Source: an uncultured Oscillospiraceae bacterium
GTDB lineage: Bacteria > Bacillota > Clostridia > Christensenellales > Aristaeellaceae
NCBI GenBank assembly: GCA_964518875.1
Contig: CAZFHI010000008.1
Location: forward strand, 1,929 to 65,928
Direction: 5' to 3'
Length of the DNA stretch: 64,000 nucleotides
The notes under the pieces were generated by a model. That model saw only the letters and a list, made by a program, of their open reading frames with translations, made no database searches and was not told where the DNA came from. The position numbers were made by a program, and so were the translations under genes. Shown here one piece after another: positions 1 to 64,000 of this stretch (positions within the stretch are counted from its first letter, which is position 1; each line of letters opens with the position of its first letter).

Positions 1-217
1 AGAATATGTTGATGCTCTGTTGCGCGGTTTACGCAACCAAGTAGATATTCTTCGGGAAAACGATGCCGTGCGCTCCTTAATTATGAATATTGTTCCCACA
101 TACAAGCCGGCAGAAGAAGTAAATAAAACAGCTGAGCATACATCTGAATTTCGGATGGCTGCAGATCACCCTTACATAAAAATTAAGCCTATACAGAATA
201 CCAGCAAAGGTTTATAG
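1..217 (+). CDS. 3' end of a gene that starts upstream of the window (last ~72 codons). Product not assignable; the tail is only vaguely reminiscent of CapD-type polysaccharide biosynthesis proteins.
   Basis: Frame 2 is open from nt 2 (EYVDALLRGLRNQVDIL...) to TAG at 215-217. A hairpin terminator follows at 294-319. Confidence 0.35.
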   Translation, partial: EYVDALLRGLRNQVDILRENDAVRSLIMNIVPTYKPAEEVNKTAEHTSEFRMAADHPYIKIKPIQNTSKGL

Positions 218-293
218 AAATATCTAAATGTATTAAGACTTTATATAAGTCTAATATTCGTTTATAGAGTACAAATCAATTAAATATATATAG

Positions 294-319
294 ATCGGGA
301 GCTTAAGCTCCCGATTTTA
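294..319. terminator. Rho-independent terminator hairpin between two convergent gene ends
   Basis: Perfect 22-nt palindrome ATCGGGAGCTTAAGCTCCCGAT (294-315) followed by TTTT. It sits between the end of the + strand partial gene and the end of ftsK. Confidence 0.75.
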
Positions 320-463
320 ATTATATCTATACTTCAATCAAAAAATTTTCAGTATTTTAATATAGCTCACAAAGCAGTTCAGACATTTTTTAAGAAGCAT
401 AAGTTTATAACATATTTATATTTTAAACTAACAAACAACTTTGCAAATCTTATATATAAATCC

Positions 464-3301
464 CTACCTTATCCTTTCATCCCCTGCTTCAACAAGGCGG
501 TTGTATTCTTCGCGCGTCATAAGCGTTACGCGGGGCTTGGTGCCTTCGCTGGGGCCTACTATGCCGCGGCGCTCCATTTCGTCTACAAGCCTGCCGGCTC
601 TGCCGTAGCCTACGCGCAAAACGCGCTGAAGCATGCTTATTGATGTCTGCCCGGATTCAACCGCCATTTCTATTGCGTCAGGCAAAAGCTCGTCAAATAC
701 TTCAGTATTTTCTGAGGAGTAATAGTCAGGGCCCTTCTTTTCCTGCTTTTTAGCGTCCTCTATATGCTCCATAAGATCCGCGTTATATTCTGTCTGGTTG
801 CGGCTCTTTACATATTCTGTAACAGATTCCACGTCTTTATCCGATATAAAGCAGCCCTGAACGCGCGAAGGCGCAGGAGACGTGCGCGGCATATACAGCA
901 TATCGCCGTAGCCCAAAAGCTTTTCCGCGCCGACAGAATCCAATATGGTTCTGCTGTCCACCTGAGACGTAACCTGAAAAGCTATGCGGCTTGGAATATT
1001 AGCTTTTATAACTCCAGTTATTACGTTTACCGAAGGACGCTGAGTAGCTAAAATAAGGCATATGCCAGCCGCCCTCGCTTTTGCAGTAATGCGTTTTATA
1101 TATTCTTCAACCTCTTTGCCGCTTGTTAAAATTAAATCCGCCATTTCATCTATGATCACAACGATATAAGGCATTTTTTCTTCGCCTGGGTTAAGACGCT
1201 TGTTGTAGCCCGCTATGTTGCGCGCGCCGCTTTTCTGCATGCGCAAATAGCGGTCGTCCATTTCGTCGCACAGCCACTCCAGTGCCGCGGCAGCATCATT
1301 AACGTCTGTAATTACAGGCGAAAGAAGATGCGGGCAGGCGTTATAAGGCTGCAGCTCAACAAACTTAGGGTCAACGAGTATAAGGCGCACCTGATCCGGC
1401 CTTGCGCGGTACAAAAGACTCGTAATTACAGAGTTAATGCATACAGATTTGCCGGAGCCCGTAGCGCCCGCTATTAGCAGGTGCGGCATACTACTTAAGT
1501 CGCATATTATAGGCGTGCCCGCTATGTCCTTTCCAAGGGCTACTGTGGTCGGCGAATTATTGTTTAAAAGCTTTTTAGAAAACAAGACCTCTCTTAAATA
1601 TACGGTTTCCGCCTTGTCATTTGCTACTTCTATGCCTACAAGCGGCGTTCCCGGGATCGGTATCTCCGCGCGCACAGGCGCTTTCGCGAGCAACTCAAGC
1701 GAAAGGTTGTCTAAAACATTTCTTATCTTATTTACGTTTACGCCTTCGCCTAAACGTATGGCAAAGCGGGTTATGGCAGGCCCATGCACAATCTGCTGCA
1801 CAGTCGCTGGAATATTAAAAGAATCCAGCGTCTGTACAAGTTTCTTTGCGCGTTTAACGTCTTCTTCGCTCGTATCTTCTCTGCTGCCTTCAGGACATGA
1901 TGACAGCAGTCTCTCCGGCGGTATGTCGTAGTATTCCGGCACAAACGAAAGCTGTTCTCCGTTTGATTTTAAGTTCCCGCCCGATTTTTCGAATGTTTTC
2001 TTTTTTGGTTTTAAATTGACCGCCGTATTTTCAGCTTTTGGTTCACGCTTTTTGTTTTCTATTTTATTTTCGTTTTTATCTTCTTCAGGCTTGCTGTTTT
2101 CAAAACTTTTTTGTTTGAGATTTGGTGAACATGAAATATCCTGAGCTTCATCAGGCGACGTTTTTTGATCGTCTTTTATACATTCAGATGAATATATCTG
2201 ACTTGTATTATTAGCTGTATAGTTGTTGTCTGCATCTTGTATTGCTTTTTTTATTCCTGATTGCTGCTCGTCTTGCGCTTTATATAATGCGCTTTGTGTC
2301 TGCCGCTGCGCGCGCACGTCGTTTATCATGGAAGCGTTTTCTTTATTAAAATAATTTTGCGAATGTTCATCGTGCTTTTTTATATGACGAGCTGTTTCCT
2401 GACCTGTAAGGTTATAGAAATCGTCCATATTGTCCTCAACAGGTTTAAATCCAAGCTGTTCATCTGTTTTTTCATTGTAAAAAGCGTTTGGATCTATTGC
2501 CGGCGCGCCGAAAAGAGATTCCTGCACAAGCGGAGCGTCCCACGTAACCTGCTTAGACGCTGTGTTTTCCTCAGCTTCATAAACAGGCTGTTTCTGCGTT
2601 GCCGCAGTATTTGCTCCTTCATGTGCATCAGTTTCATTTAAGGGGTCTTTATCTATGCTGTTAACAGCCTGAGCCCGCTTTTTATCGCTAAGCTTCTGTG
2701 CATAGATAATAGGATTAAAGCCTATAAGCGCAAAAAGCTGTGCCGCCGCCGCAATTACTATAAGCATTATTCCGCCCGCTTTGCCAAGCAGTTTCCAAAG
2801 CGGGAACGCTATAAGCATGCCTATCCATCCCCCTCCGGGCAATGGCGTGGCGCGCCCCCCAAACTGCGCATAAGCTGCGCTCAGATAGGCGCCGTAGCTT
2901 GTTGGGTTGGGATGTTTTAAATAGTGAATATTTAAGTTAAGAGTATAGTCCATAAGCGTTCCATAGCCTGTAACGGTGCTTATGAGCGTAATAAAAGTTA
3001 AAATACAAACATATAAAGAAAAACTTAACAAAGCGACTCTTAACGAAGCGCGTCTTTTTGAAGATACAGCAAAAGAAGCGCCCAAGGCTATTAGCAAAAA
3101 AGGCAGCGGCACATTAAAATTGCCTGAAAGGCTTATTACAACGCTTTTAAAGAATGCAAGCGAGCGCGTAGTTGTAGGAGCAGAAATGCCAAGCAGAAAA
3201 CACACGCCTAGGGTTATCATAATAACGGCCATGCAAAGCATAAATACGCCCGCTCTGTCCGTAGAGCGAATATTCTGCTGTGCCTTGCTTCTTGTACTCA
3301 C
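464..3301 (-). CDS. ftsK: DNA translocase FtsK/SpoIIIE
   Basis: 945 aa. N-terminal polytopic membrane region, then a long low-complexity Q/E/K/N-rich linker. C-terminal motor has Walker A GATGSGKSVCIN and Walker B IVVIIDEMADL. A gamma-type winged helix is present (SISMLQRVLRVGYGRAGRLVDEME). The GTG start overlaps the upstream stop by 1 nt. Confidence 0.95.
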   Translation of the reverse strand: MSTRSKAQQNIRSTDRAGVFMLCMAVIMITLGVCFLLGISAPTTTRSLAFFKSVVISLSGNFNVPLPFLLIALGASFAVSSKRRASLRVALLSFSLYVCILTFITLISTVTGYGTLMDYTLNLNIHYLKHPNPTSYGAYLSAAYAQFGGRATPLPGGGWIGMLIAFPLWKLLGKAGGIMLIVIAAAAQLFALIGFNPIIYAQKLSDKKRAQAVNSIDKDPLNETDAHEGANTAATQKQPVYEAEENTASKQVTWDAPLVQESLFGAPAIDPNAFYNEKTDEQLGFKPVEDNMDDFYNLTGQETARHIKKHDEHSQNYFNKENASMINDVRAQRQTQSALYKAQDEQQSGIKKAIQDADNNYTANNTSQIYSSECIKDDQKTSPDEAQDISCSPNLKQKSFENSKPEEDKNENKIENKKREPKAENTAVNLKPKKKTFEKSGGNLKSNGEQLSFVPEYYDIPPERLLSSCPEGSREDTSEEDVKRAKKLVQTLDSFNIPATVQQIVHGPAITRFAIRLGEGVNVNKIRNVLDNLSLELLAKAPVRAEIPIPGTPLVGIEVANDKAETVYLREVLFSKKLLNNNSPTTVALGKDIAGTPIICDLSSMPHLLIAGATGSGKSVCINSVITSLLYRARPDQVRLILVDPKFVELQPYNACPHLLSPVITDVNDAAAALEWLCDEMDDRYLRMQKSGARNIAGYNKRLNPGEEKMPYIVVIIDEMADLILTSGKEVEEYIKRITAKARAAGICLILATQRPSVNVITGVIKANIPSRIAFQVTSQVDSRTILDSVGAEKLLGYGDMLYMPRTSPAPSRVQGCFISDKDVESVTEYVKSRNQTEYNADLMEHIEDAKKQEKKGPDYYSSENTEVFDELLPDAIEMAVESGQTSISMLQRVLRVGYGRAGRLVDEMERRGIVGPSEGTKPRVTLMTREEYNRLVEAGDERIR

Positions 3302-4506
3302 TATTCTCCTTCTTTCTGTATAAGCATCGCTGAAAATATATCTTGTTTATCTATACTTATCATAACGCTGAATTCGCCAAAGGAGTACATAAGTCCTTCC
3401 CCTTCTTCAACGAAATACTGCTCTGCAACGCTGCCTTCAAGCGGCAGCACGGCCAAAGGTTCGCCAAAAGATTTAATTATATCTTGTTTTTTTGTAACAC
3501 CTGTTTTGCAGTTTGCTACTGACATTCTCTTTGCAAGCATGCCGTTCACCGTTGTTTTCCCATCATTTACTATAGGATAAATGTTTCTGAATTCCGGCGC
3601 TTCAAGCACGTAGCGTTCTGAAGAAATATAGCGTTCAGGGTCTGTAAGCTCTTTGTATTTTTCAAGCACTTCCTGTATTGGTTTTCCTATTATGTCAGGC
3701 ACATTTGGAAGCCTGCCCTTTGAAATGTTTTCTTTATCTAAATCAGCGTTATCTGCATTAAGCGCATCGAGTTTTAACAAAGGACTGTTTTCGCTTAAAT
3801 TGAGCATATCCTTAAGCTCATAATAATAAAATGAAAACGCCGCCGATCTGTCGGATAAAAACTTAAATCCCGGCTGAGAATAGCTTATAAATACGCCTGT
3901 TTGCGTAAGTATCGCTCTGTCAAGCGGTACAGGCAGCGCATCTGAAACATCGTAAAAAGACATATTGACAAGCTTGTCTTCAATCCATGCTTCAATTTTT
4001 CCCTGGGCGGAAGCGTTAAATATATTCTTCGCTTCAAAAGGCTCGCCGGTATCGCATAAAAACATAAGCGGTATATATTCATGTCCCCGCAATCCGGATA
4101 ACAGCCTTCCTTCCACAGAAATAAGAACGCTTATAATATACGGTTCTGCTTTCGCGCTCAATATGCACGCTTCGCTTAATATGCTGGTTTCGCTTCCATA
4201 GCCTGATTCGCCCAAAGCAATAAAGCTGTCCACATTGGCCGCCTGTTTTATTGCATAGTTTATTTTCTCTTCCGCCGCTTTATTTTGAATATCCCTTATT
4301 TGCGGATAATCTATTTTTACGTTCCCGCTCGTTTCTTTTATAAATTCAATCCGTGCCTTACTTTTTACATTTGAAGCTATAAGCGGCGCAGGTGAAATAT
4401 ACGGCGTATCAGTATTTTGTTCTTCTTTAATAGACGCTTGCGCCAAAGCCGTTAAAGGCACAAGAATCGCAGTAAATATTATGCACAGGCGTTTTATTGT
4501 CTTCAT
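3301..4506 (-). CDS. Secreted protein of unknown function, DUF4163/DUF3298-like (RsiV/PdaC-N-like) envelope domain
   Basis: 401 aa. Sec signal peptide MKTIKRLCIIFTAILVPLTALAQA. The segment DYPQIRDIQNKAAEEKINYAIKQ resembles the DUF4163/DUF3298 signature as I remember it. Translationally abuts ftsK. Confidence 0.55.
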   Translation of the reverse strand: MKTIKRLCIIFTAILVPLTALAQASIKEEQNTDTPYISPAPLIASNVKSKARIEFIKETSGNVKIDYPQIRDIQNKAAEEKINYAIKQAANVDSFIALGESGYGSETSILSEACILSAKAEPYIISVLISVEGRLLSGLRGHEYIPLMFLCDTGEPFEAKNIFNASAQGKIEAWIEDKLVNMSFYDVSDALPVPLDRAILTQTGVFISYSQPGFKFLSDRSAAFSFYYYELKDMLNLSENSPLLKLDALNADNADLDKENISKGRLPNVPDIIGKPIQEVLEKYKELTDPERYISSERYVLEAPEFRNIYPIVNDGKTTVNGMLAKRMSVANCKTGVTKKQDIIKSFGEPLAVLPLEGSVAEQYFVEEGEGLMYSFGEFSVMISIDKQDIFSAMLIQKEGE

Positions 4507-4598
4507 GGCAAAACCTCCTGTATATATTTTAGCTTAAAGCATGAATTGTTTCAAGTTTAATACATAATATTTACCTATTATTACATGCAAAATATGTT

Positions 4599-5819
4599 TT
4601 AATTATAAACGGGGCCTATAAGCGCCTTGGCGCATGGGATATGCAGCATTTCAGACGCCGCATGCACGTCAGACCTTGTAACGGAGTCTATGTTGTTTAA
4701 AGTCTCAGACAGGCTTATATATTTTTTAAGGCTTATTTCCTGCTCTCCCAGGTCGTGCATGCGGTGCATAAGGCTCTCCTCAGCTATTACCACAGCTGTT
4801 TTAACCTGTACCTTGGCGTAATCAAGTTCCTCCTCCGTTACGCCGTCCGTTTTAAGCTTTCTAAGCTGTTCATATATTTCGCTTTCGACTTTCGCTATAT
4901 TTTCCGGCCTGCAGGCTGCGTAAACAATAAAATCGCCTATATAAGGGTATGTGGTATAGCTCGAATACACCTGATAAGCGAGCGCGCGCTCTTCCCTTAC
5001 GCTCTGGAAAAGCCTTGATGAATTTCCCCCGCCAAGTATGGTTGAAAGAATGGACATAGTGTATGCTCTTTTATCGCCTTCAGCCACGCCTTCAAATCCA
5101 AGGCATATATGCGCCTGTTCAGTATCCTTTTTGATATACAGCTTTTTATGTTCATAAAGAAACTTATTTTCAGGGTAAGCCGCTTCGGTGCCCTGTTCCC
5201 AGCAGGAAAAGCACCGCTCTATTTTTGATTTTATTTTTTCTTTATCAAATTTCCCAGCTACTACTACAAGCGCGTTGTTTGCTACATAATATTTGCTCCT
5301 GAAGTCATTTAACGACTGCGTTTTATATTTAAGCAGCGCTTCCTTTTCACCTAATATGGTTTCAGACAGGCTTCCCTCATACAGCGCTTTATTTATAAGG
5401 TCAAAAACGCTTTCTTCCGGCGAATCCTCAACCATGGCGATTTCTTCAGCTATTACGCGTTTTCCTTTTTTAAACGAGTCCTCGTCTAATACAGGGTTCA
5501 GCGCGATATCCGCTAAAAGCTCTATGCAGCTTTCTATTTCATCAGGCAAAACCCTTGCGTAATACACAGTGCTCGTGCGGCTTGTAGCTGCGTTTATCTG
5601 CCCTCCGAGAGCGTCCATCTGCTTTGCAATCTGTTTTGCGTTCCTCGTAAAAGTACCCTTAAACGCCATATGCTCCATGAAGTGCGAAAGGCCGTTTTCA
5701 TCTCTGCTTTCAAGCATTGAGCCCGCCTTAACCCATACGCCTGCGGCGGCTGAGTAGCTCTTGCTGTCAAGATCCAGTATTACTTTAAGGCCGTTTGGCA
5801 AGCTGTAGCGTTCCGTCAT
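4599..5819 (-). CDS. M16-family (pitrilysin/insulinase-like) zinc peptidase
   Basis: 406 aa with the inverted zinc motif HFMEHMAFKGT (HxxEH). Located immediately downstream of pnp, as in many Firmicutes. Confidence 0.88.
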   Translation of the reverse strand: MTERYSLPNGLKVILDLDSKSYSAAAGVWVKAGSMLESRDENGLSHFMEHMAFKGTFTRNAKQIAKQMDALGGQINAATSRTSTVYYARVLPDEIESCIELLADIALNPVLDEDSFKKGKRVIAEEIAMVEDSPEESVFDLINKALYEGSLSETILGEKEALLKYKTQSLNDFRSKYYVANNALVVVAGKFDKEKIKSKIERCFSCWEQGTEAAYPENKFLYEHKKLYIKKDTEQAHICLGFEGVAEGDKRAYTMSILSTILGGGNSSRLFQSVREERALAYQVYSSYTTYPYIGDFIVYAACRPENIAKVESEIYEQLRKLKTDGVTEEELDYAKVQVKTAVVIAEESLMHRMHDLGEQEISLKKYISLSETLNNIDSVTRSDVHAASEMLHIPCAKALIGPVYN

Positions 5820-5831
5820 CTATACCTTCTT

Positions 5832-5861
5832 TAAATAAACAAGACCTGCGAAAACCGCAGG
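5832..5861 (-). terminator. Hairpin terminator downstream of pnp
   Basis: Minus-strand RNA reads CCUGCG-GUUUU-CGCAGG followed by UCUUGUUUAUUU. Confidence 0.6.
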
Positions 5862-5885
5862 CGTTGTTTTAATTTATCTGTCGTT

Positions 5886-8060
5886 TTAGTCGTTTTTTCT
5901 GTCGCGGCTCTGGCCGTCTCTGCGCGGCGGGCGGCGGCGTTCCGAACCACCGTGCGCTCCTCTGCTGCGCGGCTTATATTCCATGTCGTTGCGCAGAAGG
6001 TTTATCCTGCCCTGCGAATCTATTTCCGACACCTTTACTTCTATTGTATCGCCTATGTTCAGCACGTCTTCAACCTTATCCACATGCTCGTTTGCAAGCT
6101 TGCTTATGTGCAGCAGGCCGTCCTTTCCGGGCAGAAGCTCTATAAACGCTCCCATGTTGCTAAGTATTCTGACAACCTTGCCAAGATATACTTCGCCGAC
6201 TTCTATATCCTTCGCGATGCCTTCTATTATGCTCTTGGCGCGCAGGCCTGCTTCTTCATCGTTTGTGGCGATAGCAACGCGTCCGTCGTCCTCTATGTCT
6301 ATCTTGACTCCTGTTTCATCGATTATCTTGTTTATTACTTTTCCGCCGGAGCCTATTACTTCTCTTATCTTGTCCGGATTAATATTAAACATAATGATCT
6401 TTGGAGCATAGGGGCTTAAGTGCTTGCTAGGTTCAGGCTTGGCTTCAAGCATTATCTTCAATATGTGAAGCCTGCCCTGCAGAGCCTGTTCAAGCGCTGT
6501 TTTTAATATGGCCTTGTCGATACCTGAAATCTTTATGTCCATCTGCACTGCCGTTATGCCGTTTTGGGTACCTGCAACTTTAAAGTCCATATCGCCCAAA
6601 AAGTCTTCAAGGCCCTGTATGTCTGTAAGCACTATGACTTTGCCTGTCTGCTCGTCCTTTATAAGGCCCATTGCAACGCCAGCGACAGGCGCTTTAATCT
6701 GCACGCCAGCGTCCATCAAAGATAGGGTGCTTCCGCATACGGACGCCATAGATGAAGAACCGTTGCTTGATAAAATTTCGCTCACAAGACGGATAGCGTA
6801 AGGGAATTCTTCTTCGCTCGGTATTACCGGGAGCAAGGCTCTCTCCGCCAGAGCGCCGTGGCCTATTTCACGCCTTCCCGGGGATTTAAGCCTTCCGGTT
6901 TCGCCCGTGCAGTACGGAGGGAAATTGTAGTGATGTATATAGCGCTTGCTGTCTTCGTTTGAAAGGCCGTCAAGCATCTGCGCTTCTCTTAAAGTGCCAA
7001 GCGTTGTAACCGTAAGGGCTTGTGTTTGCCCGCGCGTAAACACGGCGCTTCCGTGGGTGCGCGGCAGTATGCCCGTTTCGCACCATATAGGACGCACTTC
7101 AGTAACCTTTCTTCCGTCCGGACGTACGCCCTGATCCACTATTTTGCGGCGCATTACTTCTTTGTTCAGGTTGTAAAGAGCGTCCGCAATTTCAAGCTCT
7201 CTGCCTTCAAAAATTTCAGCGAAATGCTCCTGCACCTCGTTGGTAATCTGTTTTTCTCTCGCCTGTCTTTCCTGGCGGTCATATGTGTCAAATGCCCACT
7301 GCACTTTAGAAAGCGCAAATTCGCGCACGGCTTCCTTTATGTCCTCTCCTGTAAGCGCAAGAGGGAAATCCTTTTTGGGCTTGCCTATTTCTTCAACTAT
7401 TTTCTTTTGGAAAGCGCAGATTTCTTTTATGCTCTCATGGCCTAACAGTATGCCTTCAAGTAGCACGTCTTCCGATACCTCGTTTGCTCCGCCTTCAACC
7501 ATCATAATGGCGTCTTCCGTTCCTGCGACCGTTAAATGCATTACGCTCTTCTGGCGCCCGGCTTCATCAGGGTTTATAACATATTTTCCGTCAACCAGGC
7601 CTACTTCAACAGCGCCTATCGGGCCGTTCCACGGTATATCGCTCACCGCTATCGCGGCGGAAGAGCCTATCATGGCGGGGATCTCCGGCGGTACGTCCTG
7701 ATCCACAGATAACGCGGTAGCTACAACCTGCACGTCGTTGCGCATGCCCTTAGGAAAAAGAGGGCGCAGCGGCCTGTCTATAAGGCGGCATGTAAGTATG
7801 CCTTTTTCGCTTGGCCTTCCCTCGCGGCGTATAAAGCCGCCTGGTATTTTGCCAACAGAGTAAAGCTTTTCCAGAAAATCCACAGTAAGAGGGAAAAAGT
7901 CCGTCCCCTCGCGCGGTTCCTCGGACGCGGTTACGTTTACCATGACAACCGTATCCCCGTAGTGTACAAGCACTGTGCCGTTTGCCTGCTGTGCGTACTT
8001 GCCGAACTCAAGGGTTATTTCCCTTCCGGCAAAATCCATAGTATACTTTTTGTGTTCCAT
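5886..8060 (-). CDS. pnp: Polyribonucleotide nucleotidyltransferase (PNPase)
   Basis: Two RNase PH-like halves, KH and S1 regions, and a basic C-terminal tail. ATG at 8060 ([15 protein letters not shown]...) is preceded by GGAGAGGAAG. The ORF track extends to an upstream GTG at 8084 that lacks an RBS. Confidence 0.97.
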
Positions 8061-8104
8061 TCTCTTCCTCTCCGGCGTACTCACAGCACGCCTAACACCT
8101 TACT

Positions 8105-8142
8105 TATAAAAAGAAAACCGGACAACAAGGCGTTCTCCGGTT
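8105..8142 (-). terminator. rpsO terminator / rpsO-pnp intergenic hairpin
   Basis: Minus-strand AACCGGA-(13 nt)-UCCGGUU followed by UUCUUUUUAU. T-runs on both sides make it potentially bidirectional. Confidence 0.7.
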
Positions 8143-8152
8143 TGTTTTTGTC

Positions 8153-8416
8153 TTATTTGCGCAGCCCGAGCCTTGCGATTAATTCACGATAGCGTTCAAT
8201 ATCAGTGCGCATAAGGTAATCGAGCAGGCCGCGGCGCTGACCGACCATAAGCAAAAGCCCGCGCCTTGAGTGGTGATCGTTCTTGTTTTCTTTTAAATGC
8301 TCGTTCAGATGGTTTATACGATGCGTAAGCAAAGCTATCTGCACATCGGGCGAACCAGTGTCGTTCTCGTGGCGGCCATATTCCTTGATAATCTGCGCTT
8401 TAATTTCTTTGTCCAT
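8153..8416 (-). CDS. rpsO: 30S ribosomal protein S15
   Basis: 87 aa, [31 protein letters not shown]...[16 protein letters not shown]. Classic S15 sequence and position upstream of pnp. RBS AGGAGGA. Confidence 0.98.
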
Positions 8417-8521
8417 AATAATCCTCCTAATATCGGGGCGGTAGCCCTTTTATTATCCCCAAGAACTGCCGAATGCGTTGGAGAATCGCAGCCCGGCGTT
8501 CCGGTTCAAAACCGCTTGAAT

Positions 8522-8550
8522 AATATACCACGGTTTCTGCCTTTTGTAAA
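8522..8550 (-). promoter_or_regulatory. Sigma-A-type promoter of rpsO, followed by a ~100-nt structured leader
   Basis: Minus strand: TTTACA, 17 nt, TATATT, with TGg immediately upstream (extended -10). The leader (8417-8515) contains several short GC stems. S15 autoregulatory leaders are known in Firmicutes, but I cannot assign the fold by eye. Confidence 0.55.
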
Positions 8551-8697
8551 CCGTCATATATTAAGCTTAGCATTTTATATAATATTACTTGTAATCACAA
8601 AGGCTGTGAAAAAAAGCCGTACCGTTTTATTAACGATACAGCTTTTTATTATGCTTAATAAAATGGTAATTTATTCATTTATCAGCCACGCGTGTTT

Positions 8698-10737
8698 TTA
8701 TTGTTCAATTGAAATACGTACTTCTTCCATATTCGGAGCGATTGGGCTTTCCGAAGTAGAATTAGCCTCAAAATATGCCTGAAGCGCGTCTCGCATATAA
8801 GTCTTATCCAAGTAGACCAGTTGCTTTGCGTCATCAGCCATTTCCTTGGAATTATCCAACAGGTTGAACATAGTATATCCATCGCCGCCGCCTGCCAGGA
8901 AGCTGTTGATAACCACCTTATATCGGGCGTTCATGTTAAGCGGAGTACCGTCTGATAGAGTAACGGAAGTAAGCTTATTGCCATCTTCTGACGCCTTAAA
9001 GGCATAGGTCATACCGGCCACCTGAGGGAATTTGCCGTTTCCTTCAGGCCATGCAGAGATGCCGTTCTGCAACGCATTCCAAATAGTCTCGCCGGAAGCT
9101 TCAACCAGCATCATATTATTATCAAAAGGAAGAACGGATGTTACTTCGCGTATTGAAACTTCCCCTGCATCCAGTTTGGCGCGAATACCGCCGCCGTTAA
9201 CGATGCAAAGCTCAGCGCCATCTTCCGTGAAGAAATCAAGCAGCGCGTCTGTAACAAGGTTTGCAATGGGAGAATTCTGGCAGCGCACAAGCTCGGTAGA
9301 CCAGGGCAAATCTTCCGCCAGATACCCAATGGTTTTTTCCAGCGCTGCATCCACCTGCGCGTTATACTTATCAACCAGCGCCTTTACATCAGGATTTTCA
9401 GCATAGGCGTCTGTCAGGAACAACTGGTTGCAGATAAAACCTGATACCTTGCCATCCAACACGTTCACGTTAATCTGCGTAAGAGCTTCTCCGTGCTTAC
9501 CGGGGTTAATAAGATATTGATTGTCCCCTATAATAGTGGGACGGCCTGCGATATCGTTGCCTCCGCCAATTGAAATGTCGATATCCTTTTCCTGAAGCAT
9601 GAGATCGTCATTCTTATTGTGCAAGTGACTAAGCGCTATAATAAGATCGCATTTTTCCTTATCGCGTAGTTTGGCAACCATTTCGCCGCTCTTAGTAAGA
9701 TCGTCGTCCCATGTTATATCCGCGGTATTGGCATAAAGCGTTGTTCCTGCTGAGTTATTATCGGTGCAGCCGAAAATTCCAATTTTAAGACCGGCAGCTT
9801 CACGAATTATGTAGTCGCCAAACTGTTTGGGATACAGGCTTTCCGCGTCTTCCGGCTGATGGCCTTCCTTGTACCTGGTATTCGCGGACAACATGTCGTA
9901 TTCCGCATTATCAGAAAGACGAAGCAGGTTCTCAAAAGTATAGTCAAAGTCATGGTTGCCCAGTACTGTTGCGTCAAGATCCAATGCGTTCAATGCTGCA
10001 ACGCTCACGTCTCCCAGCGTAATGTTAGCGAGCGTAGTGTTGTAGGGAGAGTCGCCGCCGTCGACATACAGCACGTTTTCTTCGCCGATTTCCTTACGCA
10101 CTTCGTCCATTATGGTTTTGATGCGCGCAACAGAGCCGATATTAAAATTGCCGTCTGATGATGTGTATGGAATATAGTTGCCATGAATATCGGACGTTGC
10201 AAATACTGCAACAATTTGAAGCTTGTCGGCCAGTTTATAAATTATATTTTGCGCAGCTTCAACCGTTATAATGTCATCCGTCAGCTGTTCATTAGTGAAA
10301 ACGCCGTCGGCAACCGCTAATGAAAGATGATCAATATTAAGATCGGCGCCATACAGGCCCCTGGCAACAGCAAGAGCAAATTCCTTTTGGGTTACAGGCT
10401 TGCTCGGGCGGAATGAAAGGTTGTCGCTATCCAGCCCCATAAGGCCCGCATTTATTACAGCCTCAATCTCTGGCTGTGTTTCGTAGGAAACGCAATCCTT
10501 GGCGGCGGAGACAACGTTAGCGGAAACAACCGCCCCGTTGGAAGCTGAGTAACCGAGGTTGCGCGGAGTAGTTTCAAACTCCGGTATGTTCATGGGATGC
10601 ACATCCGCTAGTGCGAACAAATCGTCCAGCATCACAGCGGCTGTTGCGCGGGTTAAATTTTCCTCTGCTGCTGTACCAGGCATAACGCTGAACAACAGCA
10701 TAAAGGAAATCAGAATTGAAAAAATTTTTTTCATCAA
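8698..10737 (-). CDS. Secreted bifunctional metallophosphatase / 5'-nucleotidase-family protein with an N-terminal SLH-like region
   Basis: 679 aa. Signal peptide MMKKIFSILISFMLLFSVMPGTAA. Calcineurin-like motifs SDIHGN, GGDSPY and GNHDFDY. C-terminal 5'-nucleotidase substrate-binding-type domain. N-terminal segments (TRATAAVMLDDLF, VTQKEFALAVARGLYG) resemble SLH repeats. Confidence 0.82.
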   Translation of the reverse strand: MMKKIFSILISFMLLFSVMPGTAAEENLTRATAAVMLDDLFALADVHPMNIPEFETTPRNLGYSASNGAVVSANVVSAAKDCVSYETQPEIEAVINAGLMGLDSDNLSFRPSKPVTQKEFALAVARGLYGADLNIDHLSLAVADGVFTNEQLTDDIITVEAAQNIIYKLADKLQIVAVFATSDIHGNYIPYTSSDGNFNIGSVARIKTIMDEVRKEIGEENVLYVDGGDSPYNTTLANITLGDVSVAALNALDLDATVLGNHDFDYTFENLLRLSDNAEYDMLSANTRYKEGHQPEDAESLYPKQFGDYIIREAAGLKIGIFGCTDNNSAGTTLYANTADITWDDDLTKSGEMVAKLRDKEKCDLIIALSHLHNKNDDLMLQEKDIDISIGGGNDIAGRPTIIGDNQYLINPGKHGEALTQINVNVLDGKVSGFICNQLFLTDAYAENPDVKALVDKYNAQVDAALEKTIGYLAEDLPWSTELVRCQNSPIANLVTDALLDFFTEDGAELCIVNGGGIRAKLDAGEVSIREVTSVLPFDNNMMLVEASGETIWNALQNGISAWPEGNGKFPQVAGMTYAFKASEDGNKLTSVTLSDGTPLNMNARYKVVINSFLAGGGDGYTMFNLLDNSKEMADDAKQLVYLDKTYMRDALQAYFEANSTSESPIAPNMEEVRISIEQ

Positions 10738-10950
10738 CTATTCTCTCCTTTCAAGTTGTCACTTTATCCTTTGCGTCCAAACTCACAGTTTAACTATAGC
10801 ACATATTATATGAATACACAGAGGGCAAACAGTAAAGATTGTGTAAAATCATAAAACTCTCACAAGCAAATTGCTCATATTGAAAACTTTGGCTATATTG
10901 TGATAAACTTTATGTACAGGCAGATTTTAAATGTTTTTTGGGAGGATCAA

Positions 10951-11706
10951 ATGTCAAAAACAGAGCTTAATAATATTTTTGATAAAAAAGATTTATCGCT
11001 GTGGTTAAAGAACATACCAAAGCGTATAAGCCTTAGACATTTTACGGAAAATACTCCTCTTGAAGATGTTAACGCGCTTGAATATAAGCTTGCCCGCATA
11101 CATTTTGACGGCGTGCGGCTCAATATAGCTAAAAATGACGGCCGGCAGGATATAATAATACCGTTGCCATTTTTCCCGGCATTTGAAAATGTTTATTATT
11201 ACATAGCCGTAATTATAGACGCGACTATGCCCTTAAGCACGTTTTACGCAGGCTTTTTAGGCGAAGCTATGGTGCTTGAAGTGACAAGCCTTAATCTTAA
11301 CTCCTGCTGGATGAGCGGAAACTTTAAAAGAAGCGCATGCAAAGTAAAGCTTAATGAAGAGGAAAAGCTTATAGCCGTTATACCGTTCGGCGCGCCTCTT
11401 GGCAGCAACAAGGGTAAGGGCAGAAAAAGCCTTAACGCGCTTTGCAGGGACAACCCGAGCACCTGGCCGCTTTGGGCTTACAACGCCGCGGAATCAGTAC
11501 GCCGCGCGCCTTCTGCCGTGAACAGGCAACCCTGGCGCTTTGATTTTACCGGGAATACGCTTCGCATTCAATTCAAAAAAATAAACAGTCTTGACGCAGG
11601 AATAGCCTGCCTGCATGCCATTTGCAGCCTTAACAGCGTAAAATACCGCTGCTTTATAGATGTTAATTCTGACTGCTGCGACTTTTTCGTGGAGGACAAC
11701 GAATGA
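10951..11706 (+). CDS. Nitroreductase-superfamily protein (TM1586-like arrangement)
   Basis: ATG at 10951 is preceded by GGGAGGA; the ORF track starts earlier at 10900. Contains RRAPSAVNRQPWRF, the SAxNxQPW nitroreductase signature, but located near the C-terminus. Confidence 0.55.
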   Translation: MSKTELNNIFDKKDLSLWLKNIPKRISLRHFTENTPLEDVNALEYKLARIHFDGVRLNIAKNDGRQDIIIPLPFFPAFENVYYYIAVIIDATMPLSTFYAGFLGEAMVLEVTSLNLNSCWMSGNFKRSACKVKLNEEEKLIAVIPFGAPLGSNKGKGRKSLNALCRDNPSTWPLWAYNAAESVRRAPSAVNRQPWRFDFTGNTLRIQFKKINSLDAGIACLHAICSLNSVKYRCFIDVNSDCCDFFVEDNE

Positions 11707-12998
11707 CTTTGTTTGACTTTGCTGACAGGGACGACAGCAAGAACCGCCCATTAGCGGACCGTATGCGTCCCCGCAATCTTGACGAATTCTTCGGACAGGA
11801 GCATATAGTAGGCAAAGGGCGGTTGCTCAGGCGAGCGATAGAAATAGACAGGCTTACAAGCAGCATATTCTGGGGGCCTCCGGGTACCGGCAAAACAACC
11901 CTTGCGAATGTAATCGCGCAGCTTACAAAATCCGCGTTTGTAAGGATGAACGCCGTTACAAGCGGCGTTGCGGATGTGCGCGAAGTATTAAAGCAGGCGA
12001 AAGACAGGCAAAAAATGTACGGAAAGTCCACCTACCTCCTGCTTGACGAATGCCATCGCTGGAGCAAAGCGCAGTCTGACAGTATTTTGCCCGCAATAGA
12101 GCAGGGAGTTATAAAGTTTATAGGCTCTACTACTGAAAACCCCATGGTATCCATGACGCCCGCAATAGTTTCAAGATGCCGCCTGTTTCATTTTAATCCG
12201 CTAAATCAGAACGACGTAAAAAACATTTTGCTTTTGGCCGTTAACGATAGCGAACGCGGGCTTGGAAAACTGAACGTGGAAATAGAAAAAGACGCGCTTG
12301 ATCATCTGATATTCGTATCTAACGGAGACGCAAGAATGGCGCTTAACGCTCTTGAGCTTGCGGCACTTACGACGCCGACGGTAAAGGGTAAAATTACAAT
12401 AACGCTTGATATAGCCCAGGAAAGCATACAAAAACCTGTTCTTCGCATGGACGATAATTTGTATTACGACATGCTTTCAGCGTTTTGCAAGTCGCTGCGC
12501 GGTTCAGACAGCGATGCCGCTCTATTGTGGTTTTCCCGCCTTCTGTACGCAGGCTGCGACCCCATGCTTTTAGCAAGGCGCATAATAGCCCACGCAAGCG
12601 AAGACGTAGGACTTGCCAATCCAGACGCCATGGTGCAGGCTGTAAGCGCTGCGCAGGCGCTTAAAATTATAGGCATGCCTGAAGCAAGGCTTAGCCTTAC
12701 GCAGGCAATAATAGCCGTATGCGAAAGTCCGAAATCAAACAGCGTTGTTATAGCAATGGACAAAGCTAAGTCGGACGCCGAAAAAGGAGATTTAGGCGCC
12801 GTACCCATGTATCTGCGCGACACGCATTATAAGGGCGCGGAAAAAACAGGCGCGGGCAAAGGCTATCTTTACCCGCACGACTTTGAAAACCATTATGTAG
12901 AGCAGAACTATATGCCGGAAGGATTTGAAAACACCGTATATTACACTCCCGGCAAGTTGGGATTTGAAAAAAATATAAAAAAACAAAAGGACAAATAA
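11703..12998 (+). CDS. rarA: Replication-associated recombination protein A (AAA+ ATPase RarA/MgsA)
   Basis: 431 aa. Walker A GPPGTGKTT, Walker B LLLDECHRW, MgsA C-terminal region (DAALLWFSRLLYAGCDP, RRIIAHASEDVGLANP). ATGA overlap with the upstream gene. Confidence 0.95.
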   Translation: MTLFDFADRDDSKNRPLADRMRPRNLDEFFGQEHIVGKGRLLRRAIEIDRLTSSIFWGPPGTGKTTLANVIAQLTKSAFVRMNAVTSGVADVREVLKQAKDRQKMYGKSTYLLLDECHRWSKAQSDSILPAIEQGVIKFIGSTTENPMVSMTPAIVSRCRLFHFNPLNQNDVKNILLLAVNDSERGLGKLNVEIEKDALDHLIFVSNGDARMALNALELAALTTPTVKGKITITLDIAQESIQKPVLRMDDNLYYDMLSAFCKSLRGSDSDAALLWFSRLLYAGCDPMLLARRIIAHASEDVGLANPDAMVQAVSAAQALKIIGMPEARLSLTQAIIAVCESPKSNSVVIAMDKAKSDAEKGDLGAVPMYLRDTHYKGAEKTGAGKGYLYPHDFENHYVEQNYMPEGFENTVYYTPGKLGFEKNIKKQKDK

Positions 12999-12999
12999 T

Positions 13000-13581
13000 A
13001 TGGCACACCATTTTTTCGCTTACCTGTCAAGAATGAAATATATAGCGCGCTGGGGACTTATGCGCAACATGCTTCCTGAAAACGATATGGAGCACTCCAT
13101 GCAGGCGGCTATGTTCGCGCACGCCATAGCGGTAATAGGCAACGAGCGCTATAACAAAAATTACGATGCGGAGCATATAATGGCGCTTGCGCTTTACCAT
13201 GACGCGAGCGAAGTTATAACAGGCGATCTTCCAACGCCTGTAAAGCACAACAACGCCGCAATTAAAAAAGAGTATAACAAAATAGAAGAAATCGCCGTGG
13301 AGAGGCTTTTGTTTATGCTGCCTCAGGACTTAGTAAAATACTACAGGCCTCTTATATCGGCGGATACTAAAACGCCTGAATGGCGTATAGTCAAGGCGGC
13401 GGACCGCATATGCGCTTATGTAAAATGCCTTGAAGAAAAAGCGGCCGGAAACATGGAGTTTGCTCAGGCTGAAAGCGGCATATTAAGCTCCATACGCGCA
13501 ATAGAGCTTCCTGAAGTAAAGGACTTTATGGACGAATTCATACCGGGCTTCGCGATGACGCTTGACCAGATATCCAAGTAA
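13000..13581 (+). CDS. HD-domain 5'-deoxynucleotidase, YfbR-like
   Basis: 193 aa. RMKYIARWGLMRN..., EHS and LYHDASEVITGDLPTP match the YfbR-type HD phosphohydrolase pattern. Starts 1 nt after the rarA stop. Confidence 0.85.
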   Translation: MAHHFFAYLSRMKYIARWGLMRNMLPENDMEHSMQAAMFAHAIAVIGNERYNKNYDAEHIMALALYHDASEVITGDLPTPVKHNNAAIKKEYNKIEEIAVERLLFMLPQDLVKYYRPLISADTKTPEWRIVKAADRICAYVKCLEEKAAGNMEFAQAESGILSSIRAIELPEVKDFMDEFIPGFAMTLDQISK

Positions 13582-13827
13582 AACTTGCGTTAATAATAAT
13601 ATATATAGTTAATAAATATATTTAAAGATTTAAAGTATCTCGCAAGCTGTTAAGTATCTTGGGATTTCTCCCCTGGTCTTCGCATCGCAGTTTTGCTTTT
13701 TATAAAAATAGCGTTTTTCAGTAATTTTTTGCTTAAAACTTAATATATATTTATAATTAAATTTATGTATTGATTAAAAGTTTTTAATTCCTGTTTTGCT
13801 TAAAAGCGTGTCTTTAAGAATTAAGCT

Positions 13828-14286
13828 CTACTTTTTATCCTTCATCATGTTGCGCAGCTCCTGCATAAAGCTTGGTATATCCGTAAACTGTCTGTAAACA
13901 GAGGCAAAGCGCACATAAGCTACCTCGTCCAATTCGCGCAGTTCATCCATAACCATTTCCCCTATCTGCTTTGTAGTTACTTCTTGCTTTAAGCTGTTGT
14001 ACGCCATCTGCTCTACCTTGGAAACTATGTCGTCTATTTGGTTTGCAGTTACGGGCCTTTTATGGCACGCATGTATAATGCCAGACCTTATTTTATCAGG
14101 CATGAAAAGTTCTCTCGTGCTGTCTTTTTTTATTACAAGCAGCTGCACGTGCTCCAGTTTTTCATACGTAGTAAAGCGCTTGCCGCAGCTTGCGCATTCG
14201 CGTCTGCGCCTTATGCTCGTTTTATCCTCCGCAGGGCGTGAATCCACAACGCGGCTGTCCTCTCCTCCACAAAACGGACATTTCAT
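13828..14286 (-). CDS. nrdR: Transcriptional repressor NrdR
   Basis: 152 aa. Zinc ribbon MKCPFCG...CASCGKRFTTYE followed by an ATP-cone. Confidence 0.97.
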   Translation of the reverse strand: MKCPFCGGEDSRVVDSRPAEDKTSIRRRRECASCGKRFTTYEKLEHVQLLVIKKDSTRELFMPDKIRSGIIHACHKRPVTANQIDDIVSKVEQMAYNSLKQEVTTKQIGEMVMDELRELDEVAYVRFASVYRQFTDIPSFMQELRNMMKDKK

Positions 14287-14313
14287 AGTATTCCCCCTTA
14301 AATAAATTATATT

Positions 14314-15495
14314 TTAAAAACCGTTTCCGGTTAAATAATCATATGCTACGTCCATTACTGCGCGGCTTATATTGCCTACATGATTTGTCATCTTCTTTGA
14401 GCATCCGTTTGTAAGCAGCACAACTGAGGCGTCAAGATCCGGACAAAAATAGGCGTTGCAGACAAACTCTTCTATCATGCCCTGATGACCGTACCATTTT
14501 ACCGGAGTCATATCGTTTAAAGAAATATCCACATTAAGCCCGTAACTGCTTTTTTCTGTTTTTACAGAAGAATTTGGAATCGTGGCCTGGTTTGTGCGCA
14601 TGAGCTTTATTGTTTCAGGGTTTAAAAGTCTCACATTGTCAACAACGCCGTCCTTGCAAAGAACATATGCAAGGCGAGCAAGATCCCTCGCGGAAATGTA
14701 CAGCCCGCCGACCGTTTTGTAGTAATGGTTCTTATAGTCGCTCGTATCATTATAGTATCCTGAATTCTTTTTCATACGCTCCGCGGAAATTATAACATTG
14801 CCGTCTTTCTTAAAGCGCCAGCTTACAGTATTTATATCCTCTATTAAAGATACGTTATACGCGGCTTCTATGTTAAGAGGGCCAAAAACCTGCTGCTTCA
14901 TAAACTGGTCTGCGCTCATGCCGCTCAGACATTCTATTACAGCTCCCAACAGGCCGCCGTTTAGATTGGCGTACTGATATCTGGTCCCTGGCGCATAGTC
15001 GTTCCATTGTTTGTTTGTGTTTCTGTTCGGCGTTAAAAGCCATTCAAGATCATGTTTCCTCGATCCAAAATTGCTGTCGCCAGATATTGAAGAAGTGTGG
15101 CTCATAACCTGTCTTAGCGTTACCGGAGTTGATTTATAATGCGGGTTGCCCACCCGAAATTTAAAATACTGGCTCAAATCTGTGTCCAAATCTATAAAGT
15201 TCTGTTCAACAAGGCGCATAACGCCTATTGCGGTAACCATTTTAGCTACGGAAGCGGTATGAAATTTGGTTTGAGCGTTTACAGGCATATCGCGTTTCCC
15301 CTGTCTTCCGTAATAATACTCATATACGATTTTGCCGTTTTTAACTATTGCTATTGCGCCGCCCACCGTGCTGTATTTGCGCAAAACGTCGTTGAAACGA
15401 TCATCCCAGGGGTTATGGAAAGGGTATATATCAGCGCTCGCTAAAAAAGGCATAAGCAGCGCTGCGCACAGCAGTACTGCAAAAAACTTCTTCAT
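14314..15495 (-). CDS. Secreted serine hydrolase, beta-lactamase/PBP-fold (class C-like)
   Basis: ATG at 15495 (MKKFFAVLLCAALLMPFLASA signal peptide) with AAGGAGG RBS. The ORF track extends to 15582 without support. Motifs SVAK (SxxK), YAN (YxN), HQG (HxG). Confidence 0.8.
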   Translation of the reverse strand: MKKFFAVLLCAALLMPFLASADIYPFHNPWDDRFNDVLRKYSTVGGAIAIVKNGKIVYEYYYGRQGKRDMPVNAQTKFHTASVAKMVTAIGVMRLVEQNFIDLDTDLSQYFKFRVGNPHYKSTPVTLRQVMSHTSSISGDSNFGSRKHDLEWLLTPNRNTNKQWNDYAPGTRYQYANLNGGLLGAVIECLSGMSADQFMKQQVFGPLNIEAAYNVSLIEDINTVSWRFKKDGNVIISAERMKKNSGYYNDTSDYKNHYYKTVGGLYISARDLARLAYVLCKDGVVDNVRLLNPETIKLMRTNQATIPNSSVKTEKSSYGLNVDISLNDMTPVKWYGHQGMIEEFVCNAYFCPDLDASVVLLTNGCSKKMTNHVGNISRAVMDVAYDYLTGNGF

Positions 15496-15668
15496 ATTAA
15501 CCTCCTTAATCTTTACTCTTTCTATTGTATAGATAAAGCTTATCAATTTCAAGTAAAAATAATTGTTTTGCGCTGGCCGCAAGCCGTCCCGCTTTTAATA
15601 ATTTATTTTTTTAGCCTTATGCTATAATTTACTCATAGGCTTACGCCTTAAATATAAAGGGGGTAATT

Positions 15669-17534
15669 ATGAAAAAACTGTCCGCAATTATTATGAGCAT
15701 TGCTCTCTTGCTGTCCATCATACCGGCTTTTGCCGCAGTAAGCGGCGAATTTACCGGTAAAGCTACTGGCTTCGGGGATGAAGTCAGCGTTACGCTCACA
15801 ATCAAAGACGATAAAATCGTAAGCGTTTCAGCTGAAGGCGCAAGCGAAACCCAGGGAATAGGCTCCAACGCTGTTGAAATACTTCCGGAAAAGATAAGCG
15901 AAACCGGCAGCATAGGCGTAGAAACTGTAAGCGGCGCAACCATTACTTCAGAAGCGCTCCTGGAAGCCGCAGGAAACGCATTATCCAGCGCCGGGCTTAA
16001 CCCTGACGACTACATGCAGAAATCCTCTGACGAAGCTAAAAAAGAACCCGTCGTGCTTGACTGCGACATAGTTGTAGTAGGCGCAGGCGGCGCTGGAATG
16101 ACGGCTGCAATAAGCGCCGCAGATCAAGGCAAAAAAGTAATACTCATAGAGAGCCAATCCATGGTTGGCGGCAACACGGTAAGGGCGACCGGCGGCATGA
16201 ACGCGGGCAAAACTCCAGTGCAGGATACAAACGATTTTAATGAAACAGCCGGAGTAGAAAAAACGCTTGGAAAAGCCAAGGATTTTCCTGACAACGCCCG
16301 CATACATGAACTTACGCAAATCGTTCAGAAGCAGTTTGACGAATATAAAGCAAATCCGGAAGGCTATTTCGATTCCGCAGAACTTATGCAGCTTGACACG
16401 CTTATAGGCGGCAAGGGCATCAACAATCCTGAGCTCGTGAAGACGTTCGCAGAAAGCAGCGCATCAGCAGTAGAGTGGCTGAATGAAAACAGCATTGCGC
16501 TTACTAATGTTTCAAGCCTTGGCGGCGCCTCTGTAAAGCGCACTCACAGGCCCGTAGGCGAAGACGGAAAAACAATATCCATAGGCAGCTATCTGGTGCC
16601 GCGTCTTGAAGAAAACGTGAGAGAAAGAAATATAGAGCTTATTCTTAACCTTGAAGCCGTAAGCCTTATAGAAAATGACGGCAGAATCACAGGCGTTAAG
16701 GCAAAAGGAGATCTCGGCGACGACGTAACAATAAACGCGGGCGCTGTAATATTATCCACAGGCGGTTTTGGCGCAAACCTTGATATGGTTGAACAGTTAA
16801 AACCTGAGCTTAAAGGCTTTATGACGACCAACGCTTCCGGCGCTCAGGGCGCTGGAATTAAAATGGCCCAAGAAGCTGGCGCCGCGGTTGTAGATATGAA
16901 AGAAATACAAATACACCCAACCGTTCAGTTTGATACTTCCGCCCTTATAACAGAAGGCCTGCGCGGAGACGGCGCAATACTTGTAAACGCGGAAGGCAGG
17001 CGCTTTACAGACGAAGTCGCCACTCGCGATGTAGTATCCGCAGCTGAAATAGCGCAGCCCGGCAGCTTCAGCTACCTTATAGTAGATAAAAACATGGCTG
17101 ACGCTTCAAGCGTAATTGCAGGATATATCAAAAAAGGCTTTACAACGGAAGGCGAAAGCGTAGCGGATCTGTCAGATAAGCTCGGTATGGACGCAGCGGT
17201 TCTGCAAAGCACGCTTGACGCCTGGAACGAATGTGTAAAAAGCGGAGAGGACAAAGAGTTCGGCAGGACAAGCTTTACAAACCCGCTTGACACAGCGCCA
17301 TATTATGCCATAAAGGTAACCGCCGGCATTCATCACACCATGGGCGGCCTTAAAATAGACGAAAACACCCATGTGCTTAATGAAAGCGGTCAAGCTATAC
17401 CGGGCCTTTTCGCAGCCGGCGAAGTAACAGGCGGAATACACGGCGCAAACCGTCTTGGCGGCAACGCCGTCGCCGACATAGTTGTATTCGGCAGGATAGC
17501 GGGCATGCAGGCAGCCGAAAGCTTAGATAAATAA
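15669..17534 (+). CDS. Secreted FMN_bind-domain + FAD-dependent flavoprotein reductase (soluble fumarate/urocanate-reductase-like)
   Basis: 621 aa. Signal peptide ...IIPAFA/AV. FMN_bind-like module ending VETVSGATITS. Dinucleotide fold VVVGAGGAGMTAA. LRGDGAILVN and GGIHGANRLGGNAV signatures. Confidence 0.8.
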   Translation: MKKLSAIIMSIALLLSIIPAFAAVSGEFTGKATGFGDEVSVTLTIKDDKIVSVSAEGASETQGIGSNAVEILPEKISETGSIGVETVSGATITSEALLEAAGNALSSAGLNPDDYMQKSSDEAKKEPVVLDCDIVVVGAGGAGMTAAISAADQGKKVILIESQSMVGGNTVRATGGMNAGKTPVQDTNDFNETAGVEKTLGKAKDFPDNARIHELTQIVQKQFDEYKANPEGYFDSAELMQLDTLIGGKGINNPELVKTFAESSASAVEWLNENSIALTNVSSLGGASVKRTHRPVGEDGKTISIGSYLVPRLEENVRERNIELILNLEAVSLIENDGRITGVKAKGDLGDDVTINAGAVILSTGGFGANLDMVEQLKPELKGFMTTNASGAQGAGIKMAQEAGAAVVDMKEIQIHPTVQFDTSALITEGLRGDGAILVNAEGRRFTDEVATRDVVSAAEIAQPGSFSYLIVDKNMADASSVIAGYIKKGFTTEGESVADLSDKLGMDAAVLQSTLDAWNECVKSGEDKEFGRTSFTNPLDTAPYYAIKVTAGIHHTMGGLKIDENTHVLNESGQAIPGLFAAGEVTGGIHGANRLGGNAVADIVVFGRIAGMQAAESLDK

Positions 17535-17545
17535 TTACTTCTCTA

Positions 17546-17585
17546 TAAAAAAGCGGGCGCTCGTTAAATGAGCGTCCGCTTTTTA
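17546..17585. terminator. Bidirectional terminator between the convergent reductase and ABC importer operon
   Basis: AAAAAAGCGGGCGCUC-GUUAAAU-GAGCGUCCGCUUUUU, with an A-run before and a T-run after. Confidence 0.8.
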
Positions 17586-17596
17586 CTTCAAAAACA

Positions 17597-18385
17597 TTAC
17601 AGCCAAAATTTCGCCTGCTCCCGCATAGTTTTTTGAACGTCAAGATTATAGGCTTCATTTATTTGCCGGCTGAAAAGCACATCTTTGCAAAGGCCGCGCA
17701 TTGTTACACAACCGTCCTTAAGCAAAAGGCAGTTTTCCCCGTACTTTGCCGCTATGCTTATATCGTGCACAACGGATATTACGCATCGCTCCCCCTTTGA
17801 GAGCCATAGCTTAACAGCGTCAAGCAGGCTTATCGTATAATGAAGATCAAGGGAGTTTACAGGCTCGTCCAGCAAAAGCACCTGCGGGTTCTGCGCGAAC
17901 ACCTGGGCCAAATAGGCGCGCTGCTGCTCGCCGCCTGAGAGCGTGCGCATGGAGCGGTTCTGGTATTCGCGCAGGCCTGATATATCTATTGCGTTGTCTA
18001 TATAATGCATATCTTCATCGCTTAAAGCTTTAAACACGCCTGTATAGCTGTACCTGCCCAAAGCAACAACCTCTTTAACGCTTAATCCTGTAAAGTTATC
18101 GTGCAGCTGGCTCAGCACGCCTAATTTTTTAGCGTATTCCTTATGGCTGTATTCATGTATGTTTTTACCGAGCAGAGTAATATCGCCGCTGTACTTGATT
18201 TCCCTGCACAGCGTCTTTATGAGGCTTGTTTTTCCGGCGCCGTTCGCCCCGAGCAGCATAAGCCATTCGCCCTTTTGCACTTCGAACGATACGTCGTTAA
18301 GCGCCTTTTTGTTTTCATAAAAAGCAGATACGTTATTTACCTGAAGCAACTTTTTCCCTTCCTGCGTATATAATAACAAAAACAA
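17597..18385 (-). CDS. Corrinoid/iron-siderophore-type ABC importer, ATP-binding subunit (FecE/BtuD-like)
   Basis: Walker A GANGAGKTS, signature LSGGEQQR, Walker B LLLDEP. The ORF overlaps the permease by 53 nt. A TTG at 18349 would reduce the overlap to 17 nt. Confidence 0.9.
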   Translation of the reverse strand: MFLLLYTQEGKKLLQVNNVSAFYENKKALNDVSFEVQKGEWLMLLGANGAGKTSLIKTLCREIKYSGDITLLGKNIHEYSHKEYAKKLGVLSQLHDNFTGLSVKEVVALGRYSYTGVFKALSDEDMHYIDNAIDISGLREYQNRSMRTLSGGEQQRAYLAQVFAQNPQVLLLDEPVNSLDLHYTISLLDAVKLWLSKGERCVISVVHDISIAAKYGENCLLLKDGCVTMRGLCKDVLFSRQINEAYNLDVQKTMREQAKFWL

Positions 18386-19376
18386 TAGCGCCTACAAATG
18401 ATGTAACAACGCCTATCGGCAGCTCCACAGGGCTTAGGATAGTTCTCGCCAGAAGATCCGTAAGCATTAAAAAAATCGCTCCTGAATAAAGGCACATAGG
18501 CAGAAGCTTTTTATAGCTGCCTGAGCTTCTTATTCTTAGCGCGTGCGGCACTATAAGCCCTACAAACCCTATGCTGCCTCCTATGGAAACCGAAGTTCCT
18601 ATCAAGCAGCTTACTGCAATCAGTATTGAAATCTTAACCCTTTTAACGTTTACGCCTATATGCAGCGCCTCGCTTTCCCCAAGCGAAAACGCGTTTATTT
18701 CTCTTGCGTGAAGCATTAAAACAAAGGATGCAGGCAAAAGCACCGCAAGCATAAGCAACACGTTAGGGAAGCCGGATCCGGAAAGAGAACCCATTGTCCA
18801 AAAAGCAATGGAGCGCAGCTTTTCTCCTGAAAAAGCCATTACAAGGCTTATAAGGCTGCTTGCGAACATAGAGAATATGACGCCCATAAGTATTATGGTG
18901 TTGTTTGTAAAATTTCTGTCCACGCTGAAAGCGACAAACATAACTATTATTAAAGATATAAAGCTGAATATTATTGCCATAAGCGCTGTGCCGGCAAGCG
19001 GAAAACCTGGAAACGTGATGCCTAAAGCTATGGACAGAACCGCACCGAGCGCCGCTCCGGAGCTTGTGCCAAGCGTACCTCCTTCAGCCAGAGGGTTCTG
19101 CAAAAGGCCCTGCATAGAGGCGCCGCTTACAGCAAGCGCAGCGCCTACTAAGCCCGTGCTTAAAACACGCGGAAGCCTAATAAAAATGAGTATGCTGGCA
19201 TTTGTGCTGCTCTGCTCAACGCCTGACAACGCCTTGTACAATATATCCATGCTTTCTGTAAAGGGAATAGGCACAGATCCGACGCTCAGGCACAGAAAAA
19301 AACAAAATATAAGCAGCAAAAAAAACAATATATGCTGTTTTAAAGTCAGTTTTTCCATAAATTGCGCCGGCTGCAC
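18333..19376 (-). CDS. ABC importer permease, FecCD/BtuC family
   Basis: 347 aa polytopic protein with typical FecCD features (RLPRVL, GASMQGLLQNPLAEGGTLG, FVGLIVPH). Confidence 0.9.
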   Translation of the reverse strand: MQPAQFMEKLTLKQHILFFLLLIFCFFLCLSVGSVPIPFTESMDILYKALSGVEQSSTNASILIFIRLPRVLSTGLVGAALAVSGASMQGLLQNPLAEGGTLGTSSGAALGAVLSIALGITFPGFPLAGTALMAIIFSFISLIIVMFVAFSVDRNFTNNTIILMGVIFSMFASSLISLVMAFSGEKLRSIAFWTMGSLSGSGFPNVLLMLAVLLPASFVLMLHAREINAFSLGESEALHIGVNVKRVKISILIAVSCLIGTSVSIGGSIGFVGLIVPHALRIRSSGSYKKLLPMCLYSGAIFLMLTDLLARTILSPVELPIGVVTSFVGAIVFVIIYAGREKVASGK

Positions 19377-19400
19377 TTAAAGTGCAGCCGGAAAGTACAT

Positions 19401-20312
19401 TCAATCGGCCTTATCTTCCGCTTTGTTTTCATATATGAAGTTGTAAAAATCTTTCACAGCGTCTACAAGCCTTGGGCCAGGCCTTGTTATCATGTCGCTG
19501 TCGGCATTGTAGATTTCGTTATTCTTAACAGCTGTTATACCTTCCCAGCCCTTGCGGGAAAGTATTTCTTCATCAGGCTTTGGTCCTTCGCCATAATATG
19601 AAGTCGTTGTTACTATGTAGTCAGGGTTCAGGCTTATAACCTGTTCTTCAGAAACTTCCGCCCAAGCGGCCTGGTCGGCAAATATATTTTCAAGACCAAG
19701 CATGTTTCCTATTTCGTCCATAAATGTTCCGCCGCCTGCAGCCCAGAGACCCCATTGCAGAGGCGATACTTCGTAGTAGATGGTGCCTGATTTTCTTCCG
19801 TCCACCTTTTTAATTATTTCATCAAAGCCATTTTGCATTTTGGCGATAAGTTCGCTAGCTTCCGTTTCCCTGCCCGATACTTTGCCTATAAGCTCTATTG
19901 CTTTATATACGTCTTCGATATTTTGCGCGTCAACAACAAGGCTTGGAACTCCGGCTTTTTCAAGAGCTTCCATGCTTTCCTTGCTGTGCGCCATTTTGGT
20001 TGCTATAACCAGATCCGGATTCAGAGCAAGCACCTGCTCAATGTTCATCTCCTGTCCGGATTTAACCGCTTCCACCTCTGATATCTCTTCAGGGTAGTTG
20101 CAGTATTCGCCGCGGCCTACTATTTTATCGCCCACGCCTATTTCATACAGTATTTCGCAGTCCGCAGGCATAAGCGCAACTATGCGCTCCGCAGGCTTTG
20201 AAAGTGTGATTTCTCTTCCTTCAAAATCCGTAACAGTAAGGTTTTCCGCCATGGCGCTGCCAACAAGCAAAGCCGCGGCAAGGATAAGAAGGATAGCCGT
20301 CTTTTTTTGCAT
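19401..20312 (-). CDS. ABC importer substrate-binding protein (BtuF/FhuD class), probably corrinoid-binding
   Basis: 303 aa. Signal peptide MQKKTAILLILAAALLVGSAMA. Periplasmic-binding-protein type 2 pattern (ERIVALMPADCEILYEIG, LNPDLVI). First gene behind a cobalamin riboswitch. Confidence 0.85.
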   Translation of the reverse strand: MQKKTAILLILAAALLVGSAMAENLTVTDFEGREITLSKPAERIVALMPADCEILYEIGVGDKIVGRGEYCNYPEEISEVEAVKSGQEMNIEQVLALNPDLVIATKMAHSKESMEALEKAGVPSLVVDAQNIEDVYKAIELIGKVSGRETEASELIAKMQNGFDEIIKKVDGRKSGTIYYEVSPLQWGLWAAGGGTFMDEIGNMLGLENIFADQAAWAEVSEEQVISLNPDYIVTTTSYYGEGPKPDEEILSRKGWEGITAVKNNEIYNADSDMITRPGPRLVDAVKDFYNFIYENKAEDKAD

Positions 20313-20374
20313 ATATGCCTCCTAAAATATATTTTGAATAGGTTTCGGCATAAAGCCGCCCCGATTAAAGAAGG

Positions 20375-20590
20375 AGCGGCAGCAAAAAAACAGGCTTCTT
20401 CCAAACCCAGGGAATATTGCAGCAGCAGGTTTCCCGACTTGGCATCATCCTCGCGGACGCCTTCCCGCTTAAGCAGTGGCATATTGTCCGTTCGTCAGCT
20501 TCACGGTTACTGGGATAGTCCGAAATTTTCATTCGCGTTCCCTCGGCATTTGCCGGCGCAAGACGCAAGGCTGCAAAACCATATTCAATT
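20375..20590 (-). promoter_or_regulatory. Cobalamin (B12) riboswitch in the leader of the ABC importer operon
   Basis: Minus strand reads ...GCCGAGGGAACGCGAAUGAAAAUUUCGGACUAUCCCAGUAACCGUGAAGCUGACGAACGGACAAUAUGCCACUGCUUAAGCGGGAAGGCG.... It contains the AGGGAA / GAAAAUU...CCC core and the B12-box GCCACUG...GGGAAGGC. A downstream GAAGAAGC...UUUUUUU...GCUCCUUC element may act as the expression platform. Boundaries are approximate. Confidence 0.8.
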
Positions 20591-20688
20591 AATAAAATTA
20601 TATGCACTTCGCAGCTTTCCGTCAAGGCTTGCCGCAAAATGAACGCGGTGTTATCATAAAAGCCGTAAAAACACGACGGGAGGTATTT

Positions 20689-21210
20689 ATGGAACATCTT
20701 TTGCATGTTTATACAGGTGATGGTAAAGGAAAGACCACGGCTTCTATGGGAGCGGCGCTTCGCATGCTCGGCCATCACGGCAAAGTATTTTTGGTTCAGT
20801 TTATGAAGTCGGACAATTCAGGAGAGTTAGCGCCTTTAAAGGAGCTCGGCGTAAACATCTACCCTGCTCCGCAGATTAACAAGTTCACATTCCAGATGAA
20901 CGAAGACGAGTTAAAGCAGGCAAGCGATGAGATGCAAAACGCAGTCGCCAAAATGATAGATGCCATAAACAGCTTTAAGCCCGCTTTGTCCGTTTTTGAC
21001 GAGCTATGCGTGGCAGCGGGCCTTAAGCTTATTAAAGAAGATCAGGCAATTAAGCTTATAGACGCGGCCTTAAAGCATGGCGAATGCATAGTAACGGGCC
21101 GCTACGCACCGGCATCGTTCATAGAAAAAGCCGCTTATGTAAGCGAAATAAAGGCCGTAAAGCACCCCTTCAACGAAGGCACCCAGGCAAGAGAAGGCAT
21201 AGAGTGGTAA
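20689..21210 (+). CDS. cobO: Cob(I)yrinic acid a,c-diamide / cob(I)alamin adenosyltransferase (CobA/CobO/BtuR family)
   Basis: ATG at 20689 is preceded by GGGAGG; the ORF track starts at 20602 inside the riboswitch region. N-terminus MEHLLHVYTGDGKGKTTASMGAALR has the P-loop typical of this family. 173 aa. Confidence 0.85.
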   Translation: MEHLLHVYTGDGKGKTTASMGAALRMLGHHGKVFLVQFMKSDNSGELAPLKELGVNIYPAPQINKFTFQMNEDELKQASDEMQNAVAKMIDAINSFKPALSVFDELCVAAGLKLIKEDQAIKLIDAALKHGECIVTGRYAPASFIEKAAYVSEIKAVKHPFNEGTQAREGIEW

Positions 21211-21571
21211 ATAATTTAATTAAAAAGCTTTATTTTTTATTATAAAAATCCCCGCCTAGTCTTTTTTTATTTTCAGCATTATATATACAGTATAGTTTAA
21301 CGTTTTAAAATATATAATTTTTTATAGTTATTATTAGTTTCGCGCAATTTTTGTTTTGTTAACAAAGTTAGCCTAAACTTTGAAAGAAACAGGTTAAGTA
21401 CATTGCTTAAAAATTTAGTTAAGCAGCAATGTTACGAGTTAAAAGTAAAATAATTTAGCTTATATAAAATTTAAATAGTATTTTAAAAAATCAACCGCGG
21501 GCGGAACATGAAAAAACCATCTTAAAACATTTTTATGTTTTCAGACAAATATCTATATGTGAAATTTTTCA

Positions 21572-22381
21572 TTAACGCGTCAGCCCATAATATTTGCGCA
21601 TAATGCGGAAGAATAGACCAGGTAAAAGAATATCGTGAAGAATAACGGCAAGGCGCTGAGAGAAGGAAGCTACTATAAGCTTGCATGGCGGGTTCTTTTT
21701 ATTTACGGCCTTCGCCACTTTTTCACCAAGCTTTTCAGGTGAAAGCCCGTTTCTTTCGTCCCTTTCTATTCTGCGTACAGCGTTTTCATACGCGTTTTTA
21801 TATATATTCCCAACATTTTCTGCGTGTTCGCGGTATTTCTTCTGCCCTCCGCTGTGATCCCCCGGTTCTACAACCATAACACGCACGCCTTGGTCGTGCG
21901 TTTCCATTGACAGGGCTTCGCTGAAGCCTTCCAAAGCGTGCTTTGAAGCTGTATAAGCGCCTTCAAATGGAGTAGCGAGCAGCCCGTTTATGCTGCTCAC
22001 ATTTACTATTATACCGCGCGTTTGTCTAAGATGCGGAAGCGTTAAGCGTATCATACGCGCAGCGCCTAAAAAACAAACGTCCATAACGCTTTTAAGCTCT
22101 TCTTCCGTATAGTTTTCCGCAGCTCCAAGGTTTAAAACGCCTGCGGCATTAACCAATACGTAAGGCGGCGGCAAAGCGGACAACGCGTCGTGCGCAAAGC
22201 GTTCATCGCTTTCTTCGCTTGTTACGTCTAAATTCAGGCAGCATGAAAGCGCGGGCGTTTCGCCTTTGGAAAAGCTTCTTGCTCCTCCCACGACACAGAA
22301 GCCCTGTTTTTCAAGAGCGAGGGCAATATGAAGCCCAAGACCGCTTGAAGCTCCCGTTACCCAGGCGACTTTTTTATTCAT
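21572..22381 (-). CDS. Short-chain dehydrogenase/reductase (SDR) family oxidoreductase
   Basis: 269 aa. TGASSGLG cofactor motif, NAAG, catalytic YTASKHAL (YxxxK). Confidence 0.9.
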   Translation of the reverse strand: MNKKVAWVTGASSGLGLHIALALEKQGFCVVGGARSFSKGETPALSCCLNLDVTSEESDERFAHDALSALPPPYVLVNAAGVLNLGAAENYTEEELKSVMDVCFLGAARMIRLTLPHLRQTRGIIVNVSSINGLLATPFEGAYTASKHALEGFSEALSMETHDQGVRVMVVEPGDHSGGQKKYREHAENVGNIYKNAYENAVRRIERDERNGLSPEKLGEKVAKAVNKKNPPCKLIVASFSQRLAVILHDILLPGLFFRIMRKYYGLTR

Positions 22382-22486
22382 ACGTACTCCTTAGCATGCT
22401 TAAACGCTGCAGCGGGTTAATATGCTTTTTAGTAAGTCCGCAAGCCCGATTACCGCGTATTCAAAAACAAGTTAAAATAAGGGTCT

Positions 22487-22828
22487 TCAGCCCATATTTT
22501 CCGTCAGCTTTTTGCCGGCCAGCATATGGAAATGCAGGTGCTGCACGCTCTGGCATGCGTTTTCCCCGCAGTTAGATATAAGCCTGTATCCTCCTTTTAT
22601 GTTTTGTGAAGCGGCTATTTTTTCCGCCGCCCTGAGGCAGGCTGCTAATGCGGCGTCGCCTATGCCGTCCAGATCCGCCAGGGAAGCTGCGTGCTGCTTT
22701 GGAACAATAAGCGCGTGGAAAGGAGCCTGAGGGTTTAAATCCGCAAAGGCAAAGCAGTATTCATCCTCATAGTACTTTTTTGAAGGTACTTCTCCCGACG
22801 CTATTTTGCAAAAGATACAATCTTTCAT
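22487..22828 (-). CDS. HIT (histidine triad) family protein
   Basis: 113 aa. CIFCKI N-terminus and HLHFHML triad. 4-nt overlap with the mtaB stop. Confidence 0.93.
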   Translation of the reverse strand: MKDCIFCKIASGEVPSKKYYEDEYCFAFADLNPQAPFHALIVPKQHAASLADLDGIGDAALAACLRAAEKIAASQNIKGGYRLISNCGENACQSVQHLHFHMLAGKKLTENMG

Positions 22829-24123
22829 AAATTATCCTCCTTTTTATTTACAAGCGTCCCTGTAAAGACGCCGTTGTTGTAATCAGTAAGTTTGGTAAGA
22901 GCAATATGGTTTGGTTCAGCGCCTGATGTTTCCACCCTTAAATAGTTTTCAGTATAGCCGGCCGCCCCTCCCTTATGCTCTTCCTCGTACAAAACCTGCA
23001 CGGTTTTGTTTAAAAACATTTCAGCGTAGTTTCGCTGGGAGCGCTTTCCTATTTCAATCATCTCATGCGCCCGCTCATTTTTTACTTCTTTTTTTATTTG
23101 CAACGGCATGTCGGCGGCCTTTGTGCCTCTGCGCCTGCTGTATGGGAACACGTGCACCCTGCTGAACCGCATTTTTTCAACAAATTCAAGGCTCTCTGTA
23201 TGTTCTTGCTCTGTTTCACCAGGAAATCCGCATATTACGTCAGTGGTAATTGCAGGGTTATCAAAATATCTGCGCAAAAGGGCAACGGCGTTTGCAAATT
23301 CCTCTGTATTGTAGCGTCTTCTCATGCGCTTTAGCACGCTGTCCGATCCAGACTGCAATGACAGATGGAACTGCGGGCATAACGGCTGTATACCGCTTAT
23401 CTCTTTAACAAATTCCTCTGTTATAATCACAGGTTCTAAAGAGCCGAGCCTGAGCCTTAGCAGGCCTTCCTGCGACGCCGCTCTTATAGCGTCAATAAGT
23501 CCTGCATTGTCAAGGTCCTTTCCATAACTTGTCAAATGTATGCCTGTCAGTACTATTTCTTTATAGCCGTGTGCTATGAAGCGTTCAGCCTCTTTTTTTA
23601 TGCTTTGAACGCTCCTGCTTCTTATGCCGCCGCGTACATAAGGTATTATGCAGTAAGAGCAGAAGCGGTCGCAGCCTTCCTGTATTTTCAGAATTGCTCT
23701 TGTCTTGTGCTGATACGTTTCAACGCTTAGCGGTTCAAAGTCCGCCTTTGTTATGTTTTCAACAGCGGAAATGCCGTTTCTTTGCGCAAGCGCCCGCTTA
23801 TAAAGATTTACTATGTCTTTTCTGCGGCTGTTGCCTATAACAAGGTCAGCCCCTTTTAGCAACAGCTTATCCGCTTCTCTTTGAGCAAGACAGCCCGTTA
23901 TTATAATAAAGGCTTCCTGATTAAGCTTTCTGCATCTGCGCGCCATCTGCAGGCTTTTTCTTTCTCCGGTGTTTGTAACAATGCACGTGTTTATTACATA
24001 AACATCCGCTTTTTCAGAAGGCTCTACCTGAGTAAATCCATCCTTTATAAATTCGTCGAGCATGGCTTCGCTGTCGTACTGGTTTACCTTGCAGCCAAGC
24101 GTATAAAATGCGACTGTTTTCAT
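22825..24123 (-). CDS. mtaB: tRNA methylthiotransferase, MtaB-like (radical SAM MTTase)
   Basis: 432 aa. MTTase N-domain (FYTLGCKVNQYDSE), radical SAM cluster motif CDRFCSYC, C-terminal TRAM-like region. The position after prmA-rsmE matches yqeV/mtaB of Firmicutes. Confidence 0.85.
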   Translation of the reverse strand: MKTVAFYTLGCKVNQYDSEAMLDEFIKDGFTQVEPSEKADVYVINTCIVTNTGERKSLQMARRCRKLNQEAFIIITGCLAQREADKLLLKGADLVIGNSRRKDIVNLYKRALAQRNGISAVENITKADFEPLSVETYQHKTRAILKIQEGCDRFCSYCIIPYVRGGIRSRSVQSIKKEAERFIAHGYKEIVLTGIHLTSYGKDLDNAGLIDAIRAASQEGLLRLRLGSLEPVIITEEFVKEISGIQPLCPQFHLSLQSGSDSVLKRMRRRYNTEEFANAVALLRRYFDNPAITTDVICGFPGETEQEHTESLEFVEKMRFSRVHVFPYSRRRGTKAADMPLQIKKEVKNERAHEMIEIGKRSQRNYAEMFLNKTVQVLYEEEHKGGAAGYTENYLRVETSGAEPNHIALTKLTDYNNGVFTGTLVNKKEDNL

Positions 24124-24809
24124 TCCAGATTACCGGACAGCATCATTATTCCGGCAGCAGCTACGAGCCCTGCCGTTTCCGTGCGTAATATTCTTTTGCC
24201 AAGCGTGATAACGTCCGCCTTAATAATATCCACTTCTTCTTTTGATATGCCCCCTTCAGGGCCTATTATAACGGCTACGTCCTTAGCGCCCTTGTAAACC
24301 CTCGTTAAGCTGTTTCCCTGCGCTTCCTCCCATGGCAATATTGCCTGTTCATGCTTAGAAAGAAGCCCGGCTAAGCGTTTTACATCTATCGCGTTATGCA
24401 CCTTAGGTATTCGGCATCTTTGAGACTGCATTGCGGCTTCCTTTGCTATCCTGTTAAAACGCGGTATTTTCTTATCCGCATCGTGTACTATGCATCGCGA
24501 AAAATATACAGGAACAATGGAATTCACGCCAATTTCAGTGCATTTTTGCACTATATAATCCATCCTGGCGCCCTTTGCAAAGCCCTGGTAAAGCGTTATG
24601 CTTACAGAAGGTTCCGTTGAATGGAGAGTACCATATATTTTTGCCGAAGAATCTTCCGCTGCATATTTTGCCATATAACGCGTTCCGTTAAAAATAACCG
24701 CTATTTCTTCGCCGTCCTTAAGCCTCAGCACGCGCTTTGCATGATGGGCGTCTTCATTGTTTAAAATCGCTTTATTGTTATCTATATTATCTACATAAAA
24801 ACTATGCAA
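24120..24809 (-). CDS. rsmE: 16S rRNA (uracil1498-N3)-methyltransferase RsmE
   Basis: 229 aa. HHAKRVLRLKDGEEI PUA-like start and C-terminal IIGPEGGISKEE...LGKRILRTETA SPOUT knot motif. Confidence 0.92.
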   Translation of the reverse strand: MHSFYVDNIDNNKAILNNEDAHHAKRVLRLKDGEEIAVIFNGTRYMAKYAAEDSSAKIYGTLHSTEPSVSITLYQGFAKGARMDYIVQKCTEIGVNSIVPVYFSRCIVHDADKKIPRFNRIAKEAAMQSQRCRIPKVHNAIDVKRLAGLLSKHEQAILPWEEAQGNSLTRVYKGAKDVAVIIGPEGGISKEEVDIIKADVITLGKRILRTETAGLVAAAGIMMLSGNLE

Positions 24810-25740
24810 GTCTTTCCCCTTTTTTCGCTTTAATTGCCGTCCAATCCGCCTTACGCCTTACTTCTGCTACAGCAAAGCCATATTTCTCAAGGGCTCTGAT
24901 TACATTATCCTCTTTATCCTTAACTATGCCTGAAGCTATAAAGCAGCCGTTTTCATTTAGTATATCGTTAAGCGACGGCGCAAGCTGCACTATTGCTTCC
25001 GCCAGTATGTTGGATACTACGGTGTCAAAGCTTTTGTTTATGCCTTTTGCCAAGTCGCCAGAGATTATTTTAACAATATCGTCAACATTGTTTATTTTTG
25101 CATTGTTCCGCGCGGCTTCAACGGCAAGAGGATCCCTGTCAACGGCAAGCACTTCTTTCGCGCCTAATTTAGCCGCCGCAACAGACAGTATGCCGCTGCC
25201 AGTCCCTATGTCAAGCAGAGTGCCGCCGTTAAGATTTTCTTCAAGCAGAGTAAGGCACATATCCGTAGTTTCATGCAAACCTGTGCCAAAGGCAAGCCCA
25301 GGATCTATTTCAATTACAATTTCATCTTTTTGCGCCGTGTATTTTCCCCAGCTCGGCTTTATAACAAAACGGCTGCCTATATGCAGTGTTTTAAAGTCCT
25401 CTTTCCACTTATACTTCCATTCGTCGTCTGCAACGGATTTAGCGCTTAATTTAAGGCTTCCCAGATCTATTTTTGTTATGTTTGGCAAAGACTGCAAAGC
25501 GTTCTTTATACTTTCAAGCTGCTTTTCATCGTGAAGCCAAGCTTTAACCAGCACAACGCCTTCAGGCGGCCGCTTTATGCTTTCATCCAACAGCTCAAAA
25601 TTTTTAAGCGCCTCTTGATAAGTGGGAATATCGCCGCCGTCTATTACCTGCGCGCCCTGCGCCCCTAAAGCGTGGAACTGCTCTACTATAATGTCCGCGC
25701 CCTGCGCGTTGCTTTCAACCGTTACTTCTATCCATCGCAT
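24802..25740 (-). CDS. prmA: Ribosomal protein L11 methyltransferase PrmA
   Basis: 312 aa. MRWIEVTV start, GLAFGTGLHETT, SAM motif LLDIGTGSGILS. Confidence 0.95.
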   Translation of the reverse strand: MRWIEVTVESNAQGADIIVEQFHALGAQGAQVIDGGDIPTYQEALKNFELLDESIKRPPEGVVLVKAWLHDEKQLESIKNALQSLPNITKIDLGSLKLSAKSVADDEWKYKWKEDFKTLHIGSRFVIKPSWGKYTAQKDEIVIEIDPGLAFGTGLHETTDMCLTLLEENLNGGTLLDIGTGSGILSVAAAKLGAKEVLAVDRDPLAVEAARNNAKINNVDDIVKIISGDLAKGINKSFDTVVSNILAEAIVQLAPSLNDILNENGCFIASGIVKDKEDNVIRALEKYGFAVAEVRRKADWTAIKAKKGERLA

Positions 25741-25742
25741 AA

Positions 25743-26864
25743 TTACTGCTCCGTTTTGTTTAATTGTGCTTTATCATTAACGCTTTTTTCATTAGTGGAT
25801 TTTTTATGTTCGTCTTCTTTCGCCGCATCTTCCGGAAGTATATCTTCTTTTGTAAGCAGCATAAGCTCTTCCCTCGTTATATTCTGCTTGGAAGCAAGCC
25901 TGTCCGCCTGGCGCGCCACAGCCGTTTCAAACAGATTGCGCACCCCCCTTGCGTTGCCAAAGCCCGTTACGTCCACGCTTTTTTCTTCAAGCGTTTTTCT
26001 GAGCGCGTCCTCCGCGTCAGCAGACAGCTCATAACCGGCTTTTTTCATTCGCAGAGAAAAAATGCCCATCATTTCGTCAACGCTGTAATCCGGGAAATAT
26101 ATAAAGCGGTTGAAGCGGGACTCAAGCCCTGGATTGGAATTTATAAAATCCTTCATAAGGTTTGTATAGCCTGCGACTATTACGATAAGGTTATCCCTGT
26201 TGTCTTCCATAGCCTTAAGCAGGGTTTCCACAGCTTCCTGACCGTAATCCTGCGGACCTCTGCTTGTCAGGGCATAGGCTTCGTCTATAAACAGCACCCC
26301 GCCAAGCGCTTTGCCTATTACTTCCTGCGTTTTTATCGCTGTCTGCCCAACATAGCCTGCAACAAGGCCGCTTCTGTCCACTTCAACGAGGTGGCCTTTT
26401 GAAAGTATTCCCAGGGAATGATATATGCGGCTCATAAGTCGCGCAACCATGGTTTTCCCTGTACCTGGGTTGCCGGTAAAGACCATGTGCAGCGATAATT
26501 CCTCCGTAGGAAGGGAATGCTCTTTTCTCAGCTTATATATGCTTACTAAGTTTATAAGGCTGTTTACTTCTTTTTTAACTGAATCGAGCCCTATATACTC
26601 GTTTAGCTCTTTTTTAAGGTCTTCTATATTTTCTTTGGGGATTTTATCCTCCTGCCGGCTTTCGTCCTGCTTAACTTTCTTATTTTCATTTTTTTCGCCT
26701 TCAGAAAAAACATCCGGCACCTTTGGATAGCCTTCAGGAGGCGTGTCCCTGCGTCCCCACAGATCTTCGCCTACGTCGCGCAGATTGCGCTCAGTCATCT
26801 GGCGTATTATATCATTTTGCAGCTCGATTATTTTAAGCCTTCGTTTATCCTTGTCTTCTTCCAT
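25743..26864 (-). CDS. AAA+ ATPase of the SpoVK/CbxX (CfxQ) family with charged N- and C-terminal extensions
   Basis: 373 aa. IGLDSVKKEVNSLINL, Walker A GNPGTGKTMVA, Walker B VLFIDEAYAL, GYVGQTA. The stop lies 2 nt before the prmA start. Confidence 0.78.
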   Translation of the reverse strand: MEEDKDKRRLKIIELQNDIIRQMTERNLRDVGEDLWGRRDTPPEGYPKVPDVFSEGEKNENKKVKQDESRQEDKIPKENIEDLKKELNEYIGLDSVKKEVNSLINLVSIYKLRKEHSLPTEELSLHMVFTGNPGTGKTMVARLMSRIYHSLGILSKGHLVEVDRSGLVAGYVGQTAIKTQEVIGKALGGVLFIDEAYALTSRGPQDYGQEAVETLLKAMEDNRDNLIVIVAGYTNLMKDFINSNPGLESRFNRFIYFPDYSVDEMMGIFSLRMKKAGYELSADAEDALRKTLEEKSVDVTGFGNARGVRNLFETAVARQADRLASKQNITREELMLLTKEDILPEDAAKEDEHKKSTNEKSVNDKAQLNKTEQ

Positions 26865-26900
26865 GGTCCTCTCCCTTCACGTTTATTATACGACAAATAC

Positions 26901-26928
26901 AAAAAAATTACACGCCCAAATGGGCGTG
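26901..26928 (-). terminator. Terminator-like hairpin inside the 5' leader of the AAA+/prmA operon (possible attenuator or end of a small transcript)
   Basis: Minus-strand CACGCCC-AUUU-GGGCGUG followed by UAAUUUUUUU, 37-64 nt upstream of the AAA+ start codon. No upstream minus-strand gene for it to terminate. Confidence 0.5.
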
Positions 26929-26980
26929 CTGAAATTAATCCGAAAGTTCAAAAAAACGTTTAAAAACATAAATTATATGC

Positions 26981-27009
26981 TTGCAGACGCTTTGATATTG
27001 CAATAATAT
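26981..27009 (+). promoter_or_regulatory. Sigma-A-type promoter of the 27.0-32.3 kb envelope cluster
   Basis: TTGCAG, 17 nt, TAATAT, about 45 nt upstream of the ATG at 27055 (RBS AAGGAGGA). Confidence 0.5.
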
Positions 27010-27054
27010 TTAATGGTGTGTTAATATGCTTAAGAGTTATTAAGGAGGATTTTA

Positions 27055-27594
27055 ATGCACAAGTCAAACCGTATCGCCTTAGGCGCTATGTTTTTAGCCG
27101 TGATGCTGGTGCTCGGTTATATAGAATCCCTTATTCCATTAGGCGTGCCTGGCATAAAATTAGGGCTTGCAAACAGCGTTCTTCTGCTTTCTTTGTACTG
27201 GCTTGGCATTCCTTTTTCATTTGGGCTTATGTGTGCCAAGGTTTTGCTCAGCGGGTTTTTATTTTCAAACCCCAACGCAATGCTTTACAGCTTTGCAGGC
27301 GGCGTTCTTTCAATGCTGGGCATGATATTAACCGTGTACGTAATGAAAGGCGTAAGCCCTTTAGGCGCCGCAATAACAGGAGCTGTTTTACACAACGTGG
27401 GGCAGATAGCCGTTGCCATGCTTATGCTTAATACCGCAAAGCTTCTTTATTATTTGGCAATACTTATGTTAGCGGGCGTTGTTATGGGTTTTATAACCGG
27501 CAACGTTTGCAAACATCTGCTGCGCTATCTGCCAAAAAGCAGGCGCGAGCGCTTTTTTAAGAGCTCTGACAATAAAGATTCAATGGAAGCATAG
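27055..27594 (+). CDS. Gx transporter family membrane protein (PF07456, often mis-annotated as heptaprenyl diphosphate synthase component I)
   Basis: 179 aa with about 5 TM helices. N-terminal LGYIESLIPLGVPGIKLGLANSVLLLSLY matches my recollection of that family signature. Confidence 0.65.
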   Translation: MHKSNRIALGAMFLAVMLVLGYIESLIPLGVPGIKLGLANSVLLLSLYWLGIPFSFGLMCAKVLLSGFLFSNPNAMLYSFAGGVLSMLGMILTVYVMKGVSPLGAAITGAVLHNVGQIAVAMLMLNTAKLLYYLAILMLAGVVMGFITGNVCKHLLRYLPKSRRERFFKSSDNKDSMEA

Positions 27595-27615
27595 AGTAAC
27601 TATAAGGAGGATTGC

Positions 27616-29646
27616 ATGGCTGTGCCCGCAAGAGATATTTCACTGTTAATGCCTTCGCTCATTACGCTTTACAACTTTATTTTTTGTATATTGGCATCTA
27701 ACGCCTTAACGCAAAAGCCCATATTCGGCGGCGCTCTTTTTATGGTCGCTCAGGTTGCCGGCCTTGCGGGTAAATATATATTCAGCCACAGCTACAGAAA
27801 CCTATTAAACAAAAAAGAGCGCGTAATCGTATATGTGCTTACGTTGCTTTGTTTTTTTGCAAGCATAGCTTTAATTTTGTTTTATCCAAAAAGAAGCGTT
27901 CTGCCTGAAGCGTGGGTTGTTTTTGCCATATCGCTCGCTACGTGGCTCCGCTCTCTAGGCTTAAGCCGCCTTATAGATTCCCCTATAACGTACAAAATGT
28001 CAGGCGTGCAGAAGGGCATTCGAATGGCGGAAATATCCGTACTGTTTTTAGCTGTGGTAACAGCCGTTCTGTTTTCTACTCAAAACGCGCAGACAGCCTG
28101 GTACATCACAGGGGCGTTCGCATTAAACTCTCTGGCGGAAGCCGTTACGCTTTCAAAATACAAAAGGTTTGATTATAAAGGCAGTCAGGTAAATACTGAC
28201 GCCGTACAAAAGGCAAGCAGTATAAACGCTTACAATGTGTTCGTGCGTCTTGTGGTGTTTTCCGCGGCGGCGCTGCAGATTACGCAAATACTCATTTTTT
28301 CTTTTATAGCTACAACGGCAGACACCGTCTTTTTCGCTTTTCTTATAGCGATACTTACAAGCTTTGTTATAGCGCAGATAGTCCGCTTCTACATGGCGCA
28401 AAAAAAGGAAAGCGATGTAAGCAATCTGCTGCTTTTTGGTCTGTCCCTCTGGGTAATAAGCCTTTTAATGTTCTGGCACCAGATCAACAGCAGCAATCAG
28501 GTAATGCGTTATATATCGCTCGCCGCTTGCAGCGCCGGAATACTTTTGAGCATATCCGCGCTGTCCCGTCTTGAAAAAAACATGCAGGAAGTGCTGCTTT
28601 TTGCAGTAGACAATGAGGTAATGAAATCTTTGCGGCAGACAAAGTCCATAGTGATAGCCTTCGCTTCTTTAATAGGGCAGATGTTAGCTCTTATAGGTCT
28701 CGCCCTTTTAAGCTTCTTTGAAAACGATAAATTCCTAAGCATGGAAAACGTGTTTCAACCGACGCTTATACTGCCCGCTCTCGTTTTAGCGGCGGCCGCG
28801 GCGATTTCAGCGCTGCGTTTTCCTCTTACAAAGCAGCACTTAAACAAGCTGCATAATTATATGCTGCTCAAGCAAAACGGCGAAACCAACGCGCCTTTGC
28901 AGAAACAGCTCGAAAACGTTATTGTAAAAGTAAGCAGGAGACGCTACGGCTTAAAGCTTATAGGCAAATTTGTAAGCCTTTTTATGCGTGTGCAGATTGA
29001 AGGAGAAGAAAAAGTTCCTACGGGCGACGGCATAAGCAATGTATTTATATGCAACCACGGAGAGCTTTACGGGCCGGTCTGCTGCTATATATTTATGCCT
29101 TTCCCGTTCAGGCCGTGGATTACGGATAGAATGATGGATAAAAGCCTTACTGTTAAACATATATACGAAGGCACGTTCATGAGACAAAATTGGATGCCTA
29201 AATCCTGGCAGATGCCGATGGCTAAGTTTGTCGCCCCAATAATAAACTGGGCCATGCATTCAGCCTACGGCATACCTGTATACAAGGACAATCCTAAACT
29301 TTTAATTAAAACCTTCCGCGAAACCGCCATATGCATGCAGGCGGGAGACGATATTTTAATATTTCCTGAAAACCCTGCGGCAGAAAACAGCAATGATAAT
29401 TTGTATTTAAGAAGCGGCATAGGCGAATTTTTTAAAGGCTTTACGCTTGTAGCGCCCATATATTATCAGAAAACGGGCAAGTGCTGCCGCTTTATACCAG
29501 TTTATGCAGATAAGAAGCGCCGCAAACTAAGCTTTGGCGACTACGTGCAGTACAACCCGGATAACAGCTCCGATATGGAAAGCAATCGCATTTGCGATGA
29601 AGTGCGCAGCGCCATACTTGATTTAGCGGAAGGCGGAGAAAAATGA
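27616..29646 (+). CDS. Fusion protein: N-terminal polytopic membrane domain (~10-11 TM, MFS/LplT-like by topology only) plus C-terminal PlsC/LPLAT-like acyltransferase domain
   Basis: 676 aa. Residues ~1-440 are hydrophobic helices. The C-terminal ~230 aa carry acyltransferase-like blocks VFICNHGELYGP (HX4D position occupied by G) and ILIFPENPAA (FPEGTR-like). Confidence 0.55.
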   Translation: MAVPARDISLLMPSLITLYNFIFCILASNALTQKPIFGGALFMVAQVAGLAGKYIFSHSYRNLLNKKERVIVYVLTLLCFFASIALILFYPKRSVLPEAWVVFAISLATWLRSLGLSRLIDSPITYKMSGVQKGIRMAEISVLFLAVVTAVLFSTQNAQTAWYITGAFALNSLAEAVTLSKYKRFDYKGSQVNTDAVQKASSINAYNVFVRLVVFSAAALQITQILIFSFIATTADTVFFAFLIAILTSFVIAQIVRFYMAQKKESDVSNLLLFGLSLWVISLLMFWHQINSSNQVMRYISLAACSAGILLSISALSRLEKNMQEVLLFAVDNEVMKSLRQTKSIVIAFASLIGQMLALIGLALLSFFENDKFLSMENVFQPTLILPALVLAAAAAISALRFPLTKQHLNKLHNYMLLKQNGETNAPLQKQLENVIVKVSRRRYGLKLIGKFVSLFMRVQIEGEEKVPTGDGISNVFICNHGELYGPVCCYIFMPFPFRPWITDRMMDKSLTVKHIYEGTFMRQNWMPKSWQMPMAKFVAPIINWAMHSAYGIPVYKDNPKLLIKTFRETAICMQAGDDILIFPENPAAENSNDNLYLRSGIGEFFKGFTLVAPIYYQKTGKCCRFIPVYADKKRRKLSFGDYVQYNPDNSSDMESNRICDEVRSAILDLAEGGEK

Positions 29647-31586
29647 CCGCCGTACCTGTTTTTTTGGCGTTTGAAGTATGCGGGGTAACGCTTGTAAACC
29701 AGCTTATTCCCAAAAAAAGCCCTCTGTGCAGAGTATGGATAGGCTTAGTCTTTGGCATAATGATTATGATGTGGCTGCCTGCGCTTGTAGCGTTTTTCAT
29801 TCCGTTCTCGGTTGTCTCAAATCTTATAGCGTTAGGAATAGCCGCCGTAACGGCAGGTTCAGCTGTATTTATTTGTAAACAAAGGCCTTCCTTTGCGCTT
29901 AGCGAAAAGGACAGAGGAGATTTGAAAGCCATAGCTCTTGTAGCCGTGCCTTTGACTGCTCTTTCCGTGTACCTGCTGCATACGCATATTCTGCGCCCTG
30001 TTGAAGGCAGCCTGCACGCGGGGCAGTCTACCTATGGCGATCTGCCCCTGCACCTGTCAATAGCTGCTTCGCTTAGAAACAAGCAGCTTCCGCCTATATA
30101 CAGCATATACCCGAACGAAAGACTGTCTTATCCGTTTTTAATGGACAGCCTTTCCACAAGCTTTATGCTCTTTGGATCCAGCCTACGTTTCAGCATGATA
30201 TTCCCCGCAGCCGTTATGATGCTGCTCGTTTTTGCCGGGTTTATGCTGTTGGCTTTAAGCTTAAGCGAAGAAAGGCGCGCGGCGGCGCTGGCGTCCTTGC
30301 TGCTTTTTATAAACGGCGGATTGGGCTTTATATATTCGCTGGATATGGCGGGCGTAAGCTTAGGGAGCGCTGGAAGCAACGAGCTTAAGTACGGCGTATG
30401 GTTAGACAGGCTTAGTACAATATTTAACGGCTGGTACCAGACCCCTGCAAACCACGCGGAGTTTAACACGTATAACCTCAGATGGAGCAATATAATAGTC
30501 GATATGTTCGTTCCGCAGCGGACTTTCTTAGCGGGATGGGTATTTTTGCTCCCCTGCATATATTTAATGTATGATTTTATCAAATCAAAAAATCGCGATG
30601 TCAGGCAGCTTGTGCTGCTCGGAACCATTGCAGGCGGCATGCCGCTTATACATACGCACAGCTTTTTAGCGCTTGTGCTGCTGAGCTTCGCATGGTTTTT
30701 ATGGGATATTATAAAAAACAAGAATATAAAGCCCTGGCTTATATATATAGCGGTAGCGGGCGCATTGTCCCTGCCTCAGCTGTTTCTTTTCACATTCAAG
30801 CAGTCGTCCGCGAGCGAACACTTTTTAAATCTGCATTTTAACTGGGTAAACAACGACGGAGGCTTAAAAGACCCTTATATATGGTTCTACGTAAAGAACG
30901 TAGGGATTCCTTTTTTGCTTATTATATTGTCTCTTTTTGAAAAAAACAAAAAACACCGTTTTATATATTTCGGCGCCTTTATGATATTTGTTCCTGCGGA
31001 GCTTATACGCTTTCAACCCAATGTGTACGACAACAACAAGCTTTTCTATGTCTGGTACGCGCTCTGCACTATCCCTATAGCGGAATACGCCTTTTCAGTT
31101 TTTGATGCTTTAAAAAAATTTAAGTCGCGCAAAATAATCGCAGTTCTTTGCTGCCTTATGTTCTTTTTAACAGGCTCGCTTTCTATAATACGCGAAGTTA
31201 AAAGCGACTACCAGATGTTTTCAAAGGAAGATGTGGAACTATCCCAATGGGTAGAAGAAAACACCAGCGACGACGCTCTCTTTTTAAGCGGCACTCAGCA
31301 CATAAACCCCGTTTCATCGCTTGCAGGAAGGAAGATAGTGTGCGGACCCGCCATGTGGCTTTACTACCACGGCTTTGATACCGCTGAAAGAGAAAAAGAC
31401 ATACAGCTTTTTTACTCTTCGCCGTCTTTTGGCAATGATATTTTAAAAAAATACGGCGTCGACTACATACTGTTTACGCCGTTTGAAGCTTCCAGATACG
31501 GCGTAAATAAAGACGATCTTGCGTCGGCGTACAAAACACTTTATGACAAAGGCAGCACGGCCGTATTTAAGGCAGAATATGATTGA
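29643..31586 (+). CDS. Large polytopic membrane protein, GT-C-fold glycosyltransferase-like (ArnT/PMT/YfhO-type topology). Family not resolved.
   Basis: 647 aa with at least 12 predicted TM helices. Loop motif STYGDLPLHLSIAASL follows the early helices. Soluble C-terminal region (YYHGFDTAEREKDIQLFY...KKYGVDYILFTPFE). ATGA overlap with the upstream gene. Confidence 0.4.
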   Translation: MTAVPVFLAFEVCGVTLVNQLIPKKSPLCRVWIGLVFGIMIMMWLPALVAFFIPFSVVSNLIALGIAAVTAGSAVFICKQRPSFALSEKDRGDLKAIALVAVPLTALSVYLLHTHILRPVEGSLHAGQSTYGDLPLHLSIAASLRNKQLPPIYSIYPNERLSYPFLMDSLSTSFMLFGSSLRFSMIFPAAVMMLLVFAGFMLLALSLSEERRAAALASLLLFINGGLGFIYSLDMAGVSLGSAGSNELKYGVWLDRLSTIFNGWYQTPANHAEFNTYNLRWSNIIVDMFVPQRTFLAGWVFLLPCIYLMYDFIKSKNRDVRQLVLLGTIAGGMPLIHTHSFLALVLLSFAWFLWDIIKNKNIKPWLIYIAVAGALSLPQLFLFTFKQSSASEHFLNLHFNWVNNDGGLKDPYIWFYVKNVGIPFLLIILSLFEKNKKHRFIYFGAFMIFVPAELIRFQPNVYDNNKLFYVWYALCTIPIAEYAFSVFDALKKFKSRKIIAVLCCLMFFLTGSLSIIREVKSDYQMFSKEDVELSQWVEENTSDDALFLSGTQHINPVSSLAGRKIVCGPAMWLYYHGFDTAEREKDIQLFYSSPSFGNDILKKYGVDYILFTPFEASRYGVNKDDLASAYKTLYDKGSTAVFKAEYD

Positions 31587-31800
31587 CCGTTTTTTAACGT
31601 ATTCCTTGCAGCACAATAAAAAAGTTAAGGCGATGTGGCTCGAAGGAGATAAAATAAAGCAAGGCAACATTACAGTAAAAAAAATAGACGGCGATATTAT
31701 ATACTGCGCATTATCAAAATCTAAAGCGCTAAAAGCCATCGATAAACGGCAGCTGTTAAGCTTAGGCTACGCCCGCGGAGACAGCGGAGAAACTATTTAG
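31579..31800 (+). CDS. Small hypothetical protein (73 aa), translationally coupled to the GT-C-like gene
   Basis: ATG at 31579 overlaps the upstream stop by 8 nt (ATGATTGA). Sequence MIDRFLTYSLQHNKKVKAMWLEGDKIKQGNITVKKIDGD... has no TM helix. The ORF track starts at 31519 inside the upstream gene. Confidence 0.45.
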   Translation: MIDRFLTYSLQHNKKVKAMWLEGDKIKQGNITVKKIDGDIIYCALSKSKALKAIDKRQLLSLGYARGDSGETI

Positions 31801-31812
31801 CAAGGAGAACTT

Positions 31813-32283
31813 ATGAAGGAAAAAATACAGAATCTGCTTAAAAGCAAGGACTTACAGCAGATAATTAAATACATAATTTTCGGTATATTAACGACGCTTG
31901 TAAACTGGGCCGTATATTTTTCGCTTACTTTTTTGCTGAAGCCTGAAAATTACCCTAAGGGCAGCTTTGAAAACGCCGCAATACTCAATGTTTCAAACCT
32001 GTTAGGCTGGATATTGAGCGTTCTGTTCGCATTTTTCACAAACCGGAAATACGTTTTTAACTCAACGTCGAAAGACAAAAAAAGCAAATGGAAGGAGTTC
32101 GTTCTGTTCGTGTCCGCAAGGGCTTTAAGCCTGCTGCTCTTTGATATAGCCCTTTACAACGTGTGCATCTACGCCTTAAATATGCAGCATGGCATAGTTA
32201 AAATACTCATGAACGTGCTAGTTGTAATATTCAACTATTTCGCAAGCCGCTTCGTTGTATTCAGACAAAAAAAACATAATTAG
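31813..32283 (+). CDS. GtrA-family membrane protein (polyprenyl-phosphate-sugar flippase-like)
   Basis: 156 aa, 4 TM helices. IKYIIFGILTTLVNWAVYF and the FNYFASRFVVFR ending are typical of GtrA-like proteins. RBS AAGGAGAA. Confidence 0.8.
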   Translation: MKEKIQNLLKSKDLQQIIKYIIFGILTTLVNWAVYFSLTFLLKPENYPKGSFENAAILNVSNLLGWILSVLFAFFTNRKYVFNSTSKDKKSKWKEFVLFVSARALSLLLFDIALYNVCIYALNMQHGIVKILMNVLVVIFNYFASRFVVFRQKKHN

Positions 32284-32311
32284 CCGGTTAAATTTCTTTA
32301 GCTTGCTTTAT

Positions 32312-32944
32312 TTAAAACTCCTTCTTTTTGTAAATCCTTACAGAGCATACAAAAGACAACAGGTTAATAATAACAGTAAGCGCAAACAATATGCAGCCCG
32401 CAAGCTTTATGTTAACGCTTGAAAATACAGAAGGCCAGTTCGTTAATAAGTCTTTATTTGAACCGAAGTAAGAAAAAACAGCGAATACCACAAAGTAAAG
32501 AGCTACAAAAACCAGCCTTGATTTTTCCGCACCGAACTTATACATAAACGGAAGCTGAATGTCCGAAATAACCGTTGTAAGGAAAAGCATGGCAGGCAAA
32601 AGAACGTACCATGGCAAAATATAAGCATCAGCCTGAGGAATAAATCTTATAATAAACGCAAAGGCCGTGCCTATAAACGCCAGACACCAGATCGGTACAT
32701 AGCGGCTTAATACTATGGTTTCTTTTTTTACAGGCCCTGCGGCTATATACTGGTCGGAGTGCGATTCCGCGTCGTTTCCAAAAAGCATGCCGATAAAAAT
32801 AAGCGGTATTAAAATGAACATCAGCGGCATCGCTATAAAATTTTCTTCGTTGAAATTGTATATTCCAATTAATATTATCAAGGCCGCCAAAATTAATATG
32901 GGTTTTTTTATTGCAATAAAGTCCTTATAAATCAACGCTTTCAT
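32312..32944 (-). CDS. ABC-2-type transporter permease
   Basis: 210 aa, 6 hydrophobic helices. Start abuts the stop of the ATPase gene (1-nt overlap). Confidence 0.65.
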   Translation of the reverse strand: MKALIYKDFIAIKKPILILAALIILIGIYNFNEENFIAMPLMFILIPLIFIGMLFGNDAESHSDQYIAAGPVKKETIVLSRYVPIWCLAFIGTAFAFIIRFIPQADAYILPWYVLLPAMLFLTTVISDIQLPFMYKFGAEKSRLVFVALYFVVFAVFSYFGSNKDLLTNWPSVFSSVNIKLAGCILFALTVIINLLSFVCSVRIYKKKEF

Positions 32945-33795
32945 CAGCGGTTCCTCCTTATCATGTTAACCATAATGTCTTCAATGCTCGGTTTTTCCAA
33001 TTCCATATTTTTTGGAGCAAGCTCTCTTACAAGCAGCACTTCAACGCCGAATTTATGCGTTCTTTTTCCCACTATGGCTTTTCTGTCTATGCTTTCGAGC
33101 TGCTCCTTTCTAATAGAAGCCTTGCCGTATTTATCAATAAGGCCGTCCTTGGTATCCATAAAAAGCAGCCTGCCTTCATGTATAAAAGCAATATAGTCTG
33201 CAATTTTTTCAAGATCAGACAATATATGCGACGACACCAAAACAGTATTTTCTTCATTCTGAATGTATTCAAGCAGCAAGTCTAAAACATCGTCGCGTAT
33301 AACAGGGTCAAGCCCGCTCGTTGGTTCATCTAAAAGCAGCAGCTTAGCGTTATGGGAAAGTGCAAGCGCAATGCCCAGCTGCATTTTCATGCCGCGTGAA
33401 AAATATTTTATCGTCTTGTTTTCAGGCAGCTTAAAGTGGTTTAACAATCGTGAAAACGAAGCGTCGTCCCAGGCTTTATTGTACAGTTTTTTATGAAAAT
33501 TTCTAACGGTTTCAAGCGTCATTTCCTTTGGAAGATAAAGATTGTCAAATACGAACGCTATATCTTTTTTCATTTCTGTTGTAAAGCTGTGTATATCCTT
33601 ATCGAATATTTCAATTTTGCCGGAATCAGCTTCTATTAAGTCAAGCAGCAGCTTTATCGTAGTGCTTTTGCCCGCGCCGTTTTCTCCTATGTACCCTACG
33701 ATAGAGCCGCGCGGAACAGATAGGTTTATGGGACCAAGCGTAAAATTGCCGAACGTCTTTTTTACGTCTGTCATTTTAATGGCATTGTTAATCAT
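32944..33795 (-). CDS. ABC transporter ATP-binding protein
   Basis: Walker A GENGAGKST, signature FSRGMKMQL, Walker B LLLDEPTSGLD. 8-nt overlap with the GntR gene. Confidence 0.92.
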   Translation of the reverse strand: MINNAIKMTDVKKTFGNFTLGPINLSVPRGSIVGYIGENGAGKSTTIKLLLDLIEADSGKIEIFDKDIHSFTTEMKKDIAFVFDNLYLPKEMTLETVRNFHKKLYNKAWDDASFSRLLNHFKLPENKTIKYFSRGMKMQLGIALALSHNAKLLLLDEPTSGLDPVIRDDVLDLLLEYIQNEENTVLVSSHILSDLEKIADYIAFIHEGRLLFMDTKDGLIDKYGKASIRKEQLESIDRKAIVGKRTHKFGVEVLLVRELAPKNMELEKPSIEDIMVNMIRRNR

Positions 33796-34165
33796 TATTT
33801 TCCTCCAGTATATTAAGCATGTTTATAAGCTCTGAATGAGGGATGCCGGCTATTCTAGCATAATGTATGGCATCAGAAAGACTTGCCTCAATATTTTTCA
33901 AAAGCTTTTCTTTCACCAGCTCAGGATTTTGAGCAGCAACAAAACTTCCCTTGCCTTGAACGGAATTTATAAAGCCGTCTCTTTCCAGCTCATCGTAGGC
34001 GCGCTTTGTCGTAATGACGCTTATCCTGAGCTCTTTTGCCAATATGCGTATGGAAGGCAAGAGCTCATTTTCCTGAAGCTCATTTTTTAATATAGCGTCT
34101 CGAATCTGGTTTTTTATTTGCAGGTATATAGGCTCGTCGCTTGAGTTTTTTATAAGTATATTCAC
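33788..34165 (-). CDS. GntR-family transcriptional regulator, YtrA subfamily
   Basis: 125 aa. PIYLQIKNQIRDAILKNELQENELLPSIRILAKELRISVITTKRAYDELERDG winged HTH with a short C-terminal tail. Heads an ABC operon, as YtrA-type regulators do. Confidence 0.9.
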   Translation of the reverse strand: MNILIKNSSDEPIYLQIKNQIRDAILKNELQENELLPSIRILAKELRISVITTKRAYDELERDGFINSVQGKGSFVAAQNPELVKEKLLKNIEASLSDAIHYARIAGIPHSELINMLNILEENND

Positions 34166-34197
34166 GTTTCACCTCCATTCAAAGCTGTTTATATTGT

Positions 34198-34215
34198 ACA
34201 TATACACTTATATGT
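34198..34215. promoter_or_regulatory. Candidate GntR/YtrA operator (inverted repeat)
   Basis: ACATATA-CACT-TATATGT, 33-50 nt upstream of the GntR start codon. Confidence 0.35.
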
Positions 34216-34230
34216 TGTCAATACCCCGGC

Positions 34231-34258
34231 AATAAAAAAGAGGTCGTTTAAGACCTCT
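34231..34258 (-). terminator. Terminator of the ferredoxin gene
   Basis: Minus-strand AGAGGUC-UUAAAC-GACCUCU followed by UUUUUUAUU. Confidence 0.8.
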
Positions 34259-34279
34259 AATATTAAAGTTGTTTTTTTG

Positions 34280-34465
34280 TCAGGCTTCCTCTATAGCAGA
34301 AACCGGGCAGTTTTCTTTTGCTTCAGCCGCTTTTTCAATGTTTTCAGCAGAAACCTCTTCATCGCTGGCCTTAGCGACTCCTTCGTCTGTCATAGAAAAA
34401 ACTTCCGGGCATATTCCTTCGCACATGCCGCAGCCTATGCATTCATCGTTAACAAAATACTTCAT
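34280..34465 (-). CDS. Small [4Fe-4S] ferredoxin
   Basis: ATG at 34465 with RBS AAAGGAGG; the ORF track extends to 34519. 61 aa: MKYFVNDECIGCGMCEGICPEVF...ENCPVSAIEEA (CxxCxxC...CP plus a distal CP). Confidence 0.9.
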   Translation of the reverse strand: MKYFVNDECIGCGMCEGICPEVFSMTDEGVAKASDEEVSAENIEKAAEAKENCPVSAIEEA

Positions 34466-34592
34466 AGCAAACCTCCTTTTCAGATTAAAAACAGCTTTAA
34501 GCTGAACGCTTAAGGACAACCTTGCGTTTTGCGTATATCAAGGCTTTTCCCTTAGCTTACGGCTTCATAATACTACAAAACGGCATATATTT

Positions 34593-34610
34593 ATGTTGCT
34601 ATAGCAACAT
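34593..34610. repeat. 18-bp perfect palindrome ATGTTGCTATAGCAACAT (candidate operator, function unknown)
   Basis: Read directly from the sequence. Lies ~130 nt upstream of the ferredoxin start and ~60 nt downstream of the DUF5107-like gene end. Confidence 0.4.
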
Positions 34611-34667
34611 TTTATCGAGCTTTTGCTTTTTTTATGCTGATTGTATAATTTTTTGCTACTCTTCAGC

Positions 34668-36740
34668 CTATCTCATTCTAAAATCCAAGTGCGCAGGCGG
34701 CGGATAATCTCTCTTTACCTGCGACATTATTTCTTCTGTTGCTGGTTTGCCGCTTGTTTTTTTAAGCGCGAACAGTTCGAACCACAATTCTGTAAGCTTA
34801 ACCTCCCCTTCCCGCACGTCTGTAAGCTGTACAGGGCCGCGCAGCATTTTTTCAGCCAGATCATAGCCGCCGGTTTTGATAAGCGCTTCTATGTACAGCA
34901 TTTTAACGCGCCCAAGCTCTTGCTTATTTTTATCAAGCTTTTTATACAGCTCTATTGTTTCATCGAAACGTTCGGCTTCGTTAAACGCCCGCATGGCTTC
35001 AATAATCAGATGCCTTTCCGGAAGCATTTGAACCGCTTGTTTTAATTTATCCGCCGCTGAATTTAAATCGCCTTCCCATTGATACAGCACCGCGAGGCAG
35101 CGAAGCGCCCATGGGTTTTGAGCTGCTTTTATAGATTTTTTAAGGTTTTCTTTTCCTGAAGTAATTTCGTTTCTGTAAAGCTGCATTACTGCAAGCAGAT
35201 AATAGCCGTACCAGTGATTGCTTTTTTTGTTATTTATAGATTCGCTCAGCAGCTTCTCCCACTCATCGCCTATCTGATAGCTAAGCGGTTTGCTTAAAGG
35301 ATCTATGCATGGCAGGCGTCCTTCTTTAACAAGTTCCGCCCACGGGCTTTCTTGCTCTCCTATATTTTCGTTGCTAAATATAAGTCCCGCGTCGTTAAAG
35401 GACTTGTCCAGCATTTTCTGCACCGCCGCCCAGCCATCTGCAGAATGTACTATTTTGCCGTGCTTATTGTCTAATTCGGCTCGCGCTGTTTTATGCATGT
35501 TTTCTAATTGTTCGCGCGGGCAGGCCTTATTAAGCGCGCTTTCAACAGCTTTAACGGCCTTATTCCAGTCTTCACCCTGGGTTGCTTCGGCGTCCGCTTC
35601 AATCGCACCGTAGGCTTCCAACCAGTCAAACGTTTGATTAGCTTTCATGGGCAGATGCTCTAACTGCGTACGCGCAAGCCCCGCCTGCAGTTCAATGTAT
35701 GCCTGACCCGGTTCAGATAAAAACTGCTGCCAGTTTCTTCCGCCGTCCCCTGTTCCCCATACGAACAGCTTTCTTCCCTTAAGCGTATCAGTAGATGTCT
35801 GCACAAGGCCGTATCCGTTTGAATCAACGGCGGAAATCCACCTGCGCTGTCCTTTTGGCAAGTCAAAAAAGAAGTCCATTGACTGCTTAATCTGCGTTGT
35901 TCTGCTTATGTCCCAACAAGTCTGCATTTTGCTTAAATCTTGCGAAGACTTTTCATGGTTATCCCTGTATTCTTTAACGAACATATACGGTATTGAAACC
36001 TTGGACATTTCCCCGCCGTAGCCCCAGCGGTAGGCTGATTCGGCAGGAACAATGACGCGCACGTCGCTTCGCTCGTTAACGGCTATGTTACTCCACCAGT
36101 AAACCGCCGTATCTTTATTGCCCGCGTTATCTATGCGCACACGAACAAACAAAAACTTTGATTTTTCTGGAAGCATAGCTTCAACACGGTATACAAGTTT
36201 GCGCACCCTTTCATACTGGTACATGCGCAGCACAGGCGTTCCGTCCGATAAAGAAAGGGTTTCCGCAAAAACATTGTCCACCGTAAAAGGCGTGTGTCCT
36301 ATAATGCCTATGTTCCACTCAACGCCTCCTGAAACCCACGCATTGCGCAAGGCCAAATTGCAGGGCTGAAAAACCGGGTTGCAGTGCAATAGGTCTTTAT
36401 TCCTTTTCTTATCCTCAAGCGACCAAAGCCTGCCGCCTATTTCAGGCAAAAAAACAGCTTTTAGAAATTCATTTTCCAATACAACGGCCTTCCATTCCTT
36501 AGGACGCCTGTTCCTGTCAAAACTATCCTGAATCATGTATGGCAAAATACCGTTTACTCTTCCCCATCCCATGTATTTTGCTTCTTCTTCCGATATAGTT
36601 TTTTTGTCATATTTTATAGAAGCATGGCAGTCGGCATCACGTTTAAGATCCGGCAGCGGGTTTAATTCTCCAAGATCGGCTGATAAAATGGATATTTTTG
36701 TTAGGCTTAAGCTCGACATGTATAATAACCTCATTATCAT
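34668..36740 (-). CDS. DUF5107-like N-terminal domain protein with C-terminal TPR repeats
   Basis: 690 aa. The N-terminal ~330 aa (WSLEDKKRNKDLLHCNPVFQP, GGVEWNIGIIGHTPFT) resemble DUF5107 as I remember it. The C-terminal half has TPR-like helical repeats (YGYYLLAVMQLYRNE, ALRCLAVLYQWEGD). Confidence 0.45.
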   Translation of the reverse strand: MIMRLLYMSSLSLTKISILSADLGELNPLPDLKRDADCHASIKYDKKTISEEEAKYMGWGRVNGILPYMIQDSFDRNRRPKEWKAVVLENEFLKAVFLPEIGGRLWSLEDKKRNKDLLHCNPVFQPCNLALRNAWVSGGVEWNIGIIGHTPFTVDNVFAETLSLSDGTPVLRMYQYERVRKLVYRVEAMLPEKSKFLFVRVRIDNAGNKDTAVYWWSNIAVNERSDVRVIVPAESAYRWGYGGEMSKVSIPYMFVKEYRDNHEKSSQDLSKMQTCWDISRTTQIKQSMDFFFDLPKGQRRWISAVDSNGYGLVQTSTDTLKGRKLFVWGTGDGGRNWQQFLSEPGQAYIELQAGLARTQLEHLPMKANQTFDWLEAYGAIEADAEATQGEDWNKAVKAVESALNKACPREQLENMHKTARAELDNKHGKIVHSADGWAAVQKMLDKSFNDAGLIFSNENIGEQESPWAELVKEGRLPCIDPLSKPLSYQIGDEWEKLLSESINNKKSNHWYGYYLLAVMQLYRNEITSGKENLKKSIKAAQNPWALRCLAVLYQWEGDLNSAADKLKQAVQMLPERHLIIEAMRAFNEAERFDETIELYKKLDKNKQELGRVKMLYIEALIKTGGYDLAEKMLRGPVQLTDVREGEVKLTELWFELFALKKTSGKPATEEIMSQVKRDYPPPAHLDFRMR

Positions 36741-36811
36741 TAAAAATTAAATGATATAATAACATTATTTTTCTTTAAAAACAACGGTATTTTGTTTTAA
36801 AAAAGTATTTT

Positions 36812-36870
36812 ATAAAAAAATTACCGCGCAGATGCAAAGCCTGAGTCCAAGCTTGTTCATCCGCGCGGTA
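36812..36870 (-). terminator. Terminator of the second flavoprotein reductase gene
   Basis: Minus-strand UACCGCGCGGAUG-(23 nt)-CAUCUGCGCGGUA (13-bp stem, one mismatch) followed by AUUUUUUUAUA. Confidence 0.75.
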
Positions 36871-36899
36871 TTGTTTAATTTATTAAAGTTTAAAACGAG

Positions 36900-38690
36900 T
36901 TATTCCGCTTCAGCTATCGTATTGCCAAATTCCATTCCAGAGGCAAAGCACCAGATGAGGTATTCGGCGTAAGCGCCGTTGATGTTGCCCACAACTTCGC
37001 CTGCGGCATAAAGCCCCGGGACCGGCTGCTCGTTTACATCCAGCACTTCAAAGCTATCCGAAACGTTTACGCCGCCCAAAGATGTGGCATAGCGCGCAAC
37101 CGTTTGCAGAATATAGAACGGGCCGTCCGTTGACATTTCAGGAGTATTGGCGCGTTTAAAAGGATCTTTATTGCCGGCGGCTGCGTTTTCGTTGTAGTTC
37201 TTTACGGTTTCCGCAAGCTTTTCACCGTCAAGTCCCAATGCCGCAGCGGCTTCTTCAAGCGTGTCGCCCTTTACAAACTTGGTAACGCCTGCGCCGTTTT
37301 CTTCAAGCAGCTGCGCTATCCTGTCTTTTTTAAGCACGGTGTTTGCGTCCAAAACTTCTTCGCTTAAGTCGAAGCCTTCCTGATCCATTACAATATAGAG
37401 CCTGCCGTCTTTTGACTTGTACATTGAGGCAAGCGCTATATCAAGCTCGTCGCCGTCTTCATTTACAACGCGCTCGCAGTCGCTGTTTACCGCGATGGCG
37501 CCCGTCTTTTTAAACAGCTGCGCAACCAAATAGTGAATATGTATACCATAACCGGGTTCTGTTTCAACGCCAAAGTGCTTGGTCGCGAGTTTGTCCATGT
37601 TGAACATAGGAACGCCTATTTCTTTCATCATTATGTGCCCGTCGCCTGTTGCGCCAACAGGTCCGTAATATATTACGCGGTCAAGTATTGAAGTATCAGA
37701 AATAAGATCCGTGTTGTTGCCGTAGCCGCCCGTCGCCATAAGAACTTTGTTGGCGTTTATAGTAATTTTCTGGCCGTCCTTGCCCACAGCTTCAACGCCT
37801 GCAACAGTGTCGCCGTCCATAATTAAGTGTGTGGCGCGTGTGTTAAGCATAACGGGTATGTTTTCATCAAGCACGCGTTCATACACAGTGTTTACAGCCT
37901 TTACCGCTCTGCCTTCGCAGCCATAGTGAGCAATAGGCTCGCCTTCAACAGGCTCCCCTGTTATGCCTACGCCTTCGCTCTTAAGCCACTCAATAGTAGG
38001 CGTTGAAAGCCTTGCCTGCATCATGGTTAAGCGCGCATTGTTCTTGAACTTTCCTATTCTTGACAAATCTAAAAACAGTTCTTCTATGTTGCGTTCAGTT
38101 TCATCAGGGTCATCGGATACTACATATCCTGGCATGCCGCCCCCTGCCATGGCAGTCGCGCCGCCTATCGCGGGCATCTTTTCTATGACCAGGACGTCTT
38201 TAACGCCGTTTTCATTAGCGGACAGCGCCGCTGATAATCCCGCCGCGCCTGCGCCCACTATAACGACATTGCAGTCTATGGTTTCTTCAGGCTTGGCTTC
38301 TTCTGAAGCTTCTTTTTCAGCGAATATAACTTCATCCGTTCCGCCCGCTTCCTTAAGCGCAGCTTCTGCAGCGGCAAGAACAGCCTCGGAAGAAACGGTG
38401 CAGCCTGCAAGCGTGTCGACAGAGAGCGTCTGCTGCTCCACTATTGTTTCCGGCAGCTGCTCGATAGCGGTAGAGCCTATGCCGTCTGTTTCATTGGGGC
38501 CTTCAGCCTTAACAGAAATGATAGCGTCATCGCTTACTTCTACCGTAACCGTTACATCGCCGCCAAAGCCGTCCGCCGTTGCAGTATAGGTTCCCGCATT
38601 GTACTTGTTCTCTGCCAGCGCAGTACATGCAAGCATCATGCAGAGCGCTAACACAAGCGCCGTCAGTCTTTTGGTTCTAATCGTCAACAT
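36900..38690 (-). CDS. Secreted or lipid-anchored FMN_bind-domain + FAD-dependent oxidoreductase, divergent paralog of 15669-17534
   Basis: ATG at 38690 with RBS AAGGAGGGA; the ORF track extends to 38726. Signal peptide MLTIRTKRLTALVLALCMMLACTALA. FMN_bind-like module ending VDTLAGCTVSS. VVIVGAGAAGLSAA dinucleotide fold. Lacks the RGxGA and HGANRLGGN signatures of paralog 1. Confidence 0.7.
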   Translation of the reverse strand: MLTIRTKRLTALVLALCMMLACTALAENKYNAGTYTATADGFGGDVTVTVEVSDDAIISVKAEGPNETDGIGSTAIEQLPETIVEQQTLSVDTLAGCTVSSEAVLAAAEAALKEAGGTDEVIFAEKEASEEAKPEETIDCNVVIVGAGAAGLSAALSANENGVKDVLVIEKMPAIGGATAMAGGGMPGYVVSDDPDETERNIEELFLDLSRIGKFKNNARLTMMQARLSTPTIEWLKSEGVGITGEPVEGEPIAHYGCEGRAVKAVNTVYERVLDENIPVMLNTRATHLIMDGDTVAGVEAVGKDGQKITINANKVLMATGGYGNNTDLISDTSILDRVIYYGPVGATGDGHIMMKEIGVPMFNMDKLATKHFGVETEPGYGIHIHYLVAQLFKKTGAIAVNSDCERVVNEDGDELDIALASMYKSKDGRLYIVMDQEGFDLSEEVLDANTVLKKDRIAQLLEENGAGVTKFVKGDTLEEAAAALGLDGEKLAETVKNYNENAAAGNKDPFKRANTPEMSTDGPFYILQTVARYATSLGGVNVSDSFEVLDVNEQPVPGLYAAGEVVGNINGAYAEYLIWCFASGMEFGNTIAEAE

Positions 38691-38760
38691 AGCAAATCCC
38701 TCCTTAGAGCTTAATTGACAATACAATTGTAGTATAATACACTTTTAGTGATATGTATGT

Positions 38761-39477
38761 TTGTTTTCAGACAAAGAGGGGGATTTTTTGTTAAAAGCGC
38801 TGCCTATAATTAAAAAGACAAAATTATTTTCAGGGCTTTCAGACACTGAAATTGAATCTTTAATCGCTAAAATGGACAGCAGGATTATATCCTTTAAAAA
38901 AGGAGATATAATATATTCCGCAAGCGTCAAATCTAACGGTATATTTATAGTGCTTGAAGGAAGCGTGATTTTAGAAAAGAACGATATCTGCGGCAACCGC
39001 TGCGTAATATCCGACTTGTCAGTCTGCGGGATTTTTGGCCTTCCATATGCGGTGCTTCCAAACGCTTCAAGAATGATGGACGCCACGGCCGCCCAGGACA
39101 GTATAGTTTTGTTTCTTAACATTAACGCTGTTCTGCAGGATAATGAAATTATGGCGCGGTATCCGGATTTTTTACGCAACCTGCTTATAATTATCGCTTC
39201 AAAGCTTGCAAGCGAAGTAGAGCATCCTTACAAAAACCGCACCACGCGCATGAAGCTTTTGTCTTTTCTCTGCATGAAGGCAAGAAAAGCGGGGCGCAAA
39301 TCTTTTGACATAGTATTTACCCGCCAGGAATTAGCGGATTACCTCGGCGTTCAGCGCTCCGCCATGTGCACGGAGCTCGCTCGCCTTAAACAGGATGGTC
39401 TTATAGACTTTAACCGCAATCACTTTACTGTTTTTTTTGACGAGCCTTTTAATATTAAAAACAGCAGTCAAAAATAA
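38761..39477 (+). CDS. Crp/Fnr-family transcriptional regulator
   Basis: cNMP-binding-like N-domain (LFSGLSDTEIESL..., KGDIIYSA) and C-terminal HTH TRQELADYLGVQRSAMCTELARLKQDGLI. No N-terminal Cys cluster. Start is uncertain: TTG at 38761 per the track, or TTG at 38788 just after GAGGGGGA. Confidence 0.85.
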   Translation: MFSDKEGDFLLKALPIIKKTKLFSGLSDTEIESLIAKMDSRIISFKKGDIIYSASVKSNGIFIVLEGSVILEKNDICGNRCVISDLSVCGIFGLPYAVLPNASRMMDATAAQDSIVLFLNINAVLQDNEIMARYPDFLRNLLIIIASKLASEVEHPYKNRTTRMKLLSFLCMKARKAGRKSFDIVFTRQELADYLGVQRSAMCTELARLKQDGLIDFNRNHFTVFFDEPFNIKNSSQK

Positions 39478-39526
39478 AAGCGTAATTAAATTATATGCAT
39501 TAGCTTTTGTTTTATAAATAAATCAG

Positions 39527-40210
39527 TCAATATTTAAACTGCTTAAGCCTAATTTTTTGTTTGTCTGTAATCCTCCTGCTTTCAACGGCTTTCTGTATTG
39601 TTTTGTTATGCGTCCACCTATCCAGCTTTCGCTTTTCTATAAACGGGAGCACGGCGTCGTACTGTTTGGCAAGAGCTGTCGCAAAATACCACGCCTTCAT
39701 CATATTTACATAGTATTCTTCCGATCTTATTGACGCCGCCATTTCAGGATACCTGATGTTAAAATCCTCATCAAGGTAATGATCCATAAGCATTTTTACC
39801 GCAAACCTTACAGTATATGCGTCTTTTGACAGTATCCATTTTTCTATATATTTAATAAGCTCTTCTTTATGCTTTTTAAAAGACTTGGGCGACATTTGGT
39901 CGCACGTCGCCCAATTATCTATGTATGGTAAAAAGCGGCAAACTTTTTCTATACAGATATCAAAATTTTTAATTTCTGAAATAATGAATGCATGAAGCTG
40001 GTTTTCTTCAAAATATCTGTGAGGCAGCTTTTGCAAAAAGTCAGCGGCGCCGCCATTATTTAAAAGCTTTTTCGCGTATAGTCTTAGTTCTTTTGTCCTA
40101 ACGCCTATAATCCTGCTTTTGTCTATATTGGGGATCATTTTAATTTCAAAAGCGCGGTACGATTCATCCCGCATTTTAAAAAGCGCGCTTTCTATTTCTG
40201 TGTTTTTCAT
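39527..40210 (-). CDS. DNA alkylation repair protein, AlkD/AlkC-like HEAT-repeat family (PF08713)
   Basis: 227 aa. Helical repeat protein with YIDNWATCDQ and other features that I associate with the DNA alkylation repair enzyme family. 9 nt downstream of the kinase gene. Confidence 0.6.
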   Translation of the reverse strand: MKNTEIESALFKMRDESYRAFEIKMIPNIDKSRIIGVRTKELRLYAKKLLNNGGAADFLQKLPHRYFEENQLHAFIISEIKNFDICIEKVCRFLPYIDNWATCDQMSPKSFKKHKEELIKYIEKWILSKDAYTVRFAVKMLMDHYLDEDFNIRYPEMAASIRSEEYYVNMMKAWYFATALAKQYDAVLPFIEKRKLDRWTHNKTIQKAVESRRITDKQKIRLKQFKY

Positions 40211-40219
40211 TCTATACTG

Positions 40220-41197
40220 TTATTTATCGCCGCGTGAAGCCTTGCTTTGTGTTTCTTTAATAGGAAATTCCATTACAAAGGCTTTGGTATAGGGAGGCTC
40301 CATATGTTCAATATACAGCTTGCCGCCATGTTCATAAGTTATGTCATACGCTATGGACAGCCCAAGGCCGTACCCTCCGCCTTGGCTTCTGCTGTCGTCT
40401 AATTTTGCGAACGGCTTGAATATCTGCGCCTGCTGGTGCGCGGGTATTTCAGGGCCAGAATCCGCCACGTAAATGCGTATTGTTTTTTTTAAGCGCTTTT
40501 CGCATATTTCTGTTTTAACCAGCACTTCGCTGCCCTGAGGGCAATATTTGAGCGTGTTAAGCAGTATGTTTTCAAACGCGCGCTTAAAATGCGTTTCATC
40601 CAGCGAAAGCACTGCGTCATTAGAAAAATCGCATGAAAGGGACATTTTATTTTCTTCAAATTTATAATAATGCTCTGCAACTATGGCGCGCAAAAACGCA
40701 TTTAAATGTATTGGAACAATAAATTTTTTTCTGTCAGCAAGGCTGTTTTTAGCGTAGTCCATCATTTCTTCAAGCATTTTTTCCATATCCGCGGACTTCC
40801 TGTATATGGTTTCAGCGGCCCGTTCGATACCTTCCTCATTTGATATCTTTTTAGTTGCAAGCGCGCGGGAAAAACCCATAATGCTGGTAAGAGGCGTCCT
40901 TATATCATGTCCCATATCCGCCATAAGCTTCATTCGCTCTTTGACTAAAGTGTCGTTATACTGCTTTATGCGTCTTTTCATGCGCCTGGCAAAGCATATT
41001 ATAAACAGAACATGCAGCCCTATATCCGAAAGAAGATATAAAGCTATTTGAATTTGATCAGGATGTCCGCTCGCGTTTTTATCCGTAATCCATATAAAAA
41101 TGCTCTCCGCCAACATTGTAGCAAGCCCCAGCGCCAGCGTGTAAATTATAATGCTTTTTATTAAATAACCGCTCAGGTTTTTTGTGTCCCGTCCCAT
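40220..41197 (-). CDS. Sensor histidine kinase, intramembrane-sensing type (two TM helices with a ~13-aa loop, no obvious HAMP)
   Basis: 325 aa. H-box MGHDIRTPLTSIMGF. N, G1 and G2 blocks (LLNTLKY, DSGPEIP, GGGYGLGLSIA). The two TM helices are separated only by TDKNASGHPDQIQ. Confidence 0.9.
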   Translation of the reverse strand: MGRDTKNLSGYLIKSIIIYTLALGLATMLAESIFIWITDKNASGHPDQIQIALYLLSDIGLHVLFIICFARRMKRRIKQYNDTLVKERMKLMADMGHDIRTPLTSIMGFSRALATKKISNEEGIERAAETIYRKSADMEKMLEEMMDYAKNSLADRKKFIVPIHLNAFLRAIVAEHYYKFEENKMSLSCDFSNDAVLSLDETHFKRAFENILLNTLKYCPQGSEVLVKTEICEKRLKKTIRIYVADSGPEIPAHQQAQIFKPFAKLDDSRSQGGGYGLGLSIAYDITYEHGGKLYIEHMEPPYTKAFVMEFPIKETQSKASRGDK

Positions 41198-41850
41198 TTG
41201 TACCCTATTCCTCTGATAGTTTTTATTTTGTTTTCTCCTACCTTGTTTCTAAGTTTATTTACGCACACCCTTATCGCGTTGTCATTTACGGGGAAGCTTT
41301 CCCCCCAGCCCGCTTCATAGAGCTGTTCAAGGGTAAGCACTCTCCCTCCGCCCTGAATCAGCGCTTCAAGCAGGCGTGTTTCTGTGGCTGTCAATTCCGT
41401 AACACTGTCCCCATTTGTAATAGTGCATGAGGCAGGGTCAAAGCGCACACCGTCAGATACGATCATGCCTCTATACTCAGTCTGCCTATACGCGCGGCGC
41501 AGAAGAGCTTTCGCTCGAAGCAGCAGTTCTTCAGGATCAAACGGCTTGCAAAGATAGTCGTCTGCACCCGACTGAAAGCCCAGCGTCTTATCTTCAAGCA
41601 GCGTTTTAGCCGTTATAACTAGTATAGGCACGGATTTATCCAATCGCCTTATTTCATTCATAAGCTGAAAACCGTTAATGCCCGGCATCATAATATCTAT
41701 TACGGCTAAGGAAATAACGTTGCGCTTAAAGGCGTTCAGGGCTTCATTTCCGTCCTTCGCTGTTATAATACGCCCTAAATCCTTAAGGTACAGGCTGCAA
41801 AGAGAAAGAATATCAGTATCGTCGTCTGCTAAAAGTATGGTGTGCGCCAT
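41173..41850 (-). CDS. OmpR/PhoB-family response regulator
   Basis: 225 aa. Receiver (ILLADDD...VIDIMMPGINGF...ITAKT) and winged-helix output (LTATETRLLEAL...IKTIRGIGYKW). Confidence 0.94.
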   Translation of the reverse strand: MAHTILLADDDTDILSLCSLYLKDLGRIITAKDGNEALNAFKRNVISLAVIDIMMPGINGFQLMNEIRRLDKSVPILVITAKTLLEDKTLGFQSGADDYLCKPFDPEELLLRAKALLRRAYRQTEYRGMIVSDGVRFDPASCTITNGDSVTELTATETRLLEALIQGGGRVLTLEQLYEAGWGESFPVNDNAIRVCVNKLRNKVGENKIKTIRGIGYKWDGTQKT

Positions 41851-41859
41851 AGGTCCTCC

Positions 41860-43752
41860 CTATAAGAAATGGTATTGTCCAAAGCTTGCAAGCAGTATAA
41901 TAAGAAGTACAACAGCGGCCGATCGGCATATAAGCTTTGTTTTAATACGCTTATCACTGTACTTTTTGCTGTCCCGGACAGTTCTGAAAATAATATACAG
42001 CATTATAAGGCAGACCGCAATGCTGGATACCAGAAGGCAAGCCGTAAAGCCGTTTATCGCTTGCTTTGCGGGGCTTTCGTTTTCCGCTATATGATTAAGC
42101 CCGGCAAAATAGGCTGCGCTTATGGCTGCTCCTGAAAGCGTTAAAATAAACGGCGCGATGTCGCGCTTTTTATGGCGTTTTGCGTTAACTACGCGAATTA
42201 TAAGCTGTATAAACGCGGATATTATAAAGCCCGCCATAAGTATTATAAGCGTTAAAGCTAACAATAAAAACACATTGTAATTTTTTACAGGCGTTTTTTC
42301 AATAGGAATAAGCGAGTCGCCGTCTGTCCAGACAGTATCTACAATCCCGTCCCGCGTTTCAAGGTACAGCGTTTCAACCATTTCAGGGTGATTTTCCACA
42401 CGGTAAAAAGAGCCTGTTTCTCTTATTGCTTTAAGGCCCATATCGTCAGCGCCAAAAAAGCCTGCTATACGCATAAGCGCGGAAGTTAAAAACGCGTAAT
42501 CTCCTTCTGTTTTAAGGTGGTACGTGTTCACGTAGCTAAGCAAACTGTAATAAGGGAGGTTAAAAGCGTTGCGGCCTGATACATAGTATCCGCTCTGCGG
42601 CGCCGGCTTAGCGTCTGAAGGCATTTTTATTTTTTTAGATCCGCCCATTAGCAGGCGGTTTAACGAGGCGTTTACAGCGTTTGCGTAGGCGGTATTGCTA
42701 AGCAGCACATATCCTATATTTTGTTCGGGAACAACGCTTATCTGCGCCGTAAAGCCGTTTGTGTTGCCTGGATGCTGGTAGCCTTTCCCATTTTCCGCGT
42801 TCATAGTAAAAAGGCCGTGAGCGACGCCGTCCATTCCTTCAAGCGGCGCAAAGCTGTCTGAAAAAAGCATATCAAAAGTAGCTTGATTTTTAAAAATGCG
42901 CTTATCCCTGTTAAGCAGCGCAACGCCTAATTTCGCCAGGTCCTCCGCGGTTCCCCGAGCGGCGCCTGCAGGAACAAGCGCTACGCGCGACAAGCCCGTA
43001 TTAATAAAGCTCCCTGATTCATCAGGCATACTGCCTTCCGCCATTTTTGCGCTGCTGCCGTTTAATCCTGCCGAAGTCATTTTGAGAGGAACGAAAAAGC
43101 GCTCATTCAAATAATCTGAAAATGTTTTATGTGACACGCATTCCACTATGTATCCCGCTAAAGCGCAGCCGAAGTTTGAGTAAGCGGTTACGGTGCCCGG
43201 ATTAAAGCGCTGCACAGGGCAAGCCTTTATAAGCGCTTCTTTAAGAGGCGCTTCGGGCTCATTTTCTTTAAGTATCATATCAAGCGGAGCTTCCTCAAAC
43301 CCCGCGCGGTGATTCATTAAATCAAGCGTCGTTATCGGCCATTTTAATTTAAGCGCGCTGTAAAAGTCATTCGGAAGATAGTTGGAAATATCTTCATCTA
43401 ATTTAATCTTTCCTTCTTCAGCTAACTGCATAACGGACAGCCATACAAAAGTCTTTGTAACGCTGCCATATTCAAAGCCTGTTTTTTTAGCGTCTATCAG
43501 CCTTTTATTTGCGATGTCTTCCGCGCCAAATCCCTTTGAAAACAGTATTCCGTCATTTGAAAAAACGACTATGGCCGCCCCTAAAAATTCTTTGCCTGCT
43601 TTTTCCTTAAGCAGATTTTCCGCTTTTATCGCAAATTCTTCATTTGAAAGACCCGACGGCGTTTGCGCGTAAGCCATACTGGTCCCCATAGTAAGCACCG
43701 TCGCAAGCATAATGGCGACAGCTCTTAACACTCTTTTTGATGCAAATTTCAT
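41860..43752 (-). CDS. Beta-lactamase/PBP-fold serine hydrolase with four C-terminal transmembrane helices
   Basis: 630 aa. Signal peptide ...MAYAQ. Motifs SVTK (SxxK), YSN (YxN), HPGNTNG (HxG-like). Residues ~495-630 form 4 hydrophobic helices. First gene of the operon with the RR and HK. Confidence 0.75.
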   Translation of the reverse strand: MKFASKRVLRAVAIMLATVLTMGTSMAYAQTPSGLSNEEFAIKAENLLKEKAGKEFLGAAIVVFSNDGILFSKGFGAEDIANKRLIDAKKTGFEYGSVTKTFVWLSVMQLAEEGKIKLDEDISNYLPNDFYSALKLKWPITTLDLMNHRAGFEEAPLDMILKENEPEAPLKEALIKACPVQRFNPGTVTAYSNFGCALAGYIVECVSHKTFSDYLNERFFVPLKMTSAGLNGSSAKMAEGSMPDESGSFINTGLSRVALVPAGAARGTAEDLAKLGVALLNRDKRIFKNQATFDMLFSDSFAPLEGMDGVAHGLFTMNAENGKGYQHPGNTNGFTAQISVVPEQNIGYVLLSNTAYANAVNASLNRLLMGGSKKIKMPSDAKPAPQSGYYVSGRNAFNLPYYSLLSYVNTYHLKTEGDYAFLTSALMRIAGFFGADDMGLKAIRETGSFYRVENHPEMVETLYLETRDGIVDTVWTDGDSLIPIEKTPVKNYNVFLLLALTLIILMAGFIISAFIQLIIRVVNAKRHKKRDIAPFILTLSGAAISAAYFAGLNHIAENESPAKQAINGFTACLLVSSIAVCLIMLYIIFRTVRDSKKYSDKRIKTKLICRSAAVVLLIILLASFGQYHFL

Positions 43753-43817
43753 TACAAGTTCCTCCTGCCGTTTGATTTCGCTAAAAGCATATCACGCCAT
43801 TATTTCTAATCGATACG

Positions 43818-43839
43818 CTGAACATTAACTGAATATTAA
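43818..43839. promoter_or_regulatory. Tandem 11-bp direct repeat, candidate OmpR-type response-regulator binding site
   Basis: CTGAACATTAA CTGAATATTAA (10/11 identical, 11-bp register), 66-87 nt upstream of the hydrolase start codon. Confidence 0.35.
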
Positions 43840-43871
43840 CTTTTAAAAAAAGTAGTTTTTGCTTAGCGCAA

Positions 43872-43904
43872 TTAAAAAAACGGGGCCGCATTTGCAGTCC
43901 CGTT
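43872..43904 (-). terminator. Terminator of the ABC-2 exporter operon
   Basis: Minus-strand AACGGG-(14 nt)-CCCGUU followed by UUUUUUUAAUU, 12 nt after the permease stop. Confidence 0.5.
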
Positions 43905-43915
43905 CGCGCTGACAA

Positions 43916-45043
43916 TCATATAAACGTTTCAGCATTTTTCCCGCGTCTTAGAGAGAAAGCGCAAAGCGATATGCCTAAGACTATGAAGCCAATAAGCGCA
44001 ATAAAGCTGTCCGTTGTCGTAGAAATAGGTTTGCCGCTTATAAGCGAAAGGATCGCGGTGTTAGCCCAATAGTTAGGCGTAATCATGCCTATATTCTGCA
44101 AAAATTCAGGCATAAGCCATATGGGCCAGAAGCTTCCGCCAAGCATTGCAAATATTAAAGATATTGAGGAAGTAATACCTGAATAAAACCGGCTCGTGTT
44201 AGCGGCTAAGGACATAAAGATGCTGAAAAATATCCAGCATGTGCCGTGTAAAAGCCATAGCAGATATATAGGCCACGCTATATATGTAGGCACTATAAAG
44301 TTAGCGATGATAAAAATAGTAAACATATTAAATATTAATATTATCAGAGCCGTGAAAAACATAGCGTATATATAGTTAATGGACCTGATAGGCGAACACT
44401 TTATGCGGTTAAGCGTGCCGCCCTGCCTTTCAGATATTATAAGACTTCCTATTGAAAACATGCTTACGCTCAATACATAAGTTAAAAAGCCGTTCCCTAA
44501 CTGCAAGCCATTCGATGCATTGCTTCCAGTATTTTTTTCTTCGTACTTGACGCCGCTTGACTGCATTTCATTGTAATAAAGCATAAGCTTCTCCGGGTCA
44601 TCTGTGTTTTTTATTTCTTTCAGCTCAAGCAGCGAATTTATATACATGTTTACCCTGTTTTGCAGCATTGCGACTATCTCCTGCCCCTGCAAAACTCTTA
44701 TGGAAACCTTTGGGTTTTCTCCGTCCATTACGCTTTTTTCAAAGCCTTCAGGTATTATAAGCAAAGCGTCCAGCGAATTTTCCAAAAGCTTGGAGTCAAG
44801 ATTATCTTCTTCGCTCATATCTTTGTATAAAATCGAGCTGCTTTCAGTAGATGAAACGAGATCCTTTGAAAGAATAGTATCGTCCTTATCTACCAGGCCT
44901 ATACGCCATTTAGCTTCGCCGCCCTGAGGGTTGAATACTGTAAGGCTCAGCGCGAGCAACAGCACGGGAAGTATAATCGTTATGAAAAGTCCGCCTTTGC
45001 TGCTTAATATAAGGCGAATATTGTTTTTTACAATCTGAAGCAT
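43916..45043 (-). CDS. ABC-2-type exporter permease (second of two)
   Basis: 375 aa. N-terminal TM helix, large extracytoplasmic loop, five C-terminal TM helices. 1-nt overlap with the preceding permease. Confidence 0.78.
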   Translation of the reverse strand: MLQIVKNNIRLILSSKGGLFITIILPVLLLALSLTVFNPQGGEAKWRIGLVDKDDTILSKDLVSSTESSSILYKDMSEEDNLDSKLLENSLDALLIIPEGFEKSVMDGENPKVSIRVLQGQEIVAMLQNRVNMYINSLLELKEIKNTDDPEKLMLYYNEMQSSGVKYEEKNTGSNASNGLQLGNGFLTYVLSVSMFSIGSLIISERQGGTLNRIKCSPIRSINYIYAMFFTALIILIFNMFTIFIIANFIVPTYIAWPIYLLWLLHGTCWIFFSIFMSLAANTSRFYSGITSSISLIFAMLGGSFWPIWLMPEFLQNIGMITPNYWANTAILSLISGKPISTTTDSFIALIGFIVLGISLCAFSLRRGKNAETFI

Positions 45044-46146
45044 TACCTTTTCCCTCCCTTTTTGGTGTACATAATAAACGACAAAGCTATAAACGCCGCG
45101 CCTAGTATTAAATTTATCGTTACGGATCTAATCAGCATGGAAGAATCCTGCGAATAGATAAAACGCATCAATCCCTGGTTCATCATGCCAACAGGCGTAT
45201 ACGTGGAAATGTTTGTTATTTCATTTGACAGCATGTTTAAAGGCACATAGCCTCCGCCTAAAAACGTAAAAAGTATTACAAGCACATTGAGCGTTCCGTT
45301 TGTGGCCTGAAAGTTTTCACCGCTCGCTTCATACACTAAAAGCCCTAATCCGCAGCTGAACAAGGCAAAAGGTACAAGGCTCAGCATAGATATGAACGCG
45401 TTTCCAAAGTTAGCGGAATAAATAAGAATGTTTGAAAGCATAAGTATTATTACCTGCATTATAAGCACAACAGACGCCGCAAAAACTTTGGCAAAGAAAA
45501 CGCCGTTCATGCTGTACGGGGAGCTTTTAAGCCTTAAAATAGTGTTTTCCTGCTTTTCACGGTTTATTGTTTCCGCCGTCTGTATGGCGCCGTAAAGTAT
45601 TGTCATAGTAATCATTGCGATTGCATAATAATCTATACTTCCGGGGCTTTTGCTTCCGCTGACGTTTTCCACGTCAACATAGTTATTTCTTTCAGGTTTT
45701 GCAAAAGCTTTTGAAAGCTTTCCGCTTTTAACAGCCTCGTTTACAAGGTTTGACTGTTTAGCAAAAGAATCCGAATATATCCTTAGTATTAAGCTGTCCA
45801 GATCCGAATATACGTCTGAATACATTGTAATTTTATCGTTGTCTATTTCAACATATTTTTTCACCTCATTATTGTCCAACTTTTCCTGCAGATCATCTTT
45901 TGAGATTCTTTCAAATATGATGCCGGCGTTTTTCCCTTCTTTAATGTAAAGGTCTTCCATCAAGCCGTTTGACGCTATAACCGGCACGTTTATCTGCGGC
46001 ATTTCGTAGGTGTTTTTAAAGCCCTGATTCAGCGCCGTTCCTAAAACCCAGGTGATTATAAAAGGAAAAAGTATCATCATGGTAAACGTCGTAGGATCGT
46101 TTATGAGGTGCAACATTTCTTTTTTTACAAGCTTAAAAAATCTCAT
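45043..46146 (-). CDS. ABC-2-type exporter permease (first of two)
   Basis: 367 aa with the same topology as its neighbour. The two are paralogous but not identical. Confidence 0.78.
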   Translation of the reverse strand: MRFFKLVKKEMLHLINDPTTFTMMILFPFIITWVLGTALNQGFKNTYEMPQINVPVIASNGLMEDLYIKEGKNAGIIFERISKDDLQEKLDNNEVKKYVEIDNDKITMYSDVYSDLDSLILRIYSDSFAKQSNLVNEAVKSGKLSKAFAKPERNNYVDVENVSGSKSPGSIDYYAIAMITMTILYGAIQTAETINREKQENTILRLKSSPYSMNGVFFAKVFAASVVLIMQVIILMLSNILIYSANFGNAFISMLSLVPFALFSCGLGLLVYEASGENFQATNGTLNVLVILFTFLGGGYVPLNMLSNEITNISTYTPVGMMNQGLMRFIYSQDSSMLIRSVTINLILGAAFIALSFIMYTKKGGKR

Positions 46147-46158
46147 GGTATTTTCCTT

Positions 46159-47082
46159 TCAGTCACGCAGGCGTTTGCCTGTAAGCGTCAGGAAAACGTC
46201 CTCAAGATCCGGCTCGCTTATAGACATATCTATAATTTCAACATGATGCGTTATAAGAGTGTCTAATATTTCCTTTAACTGGTTTTCCTTAAGCCTGCAC
46301 GAAAAACGGTAGTCGTAGTCCCTTATGTCTATATTTTCAACGCCTTTTATTAAACGAAGCTCCTCAACAGGCACATCGCCTTTTAAGCGCATGGTTATAA
46401 ACCAGTTTTCATCTATAAGCTGCCTTAACTCCTGCAGCGTGCCCTGGGCGACAATCTGCCCCATATCCATAATGGCTACGCGCTGGCAAAGCTGCTCCGC
46501 TTCCTCCATATAGTGCGTAGTGTAAAGTATAGTCATGCCTTCTGATTTTAATCGCATTATGTATTCCATAATGTAATTCCTGCTCTGAGGGTCTATGCCG
46601 ACCGTGGGTTCATCGAGTATAAGCAGCCTGGGCCTGTGCACAAGGCCGCAGGCTATGTTCAAGCGTCTTTTCATGCCGCCTGAAAATGTTTTGGCCTTGT
46701 CTTTTCTTCTTTCGTACAGGCCTACGTAGTTAAGCGTTTCTTTGGTCTGGTTCTGCAACTCCTTGCCGGATAAGCCATACAGCGAACCAAAAAATGAAAC
46801 GTTTTGTTCAGCTGTAAGGTCGTTATAAATAGCTAATTCCTGCGGCACAATGCCGAGCATGCTTTTACACTCGTTCAGGTTTTTATCCATATTTTTGCCT
46901 TCGATAAAAACATCTCCGGAATTTTTCTTTATAATTCCGCTTATAATGTTTATAGTCGTGCTTTTTCCGGCGCCGTTTGGACCTAAAAGCCCAAACACCT
47001 CTCCCGTATGAATTTCAAAGCTTATCTCGCTTACCGCAAGCACTTTACCATATCTCTTTACAAGTTTTTCAGCTTTAAGCAT
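46159..47082 (-). CDS. ABC exporter ATP-binding protein (DrrA/NatA-like)
   Basis: ATG at 47082 ([13 protein letters not shown]) with RBS AGGAGGA; the ORF track extends to 47223. Walker [10 protein letters not shown], signature FSGGMKRRL, Walker [12 protein letters not shown]. Confidence 0.92.
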
Positions 47083-47169
47083 AACATCCTCCTGTTTTGC
47101 AGATAGTTCACCTGTACGATGAAGCGTATTAAGTTTAACATGCGCGCATTCATTCTGACAGTAAAAAAG

Positions 47170-47200
47170 GTCATAATTTAAAATGACTTTAGTCATAATT
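47170..47200. promoter_or_regulatory. Repeated motif and palindrome upstream of the ABC exporter operon (candidate NarL-type regulator site)
   Basis: GTCATAATT at 47170-47178 and again at 47192-47200 (22-nt register). Palindrome ATGACTTTAGTCAT at 47183-47196. 88-118 nt upstream of the ATPase start. Confidence 0.3.
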
Positions 47201-47259
47201 ATTTTCATAGTTGAAGTAAGCAAAAAATACAGCTATAATCCTAAAAAAAGGAGGTTAGT

Positions 47260-47643
47260 ATGCAGGAAACAATATTATGCTACAACTTAAACGAAAAAAG
47301 AAAGGCGGAAATAGAGAAGCTTGCAAAAGCGCTTGATATAGTAATAAAGCATATAAAAAAAGATGATTTTGCTCTGCCTCTGGGCGTTCTGTGCGGCTTA
47401 GAAGAAAACAACAGCAAAAAAAGCTCAAATGAGAGCTTTGAAGATGAAATGATGGTGCTTTGTTTTTTTAACGACGACAAATTCGGCGCTTTCCTTGCGT
47501 CTTTTAAACAGAATAATATAAAACCCGTTGCGCTTAAAGCGGTTTTAACGCCAAACAACGCTAAGTGGAGCAGCTTAACGCTTCACAAAAACCTGTTAGA
47601 AGAGCATATGTATTTTATGAATCAAAGAAAAAAGCAATTATAG
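47260..47643 (+). CDS. Small cytoplasmic protein, DUF3783-like
   Basis: 127 aa. RBS AAGGAGG. MQETILCYNLNEKRKAEIEKLAKALDI... and ...MMVLCFFNDDKFGAFL resemble DUF3783 as I remember it. The 3' end overlaps the convergent response regulator gene by 6 nt. Confidence 0.45.
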   Translation: MQETILCYNLNEKRKAEIEKLAKALDIVIKHIKKDDFALPLGVLCGLEENNSKKSSNESFEDEMMVLCFFNDDKFGAFLASFKQNNIKPVALKAVLTPNNAKWSSLTLHKNLLEEHMYFMNQRKKQL

Positions 47644-48243
47644 CTCTCCCTTTAAGCGGCTTATAGCGATCTGCGTGCGATGATCAAGCCCGCTTTTCTG
47701 AAGAATAGAAGTTACATGGTTTTTTACCGTTCCTTCAGACAGAAAAAGCGTTTCCGCTATCTGACGGTTGCTCAGTCCCTTGGCTATTAAAGCCACTATA
47801 TCTTCCTCCCTGTCGCTAAGCTGCGCAAGTGTTTTGCGGCTTTTAGGTATGTTTTCCCTTACGGCTTTCATAACTACCGCGTCGTAAACGTTTTTGCCTT
47901 TATATATTTCTATTATAGCGTTTATAATTGATTCGGGCGTTGCGGATTTAAGCAGATAGCCGTGCGCGCCCAAGCTCAGCGACTGGAGTATTTCAGTCTG
48001 CTCATCAAACGTTGTAAGCACAAGCACCCTTGTGTTTTTTAAAATTTCAGGAAGAGCTTCAAGCCCGGATTTATCTGGCATGCGAAGGTCAAGTAGCAAT
48101 ACATCGCACATTTTGCTAAGCTTTATCGCTTCATACCCGTCTTTCGCCGTACCTATAACCTTAATATCCTCTTTGCCGTCTATAAGAATAGATAAAGATT
48201 CCCTAATCAAAGCGTCGTCGTCCGCTATGGCTACTTTTATCAT
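47638..48243 (-). CDS. NarL/LuxR-family response regulator
   Basis: 201 aa. Receiver (KVAIADDD...LLDLRMPDKSG...LTTF) and LuxR HTH (LSDREEDIVALIAKGLSNRQIAETLFLSEGTVKNHVTSIL). Confidence 0.94.
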   Translation of the reverse strand: MIKVAIADDDALIRESLSILIDGKEDIKVIGTAKDGYEAIKLSKMCDVLLLDLRMPDKSGLEALPEILKNTRVLVLTTFDEQTEILQSLSLGAHGYLLKSATPESIINAIIEIYKGKNVYDAVVMKAVRENIPKSRKTLAQLSDREEDIVALIAKGLSNRQIAETLFLSEGTVKNHVTSILQKSGLDHRTQIAISRLKGEL

Positions 48244-49241
48244 GTCTTCCTCCTTGGAATAATGGAAATTACCGTTGTGCCCTGTCCCCTGCTTCCGCGC
48301 ACTATAAGCGTTCCGCCAAGGGCAGATACTCTGCTGCGCATTCCGGATATGCCCATGCCTTCGCTGTAATTGTCAGAGCCTGCGCCGTTATCCTTTACTT
48401 CAAGGCGCACAACGCCCGGCAGAACCTGTATGCATACCTTAACCTGCGTTGCGTGGGAATGCCTAATCACGTTGGACAACGCTTCATGCAGGTTTCCACG
48501 CAATGCTTCCCAGATATCCATTCTTACTTTCTCAGCATCGCCCTGAAGGCTGTATATTATCTGCATGCCGCTGTCGCGCCTGAATCTGTCTATGACCGCC
48601 TGCATGTCCCGCGTGCGCATATCAGGAACCTCGGCCCGCATTTTGTGAACAGCCGAACGTATATTGTCTACGCCCGCGCGCATGGAATCTGCCGCCTGGC
48701 TGAGCAAGGCTTTTGATTTTTCAGGCTCTTTATCCATTATTGACTTAGCCGCTTCCACCTGCAGAATGCTTGCAGTAACGGAGTGCCCTAATAGATCGTG
48801 TATTTCCTGCGCAATGCGCTGTCTCTCCCTAAGCTGTGAGTTTATTGTTATCTGGCTTTCGTATTTATCCTGCAAAAGCCTGTATAGCCTGACCTGCTGC
48901 GCTTCAAGCTTTAGACTGGTGTTTTCTTCTGTAAGGGATTTTATTTTTTTCTCCTGCAGCGAAAGATAATAATACAGCACCGCATAAAACGCGTACAAGA
49001 GTATAAGCAAAAAAGGCACATAATCCCAAAGGAAAAAAAGAAGCAAAGCGTTGCCTATGGAAAACGCATCGTGTATGGCAAGGGATAAAGCGCGAAGATC
49101 TATAAAAAAAAGCAGAAGCAAAAAAACATGGCTTATGCTTTCCGGCGCCACGAAAAAACACGCTATGGCATAGCTTGTTACAATTACAAAGTCGCAGAAG
49201 AGAAGAAATTTTTTAATAATATCAACTCCCGTGAATTCCAT
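48240..49241 (-). CDS. Sensor histidine kinase, HisKA_3 (NarX/LiaS/LnrJ-like) with an N-terminal membrane domain
   Basis: 333 aa. H-box RIAQEIHDLLGHSVTA, HATPase_c (VKDNGAGS, GMGISGMRSRV). 3-4 N-terminal TM helices with minimal loops. The start codon directly follows a short hairpin plus U-run (49248-49268) and has no obvious RBS, so the start is uncertain. Confidence 0.85.
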   Translation of the reverse strand: MEFTGVDIIKKFLLFCDFVIVTSYAIACFFVAPESISHVFLLLLFFIDLRALSLAIHDAFSIGNALLLFFLWDYVPFLLILLYAFYAVLYYYLSLQEKKIKSLTEENTSLKLEAQQVRLYRLLQDKYESQITINSQLRERQRIAQEIHDLLGHSVTASILQVEAAKSIMDKEPEKSKALLSQAADSMRAGVDNIRSAVHKMRAEVPDMRTRDMQAVIDRFRRDSGMQIIYSLQGDAEKVRMDIWEALRGNLHEALSNVIRHSHATQVKVCIQVLPGVVRLEVKDNGAGSDNYSEGMGISGMRSRVSALGGTLIVRGSRGQGTTVISIIPRRKT

Positions 49242-49273
49242 TAAAAAGAGGCTGTCTTCGCAGCCCCCTTATT

Positions 49274-49810
49274 TTAAATCATATTTACAAAAGAATCCAC
49301 AGCGCCCTGCAGGAACTTTGCCGTATCAGGGTTTAAGTTTCCATCCTTATCAAGCAGCTTGTGTACGTTGCCCAGATATATTTCCGGATACTGCATAAGG
49401 TGCACGTTCAGGCACAGAAGCACCTGCCTTAAATGCGATACTGCTCCAAAGGCTCCCATAGATCCTGGAGATACGCCGTACAGAAGCCCCGGCTTGTTGC
49501 TCCACAGATTATGTCCCATAGGCCTTGAAGCTATGTCTATTGCGTTTTTTAAAGGCGCTGTAAACGAGCGGTTGTATTCAGGCGTAGCAAATATCACGCC
49601 ATCCGCCTCTTTTATTTTTTGTCTGAACGTTATATAGCTTTCAGGGTATTCGCCCGTAAGCTCAAAATCCTGATTAAAAAAAGGAAGCGCTCCTATATCT
49701 ATAAATTCCGCTTCAAAGTCTTCAGGCAGCATCTCAACTACTTTTTTAGTTACTCTTTTTGTAAAAGAATCTTTGCGCAGGCTTCCGACAAGTACAGCTA
49801 TCTTTTTCAT
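49274..49810 (-). CDS. NAD(P)H-dependent FMN reductase family oxidoreductase (PF03358)
   Basis: 178 aa. MKKIAVLVGSLRKDSFT and FATPEYNRSFTAPLKNAID are typical of this flavodoxin-like family. Confidence 0.82.
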   Translation of the reverse strand: MKKIAVLVGSLRKDSFTKRVTKKVVEMLPEDFEAEFIDIGALPFFNQDFELTGEYPESYITFRQKIKEADGVIFATPEYNRSFTAPLKNAIDIASRPMGHNLWSNKPGLLYGVSPGSMGAFGAVSHLRQVLLCLNVHLMQYPEIYLGNVHKLLDKDGNLNPDTAKFLQGAVDSFVNMI

Positions 49811-50054
49811 AATTATTACCTCCTAAAAAATTACATAGTTATATTACCATATTTTGTATGTTTTAAACAGTTTTACTGGAATAAAAGACATGTTCTTTGT
49901 ATAATGTTCCAGGAAAGGGGGCGTCAGTATAAAAAAATACAGAGTAAGCACGATAGGTGTCTGGCTAAGCCATGTCCCCAAGAACAAATTTTTTTACCCG
50001 TTTTACTTAGCGAACCAGCTCGATACAACCAGGGAAATTTTTGCTTCCAATGAC

Positions 50055-50786
50055 GTGCCTAAAAGCCTTGACGGCTTTAAGATAGCGTATTTTTCGGATA
50101 TTCATTTCGGACCTATGTTCAGTAAAGAGCGCGTCTTAAACCTTGCTCAAAAAATAAACGCGCTTAACGCAGACCTTGTTCTTATGGGCGGAGATTACGG
50201 AGAAACAACGCTTACGGCCGTTGAATTTTTTAAGATTCTTCCTGAGCTTAAATCAAAATACGGTTGTTTTGCATGCATAGGAAACCACGACCGCAAGGGC
50301 TCGGAGGAAGAATTTGCAACGCTTTTACACGTTATGAAGAATAAAGGCGTTTCCGCGCTCATAAATAAGCAGATTGTTTTTGACACAGGAAACGCAAGTA
50401 TATCCCTTTACGCAAGCGACGACATGTACCTGGGTCATCCTGATATTTCTTTTTTTGATAATGCAAAAAAATATAAAAACACGTTCAGTATCTTTTTCCC
50501 GCATTCGCCGGACATTATGCCTGATGTGCTTAAAAGAAACGATAAGTCCTTTGATCTTGCGCTATGCGGTCATACGCATGGAGGGCAGATAAGATTTTTT
50601 GGGAAAGCTCTGTATTCCTCAAGCGATTATAAAAACAGGTACCTTTTCGGCTGGAAAGAAGAAAACAATCACAGCATATTTATTTCAAACGGCGTAGGCA
50701 CGTCCATTATGCCAGTGCGCCTTGGCGCAAGGCCGCAGATTCACCTTATTACACTAACCTCAGGGAAGGCTCCGCGTTTAAGCTGA
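50055..50786 (+). CDS. Metallophosphoesterase, YkuE-like. The N-terminus is possibly incomplete (see findings).
   Basis: Motifs FSDIHFG, GGDYGE, GNHD, GHTHGGQ. The first canonical start is GTG at 50055, but the frame is open and family-like for 50 codons upstream. Confidence 0.8.
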   Translation: MPKSLDGFKIAYFSDIHFGPMFSKERVLNLAQKINALNADLVLMGGDYGETTLTAVEFFKILPELKSKYGCFACIGNHDRKGSEEEFATLLHVMKNKGVSALINKQIVFDTGNASISLYASDDMYLGHPDISFFDNAKKYKNTFSIFFPHSPDIMPDVLKRNDKSFDLALCGHTHGGQIRFFGKALYSSSDYKNRYLFGWKEENNHSIFISNGVGTSIMPVRLGARPQIHLITLTSGKAPRLS

Positions 50787-51813
50787 GCCGCGACAGATCG
50801 CCTTTTAAAAGCCGTCTGTAGCCTGCGGATGCTATCATGGCTGCGTTATCCCCGCACAGAAAAAGCTCGGGCATATAAAGCGCCGTATTTGTTTTAGCGC
50901 ATTCTTCTTTAAAGCGTCTGCGCAAAAGACTGTTTGCCGAAACGCCGCCCGCTATTAAAAGCGTGTCTGCGTTTTTCTCTTTAACGGCAAGCATGGTTTT
51001 TTCTATAAGCAGCTCAACCACCGCTTTTTGAAAAGAAGCGGCGCAGTCCTCTACCGTGTATGCTATGCCTTTCTGCTGCATATTGTGTAAGGCGTTTATA
51101 AAGGCCGTTTTAAGCCCTGAAAAACTGAAATCATACCTTCCCTGCGTTTTGGGGTGAGGCAGCTTTAAAAAGCTGTCTTCGCCTTCCTGCGACGCCTTAT
51201 CAAGCTTTGGGCCGCCCGGGTAGCCAAGCCCCAGCACCCTTGCAGCCTTGTCAAAGGCTTCGCCTGCGGCGTCGTCCTGCGTGCAGCCTATCAGATTATA
51301 ATTATCGTTTTTGTCCGCTTCAATAATATGGCTGTGCCCGCCGCTTACGACAATGCACATGCACGGAGGATTAAGCTCTTTAAAGCTTAAATAGTTAGCG
51401 CATATGTGCCCCTCTATATGGTTTACGCCTATAAGCGGTTTTCCGCTCGCAAAGGCCAGGGCTTTTGCGTAGGAAACGCCTACAAGCAGAGCGCCTACAA
51501 GGCCAGGGCCCCTGGTAACGGCTATGGCGTCAATATCGCTTAAAGAGCGCCCGCTTTGTCTTATCGCTTCCGAAACTACTATGTCTATTTTTTCTGTATG
51601 CGCGCGGCTTGCAATTTCCGGCACTACGCCGCCGTATATAGTATGCAGGGGTATTTGAGAAAAAACAACGTTGGACAGTATTTCTCTTCCGTTTAAAACA
51701 ACTGACGCGGCGGTTTCATCGCAGCTTGTTTCAATGCCCAGCACAAGTATATTTTTTTTTGCTTTTACTCTATCAAGATTTTCTTTTTGCTTGTCAATAT
51801 AATTATTCTGCAT
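50749..51813 (-). CDS. tsaD: tRNA N6-adenosine threonylcarbamoyltransferase TsaD
   Basis: LVLGIETSCDETAASV, HIEGHI and VSGGHSH motifs. ATG at 51813 (MQNNYIDKQ...) overlaps the upstream stop by 11 nt. The ORF track extends to 51843. Confidence 0.95.
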   Translation of the reverse strand: MQNNYIDKQKENLDRVKAKKNILVLGIETSCDETAASVVLNGREILSNVVFSQIPLHTIYGGVVPEIASRAHTEKIDIVVSEAIRQSGRSLSDIDAIAVTRGPGLVGALLVGVSYAKALAFASGKPLIGVNHIEGHICANYLSFKELNPPCMCIVVSGGHSHIIEADKNDNYNLIGCTQDDAAGEAFDKAARVLGLGYPGGPKLDKASQEGEDSFLKLPHPKTQGRYDFSFSGLKTAFINALHNMQQKGIAYTVEDCAASFQKAVVELLIEKTMLAVKEKNADTLLIAGGVSANSLLRRRFKEECAKTNTALYMPELFLCGDNAAMIASAGYRRLLKGDLSRLSLNAEPSLRLV

Positions 51814-52504
51814 CTGATTTATTGCCTTTAAATATAGCAGCAAAGCATCCCATTGCTAAGCACAGCGCGGCCGGAATTATCCGTTTTAGCAGCAGCTTTG
51901 CGTAGCTTTCAAAAAATGCCTGCGGCATGAGCTTAAGCAAAATATCCTCTTGCGCGTTAAGAAGCCAAAGGTCGTTTGTAAAAAGCAGCCTGTGGAATTT
52001 TTCAAAAAGACCGTCAAAGTTTACAAAATATGCTATGACGATAGCCGCAAGACAGATTATGAACAATCCCACGCCTATTAGAAAAGAAATTTCAACGGTT
52101 CTGGCGCTTATGCTTATAATTTTTTTCCTGTTAAGCAAAAACAGCGCTAAAAACAGAAGCAGTATTATAAGCGCTGGCCAAAAAAACGAAAGGCCGAGCA
52201 TTACAAGGCTCCGCACGTCCCGCATATGCAGCGTTTCCCTTTCGCTTAAAAGAATTTTACCGTTGTTGTCAGGGAGGGACATGTCAAGCGCCTGCTTTTC
52301 CCCTGACAGATATTGTGTAATATCCTCTGAAAACGCCCTGTACTGCTCGCCGCTGCAGTCTAACTCAGCATACTGCATAAACTGCTTCTGCATTAAAGCA
52401 GCGTCGACGCTAATATTTGCCATTTGATAGCAGCATATTAAAACCGCCGCGGCGAATATTAAAACAGCAAGGACCGCGCGCAAAAAAACGCTTTTTGCCT
52501 TCAT
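51803..52504 (-). CDS. TIGR01906/DUF1461-family integral membrane protein (the family that includes the lipoprotein intramolecular transacylase Lit)
   Basis: 233 aa. N-terminal TM helix, an extracytoplasmic segment containing SERETLHMRDVRSL, then 3-4 TM helices. Family call is from memory of that motif and topology. Confidence 0.5.
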   Translation of the reverse strand: MKAKSVFLRAVLAVLIFAAAVLICCYQMANISVDAALMQKQFMQYAELDCSGEQYRAFSEDITQYLSGEKQALDMSLPDNNGKILLSERETLHMRDVRSLVMLGLSFFWPALIILLLFLALFLLNRKKIISISARTVEISFLIGVGLFIICLAAIVIAYFVNFDGLFEKFHRLLFTNDLWLLNAQEDILLKLMPQAFFESYAKLLLKRIIPAALCLAMGCFAAIFKGNKSDAE

Positions 52505-53601
52505 TGCATTTTAAGGTAGGAAATTATGAAGCTGTCAAGGTTGCCGTCCATTACGTCGCTTATATCGCTTGTTTCACAGCCGGTGCGGTGATCCTTAACC
52601 ATGGTATATGGCTGGAATATATACGAACGTATCTGGCTTCCCCACTCTATCTTTTTCATTTCGCCCTTAATTTCAGCCATCTGTTCTTCTTTTTCGCGCT
52701 CCTTAAGCTCTATAAGCTTTGCTTTGAGCATTTTAAGGCAGACTTCCCTGTTCTGTATCTGGCTGCGTTCATTCTGGCAGGATACCACTATGCCGGTAGG
52801 TATATGCGTCATGCGCACAGCGGAGTCTGTTTTGTTTACATGCTGGCCGCCAGCGCCAGTTGAGCGGTAAGTATCCACACGCACTTCTTCCATATTTATC
52901 TCTACTTTTCCGTCGTCTTCAAGCATAGGCGCTACATCTAAAGAAGCAAAAGAGGTGTGCCGCCTTGCGTTTGAATCAAACGGGCTTATCCTTACGAGTC
53001 GGTGCACGCCTTTTTCGCCTCGCAGATAGCCGTAGGCGTTTTCTCCGTCCACTTCGAATGTAACGGATTTCGTGCCGGCTTCGTCGCCGTCAAGGTAGTC
53101 GAGCAAAGTAAGTTTAAAGCCTTTCTTTTCGCAGTAGCGCGTGTACATGCGGTAGAGCATCTGCGTCCAGTCCTGCGCTTCAGTGCCGCCCGCGCCTGCG
53201 TGCAGGCTTAATATTGCATTGCAGTCGTCATAGTCTCCACGCATAAGTGTTTCAACTGCAAGGTTTTCTATGTCTTCGGAAAGCTTTTTCAAGGTATCCA
53301 TAGCTTCTAATGCGGCGTCGTGGTCTTCCTCTTCTTCCGCAAGCTGAAGCATAGTTTCAACGTCGTCGCACTGCTGCATAAGGTCGTTATAATGGTTTAT
53401 TTTGTTTTCCATCGTAGCGCGCTTTTTATTTACAGCCGTCGAGTGCTCAACGTCCTCCCAGAACCCCGGAGAATTCATTTCTTCTTTTATTTCTTCAAGC
53501 TGGTTTTTAAGGTCTTTTATATGCAAGCCTTCGCCTGTTTCTTTAAGTCTCTCGCGCTCCTGCTGCAATTGAGCGCTGCACTGTTCAACTTCAACTATCA
53601 T
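52501..53601 (-). CDS. prfB: Peptide chain release factor 2
   Basis: SPF tripeptide (RISPFDSNARRHTSF) and GGQ (STGAGGQHVNKTDSAVR). ATG at 53601 (MIVEVEQ...) follows GGGAGGAAAG and overlaps the secA stop by 1 nt. Single continuous frame. Confidence 0.95.
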   Translation of the reverse strand: MIVEVEQCSAQLQQERERLKETGEGLHIKDLKNQLEEIKEEMNSPGFWEDVEHSTAVNKKRATMENKINHYNDLMQQCDDVETMLQLAEEEEDHDAALEAMDTLKKLSEDIENLAVETLMRGDYDDCNAILSLHAGAGGTEAQDWTQMLYRMYTRYCEKKGFKLTLLDYLDGDEAGTKSVTFEVDGENAYGYLRGEKGVHRLVRISPFDSNARRHTSFASLDVAPMLEDDGKVEINMEEVRVDTYRSTGAGGQHVNKTDSAVRMTHIPTGIVVSCQNERSQIQNREVCLKMLKAKLIELKEREKEEQMAEIKGEMKKIEWGSQIRSYIFQPYTMVKDHRTGCETSDISDVMDGNLDSFIISYLKMQ

Positions 53602-56321
53602 TAATTCTTTCCTCCCGCTCTGCCGCAGCAATTCTTATATTTTTTCCCGCTTCCGCAAGGGCATGGGCTGTTGCGGCCAGGCTTTTTCCCTTTTACTATC
53701 GGCCTGTTCGCTTTTACAGCGTTTGAAGCCTGCCGCGGCGCCGTATCCGCCCCTTTTTCAGATGTTACCCTTGCTACCACCCTTCTTTCAGCAGGCTTTT
53801 GTATCTTAATCTGATAGAGCTGGCGAATCGTGTCCTCCTGTATAAGGTGCACCATCTCATCAAACATATCATAGCTTTCAACCTTGTATTCGTTCACAGG
53901 ATCGCGCTGTGCGTACGCCCTTAAGCCTATGCCGTCGCGCAGCCTGTCCATGGCGTCTATGTGATCCATCCAGCGCAGGTCTACTGCCCTTAGAAGTATA
54001 TTGCGCTCAAGCTCGCGCATGTCTATGCCTATGGATGTTATTCCCTTTTCTCTTTCTGAATAGAAGTCTTCAGAAGCTTTTATTAAAAAGTTTATCGCGC
54101 CGTCTTTGTCAAAATCAGCAAACGCTTCCCTGTTTTTATCTATCGTGCCGTTACGTACGCACAGCTTCTCCAGGTATTCTGCAAGGCCGTCGACATTCCA
54201 CTCGGAATTTTCACCGGTTAAAAAGCGGTCAACAGCTTCAGTTATAAGCTTTTTAACCATGTTCCTTATGTTTTCGCGCATGTTTTCGCCTTCAAGCACC
54301 TGACGGCGCTCGCCGTATATTATAGTGCGCTGCTGGTTCATTACGTCGTCATACTTAAGCACGTTTTTACGTATCTCATAGTTGCGGCTTTCAACGCGCT
54401 TTTGCGCGTTTTCTATCTGCTTTGTAAGCATGCCCGCTTCGAGCGGTTCCGAATCGTCCATGCCTAATTTATCTGTGATAGCCTGCATGCGCTCTCCGCC
54501 GAACAGCCGCATTAAATCGTCCTCAAGAGAAATAAAGAACTGGGAAGATCCCGGGTCTCCCTGTCTGCCCGCGCGGCCCCTGAGCTGGTTGTCTATGCGG
54601 CGGCTCTCATGCCTTTCAGTGCCTATTATGTGCAGCCCGCCAAGCTTAACTACCTTTTCATGCTCTGCGTCCGTCTTAGTTTTATACTTATCTCGTAATG
54701 AGTTAAATTTTTCTCTTGCTTCTATTATCTTCTCATCGTCAGTTTCGCCTTTGCCAGTCGCCTGTTCTATAATATTTTCGTCATAGCCTTCTCTTGCCAT
54801 CTGCTGTCTTGCCATAAAAGATGGGTTTCCGCCAAGCAGTATGTCTGTGCCGCGGCCTGCCATATTAGTGGCTATGGTAACAGCGCCAAAGTGTCCGGCC
54901 TGCGCTACTATAACGGCTTCACGGGCATGGTTTTTGGCGTTTAAAACCTCGTGCTCTACGCCGCGGCGCTTAAGCATGGCGCTTAAAAGCTCGCTTATTT
55001 CCACTGAAATGGTGCCGACAAGTATAGGCTGCCCAGTTTCGTGTCTGCGTATTATTTCTTCTATTACAGCGTTGTACTTGGCCTTCTTGCTGCGATATAC
55101 CATGTCGTTTAAGTCCTGCCTTATCATAGGCATATTTGTAGGAACTTCTACGACGTCAAGATTGTATATGCCCTGGAACTCCGCTTCTTCCGTTTTGGCA
55201 GTGCCTGTCATGCCGGAAAGCTTTTCATACATTCTGAAATAGTTCTGGAATGTGATTGTAGCAAGCGTTTTGCTTTCGCTTGCGACAGTTACGTGCTCTT
55301 TTGCTTCTATTGCCTGGTGCAGGCCGTCTGAATAGCGCCTGCCTACCATAAGCCTGCCTGTGAATTCATCCACTATGACAACTTCGTTGTTTTGCACTAC
55401 GTAGTCTATATCGCGCTTCATAATGGTATTAGCGCGAAGGGCGTTTAATATATAGTGGTTAAGCTCGTTATTTTCAGGGTCGGAAAGATTGTCTATGTTA
55501 AAAGCTTTTTCAGCCTTTTCGGTTCCCTGTTCCGTAAGAACAACGGAACGCTCTTTTTCATCTATGCTGTAATCTTCCTCGTTTTTAAGGCGTATAACAA
55601 AGTCGTTGGCCTTCCCGTACATCGCGGTAGGCTTTTCGCCCTGGCCGGATATTATAAGCGGCGTTCTCGCTTCATCTATCAATATAGAGTCCACTTCGTC
55701 GACTATCGCAAAGGCGTGGCCTCTTTGCACCATGTTTTCCTTATAGACGACCATGTTGTCCCTTAAGTAGTCAAAGCCCATCTCGTTGTTGGTGCCGTAA
55801 GTTATATCGCAGTTGTAGGCCTCGCGCCTTTGTTCGCCTGTTAAATCGTGCACTATAATGCCTACTGTAAGCCCTAAAAATTTAAACAGCTTGCCCATAT
55901 CCTCGCCCTGGAAGGACGCAAGATAATCGTTTACTGTAACTATATGCACGCCTTTGCCTGTAAGGCCGTTAAGGTATGCGGGAAGGCACGCCGTAAGCGT
56001 TTTGCCTTCGCCCGTTTTCATTTCGGCTATCCTGCCCTGGTGAAGCACTACGCCGCCCATTAGCTGTACTTTAAACGGCCTTAAACCCAGTATTCTGTCC
56101 GACGCTTCACGCACAGTCGCAAAGGCTTCGACTAATATATCGTCCAGGGTTTCCCCGGCTTTAAGTCTACACCTGAATTCTTCAGTCTTATTTGCTAAGT
56201 CTTTATCGCTCAGCTGCCTGTATTCGCTTTCGAGAGCTATTATTTCATCAGCGGTTTTTTCTAACGGCCCAAGCTCTGCATTTTCACCCAGGCCAAGCAT
56301 TTTCTTAATTTTATTAAACAT
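53601..56321 (-). CDS. secA: Preprotein translocase ATPase SecA
   Basis: MKTGEGKTL Walker [20 protein letters not shown], and a C-terminal zinc motif [17 protein letters not shown] at 56321 ([10 protein letters not shown]) is preceded by AAGGAGAAG. The ORF track extends to 56339. Confidence 0.97.
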
Positions 56322-56437
56322 TAACTTCTCCTTTGGCATAAAGCCTTTGTTATTATACCATTGTGCGGGTCAGCAGGCAATATTACCGCTTGCGCGACAC
56401 GCAAAGCTAAGGTAAAATTAAGCGAGGAGGATATATT

Positions 56438-56863
56438 ATGGAAAGTTTGTTTGGTTCAGCGGAGCTTACCGTAAAAAAAGAACATCTTGCAGAAAACATA
56501 GGATCCGGCGATACAGAGGTGCTATCCACCCCTGTTATTGCAGCGCTTATAGAAAAAGCCGCTTATCAAAGCATCGCTTCGCTTTTAGAGCCGGATGAAA
56601 CAACGGTAGGCACGTTTATTTCTATTTCACACATTTCCCCTACGCCAGAAAGCATGAAGATTTATGCTTTCAGCAAATTAGTCAGCATATCGCAAAACCA
56701 ACGAGAATTTTCTTTCCTCGTAGAAGCATATGATGAAACAGGCTTAATATGCAAGGGCGAACACAAGCGCGTAAAAGTAAAAAAACAAAAATTTGTCCAA
56801 AAAGCTGAAAATAAATTATTTTCCGATGCAAGGAATTCCGCTCCTGTTCCGTTTAATAGTTGA
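56438..56863 (+). CDS. Hotdog-fold thioesterase-like protein (COG5496/FlK-like)
   Basis: 141 aa. GSGDTEVLSTPVIAALIEKAAYQSI resembles the N-terminal signature of this small thioesterase family. RBS GAGGAGGA. Confidence 0.55.
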   Translation: MESLFGSAELTVKKEHLAENIGSGDTEVLSTPVIAALIEKAAYQSIASLLEPDETTVGTFISISHISPTPESMKIYAFSKLVSISQNQREFSFLVEAYDETGLICKGEHKRVKVKKQKFVQKAENKLFSDARNSAPVPFNS

Positions 56864-56881
56864 AATGTATCCGTATCGGAG

Positions 56882-57397
56882 GTGAGCAAGTCGTCGCAGG
56901 AAGATTATAACGCGATAGCCGAGTCGCTTTATATTAAGTACGCTAAGGATGTTTTGCGCGTAAGCTACTTTTATCTTGGCGACGTACAGCAGGCCGAGGA
57001 TGTTATGCAGGAAGTGTTCGTACGGCTGCTCACAAATAAGCCTCCGCTGGAAAAAGGCAAGGAAAAGGCCTGGCTTCTTTCGGTGGCGTTTAACCTTTGC
57101 AGAGACATATGGCGGAGCGGCTGGGCTAAGCGAGTGTTTTCAGCTTCCGACAAGCTTATGTTTTATCCTGATGAAAACAGCGAAGTGGAAAACCTTGCGG
57201 ATAAGGCGGCGCTTATGCAGGCTTTGCACTCTTTAAGCCCCGCTCTTAAAGAAACTATGCTTTTGTACTATTATCAAAGCTATACAATAGACGAGATAGC
57301 GCAAATACTGCATTCCACTTCAGGAACCATAGCAAGCAGGCTGTCGAGAGGAAGAGAAAAATTAAAAAAGATTTTAGAAAGAGGTGAAGGCGCATGA
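56882..57397 (+). CDS. ECF-type RNA polymerase sigma-70 factor
   Basis: 171 aa. Region 2 (AEDVMQEVFVRLL...WLLSVAFNLCRDIWR) and region 4 HTH (SYTIDEIAQILHSTSGTIASRLSRGREKLK). GTG start with a weak RBS. Confidence 0.85.
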   Translation: MSKSSQEDYNAIAESLYIKYAKDVLRVSYFYLGDVQQAEDVMQEVFVRLLTNKPPLEKGKEKAWLLSVAFNLCRDIWRSGWAKRVFSASDKLMFYPDENSEVENLADKAALMQALHSLSPALKETMLLYYYQSYTIDEIAQILHSTSGTIASRLSRGREKLKKILERGEGA

Positions 57398-58308
57398 AAA
57401 ACTTAGAACATTTACCGGAAATAGCTGATGAAATGCTTGACGAACTCAAACCGGATTCTTTTTCGTGGGCCAGGATTGTAGCAAAGGCGGACAAAAGAAA
57501 AGATAAGGTAAAAGTATGGAGCACAAAGCGCGTAGCAGCCTTAGCTTGCTCTGTCGCCGTCGTTTTGTTTGCAGGCCTTGCACTCTACAATAATTTTGCT
57601 AAAGACCCGCGGCAGATACAGACCGTTGCGGCTAGCGGCAAGGACCATCTGCGCATGACAGCGCTGTCCGTTCCCCGTGGCAGCATAAGCCTGTCCGACG
57701 GCCAGCCTTCGCAAAACATAGGCATATGGGCTGGCGTAAGCGGCGCCAACTTCCCTCTTATCGCGGCGGAAGGCAGATACTACCGTCTTTTAACTAATCC
57801 TACCGAAATACCTGAAAATATGTTAGGCAGAAAAATAGGCGCTGTTGATACGTTTACCGATGAACCCGCGCTCTGCAATGCCAACGCGCAGATAATAAGC
57901 AACGCTGCGGCGCAGGGAAGCGATGTCTATGCTGTTTCAGGCATGGACGGCGCCGTTGTTGCAGCAAGCGTCGACGGTTCGATGCGCGTGTTCCAGCGCA
58001 TATCCTTTGGCGGACACGCGCTTGTAGGCAGCGAAAGCATAACGTCCACATTGGGCAGCGTTAAGCCCGTCGCAATGCGCCTTTCAGGCGTAGGCACCAT
58101 TACAGATGAAAGTAAAGTAAGCGTACTCCTGGGAATGCTTAGTCAGTCTGACTATCTTGGATCGTCTGTCGCAAGCAAACCGCAAAAGCTTCTAATAGAG
58201 TTCAGCAATGGTTTGGTGTTGCAGCTCTATGCTGACGAGGACAGCTTTTACGCTTGCGGAGGCTTCAACTGCCCTGACTTTTTTTCAACCTTCGCTCAAT
58301 CGTTGTAA
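57394..58308 (+). CDS. Single-pass membrane protein coupled to the ECF sigma gene (candidate anti-sigma factor, non-ZAS)
   Basis: 304 aa. ATGA overlap with the sigma gene. ~50-aa cytoplasmic N-terminus, TM helix VAALACSVAVVLFAGLALY, ~235-aa extracytoplasmic domain with no motif I recognise. Confidence 0.45.
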   Translation: MKNLEHLPEIADEMLDELKPDSFSWARIVAKADKRKDKVKVWSTKRVAALACSVAVVLFAGLALYNNFAKDPRQIQTVAASGKDHLRMTALSVPRGSISLSDGQPSQNIGIWAGVSGANFPLIAAEGRYYRLLTNPTEIPENMLGRKIGAVDTFTDEPALCNANAQIISNAAAQGSDVYAVSGMDGAVVAASVDGSMRVFQRISFGGHALVGSESITSTLGSVKPVAMRLSGVGTITDESKVSVLLGMLSQSDYLGSSVASKPQKLLIEFSNGLVLQLYADEDSFYACGGFNCPDFFSTFAQSL

Positions 58309-58328
58309 AAGCAGCATATAAAAAACAG

Positions 58329-58351
58329 CCCCCGTACAATCGGGGGTTTTA
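58329..58351. terminator. Terminator after the sigma/anti-sigma pair (potentially bidirectional)
   Basis: CCCCCG-TACAAT-CGGGGG followed by TTTT and preceded by AAAAAA. A second hairpin, ACAGCAGG-(9 nt)-CCTGCTGT, lies at 58354-58378. Confidence 0.8.
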
Positions 58352-58406
58352 TTACAGCAGGCTGCCTCCGCCTGCTGTTTAAGTTTATCGAAAATAAATT
58401 TGCGTT

Positions 58407-59573
58407 TTAAATATTTTTAAAAAACGGTTCTCCGTTTTCTTTTAGTAAAATACCATAATCGTCAAAATGCAGTTCTTCAGGGGCCGAACCCATATACCGT
58501 ATTATTTCGTCCATTTTTATGCTCTCCTGAAATGTCATAAGCGTAAAAGCTTCCCCTTCTTTTTTAGCTCTTCCGGTTCTGCCTATTCTATGCAGGTAAT
58601 ATTCATTTTCATTAGGCAAATCGTAATTTATAACTATGTCTACATCGTACACATCTATGCCGCGCGCAGCAACATCAGTGCATACTAATATAGGAAATTC
58701 GCCCTGCTTAAAACCGTTCATTATATGCGTTCTTTGCTTTTGACGTATGTCTCCATGCAGCGCTTTAGCGTTGTATCCGCTTTTTTTAAGCATTGCGCAC
58801 AGCTTTTCCGCCATAAACTTGGTATTTACAAAAACCATGGCGCGGTTATACTCGTTAGAGTCAAAAAGATATAAAATATAGTCCGTCTTCCTGCTGTGCT
58901 CCGCTTTAATCACATACTGCTTTATTTTAGGCTTGTCTTCATTTTCAGCCTGTACTACGATTTCAACAGGCTTGTACTGGTACTGCCATGAAACAGTCTG
59001 AACGTCCTGGTTTGTAGTAGCGGAAAACATAACCGTCTGTTTATCTTCAGGCGTCATATCTAATATTTTTTTTACGTCTTCTATAAAGCCCATGTTGAAC
59101 ATTTCGTCCGCTTCATCTATTACCATAGTATGAATATACTTAATGGAAACATGTCTTCTATATATCATATCAAGCAGTCTGCCGGGCGTTGCTATAACTA
59201 TATGCGGCTTCTTTTTAAGCTTGCTAACCTGCTTTTTTATAGGCTGGCCACCATATATAAGAGCTATCCTGACATCTTTTATGTATTTAGCAAGAGATAC
59301 TATTTCTTCAAATATCTGCATCGCTAATTCTCTTGTCGGCGCCAAAACAAGCTCCTGCAGAGTATCGCTTTTAAGGTCTATATATTCAAGCATGGGTATG
59401 CCAAAAGCTATGGTTTTGCCTGTGCCGGTAGGCGCAATAGCAATAATATCCTGCCCGTCCATCATAAGAGGTATGGTCTTTTCCTGTATGGAAGTAGGCT
59501 TTACTATATCGAGGTCTGAAAGCGCTCTTTGCACTTCCCTGCTTACAAAAAGTTTTGAAAAATCTTCAGCCAT
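58407..59573 (-). CDS. DEAD-box ATP-dependent RNA helicase
   Basis: 388 aa. Q-motif region, APTGTGKT, DEAD (VIDEADEMF), SAT, HRIGRTGR. Confidence 0.94.
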   Translation of the reverse strand: MAEDFSKLFVSREVQRALSDLDIVKPTSIQEKTIPLMMDGQDIIAIAPTGTGKTIAFGIPMLEYIDLKSDTLQELVLAPTRELAMQIFEEIVSLAKYIKDVRIALIYGGQPIKKQVSKLKKKPHIVIATPGRLLDMIYRRHVSIKYIHTMVIDEADEMFNMGFIEDVKKILDMTPEDKQTVMFSATTNQDVQTVSWQYQYKPVEIVVQAENEDKPKIKQYVIKAEHSRKTDYILYLFDSNEYNRAMVFVNTKFMAEKLCAMLKKSGYNAKALHGDIRQKQRTHIMNGFKQGEFPILVCTDVAARGIDVYDVDIVINYDLPNENEYYLHRIGRTGRAKKEGEAFTLMTFQESIKMDEIIRYMGSAPEELHFDDYGILLKENGEPFFKNI

Positions 59574-59596
59574 TTCTAATCCTGTTCAGTACTTTC

Positions 59597-60259
59597 CTAC
59601 ATCATGCTCTGATTGTTTATTATTAGTCCAAAGCGCAGTCCCAGCTTTTCTGCCGCGCGCTTGCACAGCAGCATTCTGTTTAAAAATATTTCAAAATAAT
59701 CTGAAATAGAGCTGACGCTTGTATCTATCTGCAAATTGAGCAGCACTTCTTTTTTTTGCACATCAAGCTGCACATCAGATTTTTCAACAGCATAGTTAAC
59801 CCTGTCGTGTATATCAAAGCTGATATTATCCTTGTTGCGCACGCGGCTCCTGCGTACGTCCGTTTTATCCGCAAGTATAAGAGCTGCCGCTATATCGCTT
59901 ACAGGCGAAGCTGTGCCCTCGTCGTGGTTGCCTATGGCGCCGACTACAAGCGCTATGTCGTCAGGTTCCGCCCCTAAACGATTTAATATTTGAAACACCA
60001 TAACCGCGCCTGAAATCTCATGCCCGCTGCGGTTTATCACGTTGCCTATATCGTGAAGATATCCCGCAACCGCCGCAAGCTCCGCCTGTTTTTCTGTGTG
60101 CCCTGTTTCCCTGAGTATCCACGAGGCTATTTTAGCAGACCTTGTTACATGCGGAAAACTGTGCTCCGTGTAGCCCATGGCTATAAGCATTTCATCCGCT
60201 TTTTGTATGTATGTTTTTATTTCTTCGTTATTTTTTATTACGTCAAGCGTTAACTCCAT
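59597..60259 (-). CDS. HD-domain phosphohydrolase-family protein
   Basis: 220 aa. HSFPHV...LHDIGN...GNHDEG pattern of HD metal-dependent phosphohydrolases. Confidence 0.7.
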   Translation of the reverse strand: MELTLDVIKNNEEIKTYIQKADEMLIAMGYTEHSFPHVTRSAKIASWILRETGHTEKQAELAAVAGYLHDIGNVINRSGHEISGAVMVFQILNRLGAEPDDIALVVGAIGNHDEGTASPVSDIAAALILADKTDVRRSRVRNKDNISFDIHDRVNYAVEKSDVQLDVQKKEVLLNLQIDTSVSSISDYFEIFLNRMLLCKRAAEKLGLRFGLIINNQSMM

Positions 60260-60310
60260 AGCGTCCCCTGATCAAATCATAAAAGCCCGACTTGCGCCGG
60301 GCTTTAGCTC

Positions 60311-60658
60311 TTATTGCTGGGAAAGCTCTACAAGCTTTGTAAAGCCTTGCGTATCGTTTATTGCCATGTCGGCAAGCATTTTACGGTTGACTTCTATACC
60401 CTGCTTTTTAAGACCGTTTATAAATTTTGAATAGCTTGTACCGTTCATACGTGCCGCCGCGTTAATACGCGTAATCCACAAGCGGCGAAAATCTCTCTTG
60501 CGCATTTTGCGCCCTGCATATGCATAGCGTAAAGACCTGCGAACCTGTTCGCTTGCGGCACGATAATTTTTTGACCTTGCGCCATAGTAACCCTTTGAGA
60601 GTTTTAATATTTTGCGGCGTTTTTTTTGCGCATTAACCGCTCTTTTTATACGAGCCAT
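60311..60658 (-). CDS. rplT: 50S ribosomal protein L20
   Basis: 115 aa. [27 protein letters not shown]... Confidence 0.98.
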
Positions 60659-60684
60659 TGTAGTTCCTCCTTAAAGCAAATAAC

Positions 60685-60882
60685 TTATTGTTGAATCAAA
60701 GTGCGAATGGTACGCGTTTCTCTATTGCTGGCCAAGATACCGCCTGCACGCAGTTTGCGCTGACGCTTCGTATTCTTTTTGGTAAGAATATGGTTGCGGT
60801 TCATTTTCCTGTACTTTACCTTACCGTTCTTTGTCACACGAAAGCGCTTGACTGCGCCGCGGTTTGATTTCATCTTAGGCAT
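60685..60882 (-). CDS. rpmI: 50S ribosomal protein L35
   Basis: 65 aa. [36 protein letters not shown]... Confidence 0.98.
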
Positions 60883-60928
60883 AAATGTCCCTCCTTGATA
60901 TTGTGATGCACATACGCATTGTTTATCG

Positions 60929-61465
60929 CTATTTGTTTTCTTCCGGCTTGTCGTCTTGAGAAGCAGGCGCCAGAATCATAATCATATGGCGGCCTTCAGT
61001 GCTTGGCTTTTTTTCCACAACGCTGACATCGCTAAGCCTTTGCGCAAAGTCTTTCATAACAGAAAAGCCGATTTCAGGGTGAGTTATCTGGCGGCCTCTA
61101 AAGCGTATTGTAACTTTAACTTTGTCGCCTTTGGTTAAAAACTTTCTTGCTCTTCTTTCCTTAACCTGAATATCATTCTCTTCAATAGTTACGGATAGCT
61201 GAACCTCTTTCACAGATATGGTCTGCTGGTTCTTGCGCATTTCCTTTTCTTTCTTTGCCTGTTCGTAACGATGTTTGTCGTAGTTCATTAGCCTGCATAC
61301 TGGCGGCTTGGCGTTTGGCGCAACGCGCACTAAGTCCAAAGCGGCGGCGTCTGCTTCCTGCAGCGCCTTATCAATAGGCATAATGCCCAACTGTTCCCCG
61401 TTTGAACCTATTACTCGCACCTCTCTGTCGCGTATTTGCCTGTTCACCATTAGTTCGTTGCTGAT
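60929..61465 (-). CDS. infC: Translation initiation factor IF-3, apparently initiating at a non-canonical ATC codon
   Basis: [29 protein letters not shown]... aligns residue-for-residue with the MSKDFIINEQIRAREVRLI start of Bacillus IF-3 as I recall it. ATC at 61463-61465 lies 8 nt downstream of GGAGGTG. The next ATG (61450) is 23 nt from the SD. The ORF track's upstream extension to 61531 runs through the leader terminator. Confidence 0.9.
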
Positions 61466-61485
61466 AAACAATGCACCTCCTGAGC

Positions 61486-61516
61486 ATAAAAATTGGCGGG
61501 CACAAGCACCCGCCAA
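61486..61516 (-). terminator. Intrinsic terminator inside the infC leader (L20-type transcription attenuator)
   Basis: Minus-strand UUGGCGGGUGCUUGUGCCCGCCAAUUUUUAU immediately upstream of the infC SD. Confidence 0.75.
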
Positions 61517-61597
61517 AAACGCACAAACCACGTTTTAACCTTAACAAAACAAAATTCGTAAGGTGAGAAGCGGGCAGCTTCTGCTTTTCGCATGAAT

Positions 61598-61626
61598 ATA
61601 TTACCAAACTTCACGCTTTTTGTCAA
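61598..61626 (-). promoter_or_regulatory. Sigma-A promoter of the infC-rpmI-rplT operon
   Basis: Minus strand: TTGACA (61626-61621), 17 nt, TAATAT (61603-61598), with TGg extended -10. Confidence 0.75.
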
Positions 61627-62222
61627 TATTTTAATTTGTAGTATTATTCCAAAATTGTACCGAAGTCAAACATATGTGACGCAAGTCCCCGCTAAAACAT
61701 ATTAAATATTATTCCCAGAGAGGGCTGCTGAGTTTCACTCCATTTTATTCAGAGGGATTGTCAATGGCTTTAGAGCGCAGCGTGTACTTGAAGCCAAGTA
61801 TTTGCGATGCGATCCGGCTTTATGTAACAGCCTTGCTGATTTTATTAAGAATTATAATACTTCTTATTTTGCATTAACAGTTCGGAAAGTTTGCATTATG
61901 GTTAGGGTATGGTAAGCATAAGGCAAATAAATTTATATAGTATTTTATCTTTCCTATTGCATATTCAACCGCTCATTTATAACAGCGCATTTTTAGTACT
62001 TTATACTTTTTGCTTAAATGCAGTATTATATATAATGCAGCATAGTATCATTTATTGCAGTAAATTCGCCTTATACTTGCTTATCTATAATTAAAGAATA
62101 GTATTTTATTAAAATCAAAAATATAGAACGCTATAAATTCAGCAATAAAATCAGATTTTTTTTGAAAAGCATCTCTGTTTCTCCGGTTCATTATTTATTT
62201 ACAAACAGTTCATAAACAAACC

Positions 62223-62250
62223 TTGACAAAGTACGTGTTTAATGTATAAT
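62223..62250 (+). promoter_or_regulatory. Sigma-A promoter of hsp20
   Basis: TTGACA (62223-62228), 16 nt, TATAAT (62245-62250). Confidence 0.7.
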
Positions 62251-62254
62251 AATA

Positions 62255-62281
62255 TTAGCACTCGCGAGATGAGAGTGCTAA
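62255..62281 (+). promoter_or_regulatory. CIRCE operator (HrcA binding site)
   Basis: TTAGCACTC-GCGAGATGA-GAGTGCTAA is a perfect match to the consensus TTAGCACTC-N9-GAGTGCTAA. It lies 4 nt after the -10 and 36 nt before the hsp20 ATG. Confidence 0.92.
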
Positions 62282-62317
62282 AAAGTAAGAGGACTTTAAT
62301 TAAAAGGAGTGTATATT

Positions 62318-62770
62318 ATGGCAACATTAATTCCATTTAACCACAGGAGAGATATATGGGATGGCAGCAGCCTGAACAGCATACATAACATGCTTGACGA
62401 TTTCTTTTCTTCAGAATATCCAACAATGAGGAATCTGGCAAGCGATACATTTAAAATGGACATTCAGGAAAGAGAAAAAGACTACATCATAGAAGCGGAG
62501 CTTCCAGGCGTAACAAAGGACGACATCAAACTGTCAATGGATAACGATTGTCTTACAATTGCAGTTGTAGTAACCGAAAAAAGCAAACAGGAAGACGAAA
62601 AGAAAAACTACGTTCATAAGGAACGCCGTTACAGCTCTATGAGCCGCAGCGTTTACCTTGACGATGTAAACAAGAACGAAATAAGCGCTAAGCTTGACAA
62701 CGGCATTTTAAGCATAACCGTTCCAAAGCAGATAAAGGACGAAAATGTAAAAACAATTAACATAGACTAA
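62318..62770 (+). CDS. Small heat-shock protein, Hsp20/alpha-crystallin family
   Basis: 150 aa from ATG at 62318 (RBS AAAGGAG; the ORF track starts at GTG 62309). Alpha-crystallin core FKMDIQEREKDYIIEAELPGVTKDDIKL...GILSITVPK. Confidence 0.94.
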   Translation: MATLIPFNHRRDIWDGSSLNSIHNMLDDFFSSEYPTMRNLASDTFKMDIQEREKDYIIEAELPGVTKDDIKLSMDNDCLTIAVVVTEKSKQEDEKKNYVHKERRYSSMSRSVYLDDVNKNEISAKLDNGILSITVPKQIKDENVKTINID

Positions 62771-62780
62771 CAGTATTTTA

Positions 62781-62810
62781 AAACCCCCTCCTAATATGGA
62801 GGGAGTTTTT
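62781..62810 (+). terminator. hsp20 terminator
   Basis: AAAACCCCCTCC-TAATAT-GGAGGGAGTTTTT. Confidence 0.85.
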
Positions 62811-62970
62811 ATGTCTTTGTCTTTGTTTTTGCATTACGTCATTTCTTATTAAAACTACATATCAGCTTATTTTAAAACGATAAGCGCCATAAAGCAAATT
62901 ACAGCGCAACAAAAAAAGTAAACACAATAAAACTAATCCCCTATTGTTTTTAGGGTATTAGCTTTACTGC

Positions 62971-63003
62971 AAAGAAAGCAATAAGCCCCTTCCGGGGCTT
63001 ATT
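62971..63003 (-). terminator. Terminator of the repeat-protein gene
   Basis: Minus-strand AAUAAGCCCC-GGAA-GGGGCUUAUU followed by GCUUUCUUU. Confidence 0.8.
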
Positions 63004-63013
63004 GACTTTAAAA

Positions 63014-64000
63014 TTATTCAGCTACTGTAAGCTGTAAATCCATTCTGTTCTCATAAGCTTCTTTTAGCGCTCCCAGAATATCGCCGTGAGCGTCTTTAAG
63101 TGACATAGTCGCAGAAGACGTTACGTCAGCAAGCATAGCCTTTTCTTCTTCAGAAAGAGCATCATACTTCGCCTGATCTTCTTCATTTTTCTGCTCCGGC
63201 TTAAGCGGACGGCCGTTTGAAGCTGCGTACTTGTTAAACCAGTCTTCAATTTCTTCCACTGTCTTTCCAGCAAAGAAATCCTGATAGGCGTCCATCTGGC
63301 TGCTCCATGTTCCTGTAGCAAGCTTGTAGCCTTCACCGCGTTCGCGCTTGGTAGCCCATGTTAATATTTTTTCGCTGAAGCTTTCTTCGGTTATCTCCGG
63401 CGCGCTTTCATCTACCTTGCCATCGTGATCAAGATCGCTGTTATAGGGTTCGCTTCCAGGATAACCTGAGAAGTGCGGCATTGAAGGGCCGTCATAGTTT
63501 GGAGAAGCAACTTCAAGCTGATCTATGTAAGAATCCAGCACTTTGCCATCCTTGTCAAATAAAAGCGCCGCGAATACTTCGTTAATGCTGTAAACCCTTG
63601 TACCAAGATCGTCCTTGCCAGGGCCAAGCCTGCCGGACGTATTTAAGCTGATGCCTATTGAAGAAGCGTTCTCAAGGTCCTTAAGAGGCACCCTGTTTTC
63701 ATATGCCTTGCGGTATGAGCCTATTATATCCCCATGCGGGTCCTTAAGAGACATAGTCGCAGAAGACGTTACATCCGCCAGCATCGCCTTTTCTTCATCA
63801 GACAGAGCGGCATACTTTTTGACGTCCTCTTCCTTTTCCATGGTTTCTACGAGCGGACGTCCGTTCAGATCTGAAGTATATTTGCTGAACCATTCTTCTA
63901 CTTCGTCTACGGTTTTCCCAACAAACGCTTTCTGGAAACCGTCCATCTCCTGTACCCATGTTCCTGAATTCATCTTATATGAATCGCCGCGCTCGCGCTT
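63014..64000 (-). CDS. 3' part of a gene for a modular repeat protein (216-aa repeat unit; FMN_bind-like motif in each unit). The gene continues beyond the window.
   Basis: The frame stays open to nt 64000 (KRERGDSYK precedes the track's Met at 63973). Two copies of GTW..M D..Q.F.GKTV.E.E.WF.KY...NGRPL....K.EED..KY.ALS.EEKAMLADVTSSATMSLKD.HGDI.G....AYENR lie 648 nt apart, and the KRERG..YK..(S/T)GTW junction also repeats. Confidence 0.55.
   Translation of the reverse strand, partial: KRERGDSYKMNSGTWVQEMDGFQKAFVGKTVDEVEEWFSKYTSDLNGRPLVETMEKEEDVKKYAALSDEEKAMLADVTSSATMSLKDPHGDIIGSYRKAYENRVPLKDLENASSIGISLNTSGRLGPGKDDLGTRVYSINEVFAALLFDKDGKVLDSYIDQLEVASPNYDGPSMPHFSGYPGSEPYNSDLDHDGKVDESAPEITEESFSEKILTWATKRERGEGYKLATGTWSSQMDAYQDFFAGKTVEEIEDWFNKYAASNGRPLKPEQKNEEDQAKYDALSEEEKAMLADVTSSATMSLKDAHGDILGALKEAYENRMDLQLTVAE

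Follow-up and report, generated by a model that had tools for sequence, protein, structure and literature searches.

Three-component systems for extracytoplasmic glycosylation have been described as GtrA/GtrB/GtrC for O-antigen, and as GtcA/CsbB/YfhO or GtcA/GtlA/GtlB for the teichoic acids of Firmicutes (PMC8035078, PMC5836110, PMC7389260). Components may be unlinked even in characterized systems, as illustrated by Listeria GtlA/GtcA/GtlB and S. aureus CsbB/GtcA/YfhO (PMC8035078, Table 1). A second point of reference is provided by LplT and Aas, which are fused in some bacteria, in forms that are uncharacterized; to date, the LplT-Aas system is known only from Gram-negative species (PMC11416262).

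Here, we examine a five-gene cluster within a 64-kb window (the whole stretch of DNA analyzed) from an uncultured Christensenellales bacterium. A preliminary description presented these genes as one envelope-modification system, in which an acyltransferase fusion sits where the glycosyltransferase (GT2) that charges the polyprenyl-phosphate carrier would be expected. Our analysis instead favors, at a probability of about 0.55, a composite operon comprising an extracytoplasmic glycosylation trio, a separate lipid transporter-acyltransferase and a passenger gene of the Gx family.

Organization of the operon

The cluster spans positions 27055-32283 and contains five + strand ORFs, all lying where the preliminary description had placed them. 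Re-reading the sequence also bore out their tight packing. The Gx gene is followed by a 21-nt gap containing AAGGAGG and then by the gene for a 676-aa transporter-acyltransferase fusion, which shares a 4-nt ATGA overlap (29643-29646) with the gene for a 647-aa membrane glycosyltransferase of GT-C fold; the latter overlaps a 73-aa ORF, which we term s73, by the 8 nt ATGATTGA at 31579-31586, and 12 nt that contain AAGGAG separate s73 from the final gene, encoding a GtrA-family protein. The portrayal of the cluster as a + strand island in a mostly minus-strand region likewise holds, with the flanking genes (21572-26864 and 32312-38726) on the - strand throughout, and 43 - strand ORFs against 20 + strand ORFs in the window as a whole.

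The proposal of a single upstream promoter fares less well. The sigma-70-like motif itself, TTGCAG-17 nt-TAATAT, exists on the + strand at 26981-27009, but agrees with the consensus at only 7 of 12 positions. Because a promoter scanner left it unreported, below its pass mark, and because the scanner's matches in the region equal chance (14 found versus 13.7 expected from shuffled sequence), this element is a weak candidate and the promoter is unproven.

A membrane enzyme with a GT-C fold

The 647-aa membrane protein (29643-31586) had been called GT-C-like, and its predicted structure confirms the fold. In a Foldseek search of the PDB, a confident AlphaFold2 (AF2) model (pLDDT 85, pTM 0.89) found its best matches in CeDPY19 (E 1.2e-8), AglB, STT3, PglB, ArnT and AftA; every one of the top 32 matches is a GT-C enzyme, 23 reach E<=1e-3, and TM-scores are moderate (0.36-0.53). 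Among Pfam profiles, those of YfhO, GtrC and PMT_2 gave no match to the protein, and Dpy19 (PF10034) alone gave a borderline one, at 27.1 bits just below the cut-off of 27.2. This match is confined to the C-terminal third (residues 467-611, profile positions 446-589 of 653), and weak Dpy19 matches recur in 14 of 25 GT-C relatives, with a best E of 9.3e-8.

Fourteen TM helices are predicted, and the positive-inside rule (K/R make up 12 of 37 residues of the short loops inside versus 2 of 43 in those outside) predicts that the C-terminal domain and the conserved loops face outward. The latter comprise residues 235-292, residues 391-412 and a loop at 116-180 in which D133 and H137 are invariant and D168 nearly so. 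The acidic residues of this loop, placed outside by the positive-inside rule, would be candidates for the conserved catalytic acid expected of GT-C enzymes in their first long extracytoplasmic loop.

Homologues number more than 1000, with loci in at least 570 species, and the family's 3869 representative clusters extend to archaea and CPR bacteria. Homologues are annotated as hypothetical, with a functional name on none, and a literature search found no paper on the family. The protein is best read as the core enzyme of the module and as a member of a new GT-C family.

It is conceivable that this enzyme glycosylates secreted or surface proteins in the manner of DPY19, STT3/PglB/AglB or PMT, given that GT-C enzymes that modify proteins (DPY19, AglB, STT3, PglB) account for all of the first 21 Foldseek matches and that Dpy19 is the sole Pfam signal. 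However, fold similarity does not define an acceptor, and ArnT, which acts on lipid A, and AftA, which acts on arabinogalactan, match with equal or better TM-scores, those of AftA being the highest (0.50-0.53). Moreover, no candidate gene for a secreted substrate is conserved beside the GT-C gene, and s73 has neither a signal peptide nor a TM segment. We consider a dedicated protein glycosyltransferase very unlikely.

Conserved partners of the GT-C enzyme

Genes adjoining the GT-C gene were counted at a sample of 80 related loci. By this measure s73 is the most faithfully co-conserved partner, directly following the GT-C gene in 73 loci, and a GtrA gene comes after s73 in 58. Neighbors beyond the cluster's own genes are unrelated housekeeping genes, namely those for an aldolase, LigA, an M42 peptidase and permeases.

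The small ORF, which the preliminary description handled as incidental, occupies 31579-31800 when counted from its ATG. A longer reading from a TTG at 31519 is possible; the start at 31579 is favored because 73 homologues begin at a conserved M-I/V-x-R-F-L. Its homologues form 496 clusters of 73-97 aa, sharing the motifs RFLxYSL and YARGD(D/S)G(D/E)T. Searches of Pfam and the PDB returned no match, and the protein is soluble, having no hydrophobic segment (maximum 19-aa KD 0.61), signal peptide or TM segment. When the look-up was reversed, starting from two s73 homologues, each again adjoined GT-C and GtrA genes. On these sequence comparisons, s73 represents a new family and is the GT-C gene's obligate genomic partner. 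A cytoplasmic subunit with an accessory or regulatory role is suggested solely by this strict co-conservation.

The third member of the trio, a small membrane protein of 156 aa (31813-32283), was correctly assigned to the GtrA family: it matches PF04138 over the full profile (1-117) with an E of 1.3e-18 and 67.8 bits, far over the cut-off of 26.1, and was retrieved by jackhmmer from an E. coli YfdG seed. By family, it would act either as a polyprenyl-phosphate-sugar translocase or as a partner that recruits the GT-C enzyme.

The first gene of the operon presents a different picture. Its 179-aa membrane product (27055-27594) is, as first proposed, a Gx-family protein (PF07456, E 5e-32, 111.4 bits where 30 is the cut-off, covering 2-146 of the 147 profile positions), yet the gene adjoins the cluster in only three of the 80 loci (L001, L002 and L018), and additionally in L092. 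The Gx gene is a lineage-specific passenger outside the conserved module, a recent neighbor that is merely co-transcribed.

A probable transporter-acyltransferase fusion

The description of the 676-aa protein (27616-29646) as a polytopic-membrane/PlsC-like fusion proved apt. In its AF2 model (pLDDT 78, pTM 0.72), residues ~1-400 form 12 TM helices in the 6+6 layout of an MFS-like fold, and residues ~445-676 form an alpha/beta domain resembling PlsC/LPLAT acyltransferases, which is predicted to be cytoplasmic because the N-terminal half has the fold of an MFS-type transporter. Foldseek matches in the PDB include FLVCR1/2, MFSD2A, SPNS2 and other MFS transporters (E 1.5e-3 to 1e-2, prob 1.0), together with PlsC (5kym; E 8.6e-3, TMt 0.52); of these, MFSD2A transports lysolipids and SPNS2 transports S1P, and it is to lipid and lysolipid carriers that the MFS-like domain comes closest. 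The MFS assignment rests on fold matches of marginal E-value (about 1e-3), and MFS profiles in Pfam and NCBIfam did not match the fusion.

The acyltransferase half is also visible to profiles. PF01553 scores the window's protein on its own at 18.8 bits, under the cut-off of 23, and matches 22 of 22 fusion family members, with a best E of 3.2e-9. Invariant residues include N480, H481, E483 and F583-P584-E585-N586, the last being an FPEGT-like block III. H481 supplies the histidine of the HX4D motif, and the position of its Asp (+5) is held by an invariant glycine, G486. When sequences were compared, E. coli LplT proved unrelated (hhalign probability 0.6%) and the acyltransferase domain of Aas weakly related (E 0.0096); an acyl-ACP synthetase (AMP-binding) domain is absent, the fusion ending after its PlsC-like domain. 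Taken together, the model and these matches indicate a likely lipid or lysolipid transporter-acyltransferase.

One system or a composite?

The fusion adjoins the GT-C gene in 24 of the 80 loci, all within a single clade of the GT-C tree. Within that clade it keeps its place just upstream of the GT-C gene even where fusion identity falls to 36%, a persistence that, with the 4-nt overlap seen in the window, is compatible with a real functional coupling of the two proteins. Because another flanking gene, encoding Zn-peptidase c5, is among those likewise conserved there, the adjacency may partly be plain vertical synteny. In the other half of the tree the fusion is absent, s73 is kept and GtrA is mostly kept. 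Conversely, neither a GT-C nor a GtrA gene lies within 6-10 kb of fusion homologues that share 36-37% identity.

These distributions bear directly on the proposal that the five genes form one dedicated system, in which the fusion (with Gx) replaces the carrier-charging GT2 and a surface polymer or glycolipid is both acylated and glycosylated. Tight packing with overlapping stop and start codons, the clade-wide adjacency of fusion and GT-C genes, and the recurrence of all five genes in L092/L018 at a GT-C identity of 64% speak for such a system, as does the lack of a GT2, which we could confirm for the 64-kb window by jackhmmer with E. coli GtrB (YfdH) and an archaeal GT2 as seeds. Yet the rarity of Gx, the half of the tree that retains s73 and mostly GtrA without the fusion, the fusion homologues that occur alone and the possible contribution of vertical synteny do not fit five genes conserved as one.

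Nor does the fusion suit the role proposed for it, since an MFS transporter with a cytoplasmic PlsC domain cannot load sugar onto polyprenyl phosphate; as modeled, its architecture is of the lysophospholipid transporter-acyltransferase type and not that of a carrier-charging enzyme. A window without a linked GT2 is not unusual, because characterized three-component systems often have unlinked parts. While no donor-charging enzyme was found in the flanks of 79 of the 80 relatives, the other, L054, encodes beside the trio, 1.2 kb from the GtrA gene, a GT2 sharing 38% identity with E. coli GtrB (YfdH) across 298 aa. Distant members of the GT-C family in one archaeon and one CPR bacterium adjoin PMT_2-type GT-C genes, and the archaeal one has a short GT2 nearby as well. 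We regard a single five-gene system as decidedly unlikely. On the evidence of gene neighborhoods, the cluster is a lineage-specific join of a conserved GT-C/s73/GtrA trio, a separate fusion and an unrelated Gx protein.

A narrower alternative retains four coupled genes as a lipoglycan or glycolipid assembly line like that for mycobacterial PIM/LM/LAM, with the donor synthase, a GT2 or other enzyme, encoded elsewhere. The MFS-acyltransferase would flip and acylate a glycolipid anchor, which the GT-C enzyme, helped by GtrA, would extend or decorate outside. The M. tuberculosis GtrA protein Rv3789 is a proposed recruiter of the GT-C enzyme AftA, and mycobacterial GT-C enzymes use polyprenyl-phosphate sugars for acylated PIM/LM/LAM (PMC5964476). 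AftA, for its part, is among the best structural matches of the 647-aa protein and has the top TM-scores, the MFS domain resembles lipid-transporting MFS proteins, and the four-gene order is kept in one clade. Set against this, such a glycolipid would be purely hypothetical in these uncultured organisms, no anchor-synthesizing GT is conserved near the GT-C gene, and fusion homologues occur alone in lineages with the trio elsewhere or without the trio. A four-gene assembly line is thus a tentative proposition, and on balance we doubt it.

A putative route and its implications

Under the composite reading that we prefer, a sugar would be loaded onto polyprenyl phosphate at the cytoplasmic face by an enzyme from another genomic locus, a GtrB/CsbB-like GT2 being the likeliest candidate. 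This polyprenyl-phosphate-sugar step, and with it a polyprenyl-phosphate-linked sugar as the putative GT-C donor, rests on analogy, because no charging enzyme was found in the window or in the flanks of 79 of the 80 relatives; the neighboring GtrA gene and the GtrB-like GT2 of L054 lend it indirect support. To judge from its family, the GtrA protein would re-orient the lipid-linked sugar or hand it over to the GT-C enzyme, which would pass it to an acceptor, possibly a wall polymer, lipoglycan/LTA or secreted protein. The model establishes the fold of this enzyme, and its chemistry and acceptor are putative. s73 may serve within the trio in its accessory or regulatory capacity. Most likely, the fusion picks up a lyso-lipid or glycolipid at the outer leaflet for re-acylation on the inside, as LplT-Aas does. 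It was recruited upstream of the trio in one clade, possibly because the two share an envelope lipid or polymer target; Gx would simply be carried along in the transcript.

Christensenellales are abundant, heritable gut bacteria, nearly all of them uncultured, and to our knowledge their envelope chemistry is essentially undescribed. Surface glycans shape recognition by phages and by the immune system. The trio is widespread in Christensenellales and related Clostridia, and a GT-C family with a fixed small partner and GtrA offers a tangible entry point for studying a route of surface glycosylation in them. s73 may prove to be a new kind of accessory subunit, and the MFS-PlsC fusion is a candidate for lysolipid uptake and re-acylation in Gram-positive bacteria; if this is true, a Gram-positive lineage would gain its first described LplT/Aas-like lipid transporter-acyltransferase. 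A bolder combination, in which the trio is an undescribed type of glycosylation machine with s73 as obligate subunit, joined in the window's clade by an MFS-PlsC protein of this first Gram-positive kind that builds or repairs an acylated glycolipid or lipoglycan, is speculative and rather unlikely to hold in full.

Comparison with known systems

Like the three-component systems, the operon pairs a GtrA-family protein with a polytopic enzyme of GT-C fold, the conserved loops of which are predicted to lie outside, and, as in Listeria and S. aureus, the components appear only partly linked. Here, however, the linked pair is GT-C and GtrA, rather than GT-A and GT-C, and a GT2 is lacking within the window. 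The GT-C enzyme belongs to a different family, outside the YfhO, GtrC and PMT_2 profiles, and the conserved s73 between the GT-C and GtrA genes has no counterpart in the described systems.

The tryptophan C-mannosyltransferase DPY19 (PDB 7zli; PF10034) ranks first among the structural matches, and no other Pfam family was detected. Nevertheless, the 647-aa protein is just 12% identical to it, scores under the gathering threshold, is bacterial, and has 14 predicted TM helices and three extra helices at the N-terminus; a WxxW protein acceptor would be conjectural. M. tuberculosis Rv3789/AftA offers a parallel in gene content, with a GtrA-family protein encoded near a GT-C enzyme without a GT2, there because the donor comes from another pathway. 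That pair is found in Actinobacteria and the window's trio in Clostridia; AftA is 10-12% identical to the 647-aa protein in Foldseek alignments, and UbiA/DprE-type donor-pathway genes are absent near the trio.

The fusion, finally, differs from LplT-Aas in having no sequence relation to LplT and a weak one to Aas, and from Aas itself in its missing acyl-ACP synthetase domain and in the Gly that replaces the Asp of HX4D. What it shares with LplT-Aas is the predicted plan of an MFS-fold transporter followed by a cytoplasmic PlsC-type acyltransferase, with MFSD2A, a transporter of lysolipids, and SPNS2, a transporter of lipids, among its structural neighbors.

Layout and upstream region of the operon

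The five plus-strand ORFs named in the preliminary description were all recovered in the window, with the same boundaries: Gx at 27055–27594 (179 aa), the acyltransferase fusion at 27616–29646 (676 aa), the GT-C-like protein at 29643–31586 (647 aa), the small ORF s73 at 31579–31800 (73 aa), and GtrA at 31813–32283 (156 aa). The flanking genes, at 21572–26864 and 32312–38726, lie on the minus strand. Read from the window, the successive junctions are a 21-nt spacer containing AAGGAGG, ATGA at 29643–29646, ATGATTGA at 31579–31586, and a 12-nt spacer containing AAGGAG. A TTG start for s73 at 31519 is ruled out by the N-termini of its homologues. The family identities proposed for the two outermost proteins are secure, with clear Pfam matches of Gx to PF07456 (E 5e-32) and of GtrA to PF04138 (E 1.3e-18).

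The promoter proposed for the operon, TTGCAG-17-TAATAT, is indeed present at 26981–27009, but it agrees with consensus at 7 of 12 positions and falls under the scanner threshold. Because the scanner also returned a chance-level number of sites for the region (14, against 13.7 expected from shuffled sequence), we treat this promoter as unproven. Rfam models, searched across the full window, revealed no riboswitch or leader ahead of the operon; the sole element detected is a full-length cobalamin riboswitch (RF00174, 20407–20590, minus strand, 79.4 bits), directly upstream of minus-strand ORFs at 17597–20312 whose translations read like an ABC uptake system of binding protein, permease, and ATPase. 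Between the operon and an AAA+ ATPase-like gene (25743–26864, minus strand) lies a strong, terminator-like minus-strand hairpin at 26910–26929, with an 8-bp stem, six GC pairs, and a T-run. It is positioned 5′ of the start of that minus-strand gene, not 3′ of any; possible readings are a leader, an attenuator, and a bidirectional element. The AAA+ ATPase-like gene, in whose translation an apparent Walker A motif (GNPGTGKT) is seen, is also found upstream of and divergent from GT-C at seven related loci (L037, L057, L067, L074, L076, L002, and L018; 56–86% identity by tblastn).

The 647-aa protein and its family

Sequence searches of the PDB returned nothing significant for either the 647-aa or the 676-aa protein, and so a fold search was needed for both. 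The only Pfam signal in the former is a borderline match to Dpy19 in its C-terminal third (27.1 bits, cut-off 27.2). A model built from an alignment of 25 homologues (pLDDT 85, pTM 0.89) drew top Foldseek matches in the PDB exclusively from GT-C enzymes: CeDPY19 (E 1.2e-8), AglB, yeast and human STT3, and PglB (E 2e-7 to 3e-5), ArnT (E 4.5e-5), and AftA (E 1.1e-4, TM 0.50–0.53). Combining the model helices with the positive-inside rule gives a predicted topology of 14 TM segments, in which K/R occupy 12 of 37 residues in short inside loops and 2 of 43 outside. All of the conserved loops (116–180, which holds the invariant D133 and H137, 235–292, and 391–412, together with the C-terminal alpha/beta domain at 521–647) are predicted to be extracytoplasmic, a topology as expected of a GT-C enzyme. 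The protein thus models as GT-C, and the original call stands. The three lowest-pLDDT segments of the model, 227–239, 266–280, and 402–411, coincide with the three most conserved family motifs, NGGLGFxYxxD, YQTPANHAEFxTYNLRWSN, and NWVNN (residues 224–241, 265–287, and 400–407), and are probably mobile active-site loops.

A GT-C profile run against 1.84 billion representatives collected 3869 proteins at E<=1e-3, of which 1186 reach E<=1e-30. Close homologues number more than 1000 and come from Christensenellales and Clostridia MAGs; distant members occur in Aenigmatarchaeota, Curtissbacteria, and Verrucomicrobiota and carry PMT_2, DUF2298, or DUF6798 signals, all sub-threshold. Close and distant alike are annotated "hypothetical." Three distant members (loci L086, L087, and L088, from a Curtissbacteria (CPR) genome, an Aenigmatarchaeota genome, and a metagenome contig) adjoin PMT_2/PMT-type GT-C genes, neighbors that fit a polyprenyl-phosphate-sugar-dependent GT-C family with no characterized member. 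The archaeal member also adjoins a 224-aa GT2 gene and an LPG_synthase_TM (MprF flippase-like) gene. Literature on the GT-C family, the gene combination, and Christensenella envelope glycosylation led back to systems already known from Firmicutes, Gram-negatives, and mycobacteria; we found no description of the family or, as had been supposed, of this combination.

A conserved trio with more variable neighbors

A one-genome-per-species scan located at least 570 GT-C loci, of which 80 were retrieved for neighborhood comparison, with gene presence scored by tblastn of all window proteins. The nearest, L001 (83% identity), is a Christensenellales MAG. With GT-C as the reference gene at all 80 loci, s73 lies immediately downstream at 73, GtrA follows s73 at 58, and the fusion lies immediately upstream at 24; Gx is found upstream at three (L001, L002, and L018), and at a further related locus, L092. 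On a neighbor-joining tree of GT-C proteins, on which a zero-gap rule mis-flagged L002, the fusion-bearing loci form one clade, approximately half of the tree, while in the other half s73 is kept, GtrA is mostly kept, and the fusion is absent. ORF clustering across the 80 loci showed all remaining neighbors to be unrelated housekeeping genes. The five genes were originally presented as one system, but together they do not form a syntenic unit; what holds is a strongly syntenic core of GT-C, s73, and GtrA, to which the fusion is a clade-specific and Gx a recent addition. We therefore favor, at a probability of roughly 55%, a composite operon comprising this trio, a separate fusion, and a Gx passenger.

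The small member of the trio matches nothing in Pfam, NCBIfam, or the PDB. Pfam searches with 26 members of its family identified no family (YolD appeared in one member alone, E 0.042), and the family profile had zero matches in the PDB. The family is nevertheless well conserved, with 496 clusters of 73–97 aa and the motifs RFLxYSL and YARGD(D/S)G(D/E)T, and reverse look-up of two homologues placed each again between GT-C and GtrA genes. As s73 has no signal peptide and no hydrophobic segment, a role as secreted acceptor for a protein-glycosylating GT-C is unlikely.

The MFS-PlsC fusion

The description of the 676-aa protein as a polytopic-membrane/PlsC-like fusion is borne out. Its alignment profile yielded a weak PlsC match alone in the PDB (E 0.027), and PF01553 is matched by 22 of 22 family members (best E 3.2e-9). 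The model (pLDDT 78, pTM 0.72) places an alpha/beta domain after 6+6 TM helices. By Foldseek, the N-terminal ~440 residues resemble MFS transporters (E 1.5e-3 to 1e-2, probability 1.0), including MFSD2A (lysolipid), SPNS2 (S1P), and FLVCR1/2, and the C-terminal domain resembles Thermotoga PlsC (5kym; E 8.6e-3, TMt 0.52). Invariant residues include N480-H481 and F583-P584-E585-N586; the Asp of HX4D is replaced by a Gly (G486) that is itself invariant, as is the Glu at +2 from the His (E483). Since a 12-TM MFS protein has both termini in the cytoplasm, the acyltransferase domain is predicted to be cytoplasmic.

As modeled, the fusion has the same domain plan as LplT-Aas. Some bacteria carry LplT and Aas as a fusion, and the pair has so far been identified in Gram-negatives only (PMC11416262). 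In sequence the protein studied here is unrelated to E. coli LplT (0.6% probability by hhalign) and only weakly related to the acyltransferase domain of Aas (E 0.0096); membership at this level is ruled out, and the fusion is better said to work like LplT-Aas than to belong to it.

Might the fusion and the trio be four genes of a truly coupled lipoglycan pathway? A homologue of 40% identity does sit in this four-gene arrangement; others, at 36–37% identity and in two different contexts, have no GT-C or GtrA gene within 6–10 kb. The fusion family is thus independent of the trio, and we consider such a pathway unlikely. At three loci, L081–L083, stand-alone homologues (L081: 10001–12091) sit in a conserved block that runs from DUF2232 through rplI, dnaB, genes for an HD-domain protein and an uncharacterized 265-aa protein, to the fusion, a setting that suggests a housekeeping membrane-lipid role there. 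At another, L085, three genes without Pfam match (2681–5790, minus strand; 156, 127, and 727 aa) are divergent from a stand-alone homologue; tblastn detects no relationship between these three and GtrA, s73, or GT-C.

Donor synthesis and comparison with known systems

The preliminary description noted that the cluster lacks a GT2 and placed the acyltransferase in its stead. The first point is upheld: jackhmmer seeded with E. coli GtrB (YfdH) and an archaeal GT2, run on six-frame translations of the window and 85 loci, found none in the 64-kb window, and clustering of all ORFs at the 80 loci revealed no GT2 or other donor-synthesis gene as a conserved neighbor. The sole true GtrB-like enzyme among the relatives is a GtrB/CsbB-like GT2 at L054 (8760–9728, minus strand). 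It shares 38% identity with YfdH across 298 aa and includes the C-terminal membrane helices; its gene is convergent with that for GtrA and located 1.2 kb past it. The substitution itself is not supported, the fusion being an MFS-fold protein with a predicted cytoplasmic PlsC domain from an independent family, and we regard it as quite improbable.

Under the composite-operon reading, an unlinked enzyme would make a polyprenyl-phosphate sugar, GtrA would translocate or present it, and the GT-C enzyme would transfer the sugar outside to some acceptor, with s73 as a putative cytoplasmic accessory subunit. The fusion may import and re-acylate a lyso-lipid or glycolipid, and its adjacency to GT-C in one clade could mean that both act on one substrate, for instance a lipoglycan, or that the operon simply accreted a further gene.

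Extracytoplasmic glycosylation by GtrA and GT-C proteins is an already known kind of system; not described before are this family of GT-C proteins, the 73-aa protein that is its obligate partner, and the linkage, confined to one clade, with an MFS-PlsC fusion. Nor is the lack of a linked GT2 unusual, because characterized systems often have scattered parts, as in Listeria (GtlA Lmo0933, GtcA Lmo2549, GtlB Lmo0626) and S. aureus (CsbB 00713, GtcA 02722, YfhO 01213; PMC8035078 Table 1). For the M. tuberculosis GtrA protein Rv3789, the proposed partner is the GT-C enzyme AftA, whose donor is not a GT2 product (PMC5964476).

Follow-up and report, generated by a model that had tools for sequence, protein, structure and literature searches.

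A secreted, putatively flavinylated reductase with a rebuilt active site and its predicted Crp-family regulator in an uncultured gut Clostridia genome

Analysis of a 64,000-nucleotide stretch of DNA from an uncultured Oscillospiraceae bacterium (the whole stretch is hereafter called the window) revealed a pair of divergent genes, one encoding an oxidoreductase in which the substrate-binding and proton-donating residues of fumarate and urocanate reductases are replaced by a different, clade-invariant set, and the other a regulator of the Crp/Fnr family. Our preferred explanation, to which we assign a probability of about 70%, is that the former would operate outside the cytosol as an ApbE-flavinylated two-flavin reductase, with the latter as its Crp-type activator. 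The reductase adds a new, uncharacterised enzyme to an arsenal that has already been described and does not constitute a new kind of system. Coordinates of all features of the locus are collected in Table 1.

Table 1. Features of the reductase and regulator genes and of their shared control region (positions are those of the window)
Feature	Position	Strand	Basis
Reductase CDS, 596 aa + stop	36900..38690	-	ORF, Pfam, orthologue alignments, AF2, dN/dS
RBS of reductase gene, AAGGAGG	38699..38705	-	Read from sequence; kept across all aligned loci
Sec (SPI-type) signal peptide, residues 1-27, cleavage between A-L-A and E	38610..38690	-	Read from sequence
FMN_bind domain, residues 41-113	38352..38570	-	Pfam PF04205, 42.9 bits (cut-off 22), E = 7.8e-11
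Flavinylation motif D92-T-L-A-G-C97-T98; Thr98 = predicted FMN acceptor	38397..38417	-	Orthologue alignment
FAD_binding_2 catalytic region (FAD domain + clamp domain), residues 142-574	36969..38267	-	Pfam, 181 bits (cut-off 20.4)
Intrinsic terminator of reductase gene: 13-bp stem, inner hairpin, then U7 run	36813..36870	-	RNA fold
Predicted -10 hexamer of reductase promoter, TATACT; no good -35	38731..38736	-	Ungapped alignment, four variants
Predicted sigma-70 promoter of crp-like gene: TTGACA, 17 nt, TACACT	38715..38743	+	Promoter scan, 10/12 matches
Conserved 14-bp dyad-like element GTCTGAAAACAAAC, candidate operator of regulator	38759..38772		Alignment + spacing
Crp/Fnr-family regulator, 229 aa from TTG at 38788	38788..39477	+	Pfam; divergent orthologues

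The open frame of the reductase spans 36900..38726 on the minus strand, and the ATG at 38690 is its likely start. The signal peptide, MLTIRTKRLTALVLALCMMLACTALA with ENK following the cleavage site, can be read from the sequence as a positively charged n-region followed by a hydrophobic core and the A-L-A/E junction. Its hydrophobic core and A-x-A site are conserved across orthologues and its Cys is not; we therefore interpret it as a Sec/SPI signal with no lipobox, and consider a lipoprotein anchor unlikely. Neither a membrane nor a wall anchor is present to hold the protein near an electron relay, which counts against the mechanism proposed below. At the 3' end of the gene, the strong 13-bp-stem terminator proposed in the initial annotation is borne out by RNA folding (-31.6 kcal/mol, z = -6.49; none of 200 shuffled sequences folded equally well) and by the U7 run after it. 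With this terminator and a promoter of its own the gene constitutes a monocistronic unit, as had been suggested.

All other statements of the initial annotation on what this protein contains (signal peptide, FMN_bind-like module, FAD fold and a flavinylation-type motif) were reproduced as well. The FMN_bind region matches the structure of an FMN-binding domain (PDB 8p2b, E = 3.9e-12), and D92, G96 and T98 of the motif are invariant across orthologues of the reductase. Relative to the motif definition D-x-x-[S/T]-G-A-[S/T] (PMC12052999), there is an Ala at the first [S/T] position, as in many homologues, and a Cys at the Ala position. The latter replacement, pointed out in the initial annotation, is indeed present but is no mark against flavinylation, since Cys is what the clade typically has here and can alternate with Ala (Cys in 32 and Ala in 4 of the 36 orthologue clusters), and since this position tolerates substitution, an Ala to Val change in the K. 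pneumoniae fumarate reductase having preserved ~50% of flavinylation (PMC12052999). Two ApbE genes are found in the same genome (206 and 149 bits; one confirmed by Pfam on its ORF), and the reductase is predicted to be ApbE-flavinylated.

The catalytic region was compared with that of flavocytochrome c3 (Fcc3) via paralog 1 of the window (15669..17534, plus strand), which has the complete Fcc3 residue set (PDB 1qjd, E = 1e-112) and is 33% identical to the reductase. This mapping yielded the replacements H365 to E376, T377 to A390, R381 to K394, R402 to E415, H504 to A535 and H505 to T536, along with a deletion of the seven-residue NRLGGNA loop that contains the C-terminal Arg (GANR loop). E376, A535 and the deletion, found instead of the substrate-binding His365, His504 and GANR arginine, are invariant in the 36 orthologue clusters. 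The proton donor Arg402 with its Glu378/Arg381 relay is likewise missing, and the orthologues vary at the positions of E378 (Q/T/K/P) and R381 (K/T/S/G). Because all of these His and Arg residues are gone, the reductase cannot bind or protonate a substrate in the way Fcc3 or UrdA does, in agreement with the initial annotation. The Arg of the LRGDG segment, on which that conclusion had been based in part, is truly absent; it is, however, R381 of the proton relay and not the catalytic R402 (also missing). The clade has instead a signature of its own, comprising H372, E376, H384, H386, E415, R533, Y574, Y577, W580 and C581. The reductase remains below the cut-offs of the NCBIfam models TIGR01813 (flavocytochrome c; 218.9 bits vs. 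a cut-off of 285.45) and NF005064 (169.4 vs. 542 bits), for which paralog 1 scores 460.5 and 523 bits, respectively. The best fold match of an AF2 model built from 113 sequences (pLDDT 93.2), which replaced a poor earlier model from 18 sequences (pLDDT 72, TM 0.4), is the urocanate reductase UrdA (6t86, TM 0.85).

Calling this protein a divergent paralog, as was initially done, turned out to be an overstatement: it is no recent duplicate and belongs to a deep monophyletic Arg-less superclade comprising the majority of its nearest homologues (90 of 117 tree sequences, the latter being 113 close homologues and four paralogs from the genome). Judged by this tree, loss of the Arg/His residues is not unusual. 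The dN/dS value vs. a same-genus orthologue is 0.075, and 209 columns are invariant over 18 orthologues (identity down to 55%), including the new polar set at the former active-site positions. The 36 orthologue clusters, monophyletic with 100% support, keep their own invariant residue set and, given this and the dN/dS value, the reductase is not a decaying paralog. The target clade, found so far only in uncultured gut Clostridia, is set apart by the length of its stem (1.07 substitutions per site), its nearest outgroup being a Holdemania-type group (35-39% identity). No recurring pathway partner was found among the neighbours of the more distant orthologues screened. Locus L030 (Lactobacillus), considered as a vinylphenol-reductase-like relative, was rejected, as it encodes a canonical fumarate reductase adjoining fumarase.

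The regulator is composed of a sensor domain (cNMP_binding PF00027, 35.4 bits) and a C-terminal HTH (HTH_Crp_2 PF13545, 41.6 bits), and its best PDB matches are 9day and Lmo0753 (7t8o), at E about 5e-7. With its likely start, a TTG behind GAGGGGGA, it begins 97 nt from the reductase start, or 70 nt if the in-frame TTG upstream at 38761 is used, which accords with the ~70-100 nt stated in the initial annotation. The reported lack of an Fnr-type Cys cluster also stands: the C-X3-C-X7-C of the window regulator becomes W, H and G in loci L001 and L002, and with the cluster not conserved, an Fe-S or redox-sensing Cys cluster (FNR-type oxygen sensor) was rejected. Crp orthologues divergent to the reductase are present in L090 (65% identity), L001 and L002 (43-45%), L095 and L096. 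The pair is kept in six loci representing four independent control-region variants, the other neighbours being different, i.e., it is a two-gene cassette that occurs in different neighbourhoods. Reductase orthologues of 74% identity or less have no Crp gene (L005 has an AraC-type protein, the others no regulator), and the pairing is thus specific to one sub-clade. In other species of the genus, no empty insertion site could be located; the DUF5107 homologues present there lie in unrelated contexts.

Conservation of the intergenic region is consistent with control of the reductase gene by the regulator. A TATA(C/A)T block is invariant in the ungapped alignment of the four independent variants, and a promoter scan of the minus strand of this region listed no consensus sigma-70 promoter, which fits dependence of the reductase on an activator. 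The TTGACA of the crp-like gene (TGTCAA on the opposite strand) does not vary in any of the loci, and the promoters of the two genes overlap back to back. The dyad-like element follows a family consensus GTnnGAAwwCrAAC; its copy in L001 is a perfect palindrome (GTTCGAATTCGAAC), and the one in the window is degenerate, with 4 of 7 symmetric pairs. A script placed the centre of the dyad 29.5 bp upstream of the reductase -10 in the window as well as in L090 and L001. This distance is the same to the base pair in all four variants while the spacer sequence has diverged, and TTGTnnGAAnnCnAAC is invariant in alignments A6 and A7 over the same diverged spacer. Assuming a transcript that begins 7 nt downstream of the -10, the dyad would occupy the -41.5 position of class II activators; the predicted starts are about 38724 (minus strand) for the reductase and about 38750 (plus strand) for the crp-like gene. 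The strict motif has only two occurrences in the 1.8-Mb genome and no other intergenic copy. The dyad also lies within the crp leader, adjoining the crp RBS, and its conservation could come partly from this location. The TGTGA-N6-TCACA-like box anticipated by the initial annotation is absent, and the conserved operator candidate has another sequence. At three or fewer mismatches, TGTGA-N6-TCACA had 151 and TTGAT-N4-ATCAA 301 matches, not above shuffled sequences; the intergenic matches to CRP/FNR boxes were 3-mismatch only, and both canonical boxes were rejected. Nevertheless, the broader suggestion of that annotation, that the divergent Crp-family gene regulates the reductase, is strengthened by the cassette being kept in six loci and by the conserved dyad at a class II activator position, and the Crp-family protein is very probably the regulator of this gene, as predicted from the sequence comparisons.

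In the mechanism that we propose, the reductase would be exported by Sec, and FMN would be attached by ApbE to Thr98 of its N-terminal FMN_bind domain. This FMN would draw electrons from an extracytosolic flavin relay, plausibly the Rnf complex via its RnfG subunit (an Rnf operon is present in the genome, and its RnfG carries seven FMN_bind domains), and hand them to a non-covalent FAD, from which a hydride would be transferred to reduce a small organic acceptor. The urocanate/fumarate reductase fold would accommodate a rebuilt pocket, in which the carboxylate-clamping His/Arg residues and the proton-donating Arg have given way to the clade-invariant R533, H384, H386, E376, E415, Y574, Y577 and W580. 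Because of this rebuilding the acceptor would be neither fumarate nor urocanate, and another activated C=C compound, e.g., a cinnamate-type enoate, is the most likely candidate. In its active state, the Crp-family protein would bind the candidate dyad, with its centre at about -41.5 relative to the predicted reductase start, and act as a class II activator by bringing RNA polymerase to a promoter that has a good -10 but lacks a -35. On the crp transcript this dyad would fall at about +9 to +22 and, with the promoters overlapping, activation of the reductase would throttle crp.

An enzyme of this architecture might also run in the oxidative direction, as 3-ketosteroid dehydrogenases (KstD) and cyclohexanone dehydrogenase do. 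It would then introduce a double bond into an extracellular neutral ketone or steroid, the electrons going via FAD and FMN either to an acceptor outside or back to the membrane. KstD-type enzymes likewise lack the Arg/His set and have conserved Tyr residues near the C-terminus, and both types of dehydrogenase are clear structural matches (TM 0.66-0.73; by sequence, the KstD-family entry 4c3x matches the C-terminal half only, E = 1.5e-11). We consider this direction quite improbable, given that the reductase is nearer to UrdA and Fcc3 in sequence and fold, that it scores 94-122 bits with NCBIfam KstD models having cut-offs of 788-793, that a signal peptide combined with a flavinylated FMN_bind architecture is what has been described for respiratory reductases, and that the host is a small-genome gut anaerobe with Rnf, for which an electron sink is the expected need. 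The absence of all textbook catalytic residues would suit a dead or decaying copy of a fumarate/urocanate reductase, serving as a flavin carrier only or having no function. This is highly improbable in view of the low dN/dS, the 209 invariant columns, the intact ORF with RBS, promoter and terminator, and the existence of Arg-less relatives that are proven enzymes (10.1101/2022.12.26.521950).

With respect to regulation, the Crp gene could be a mere neighbour or a responder to a global signal (redox, cyclic nucleotide), the element being then a crp leader or autoregulatory site with no role at the reductase promoter. The position of the element in the crp 5' leader beside the RBS would fit this, as would the more distant reductase orthologues that manage without Crp, and the regulator sequence yields no inference about an effector. 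We hold it to be unlikely, as the dyad is kept at a fixed distance from the reductase -10 across a diverged spacer in four variants, the reductase promoter has no -35, and the pair travels together between genomic neighbourhoods; moreover, a global regulon is at odds with a strict dyad motif that is absent from all other intergenic regions of the genome.

A comparison of the proposed activator-controlled reductase with described systems revealed both likenesses and differences. Reductase clades that lack the Arg, bear a Tyr and have regulators nearby were described by Little et al.; where Tyr replaces the C-terminal Arg, the enzymes are active on cinnamates, their acceptors induce them, and their genes frequently lie beside regulators (10.1101/2022.12.26.521950). 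As in clades 2-4 of that study (CirA, CirC, CrdD; Holdemania filiformis, Eggerthella lenta), we observe a secreted FAD_binding_2 protein of UrdA fold that has lost both canonical Arg residues, has, judging by position, an aromatic Tyr in place of the C-terminal Arg and other residues conserved per clade, and is encoded by a single gene adjoining that of a cytosolic HTH regulator. Y574 and Y577 are invariant beside the deleted loop, and by position they would correspond to the Tyr of clades 2-4. The invariants H372, H384-I-H386, G-D-E-x-D (413-417), Y-A-(E/H)-Y (574-577) and W-C (580-581) distinguish the target clade from these. Shewanella flavocytochrome c3 and UrdA (1qjd and 6t86; E = 1e-43 and 8e-33) share the FAD + clamp fold, and in UrdA electrons likewise enter through an FMN_bind-type module; the reductase differs from both in the replacement of H365, R381, R402, H504 and H505 and in the GANR-loop deletion. 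With the FrdA-type flavinylated extracellular reductases of Listeria monocytogenes, which extracellular electron transfer supplies (Light et al. 2019), it shares a Gram-positive host, a signal peptide, a putative ApbE-type flavinylation motif in an N-terminal FMN_bind domain fused to FAD_binding_2, and ApbE genes. FrdA is a lipoprotein with a fumarate active site, unlike the target with its SPI signal, G-C-T motif and other pocket, and the FrdA-like enzyme of the window is paralog 1.

The predicted regulatory arrangement resembles that of CprK, a member of the Crp family which, on sensing a terminal acceptor, switches on the gene for the corresponding reductase through a 14-bp dyad, the dehalobox (PMC3638464). 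CprK of Desulfitobacterium (PMC3638464, PMC2610375) and our system, as inferred here, have in common a Crp/Fnr protein without Fe-S cluster, a gene for an organic-acceptor reductase and a 14-bp promoter dyad. The operators are unlike each other (GTnnGAAwwCrAAC vs. TTAAT-N4-ATTAA), and in the PDB search with the regulator no CprK entry appeared at E <= 0.01, so that no close sequence relationship is detectable. New in the present case are (i) a conserved dyad at fixed spacing, inside the crp leader, instead of a TGTGA or FNR box, (ii) the two-gene cassette in differing neighbourhoods and (iii) a genome that combines two ApbE genes and about eight such reductases with an Rnf operon encoding a seven-domain RnfG. 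A more far-reaching version, about which we are doubtful, would have the clade catalyse by means unlike both the Arg type and the published Tyr type, on an acceptor class new to flavin reductases, with Crp sensing the acceptor directly as CprK does, i.e., a portable two-gene 'sense-and-respire' cassette. Glu415 would then be at the proton-donor position, His384-x-His386 would occupy the strand on which Fcc3 has Met375 and Thr377, and the acceptor, as the potential effector, could be e.g., a neutral or cationic unsaturated metabolite.

Overall, gut bacteria reshape dietary and host metabolites by large sets of secreted flavin reductases, mostly without a known substrate, and this locus represents a compact and strongly conserved clade of such enzymes with a clear active-site set, a regulator that is probably dedicated to the gene, and a candidate operator that is sharply defined. 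Regulator and promoter together could serve as a reporter in screening for the inducing metabolite, and in this enzyme class the inducer is usually the substrate. The 1.8-Mb genome encodes about eight such reductases, and six FMN_bind + FAD_binding_2 proteins as well as further FMN_bind proteins were identified in it, which illustrates that Clostridia with small genomes can hold a modest reductase arsenal. The lineage is not among the three 'high reductase' families reported to date, and its arsenal may be wired to the multi-flavin RnfG.

The initial annotation of an FMN_bind and FAD oxidoreductase facing a Crp/Fnr-family regulator was confirmed as a whole as an observation, and its interpretation held in outline, but the feature is ordinary for its enzyme family. 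Counted from the likely ATG at 38690, the reductase has 596 residues. Its N-terminal Sec signal runs from RTKR through a hydrophobic core to A-L-A|E, and a lipoprotein anchor appears unlikely since the A-x-A site is kept across orthologues and a Cys in the core is not. Because the stop codon is followed by a hairpin (13-bp stem, -31.6 kcal/mol, z = -6.5, then U7) and the next gene, which encodes a DUF5107/TPR protein, begins after another 160 nt, the reductase is a single-gene unit, as had been proposed.

Coordinates of the analyzed features and residue correspondences (unprefixed coordinates, the window; C, contigs of the source genome; L, compared loci)
Feature	Location	Strand	Details
Reductase ORF	36900..38726	minus	likely start ATG 38690
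Reductase RBS	seven bases ahead of ATG 38690	minus	AAGGAGG
FMN_bind	reductase residues 41-113		Pfam
FAD_binding_2	reductase residues 142-574		Pfam
Crp/Fnr-family regulator	38788-39477	plus	most likely start TTG 38788 behind GAGGGGGA; cNMP_binding + HTH_Crp_2 (Pfam)
crp promoter, predicted	38715-38743	plus	TTGACA, 17 nt, TACACT; promoter scan
Candidate operator	38759-38772		14-bp core GTCTGAAAACAAAC
Paralog 1	15669-17534	plus
543-aa ORF	63014-64000, on to C8:66573	minus
AraC-type gene next to a reductase orthologue	L005:3619-5796	minus
Rnf operon	C2:24598-31843 (L080:599-7844), outside window	minus	RnfG-position gene first, then rnfC, rnfD, rnfE, rnfA, rnfB
Further reductase-set members	C1:183912-185822, C6:13827-15578, C31:8490-10190, C3:41508-43238, C4:35972-38254, C18:12928-14454
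Second ApbE gene with adjoining FMN_bind protein gene	C5:70083-72489 (L081)
Fcc3 H365	reductase E376
Fcc3 T377	reductase A390
Fcc3 E378, R381	variable in the clade		K394 in window
Fcc3 R402	reductase E415
Fcc3 H504, H505	reductase A535, T536
Fcc3-type 'NRLGGNA' loop	deleted in reductase		bears C-terminal Arg

Active-site residues were mapped onto the Shewanella flavocytochrome c3 fumarate reductase (Fcc3) via paralog 1, which retains all Fcc3 residues (E = 1e-112), as a bridge. The Arg reported missing from an LRGDG motif is indeed absent, but it corresponds to proton-relay R381 and not to catalytic R402; since R402 is gone as well, the conclusion that fumarate-reductase active-site signatures are lacking still stands. 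The protein also scores under the cut-offs of the NCBIfam flavocytochrome c models. Paralog 1 itself, secreted and combining FMN_bind and FAD_binding_2 with the complete Fcc3 set (PDB 1qjd), is likely the extracellular fumarate reductase of this organism.

A large protein search yielded 36 clusters of homologues (54-89% identity, all from Clostridia metagenomes or MAGs), below which identity falls abruptly to 40% or less. Invariant among them are H372, E376-T377, H384-I-H386, A390, G413-D-E-x-D417, R533-(Y/F)-A-T, Y574-A-(E/H)-Y577 and W580-C581, and this new residue set, together with a dN/dS of 0.075 against the same-genus orthologue, speaks strongly against a dead copy. The AF2 model (113-sequence alignment; pLDDT 93.2, pTM 0.87) is best matched in the PDB by urocanate reductase 6t86 (TM 0.85, rmsd 3.8 Å), followed by Fcc3 and then by KstD and cyclohexanone dehydrogenase (TM 0.66-0.73).

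A tree combining the 113 closest homologues with four genome paralogs places 90 of its rows in an Arg-less superclade (100% support) marked by R533, W580 and a missing GANR loop, and the canonical 'HH...GANR' proteins in a separate group; among these relatives, the Arg loss is not very unusual. The clade of our reductase is monophyletic (100% support, stem of 1.07 substitutions per site), its sister being a Holdemania-type group. By residue position, it would fit the description by Little et al. (10.1101/2022.12.26.521950) of reductase clades 2-4, in which both canonical arginines are missing and Tyr takes the place of the C-terminal Arg. Those clades differ from one another in their essential residues; their members are active cinnamate reductases, encoded by acceptor-induced genes that often adjoin regulators. 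In our reductase, Y574 and Y577 adjoin the deleted loop. The label 'divergent paralog' goes too far: with 26-33% identity to the reductase (33% for paralog 1), the genome paralogs are deep family members and not recent duplicates.

The Cys noted in place of Ala in the flavinylation motif, D-x-x-[S/T]-G-A-[S/T] (PMC12052999), occurs in 32 clusters (Ala in 4) and in two outgroup proteins, and looks like a tolerated clade trait. Flavinylation is expected since D92, G96 and T98 are invariant, the Ala position is tolerant (about 50% flavinylation remains upon Ala to Val replacement; PMC12052999) and the genome has two ApbE genes. The extracellular protein carries two clade-specific cysteines, C97 adjoining the predicted flavinylated Thr98 of the FMN domain and invariant C581 on the final FAD-domain helix.

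The regulator most likely starts 97 nt from the reductase ATG, within the 70-100 nt anticipated. Its sensor domain holds a C-X3-C-X7-C cluster (residues 68-80) that is not conserved among the compared orthologues, in line with the reported lack of an Fnr-type cluster: the same-genus orthologue retains the first two of these Cys, and the proteins at loci L001 and L002 have none of the three. The cluster could be a thiol switch specific to the lineage, or meaningless. The suggested TGTGA-N6-TCACA-like box is absent from the intergenic region, sequence scans for canonical CRP and FNR boxes giving matches no better than chance. Control regions of four independent variants align gap-free over about 68 bp, with diverged sequence separating three invariant blocks: TTGTnnGAAnnCnAAC, a -10 hexamer TATA(C/A)T on the reductase strand and TTGACA on the crp strand. 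The 14-bp core, a perfect palindrome at L001 (GTTCGAATTCGAAC), is centered exactly 29.5 bp upstream of the reductase -10 at every locus measured; if transcription starts 7 nt past this predicted -10, the dyad would lie at -41.5, the class II position of Crp/Fnr activators. The promoter scan found no consensus promoter on the reductase strand here, which fits a promoter that depends on an activator. The predicted crp promoter overlaps that of the reductase back to back, and the dyad occupies about +9 to +22 in the crp transcript, an arrangement suggestive of crp autorepression and competition of the two promoters. The genome has just one further copy of the strict motif, within a coding region, so the regulon is probably local. 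CprK with its dehalobox (PMC3638464) is the closest functional precedent, although the regulator is no close relative of CprK.

The divergent pair recurs in a same-genus genome (reductase 89%, Crp 65% identical, same flanking genes) and at L001, L002, L095 and L096. Given that flanking genes differ outside the genus (L095, L096), that no Crp gene accompanies reductase orthologues of 74% identity or lower and that only 2 of 12 species of the genus possess the reductase, the pair acts as a cassette of two genes that is accessory and mobile. Upstream of a 61%-identical orthologue at L005, the place of the Crp-type regulator is taken by a divergent gene for a protein of 725 aa whose C-terminal HTH is of AraC type, suggesting that regulators are swapped around this reductase.

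The 1.8-Mb genome encodes six FMN_bind + FAD_binding_2 proteins, as well as further FMN_bind proteins. Three further members of the set keep HHTMGG and GANR with different clamp residues; the C31 and C3 reductases (45% identical mutually) show xHMTKGG and are likewise missing the GANR loop; the C4 protein, a seventh with both domains, has them in reverse order (FAD_binding_2 N-terminal, FMN_bind C-terminal). The 543-aa ORF, with an N-terminal FMN_bind and no Pfam match at E <= 1e-5 in its large C-terminal part, is another candidate flavinylated extracytosolic protein. The second ApbE gene (lipoprotein-like N-terminus, read from sequence) lies directly upstream of one for a 374-aa secreted protein whose sole recognized domain is a C-terminal FMN_bind. 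The RnfG-position product (980 aa, with one N-terminal hydrophobic segment as read from sequence) contains seven FMN_bind domains that together score 369 bits. A role like that of multi-haem cytochromes has been proposed for multi-flavinylated proteins (PMC11334425), and the RnfG-position protein could serve as a multi-flavin 'wire' linking Rnf with the secreted reductases. A plausible route would take electrons from ferredoxin via Rnf and multi-flavin RnfG to the FMN and then the FAD of the reductase, and on to the acceptor.

Overall, the reductase represents a new, uncharacterized clade among the flavinylated extracytosolic flavin reductases already described. It apparently has a Crp-type regulator of its own and a candidate operator that is well defined, and our best guess for its substrate is an activated C=C compound, neither fumarate nor urocanate.

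Follow-up and report, generated by a model that had tools for sequence, protein, structure and literature searches.

An exported, membrane-anchored serine hydrolase, an OmpR-type response regulator and a histidine kinase without an input domain are encoded by three adjoining genes that probably constitute a self-activating envelope-defence module, with the hydrolase as its effector. The genes lie on the minus strand of the window, the whole 64,000-nucleotide stretch of DNA that was analysed; in the direction of transcription, the features of the locus are:

43874..43902, minus strand: intrinsic terminator (hairpin and U7) that ends the upstream ABC-2 exporter operon and delimits the module on its 5' side
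43818..43839, minus strand: tandem 11-bp direct repeat TTAATATTCAG TTAATGTTCAG, predicted to be bound by the regulator that the operon encodes (conserved register)
43786..43791, minus strand: -10-like hexamer TATGCT, following the box after 26 nt (conserved spacing)
41860..43752, minus strand: S12/PF00144 serine hydrolase, 630 aa, exported and membrane-anchored (Pfam, motifs, hydropathy, AlphaFold2, Foldseek)
41173..41850, minus strand: OmpR/PhoB-family response regulator, 225 aa (REC and Trans_reg_C domains)
40220..41197, minus strand: intramembrane-type histidine kinase, 325 aa (Pfam, hydropathy, family alignment, AlphaFold2)
39527..40210, minus strand: AlkD-like DNA-alkylation-repair gene (PF08713, 54.9 bits)

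The hydrolase is built from a signal peptide (residues 1-29, with cleavage between AYA and Q), a catalytic domain (~35-368), a beta-rich lipocalin-like domain (~385-488) and a four-helix transmembrane (TM) bundle (492-625). PF00144 covers residues 52-367 with a score of 169.7 bits against a cutoff of 27 and is the sole Pfam match in the protein, the TM helices being C-terminal to it. The active-site motifs S97-V-T-K100, Y191-S-N193 and H327-P-G-N-T-N-G occur in this order (S97xxK100, Y191xN193, H327xG329), and the site belongs, with that of the R61 DD-peptidase, to the HxG type. Hydropathy places the hydrophobic helices at 494-512, 532-550, 571-589 and 607-625, and the AlphaFold2 model (pLDDT 94.2, pTM 0.91, from a 56-sequence alignment) has long helices at 492-526, 532-557, 563-593 and 601-623; the loops after TM helices 1 and 3 are rich in Lys and Arg, and the catalytic domain is therefore extracellular. 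The motifs, the exported domain and the four C-terminal TM helices agree with a preliminary description of the locus. The residues S97, K100, Y191, N193, H327 and G329 are invariant across 56 family members, irrespective of linkage to a two-component system, and on the strength of this conservation we regard the protein as an enzyme first.

Foldseek matches to the hydrolase include Pab87, IS11, Flp, Lip3, SurE, R61 and ClbP, with a probability of 1.00 against R61, ClbP, Flp and AmpC-type structures, and R61, Flp (FmtA-like), AmpH and alkaline D-peptidase are among the top sequence and fold matches; identity to the solved relatives is only ~17-23%. Pab87, SurE and the D-aminopeptidase DAP, also among the top fold matches, combine an S12 domain with a C-terminal lipocalin-like barrel in the same way, but are soluble and have neither a TM bundle nor regulatory partners. 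ClbP is anchored by C-terminal TM helices, but has three of these and no beta-barrel, and only the catalytic domain of the hydrolase aligns with full-length ClbP (~363 columns, TM-score on query 0.46). This architecture, together with the absence of NRPS or PKS genes from the 34.7-49.2 kb region of the window, led us to reject a ClbP-type prodrug-activating peptidase. Membership of three other families was rejected on NCBIfam scores: class C (AmpC) beta-lactamase (bla_class_C, 68.5 bits against a cutoff of 415, with HPG in place of KTG), AmpH (equivalog, 54.6 against 266) and PBP4B (equivalog, 43.5 against 385).

The regulator matches PF00072 (REC, 88.7 bits) and PF00486 (Trans_reg_C, 69.5 bits) and carries D9/D10, D52 and K102, as expected of the OmpR/PhoB family. 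The kinase contains HisKA (PF00512, residues 88-150) and HATPase_c (200-313) and no further Pfam domain. Its TM helices span ~12-34 and ~51-69 and are joined by an outer loop of 7-16 residues, depending on the method; a loop of 13 residues and the want of a recognisable sensor domain had been noted before, and both hold here. Residues 48-114 form a single unbroken helix in the AlphaFold2 model, running from TM2 through His97 of the DHp domain, and there is thus no space for a HAMP or PAS domain; the CA domain ends in a family-specific C-terminal PPYTKAFVME (family alignment). Intramembrane-sensing kinases, as defined by Mascher, have two N-terminal TM helices, an outer linker of fewer than ~25 residues and no other input domain, and the kinase conforms to this definition. 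The top NCBIfam models are VanR/CseB for the regulator and VanS for the kinase; both fall far under cutoff (VanR, 146.9 bits against 350; VanS, 120.3 against 400), and a VanS/VanR identity was rejected. A place in the LiaS/VraS-like subgroup, which is characterized by HisKA_3, a NarL-type regulator and LiaF/VraT, was likewise rejected, as the kinase here has HisKA (PF00512) and the regulator Trans_reg_C.

The three genes were previously described as co-operonic, and the junctions bear this out. A gap of 9 nt separates the hydrolase stop codon from the regulator start, with a GGGAGG ribosome-binding site 5 nt before the regulator ATG, and we take the regulator gene to be translationally coupled to the hydrolase gene; the regulator and kinase genes overlap by 25 nt. 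The terminator upstream folds with -23.9 kcal/mol (z = -3.42), and 0 of 200 shuffled sequences fold as well. Because the ABC-2 operon ends at this terminator, the trio has its own promoter. Module promoters share the pattern TTAATnnTCAG-TTAATnnTCnn, 26 nt and a TATnCT-like hexamer, which aligns in 11 of 12 modules; the box is in a common register in all 12, which are of different lineages, and in 11 of them a hexamer (TATnCT, TATAAT or TAAGAT) follows at the conserved distance of 26 nt. The exception is L052, whose box, ATAAGCTTCCG TTAAGCTTCAT, is degenerate and which lacks a -10-like hexamer. In 2.13 Mb of locus sequence searched on both strands there are 13 matches to the box at 13 or more of 14 positions, 12 of them at module promoters. 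No -35 consensus is present at the operon promoter, which therefore looks activator-dependent, and from its position and conservation the box is predicted to be bound by the operon's own OmpR-type regulator.

The order hydrolase-regulator-kinase recurs in at least 10 distinct modules with unrelated flanks (the window, L001, L003, L006, L010, L052, L081, L090/L094 and L092, with L062 complete up to the contig end), and many anaerobes have the trio; the synteny survey called for in the preliminary description thus recovered a conserved linkage. Of the four next-closest short kinases that were inspected (29-32% identical), three are located behind such a hydrolase, and ~10 of 11 distinct short-kinase modules carry an adjoining one. 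The regulators of all short-kinase modules form one clade (SH-aLRT 95), sister to the regulators of modules with long kinases. In this sister lineage (L007, L022, L031 and L038) the kinases have 471-484 residues and an outer loop of ~120 residues (the L031 kinase, at 359 residues, includes a masked stretch). A related tandem box (TTTAAGGTnnn x2) with a -10 immediately precedes the hydrolase gene in this lineage, and where the gene order is regulator-kinase-hydrolase it lies within the kinase-hydrolase gap; the specific target is thus the hydrolase. The geometry of box and -10 before the operon, and the sister box before the hydrolase gene, mark the hydrolase as the regulated output of the two-component pair.

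Neighbouring genes are consistent with such an output serving in defence. The window transporter is of the ABC-2 type (PF12698) and lies behind its own terminator. In L090-L094 the module shares its operon with an ABC ATPase and a 6-TM permease (244-250 aa in L090 and L092), which in L001 and L003 are divergent to it. An Rce1-like immunity-type gene follows the kinase in L081, and the unlinked hydrolase of L069 is surrounded by TetR and GNAT genes. Taken together, the exporter, Rce1-like, TetR and GNAT genes point to defence. The hydrolase family occurs in Bacillota, and also in Chloroflexota and in a metagenome module labelled Treponema; Streptococcus sanguinis has up to five paralogues within one 13-kb locus.

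In the mechanism that we favor, the kinase would phosphorylate the OmpR-type regulator, which would bind the tandem 11-bp box in place of a -35 element and so switch on the operon, whose first and main product would be the hydrolase, anchored on the external side of the membrane by its four-helix bundle. There, at the membrane surface, it would cleave a peptide or ester that contains D-amino acids. Its substrate would most likely be a membrane-active antibiotic, either non-ribosomal or a lipopeptide, with D-Ala of the cell's own wall or teichoic acids as the alternative; all solved relatives being of such low identity, the choice between these is a guess. The kinase may perceive its signal directly within the membrane or through the hydrolase. 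Against the defence reading, a kinase with so short a loop and no input domain needs some signal source, and the accompanying ABC genes differ in type and position from module to module and are missing in several (L006, L010 and L052). If the reading is right, anaerobic communities would possess a new type of antibiotic-defence determinant in the form of an inducible membrane-anchored hydrolase. The fold relatives destroy or remodel D-amino-acid-containing peptide antibiotics, and the module reveals a large unstudied family that combines an S12 domain, a beta-barrel and four TM helices.

It is possible, though we lean against it, that the hydrolase is the input device of the kinase as well as its target; being a target is compatible with being a co-sensor, because BceAB does both. 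Substrate binding, acylation or turnover would then be relayed through the four-helix bundle to the two-helix hairpin of the kinase, much as BceS is driven by BceAB, or LiaS and VraS are controlled by LiaF and VraT. The kinase offers no input domain of its own, with TM2 continuous with the DHp helix, and the hydrolase is the sole membrane protein common to the modules, encoded immediately upstream of regulator and kinase. Linkage is tight when counted from the kinase side, as set out above, and the loss of the outer domain retained by the sister kinases would call for a replacement signal source. The TM bundle is also better conserved relative to the catalytic domain in two purely short-kinase-linked clades, and in these two only (TM/catalytic identity ratios of 0.71 and 0.80, against 0.51-0.61 in unlinked clades and 0.44 in the long-kinase clade). 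Precedents exist in PbpP, a sensor with a penicillin-binding-protein fold (PMC8092216), and in BceS-BceAB, where a transporter drives the kinase (bioRxiv 10.1101/2020.02.28.969956).

An obligatory sensor role fits poorly with several results. Among 78 sampled hydrolase-family loci, only 10 have an adjacent two-component system. The linked hydrolases are polyphyletic, interspersed with unlinked ones at four or more positions in the tree, and monophyly of the linked group, which was named after the tree had been seen, is rejected (AU p = 2.5e-7). Within the L062/L081 clade, the TM domains of sister hydrolases resemble one another to the same degree whether linked or unlinked (0.41-0.53), and comparison of the two revealed no linked-specific TM residues. 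Finally, L096 has the box, the regulator and the kinase, but no adjacent hydrolase. The sensor role proposed in the preliminary description thus keeps the conserved linkage and a kinase lacking an input domain on its side, while the box before the operon casts the hydrolase as a regulated output; that the bundle conveys active-site occupancy or turnover to a kinase whose own sensor domain has been lost strikes us as a tentative idea, and a rather doubtful one. If it were true, the cell would gauge its own need for the enzyme by flux-type sensing like that of BceAB-BceS, through a penicillin-binding-fold hydrolase, and this would be the first two-component system shown with such an enzyme as sensor. 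Most kinases of the sensor-less, or "intramembrane", type have no known signal source, which makes the type a standing puzzle, and the module is a compact test case, with several lineages, a sole candidate partner and a clearly defined promoter element.

Somewhat less probable than such a dual role is that the hydrolase acts on the cell's own peptidoglycan, lipid II or teichoic acids as a DD-carboxypeptidase, endopeptidase or D-Ala esterase, with the pair as a generic envelope-stress sensor that adjusts wall chemistry. The R61-type HxG and YSN motifs, the R61, Flp, AmpH and alkaline D-peptidase matches and the VanR/CseB and VanS models, though far under their cutoffs, all agree with this, and anchoring puts the active site close to lipid-linked precursors. 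In VanRS/VanY, too, the output of a two-component system includes a D-Ala-specific peptidase that alters the envelope, and DdcRS/DdcY is a further two-component system with such a peptidase among its outputs; VanY and DdcY are zinc metallopeptidases, however, whereas the hydrolase is an S12 enzyme. The low AmpH and PBP4B scores speak against wall remodelling. Peptidoglycan-synthesis and dlt genes are not consistently near the modules, where exporters and immunity or drug-modification genes recur instead, and the S. sanguinis paralogues would suit a range of substrates, such as antibiotics, better than a single housekeeping wall reaction.

An inducible membrane-bound beta-lactamase, or a penicillin trap, governed by a beta-lactam-responsive pair is improbable. 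Fold and motifs would permit acylation by beta-lactams, as in R61, and class C models do match weakly, but the score lies far below cutoff, HPG replaces KTG, the closest solved relatives are peptidases and esterases, and Lip3 and Lip7, which share the fold, are reported to be without beta-lactamase activity (PMC12903863). Fortuitous adjacency of three functionally unrelated genes, for which it could be said that most family members have no two-component neighbour, is contradicted by gene order, translational coupling and a promoter box that recur across several lineages with unrelated flanks, an arrangement too widely conserved to be due to chance, and we give it almost no credence.

The proposed defence module has counterparts for its parts, but we found no characterised system of this composition (hydrolase, regulator and short kinase), and the preliminary description likewise knew of none. 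BceRS-BceAB of Bacillus subtilis, which senses and detoxifies peptide antibiotics, resembles it in its two-TM kinase with a minimal outer loop and no input domain, its OmpR-type regulator and an exporter, which is often near the hydrolase module too. BceAB is an induced membrane protein that is both resistance effector and signal source, the hydrolase being the effector here; a BceB-type permease has ten TM helices and a large outer domain, whereas here an S12 hydrolase with four TM helices takes its place and shares one autoregulated operon with regulator and kinase, unlike in BceRS-BceAB. Membership of the BceS-like subgroup, which needs a BceAB-type (FtsX-type, ten-TM) transporter, was rejected, the neighbour being of the ABC-2 type and the permeases of L090/L092 having 6 TM helices. 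LiaFSR and VraTSR also combine an intramembrane-type kinase with a membrane protein gene directly upstream in an autoregulated operon, but they pair HisKA_3 and NarL-type proteins with a non-enzymatic accessory, where this module has HisKA and OmpR-type proteins and an intact enzyme that mostly occurs without a two-component system.

An extracellular penicillin-binding fold that could report a ligand to a cytoplasmic transcription switch recalls BlaR1/MecR1 and PbpP/RsiP/sigma-P, in which PbpP acts on an anti-sigma factor (PMC8092216); the downstream device here is instead a two-component pair. In BlaR1, a C-terminal class-D-like domain is joined to an N-terminal, multi-TM M56 zinc protease, and a repressor is cleaved; the likeness to BlaR1/MecR1 drawn in the preliminary description is conceptual only, as the hydrolase has neither the protease nor the class-D-like sensor domain. 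Membership of that family was rejected, since PF00144 is the only Pfam match, the TM helices are C-terminal and the neighbours are a regulator and a kinase rather than a BlaI-type repressor. ClbP, BogQ/TriF and Lip3/Lip7 have the catalytic fold and motifs of the hydrolase at ~17-23% identity, and none is described with a dedicated two-component system (PMC8127968, PMC12903863). Lip3 and Lip7 are lipopeptide-induced, Lip3 being a lipopeptide DL-peptidase (PMC12903863), and BogQ and TriF confer resistance to D-amino-acid-containing antibiotics (PMC8127968, PMC12903863); the BogQ/TriF class is defined by D-amino-acid cleavage and resistance, whereas the likeness here is one of S12 fold and motifs alone.

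The AlkD-like gene starts 9 nt past the kinase stop codon, without a good ribosome-binding site, and is possibly a lineage-specific fourth cistron outside the conserved module; elsewhere the kinase is followed by DUF1576 (L001 and L003), by a convergent gene (L006) or by a gap and then DUF5060 (L010). The DNA of the window derives from a bioreactor metagenome.

The PF00144 hydrolase, the OmpR-type regulator and the short-loop kinase belong to a set of four co-oriented minus-strand genes, bounded by a terminator and a convergent gene, in a window that derives from a bioreactor metagenome; a search for RNA-seq runs containing this sequence turned up none. The features of the locus, in the direction of transcription, are:

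43902..43874, minus strand: terminator of the upstream ABC-2 exporter operon (hairpin + U7; -23.9 kcal/mol, z = -3.4)
43839..43818, minus strand: tandem box, TTAATATTCAG TTAATGTTCAG, predicted regulator site
43791..43786, minus strand: -10-like TATGCT, 26 nt past the box
43752..41860, minus strand: hydrolase gene (630 aa; PF00144 at 169.7 bits over residues 52-367, Pfam)
41850..41173, minus strand: regulator gene (REC and Trans_reg_C domains; D9/D10, D52 and K102 present)
41197..40220, minus strand: kinase gene (HisKA and HATPase_c the sole Pfam matches)
40210..39527, minus strand: AlkD-like DNA-alkylation-repair gene, 9 nt past the kinase stop

The regulator gene starts 9 nt past the hydrolase stop, preceded by a GGGAGG site, and the kinase gene overlaps it by 25 nt. 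As the upstream ABC-2 operon is closed by its own hairpin and U7 tract, the trio has its own promoter. That operon (43916-49241, minus strand) lies directly upstream and encodes an ABC-2 exporter, made up of an ATPase and two permeases, together with a NarL-type regulator and a kinase of its own, so that two envelope-type signalling modules stand side by side. No clear ribosome-binding site for the AlkD-like gene was seen at the kinase-AlkD junction; the gene (39527-40210) is absent behind the kinase in all homologous modules and is therefore probably a lineage-specific passenger.

The kinase retains His97, the N box and the G boxes, and has two TM helices, at about residues 12-34 and 51-69. 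In its AlphaFold2 model (pLDDT 80) a helix at 4-40 leads through a 7-residue turn into a single unbroken helix, 48-114, which spans TM2 through His97; a HAMP or PAS domain could not be accommodated in this arrangement as modelled. The hydrolase carries a cleavable signal peptide (residues 1-29, cleaved between AYA and Q) and all three S12 motifs (S97VTK100, Y191SN193 and H327PGNTNG). Its C-terminal part contains four hydrophobic helices within 494-625, with Lys/Arg-rich loops behind helices 1 and 3, which place the catalytic domain and the C-terminus outside the cell. Pfam, hydropathy and AlphaFold2 confirmed the gene features listed in the preliminary description, namely the S12 motifs, the exported domain, the four TM helices, the short-loop kinase and the OmpR-type regulator.

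The association of these genes is conserved. Full-length hydrolase homologues (n = 8) are 44-55% identical to the window protein, and a regulator and short kinase lie directly downstream in every one of the eight with sufficient flanking DNA, in at least three genomic contexts (loci L001/L003-L005; L006; L010). From the kinase side, the next-closest kinases after the window's clade are 311-320 aa long and 29-32% identical over the alignment, and four of them were looked up for context (P0062, P0063, P0065 and P0066). Three (P0062, P0065 and P0066, the last labelled Treponema in one source) share the order ABC ATPase, 6-TM permease, 600-617-aa PF00144 hydrolase, regulator, kinase and secreted proteins; P0063, at locus L096, has no adjacent hydrolase. 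The synteny survey called for in the preliminary description thus found the linkage conserved from both sides, in 3/4 loci from that of the kinase. A metagenome scan with a narrow alignment of the kinase C-terminus (P[PDN]YTKAFV) found four loci only: two L003-type modules again, L096, and L099 with a more distant kinase. L099 (2130-5075) has the trio layout with a different membrane protein first, the order being DUF975 membrane protein, regulator and kinase (360 aa, sharing the C-terminal YTKAFV motif). An ABC ATPase and permease accompany the hydrolase module, divergently in L001/L003 and in the same operon in L090-L094. In the Treponema-labelled modules two conserved secreted or lipoprotein-like proteins, with no Pfam match, follow the kinase (L090:5939-7265, L092:5334-6740), and at least one homologous-looking 290-aa ORF is kept behind the kinase in L096 (5564-6436), where the hydrolase is absent; these proteins, too, may be partners of the kinase. 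An apparent kinase-hydrolase fusion, P0060 (347 aa, on a 1983-nt contig), in which hydrolase residues 1 to ~158 run in frame into the C-terminal half of the kinase, was rejected as a domain-fusion clue: a deletion variant or assembly chimera of an L001-like module is the most likely explanation.

The promoters of these modules reveal a common design. The window trio promoter has no -35 consensus, and its layout of box, 26 nt and -10 is reproduced position by position in L001, L003, L006, L010, L062, L081, L090, L092, L094 and L096, with TATTCT, TACACT, TATGCT, TATCCT, TATAAT, TAAGAT or TATACT at the -10 position. The exception is L052, with a degenerate box (ATAAGCTTCCG TTAAGCTTCAT) and AGGCTC at the -10 position. 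In 2.13 Mb of locus sequence, read on both strands, 13 box matches score at least 13/14, and 12 of the 13 lie at module promoters. The box stands ahead of the ABC ATPase gene, the first gene of a longer operon, in L090, L092 and L094; in these Treponema-labelled modules (L090:927-1000, L092:217-290, L094:1023-1100) a -10-like TATACT stands ~6 nt before the annotated ATPase ATG, so that either the transcript would be leaderless or nearly so, or the real start codon is further downstream. A sister lineage, in which the kinases are long and have an outer domain, carries a related tandem box (TTTAAGGTnnn x2, 11-bp period) immediately ahead of the hydrolase gene, followed by a -10 some 27 nt further on; the box lies in the kinase-hydrolase gap in L007, L022 and L031, and upstream of the hydrolase in L038. 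Direct repeats in tandem, spaced by one helical turn and standing in for the -35 element, are the arrangement classically seen with OmpR/PhoB activators. The analysis has its strongest result here: judged from this promoter layout, the hydrolase appears to be the dedicated activator-dependent output of the two-component lineage, with the boxes as putative binding sites of the regulator; in the window's lineage the two-component system would activate its own operon too. The window contains one further exact TTAAT-N6-TTAAT and no more, at 27010-27025 (plus strand), which is not significant as a box (0.71 expected; two or more in 21/100 shuffles). The first gene of an envelope-glycosylation cluster begins 45 nt further on, at 27055, and the repeat is thus too near the start codon to serve an activator.

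The hydrolase family is much larger than its linked members. Species-representative genomes yielded 78 loci whose hydrolase, about 585-680 aa long, combines an S12 domain, a barrel and 3-4 TM helices, an architecture widespread in Bacillota (including Bacillaceae, Paenibacillaceae, Lachnospiraceae, Oscillospiraceae, Tissierellia and Streptococcus sanguinis) and also present in Chloroflexota. Only 10/78 have an adjacent two-component system. The order is hydrolase-regulator-short kinase in L052, L062 and L081, the same with a 484-aa kinase in L038, and regulator-kinase-hydrolase in L022 and L031 (and likewise in L007). S. sanguinis (L025-L029, L047, L074) holds tandem arrays of up to five family copies within 13 kb, one of which adjoins a divergent, unrelated pair of regulator and single-TM kinase. 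In the regulator tree all regulators of short-kinase modules form one clade (SH-aLRT 95), whose sister is the regulators of long-kinase modules; the long kinases have two TM helices ~120 residues apart, His at about 256-264 and a conventional outer domain with no Pfam match. On the hydrolase tree, members from short-kinase modules are scattered over at least four well-supported positions among unlinked hydrolases, and forcing them into monophyly costs 278 log-likelihood units (p-AU 2.5e-7, for a group named after the tree was seen). The two-component lineage has therefore long been associated with the hydrolase family, and has either been lost from many hydrolase lineages or moved between paralogues.

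The preliminary description had proposed that the hydrolase is the sensor or co-sensor that supplies the signal to the kinase. This idea is partly supported, and we regard it as possible but rather doubtful. In its favour are the conserved linkage, a kinase that lacks an input domain, and the hydrolase as the sole membrane protein common to the modules, encoded at the position that liaF and vraT hold in their operons; the short-kinase lineage is almost never without it (present in about 10/11 distinct modules). The TM bundle is also relatively better conserved in two purely linked clades (TM/catalytic identity ratio 0.71 and 0.80) than in unlinked clades (0.51-0.61) or the long-kinase clade (0.44). 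A role as target leaves that of sensor possible, as BceAB is both (bioRxiv 10.1101/2020.02.28.969956). Against this, most family members have no adjacent two-component system, and the TM domains of linked hydrolases (L062/L081) and their unlinked sisters (L069/L054) are equally similar and show no residues specific to the linked state. L096 retains box, regulator, kinase and downstream secreted proteins with no hydrolase upstream, and direct ligand sensing, proposed for VraS (bioRxiv 10.1101/2025.01.23.634444), may apply to some intramembrane-type kinases.

The trio is most like the Bce- and Lia-type envelope-stress and detoxification modules in its working, but is a member of neither family: Bce modules have a BceB-type permease, which the trio lacks, and Lia modules pair HisKA_3 with a NarL-type regulator, whereas the trio pairs HisKA with an OmpR-type one. 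It is also unlike BlaR1 in architecture. Literature searches for an intramembrane-type (intramembrane-sensing) kinase with a PBP- or beta-lactamase-fold protein or serine hydrolase found no characterised system, in line with the preliminary description, which knew of none of such composition.

The AlphaFold2 model of the hydrolase is very confident (56-sequence alignment; pLDDT 94.2, pTM 0.91) and has three parts: the beta-lactamase-fold domain, a beta-strand domain (~385-488) and four long helices (492-526, 532-557, 563-593 and 601-623). The top Foldseek matches in the PDB were Pab87, esterase IS11, Flp (FmtA-like), the lipopeptide DL-peptidase Lip3 (9sn1) and SurE, and further R61 DD-peptidase, Ulm16, dHy1, ClbP and D-aminopeptidase, with 16-23% identity throughout and sequence searches in agreement. 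The C-terminal barrel recurs in several of these best matches and none aligns to the TM bundle; with full-length ClbP (7MDE and 7MDF were among the structures returned) only the catalytic domain aligns, and the ClbP TM domain does not fall on the bundle. The C-terminal 265 residues had no meaningful match among PDB sequences, and a phmmer search of 1.84 billion representatives with the last 260 residues returned only the window protein's own 50% cluster and a single zinc-ribbon membrane protein judged spurious; divergence puts the barrel and TM part beyond the reach of single-sequence searches. The models for class C beta-lactamase, AmpH and PBP4B scored far under their cutoffs, and these identities were rejected.

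The catalytic residues are invariant in 56/56 family members, which suggests an active enzyme. Its third motif is HxG, the type of R61 and the D-aminopeptidases, not KTG, and together with the barrel domain and the structural neighbours this points to D-amino-acid-specific peptidase or esterase chemistry. In ClbP the TM helices serve the acyl chain of the substrate; by analogy, the TM-bundle anchor of the hydrolase hints at a substrate that lies in the membrane or at its surface. Lip3 and Lip7, S12 peptidases that act on lipopeptides, are lipopeptide-induced (PMC12903863), and BogQ and TriF confer resistance to D-amino-acid-containing antibiotics (PMC8127968). Several neighbour genes, namely exporters, an Rce1-like immunity-type gene (L081) and TetR and GNAT genes (L069), favour, though not decisively, a role in defence over housekeeping wall turnover.
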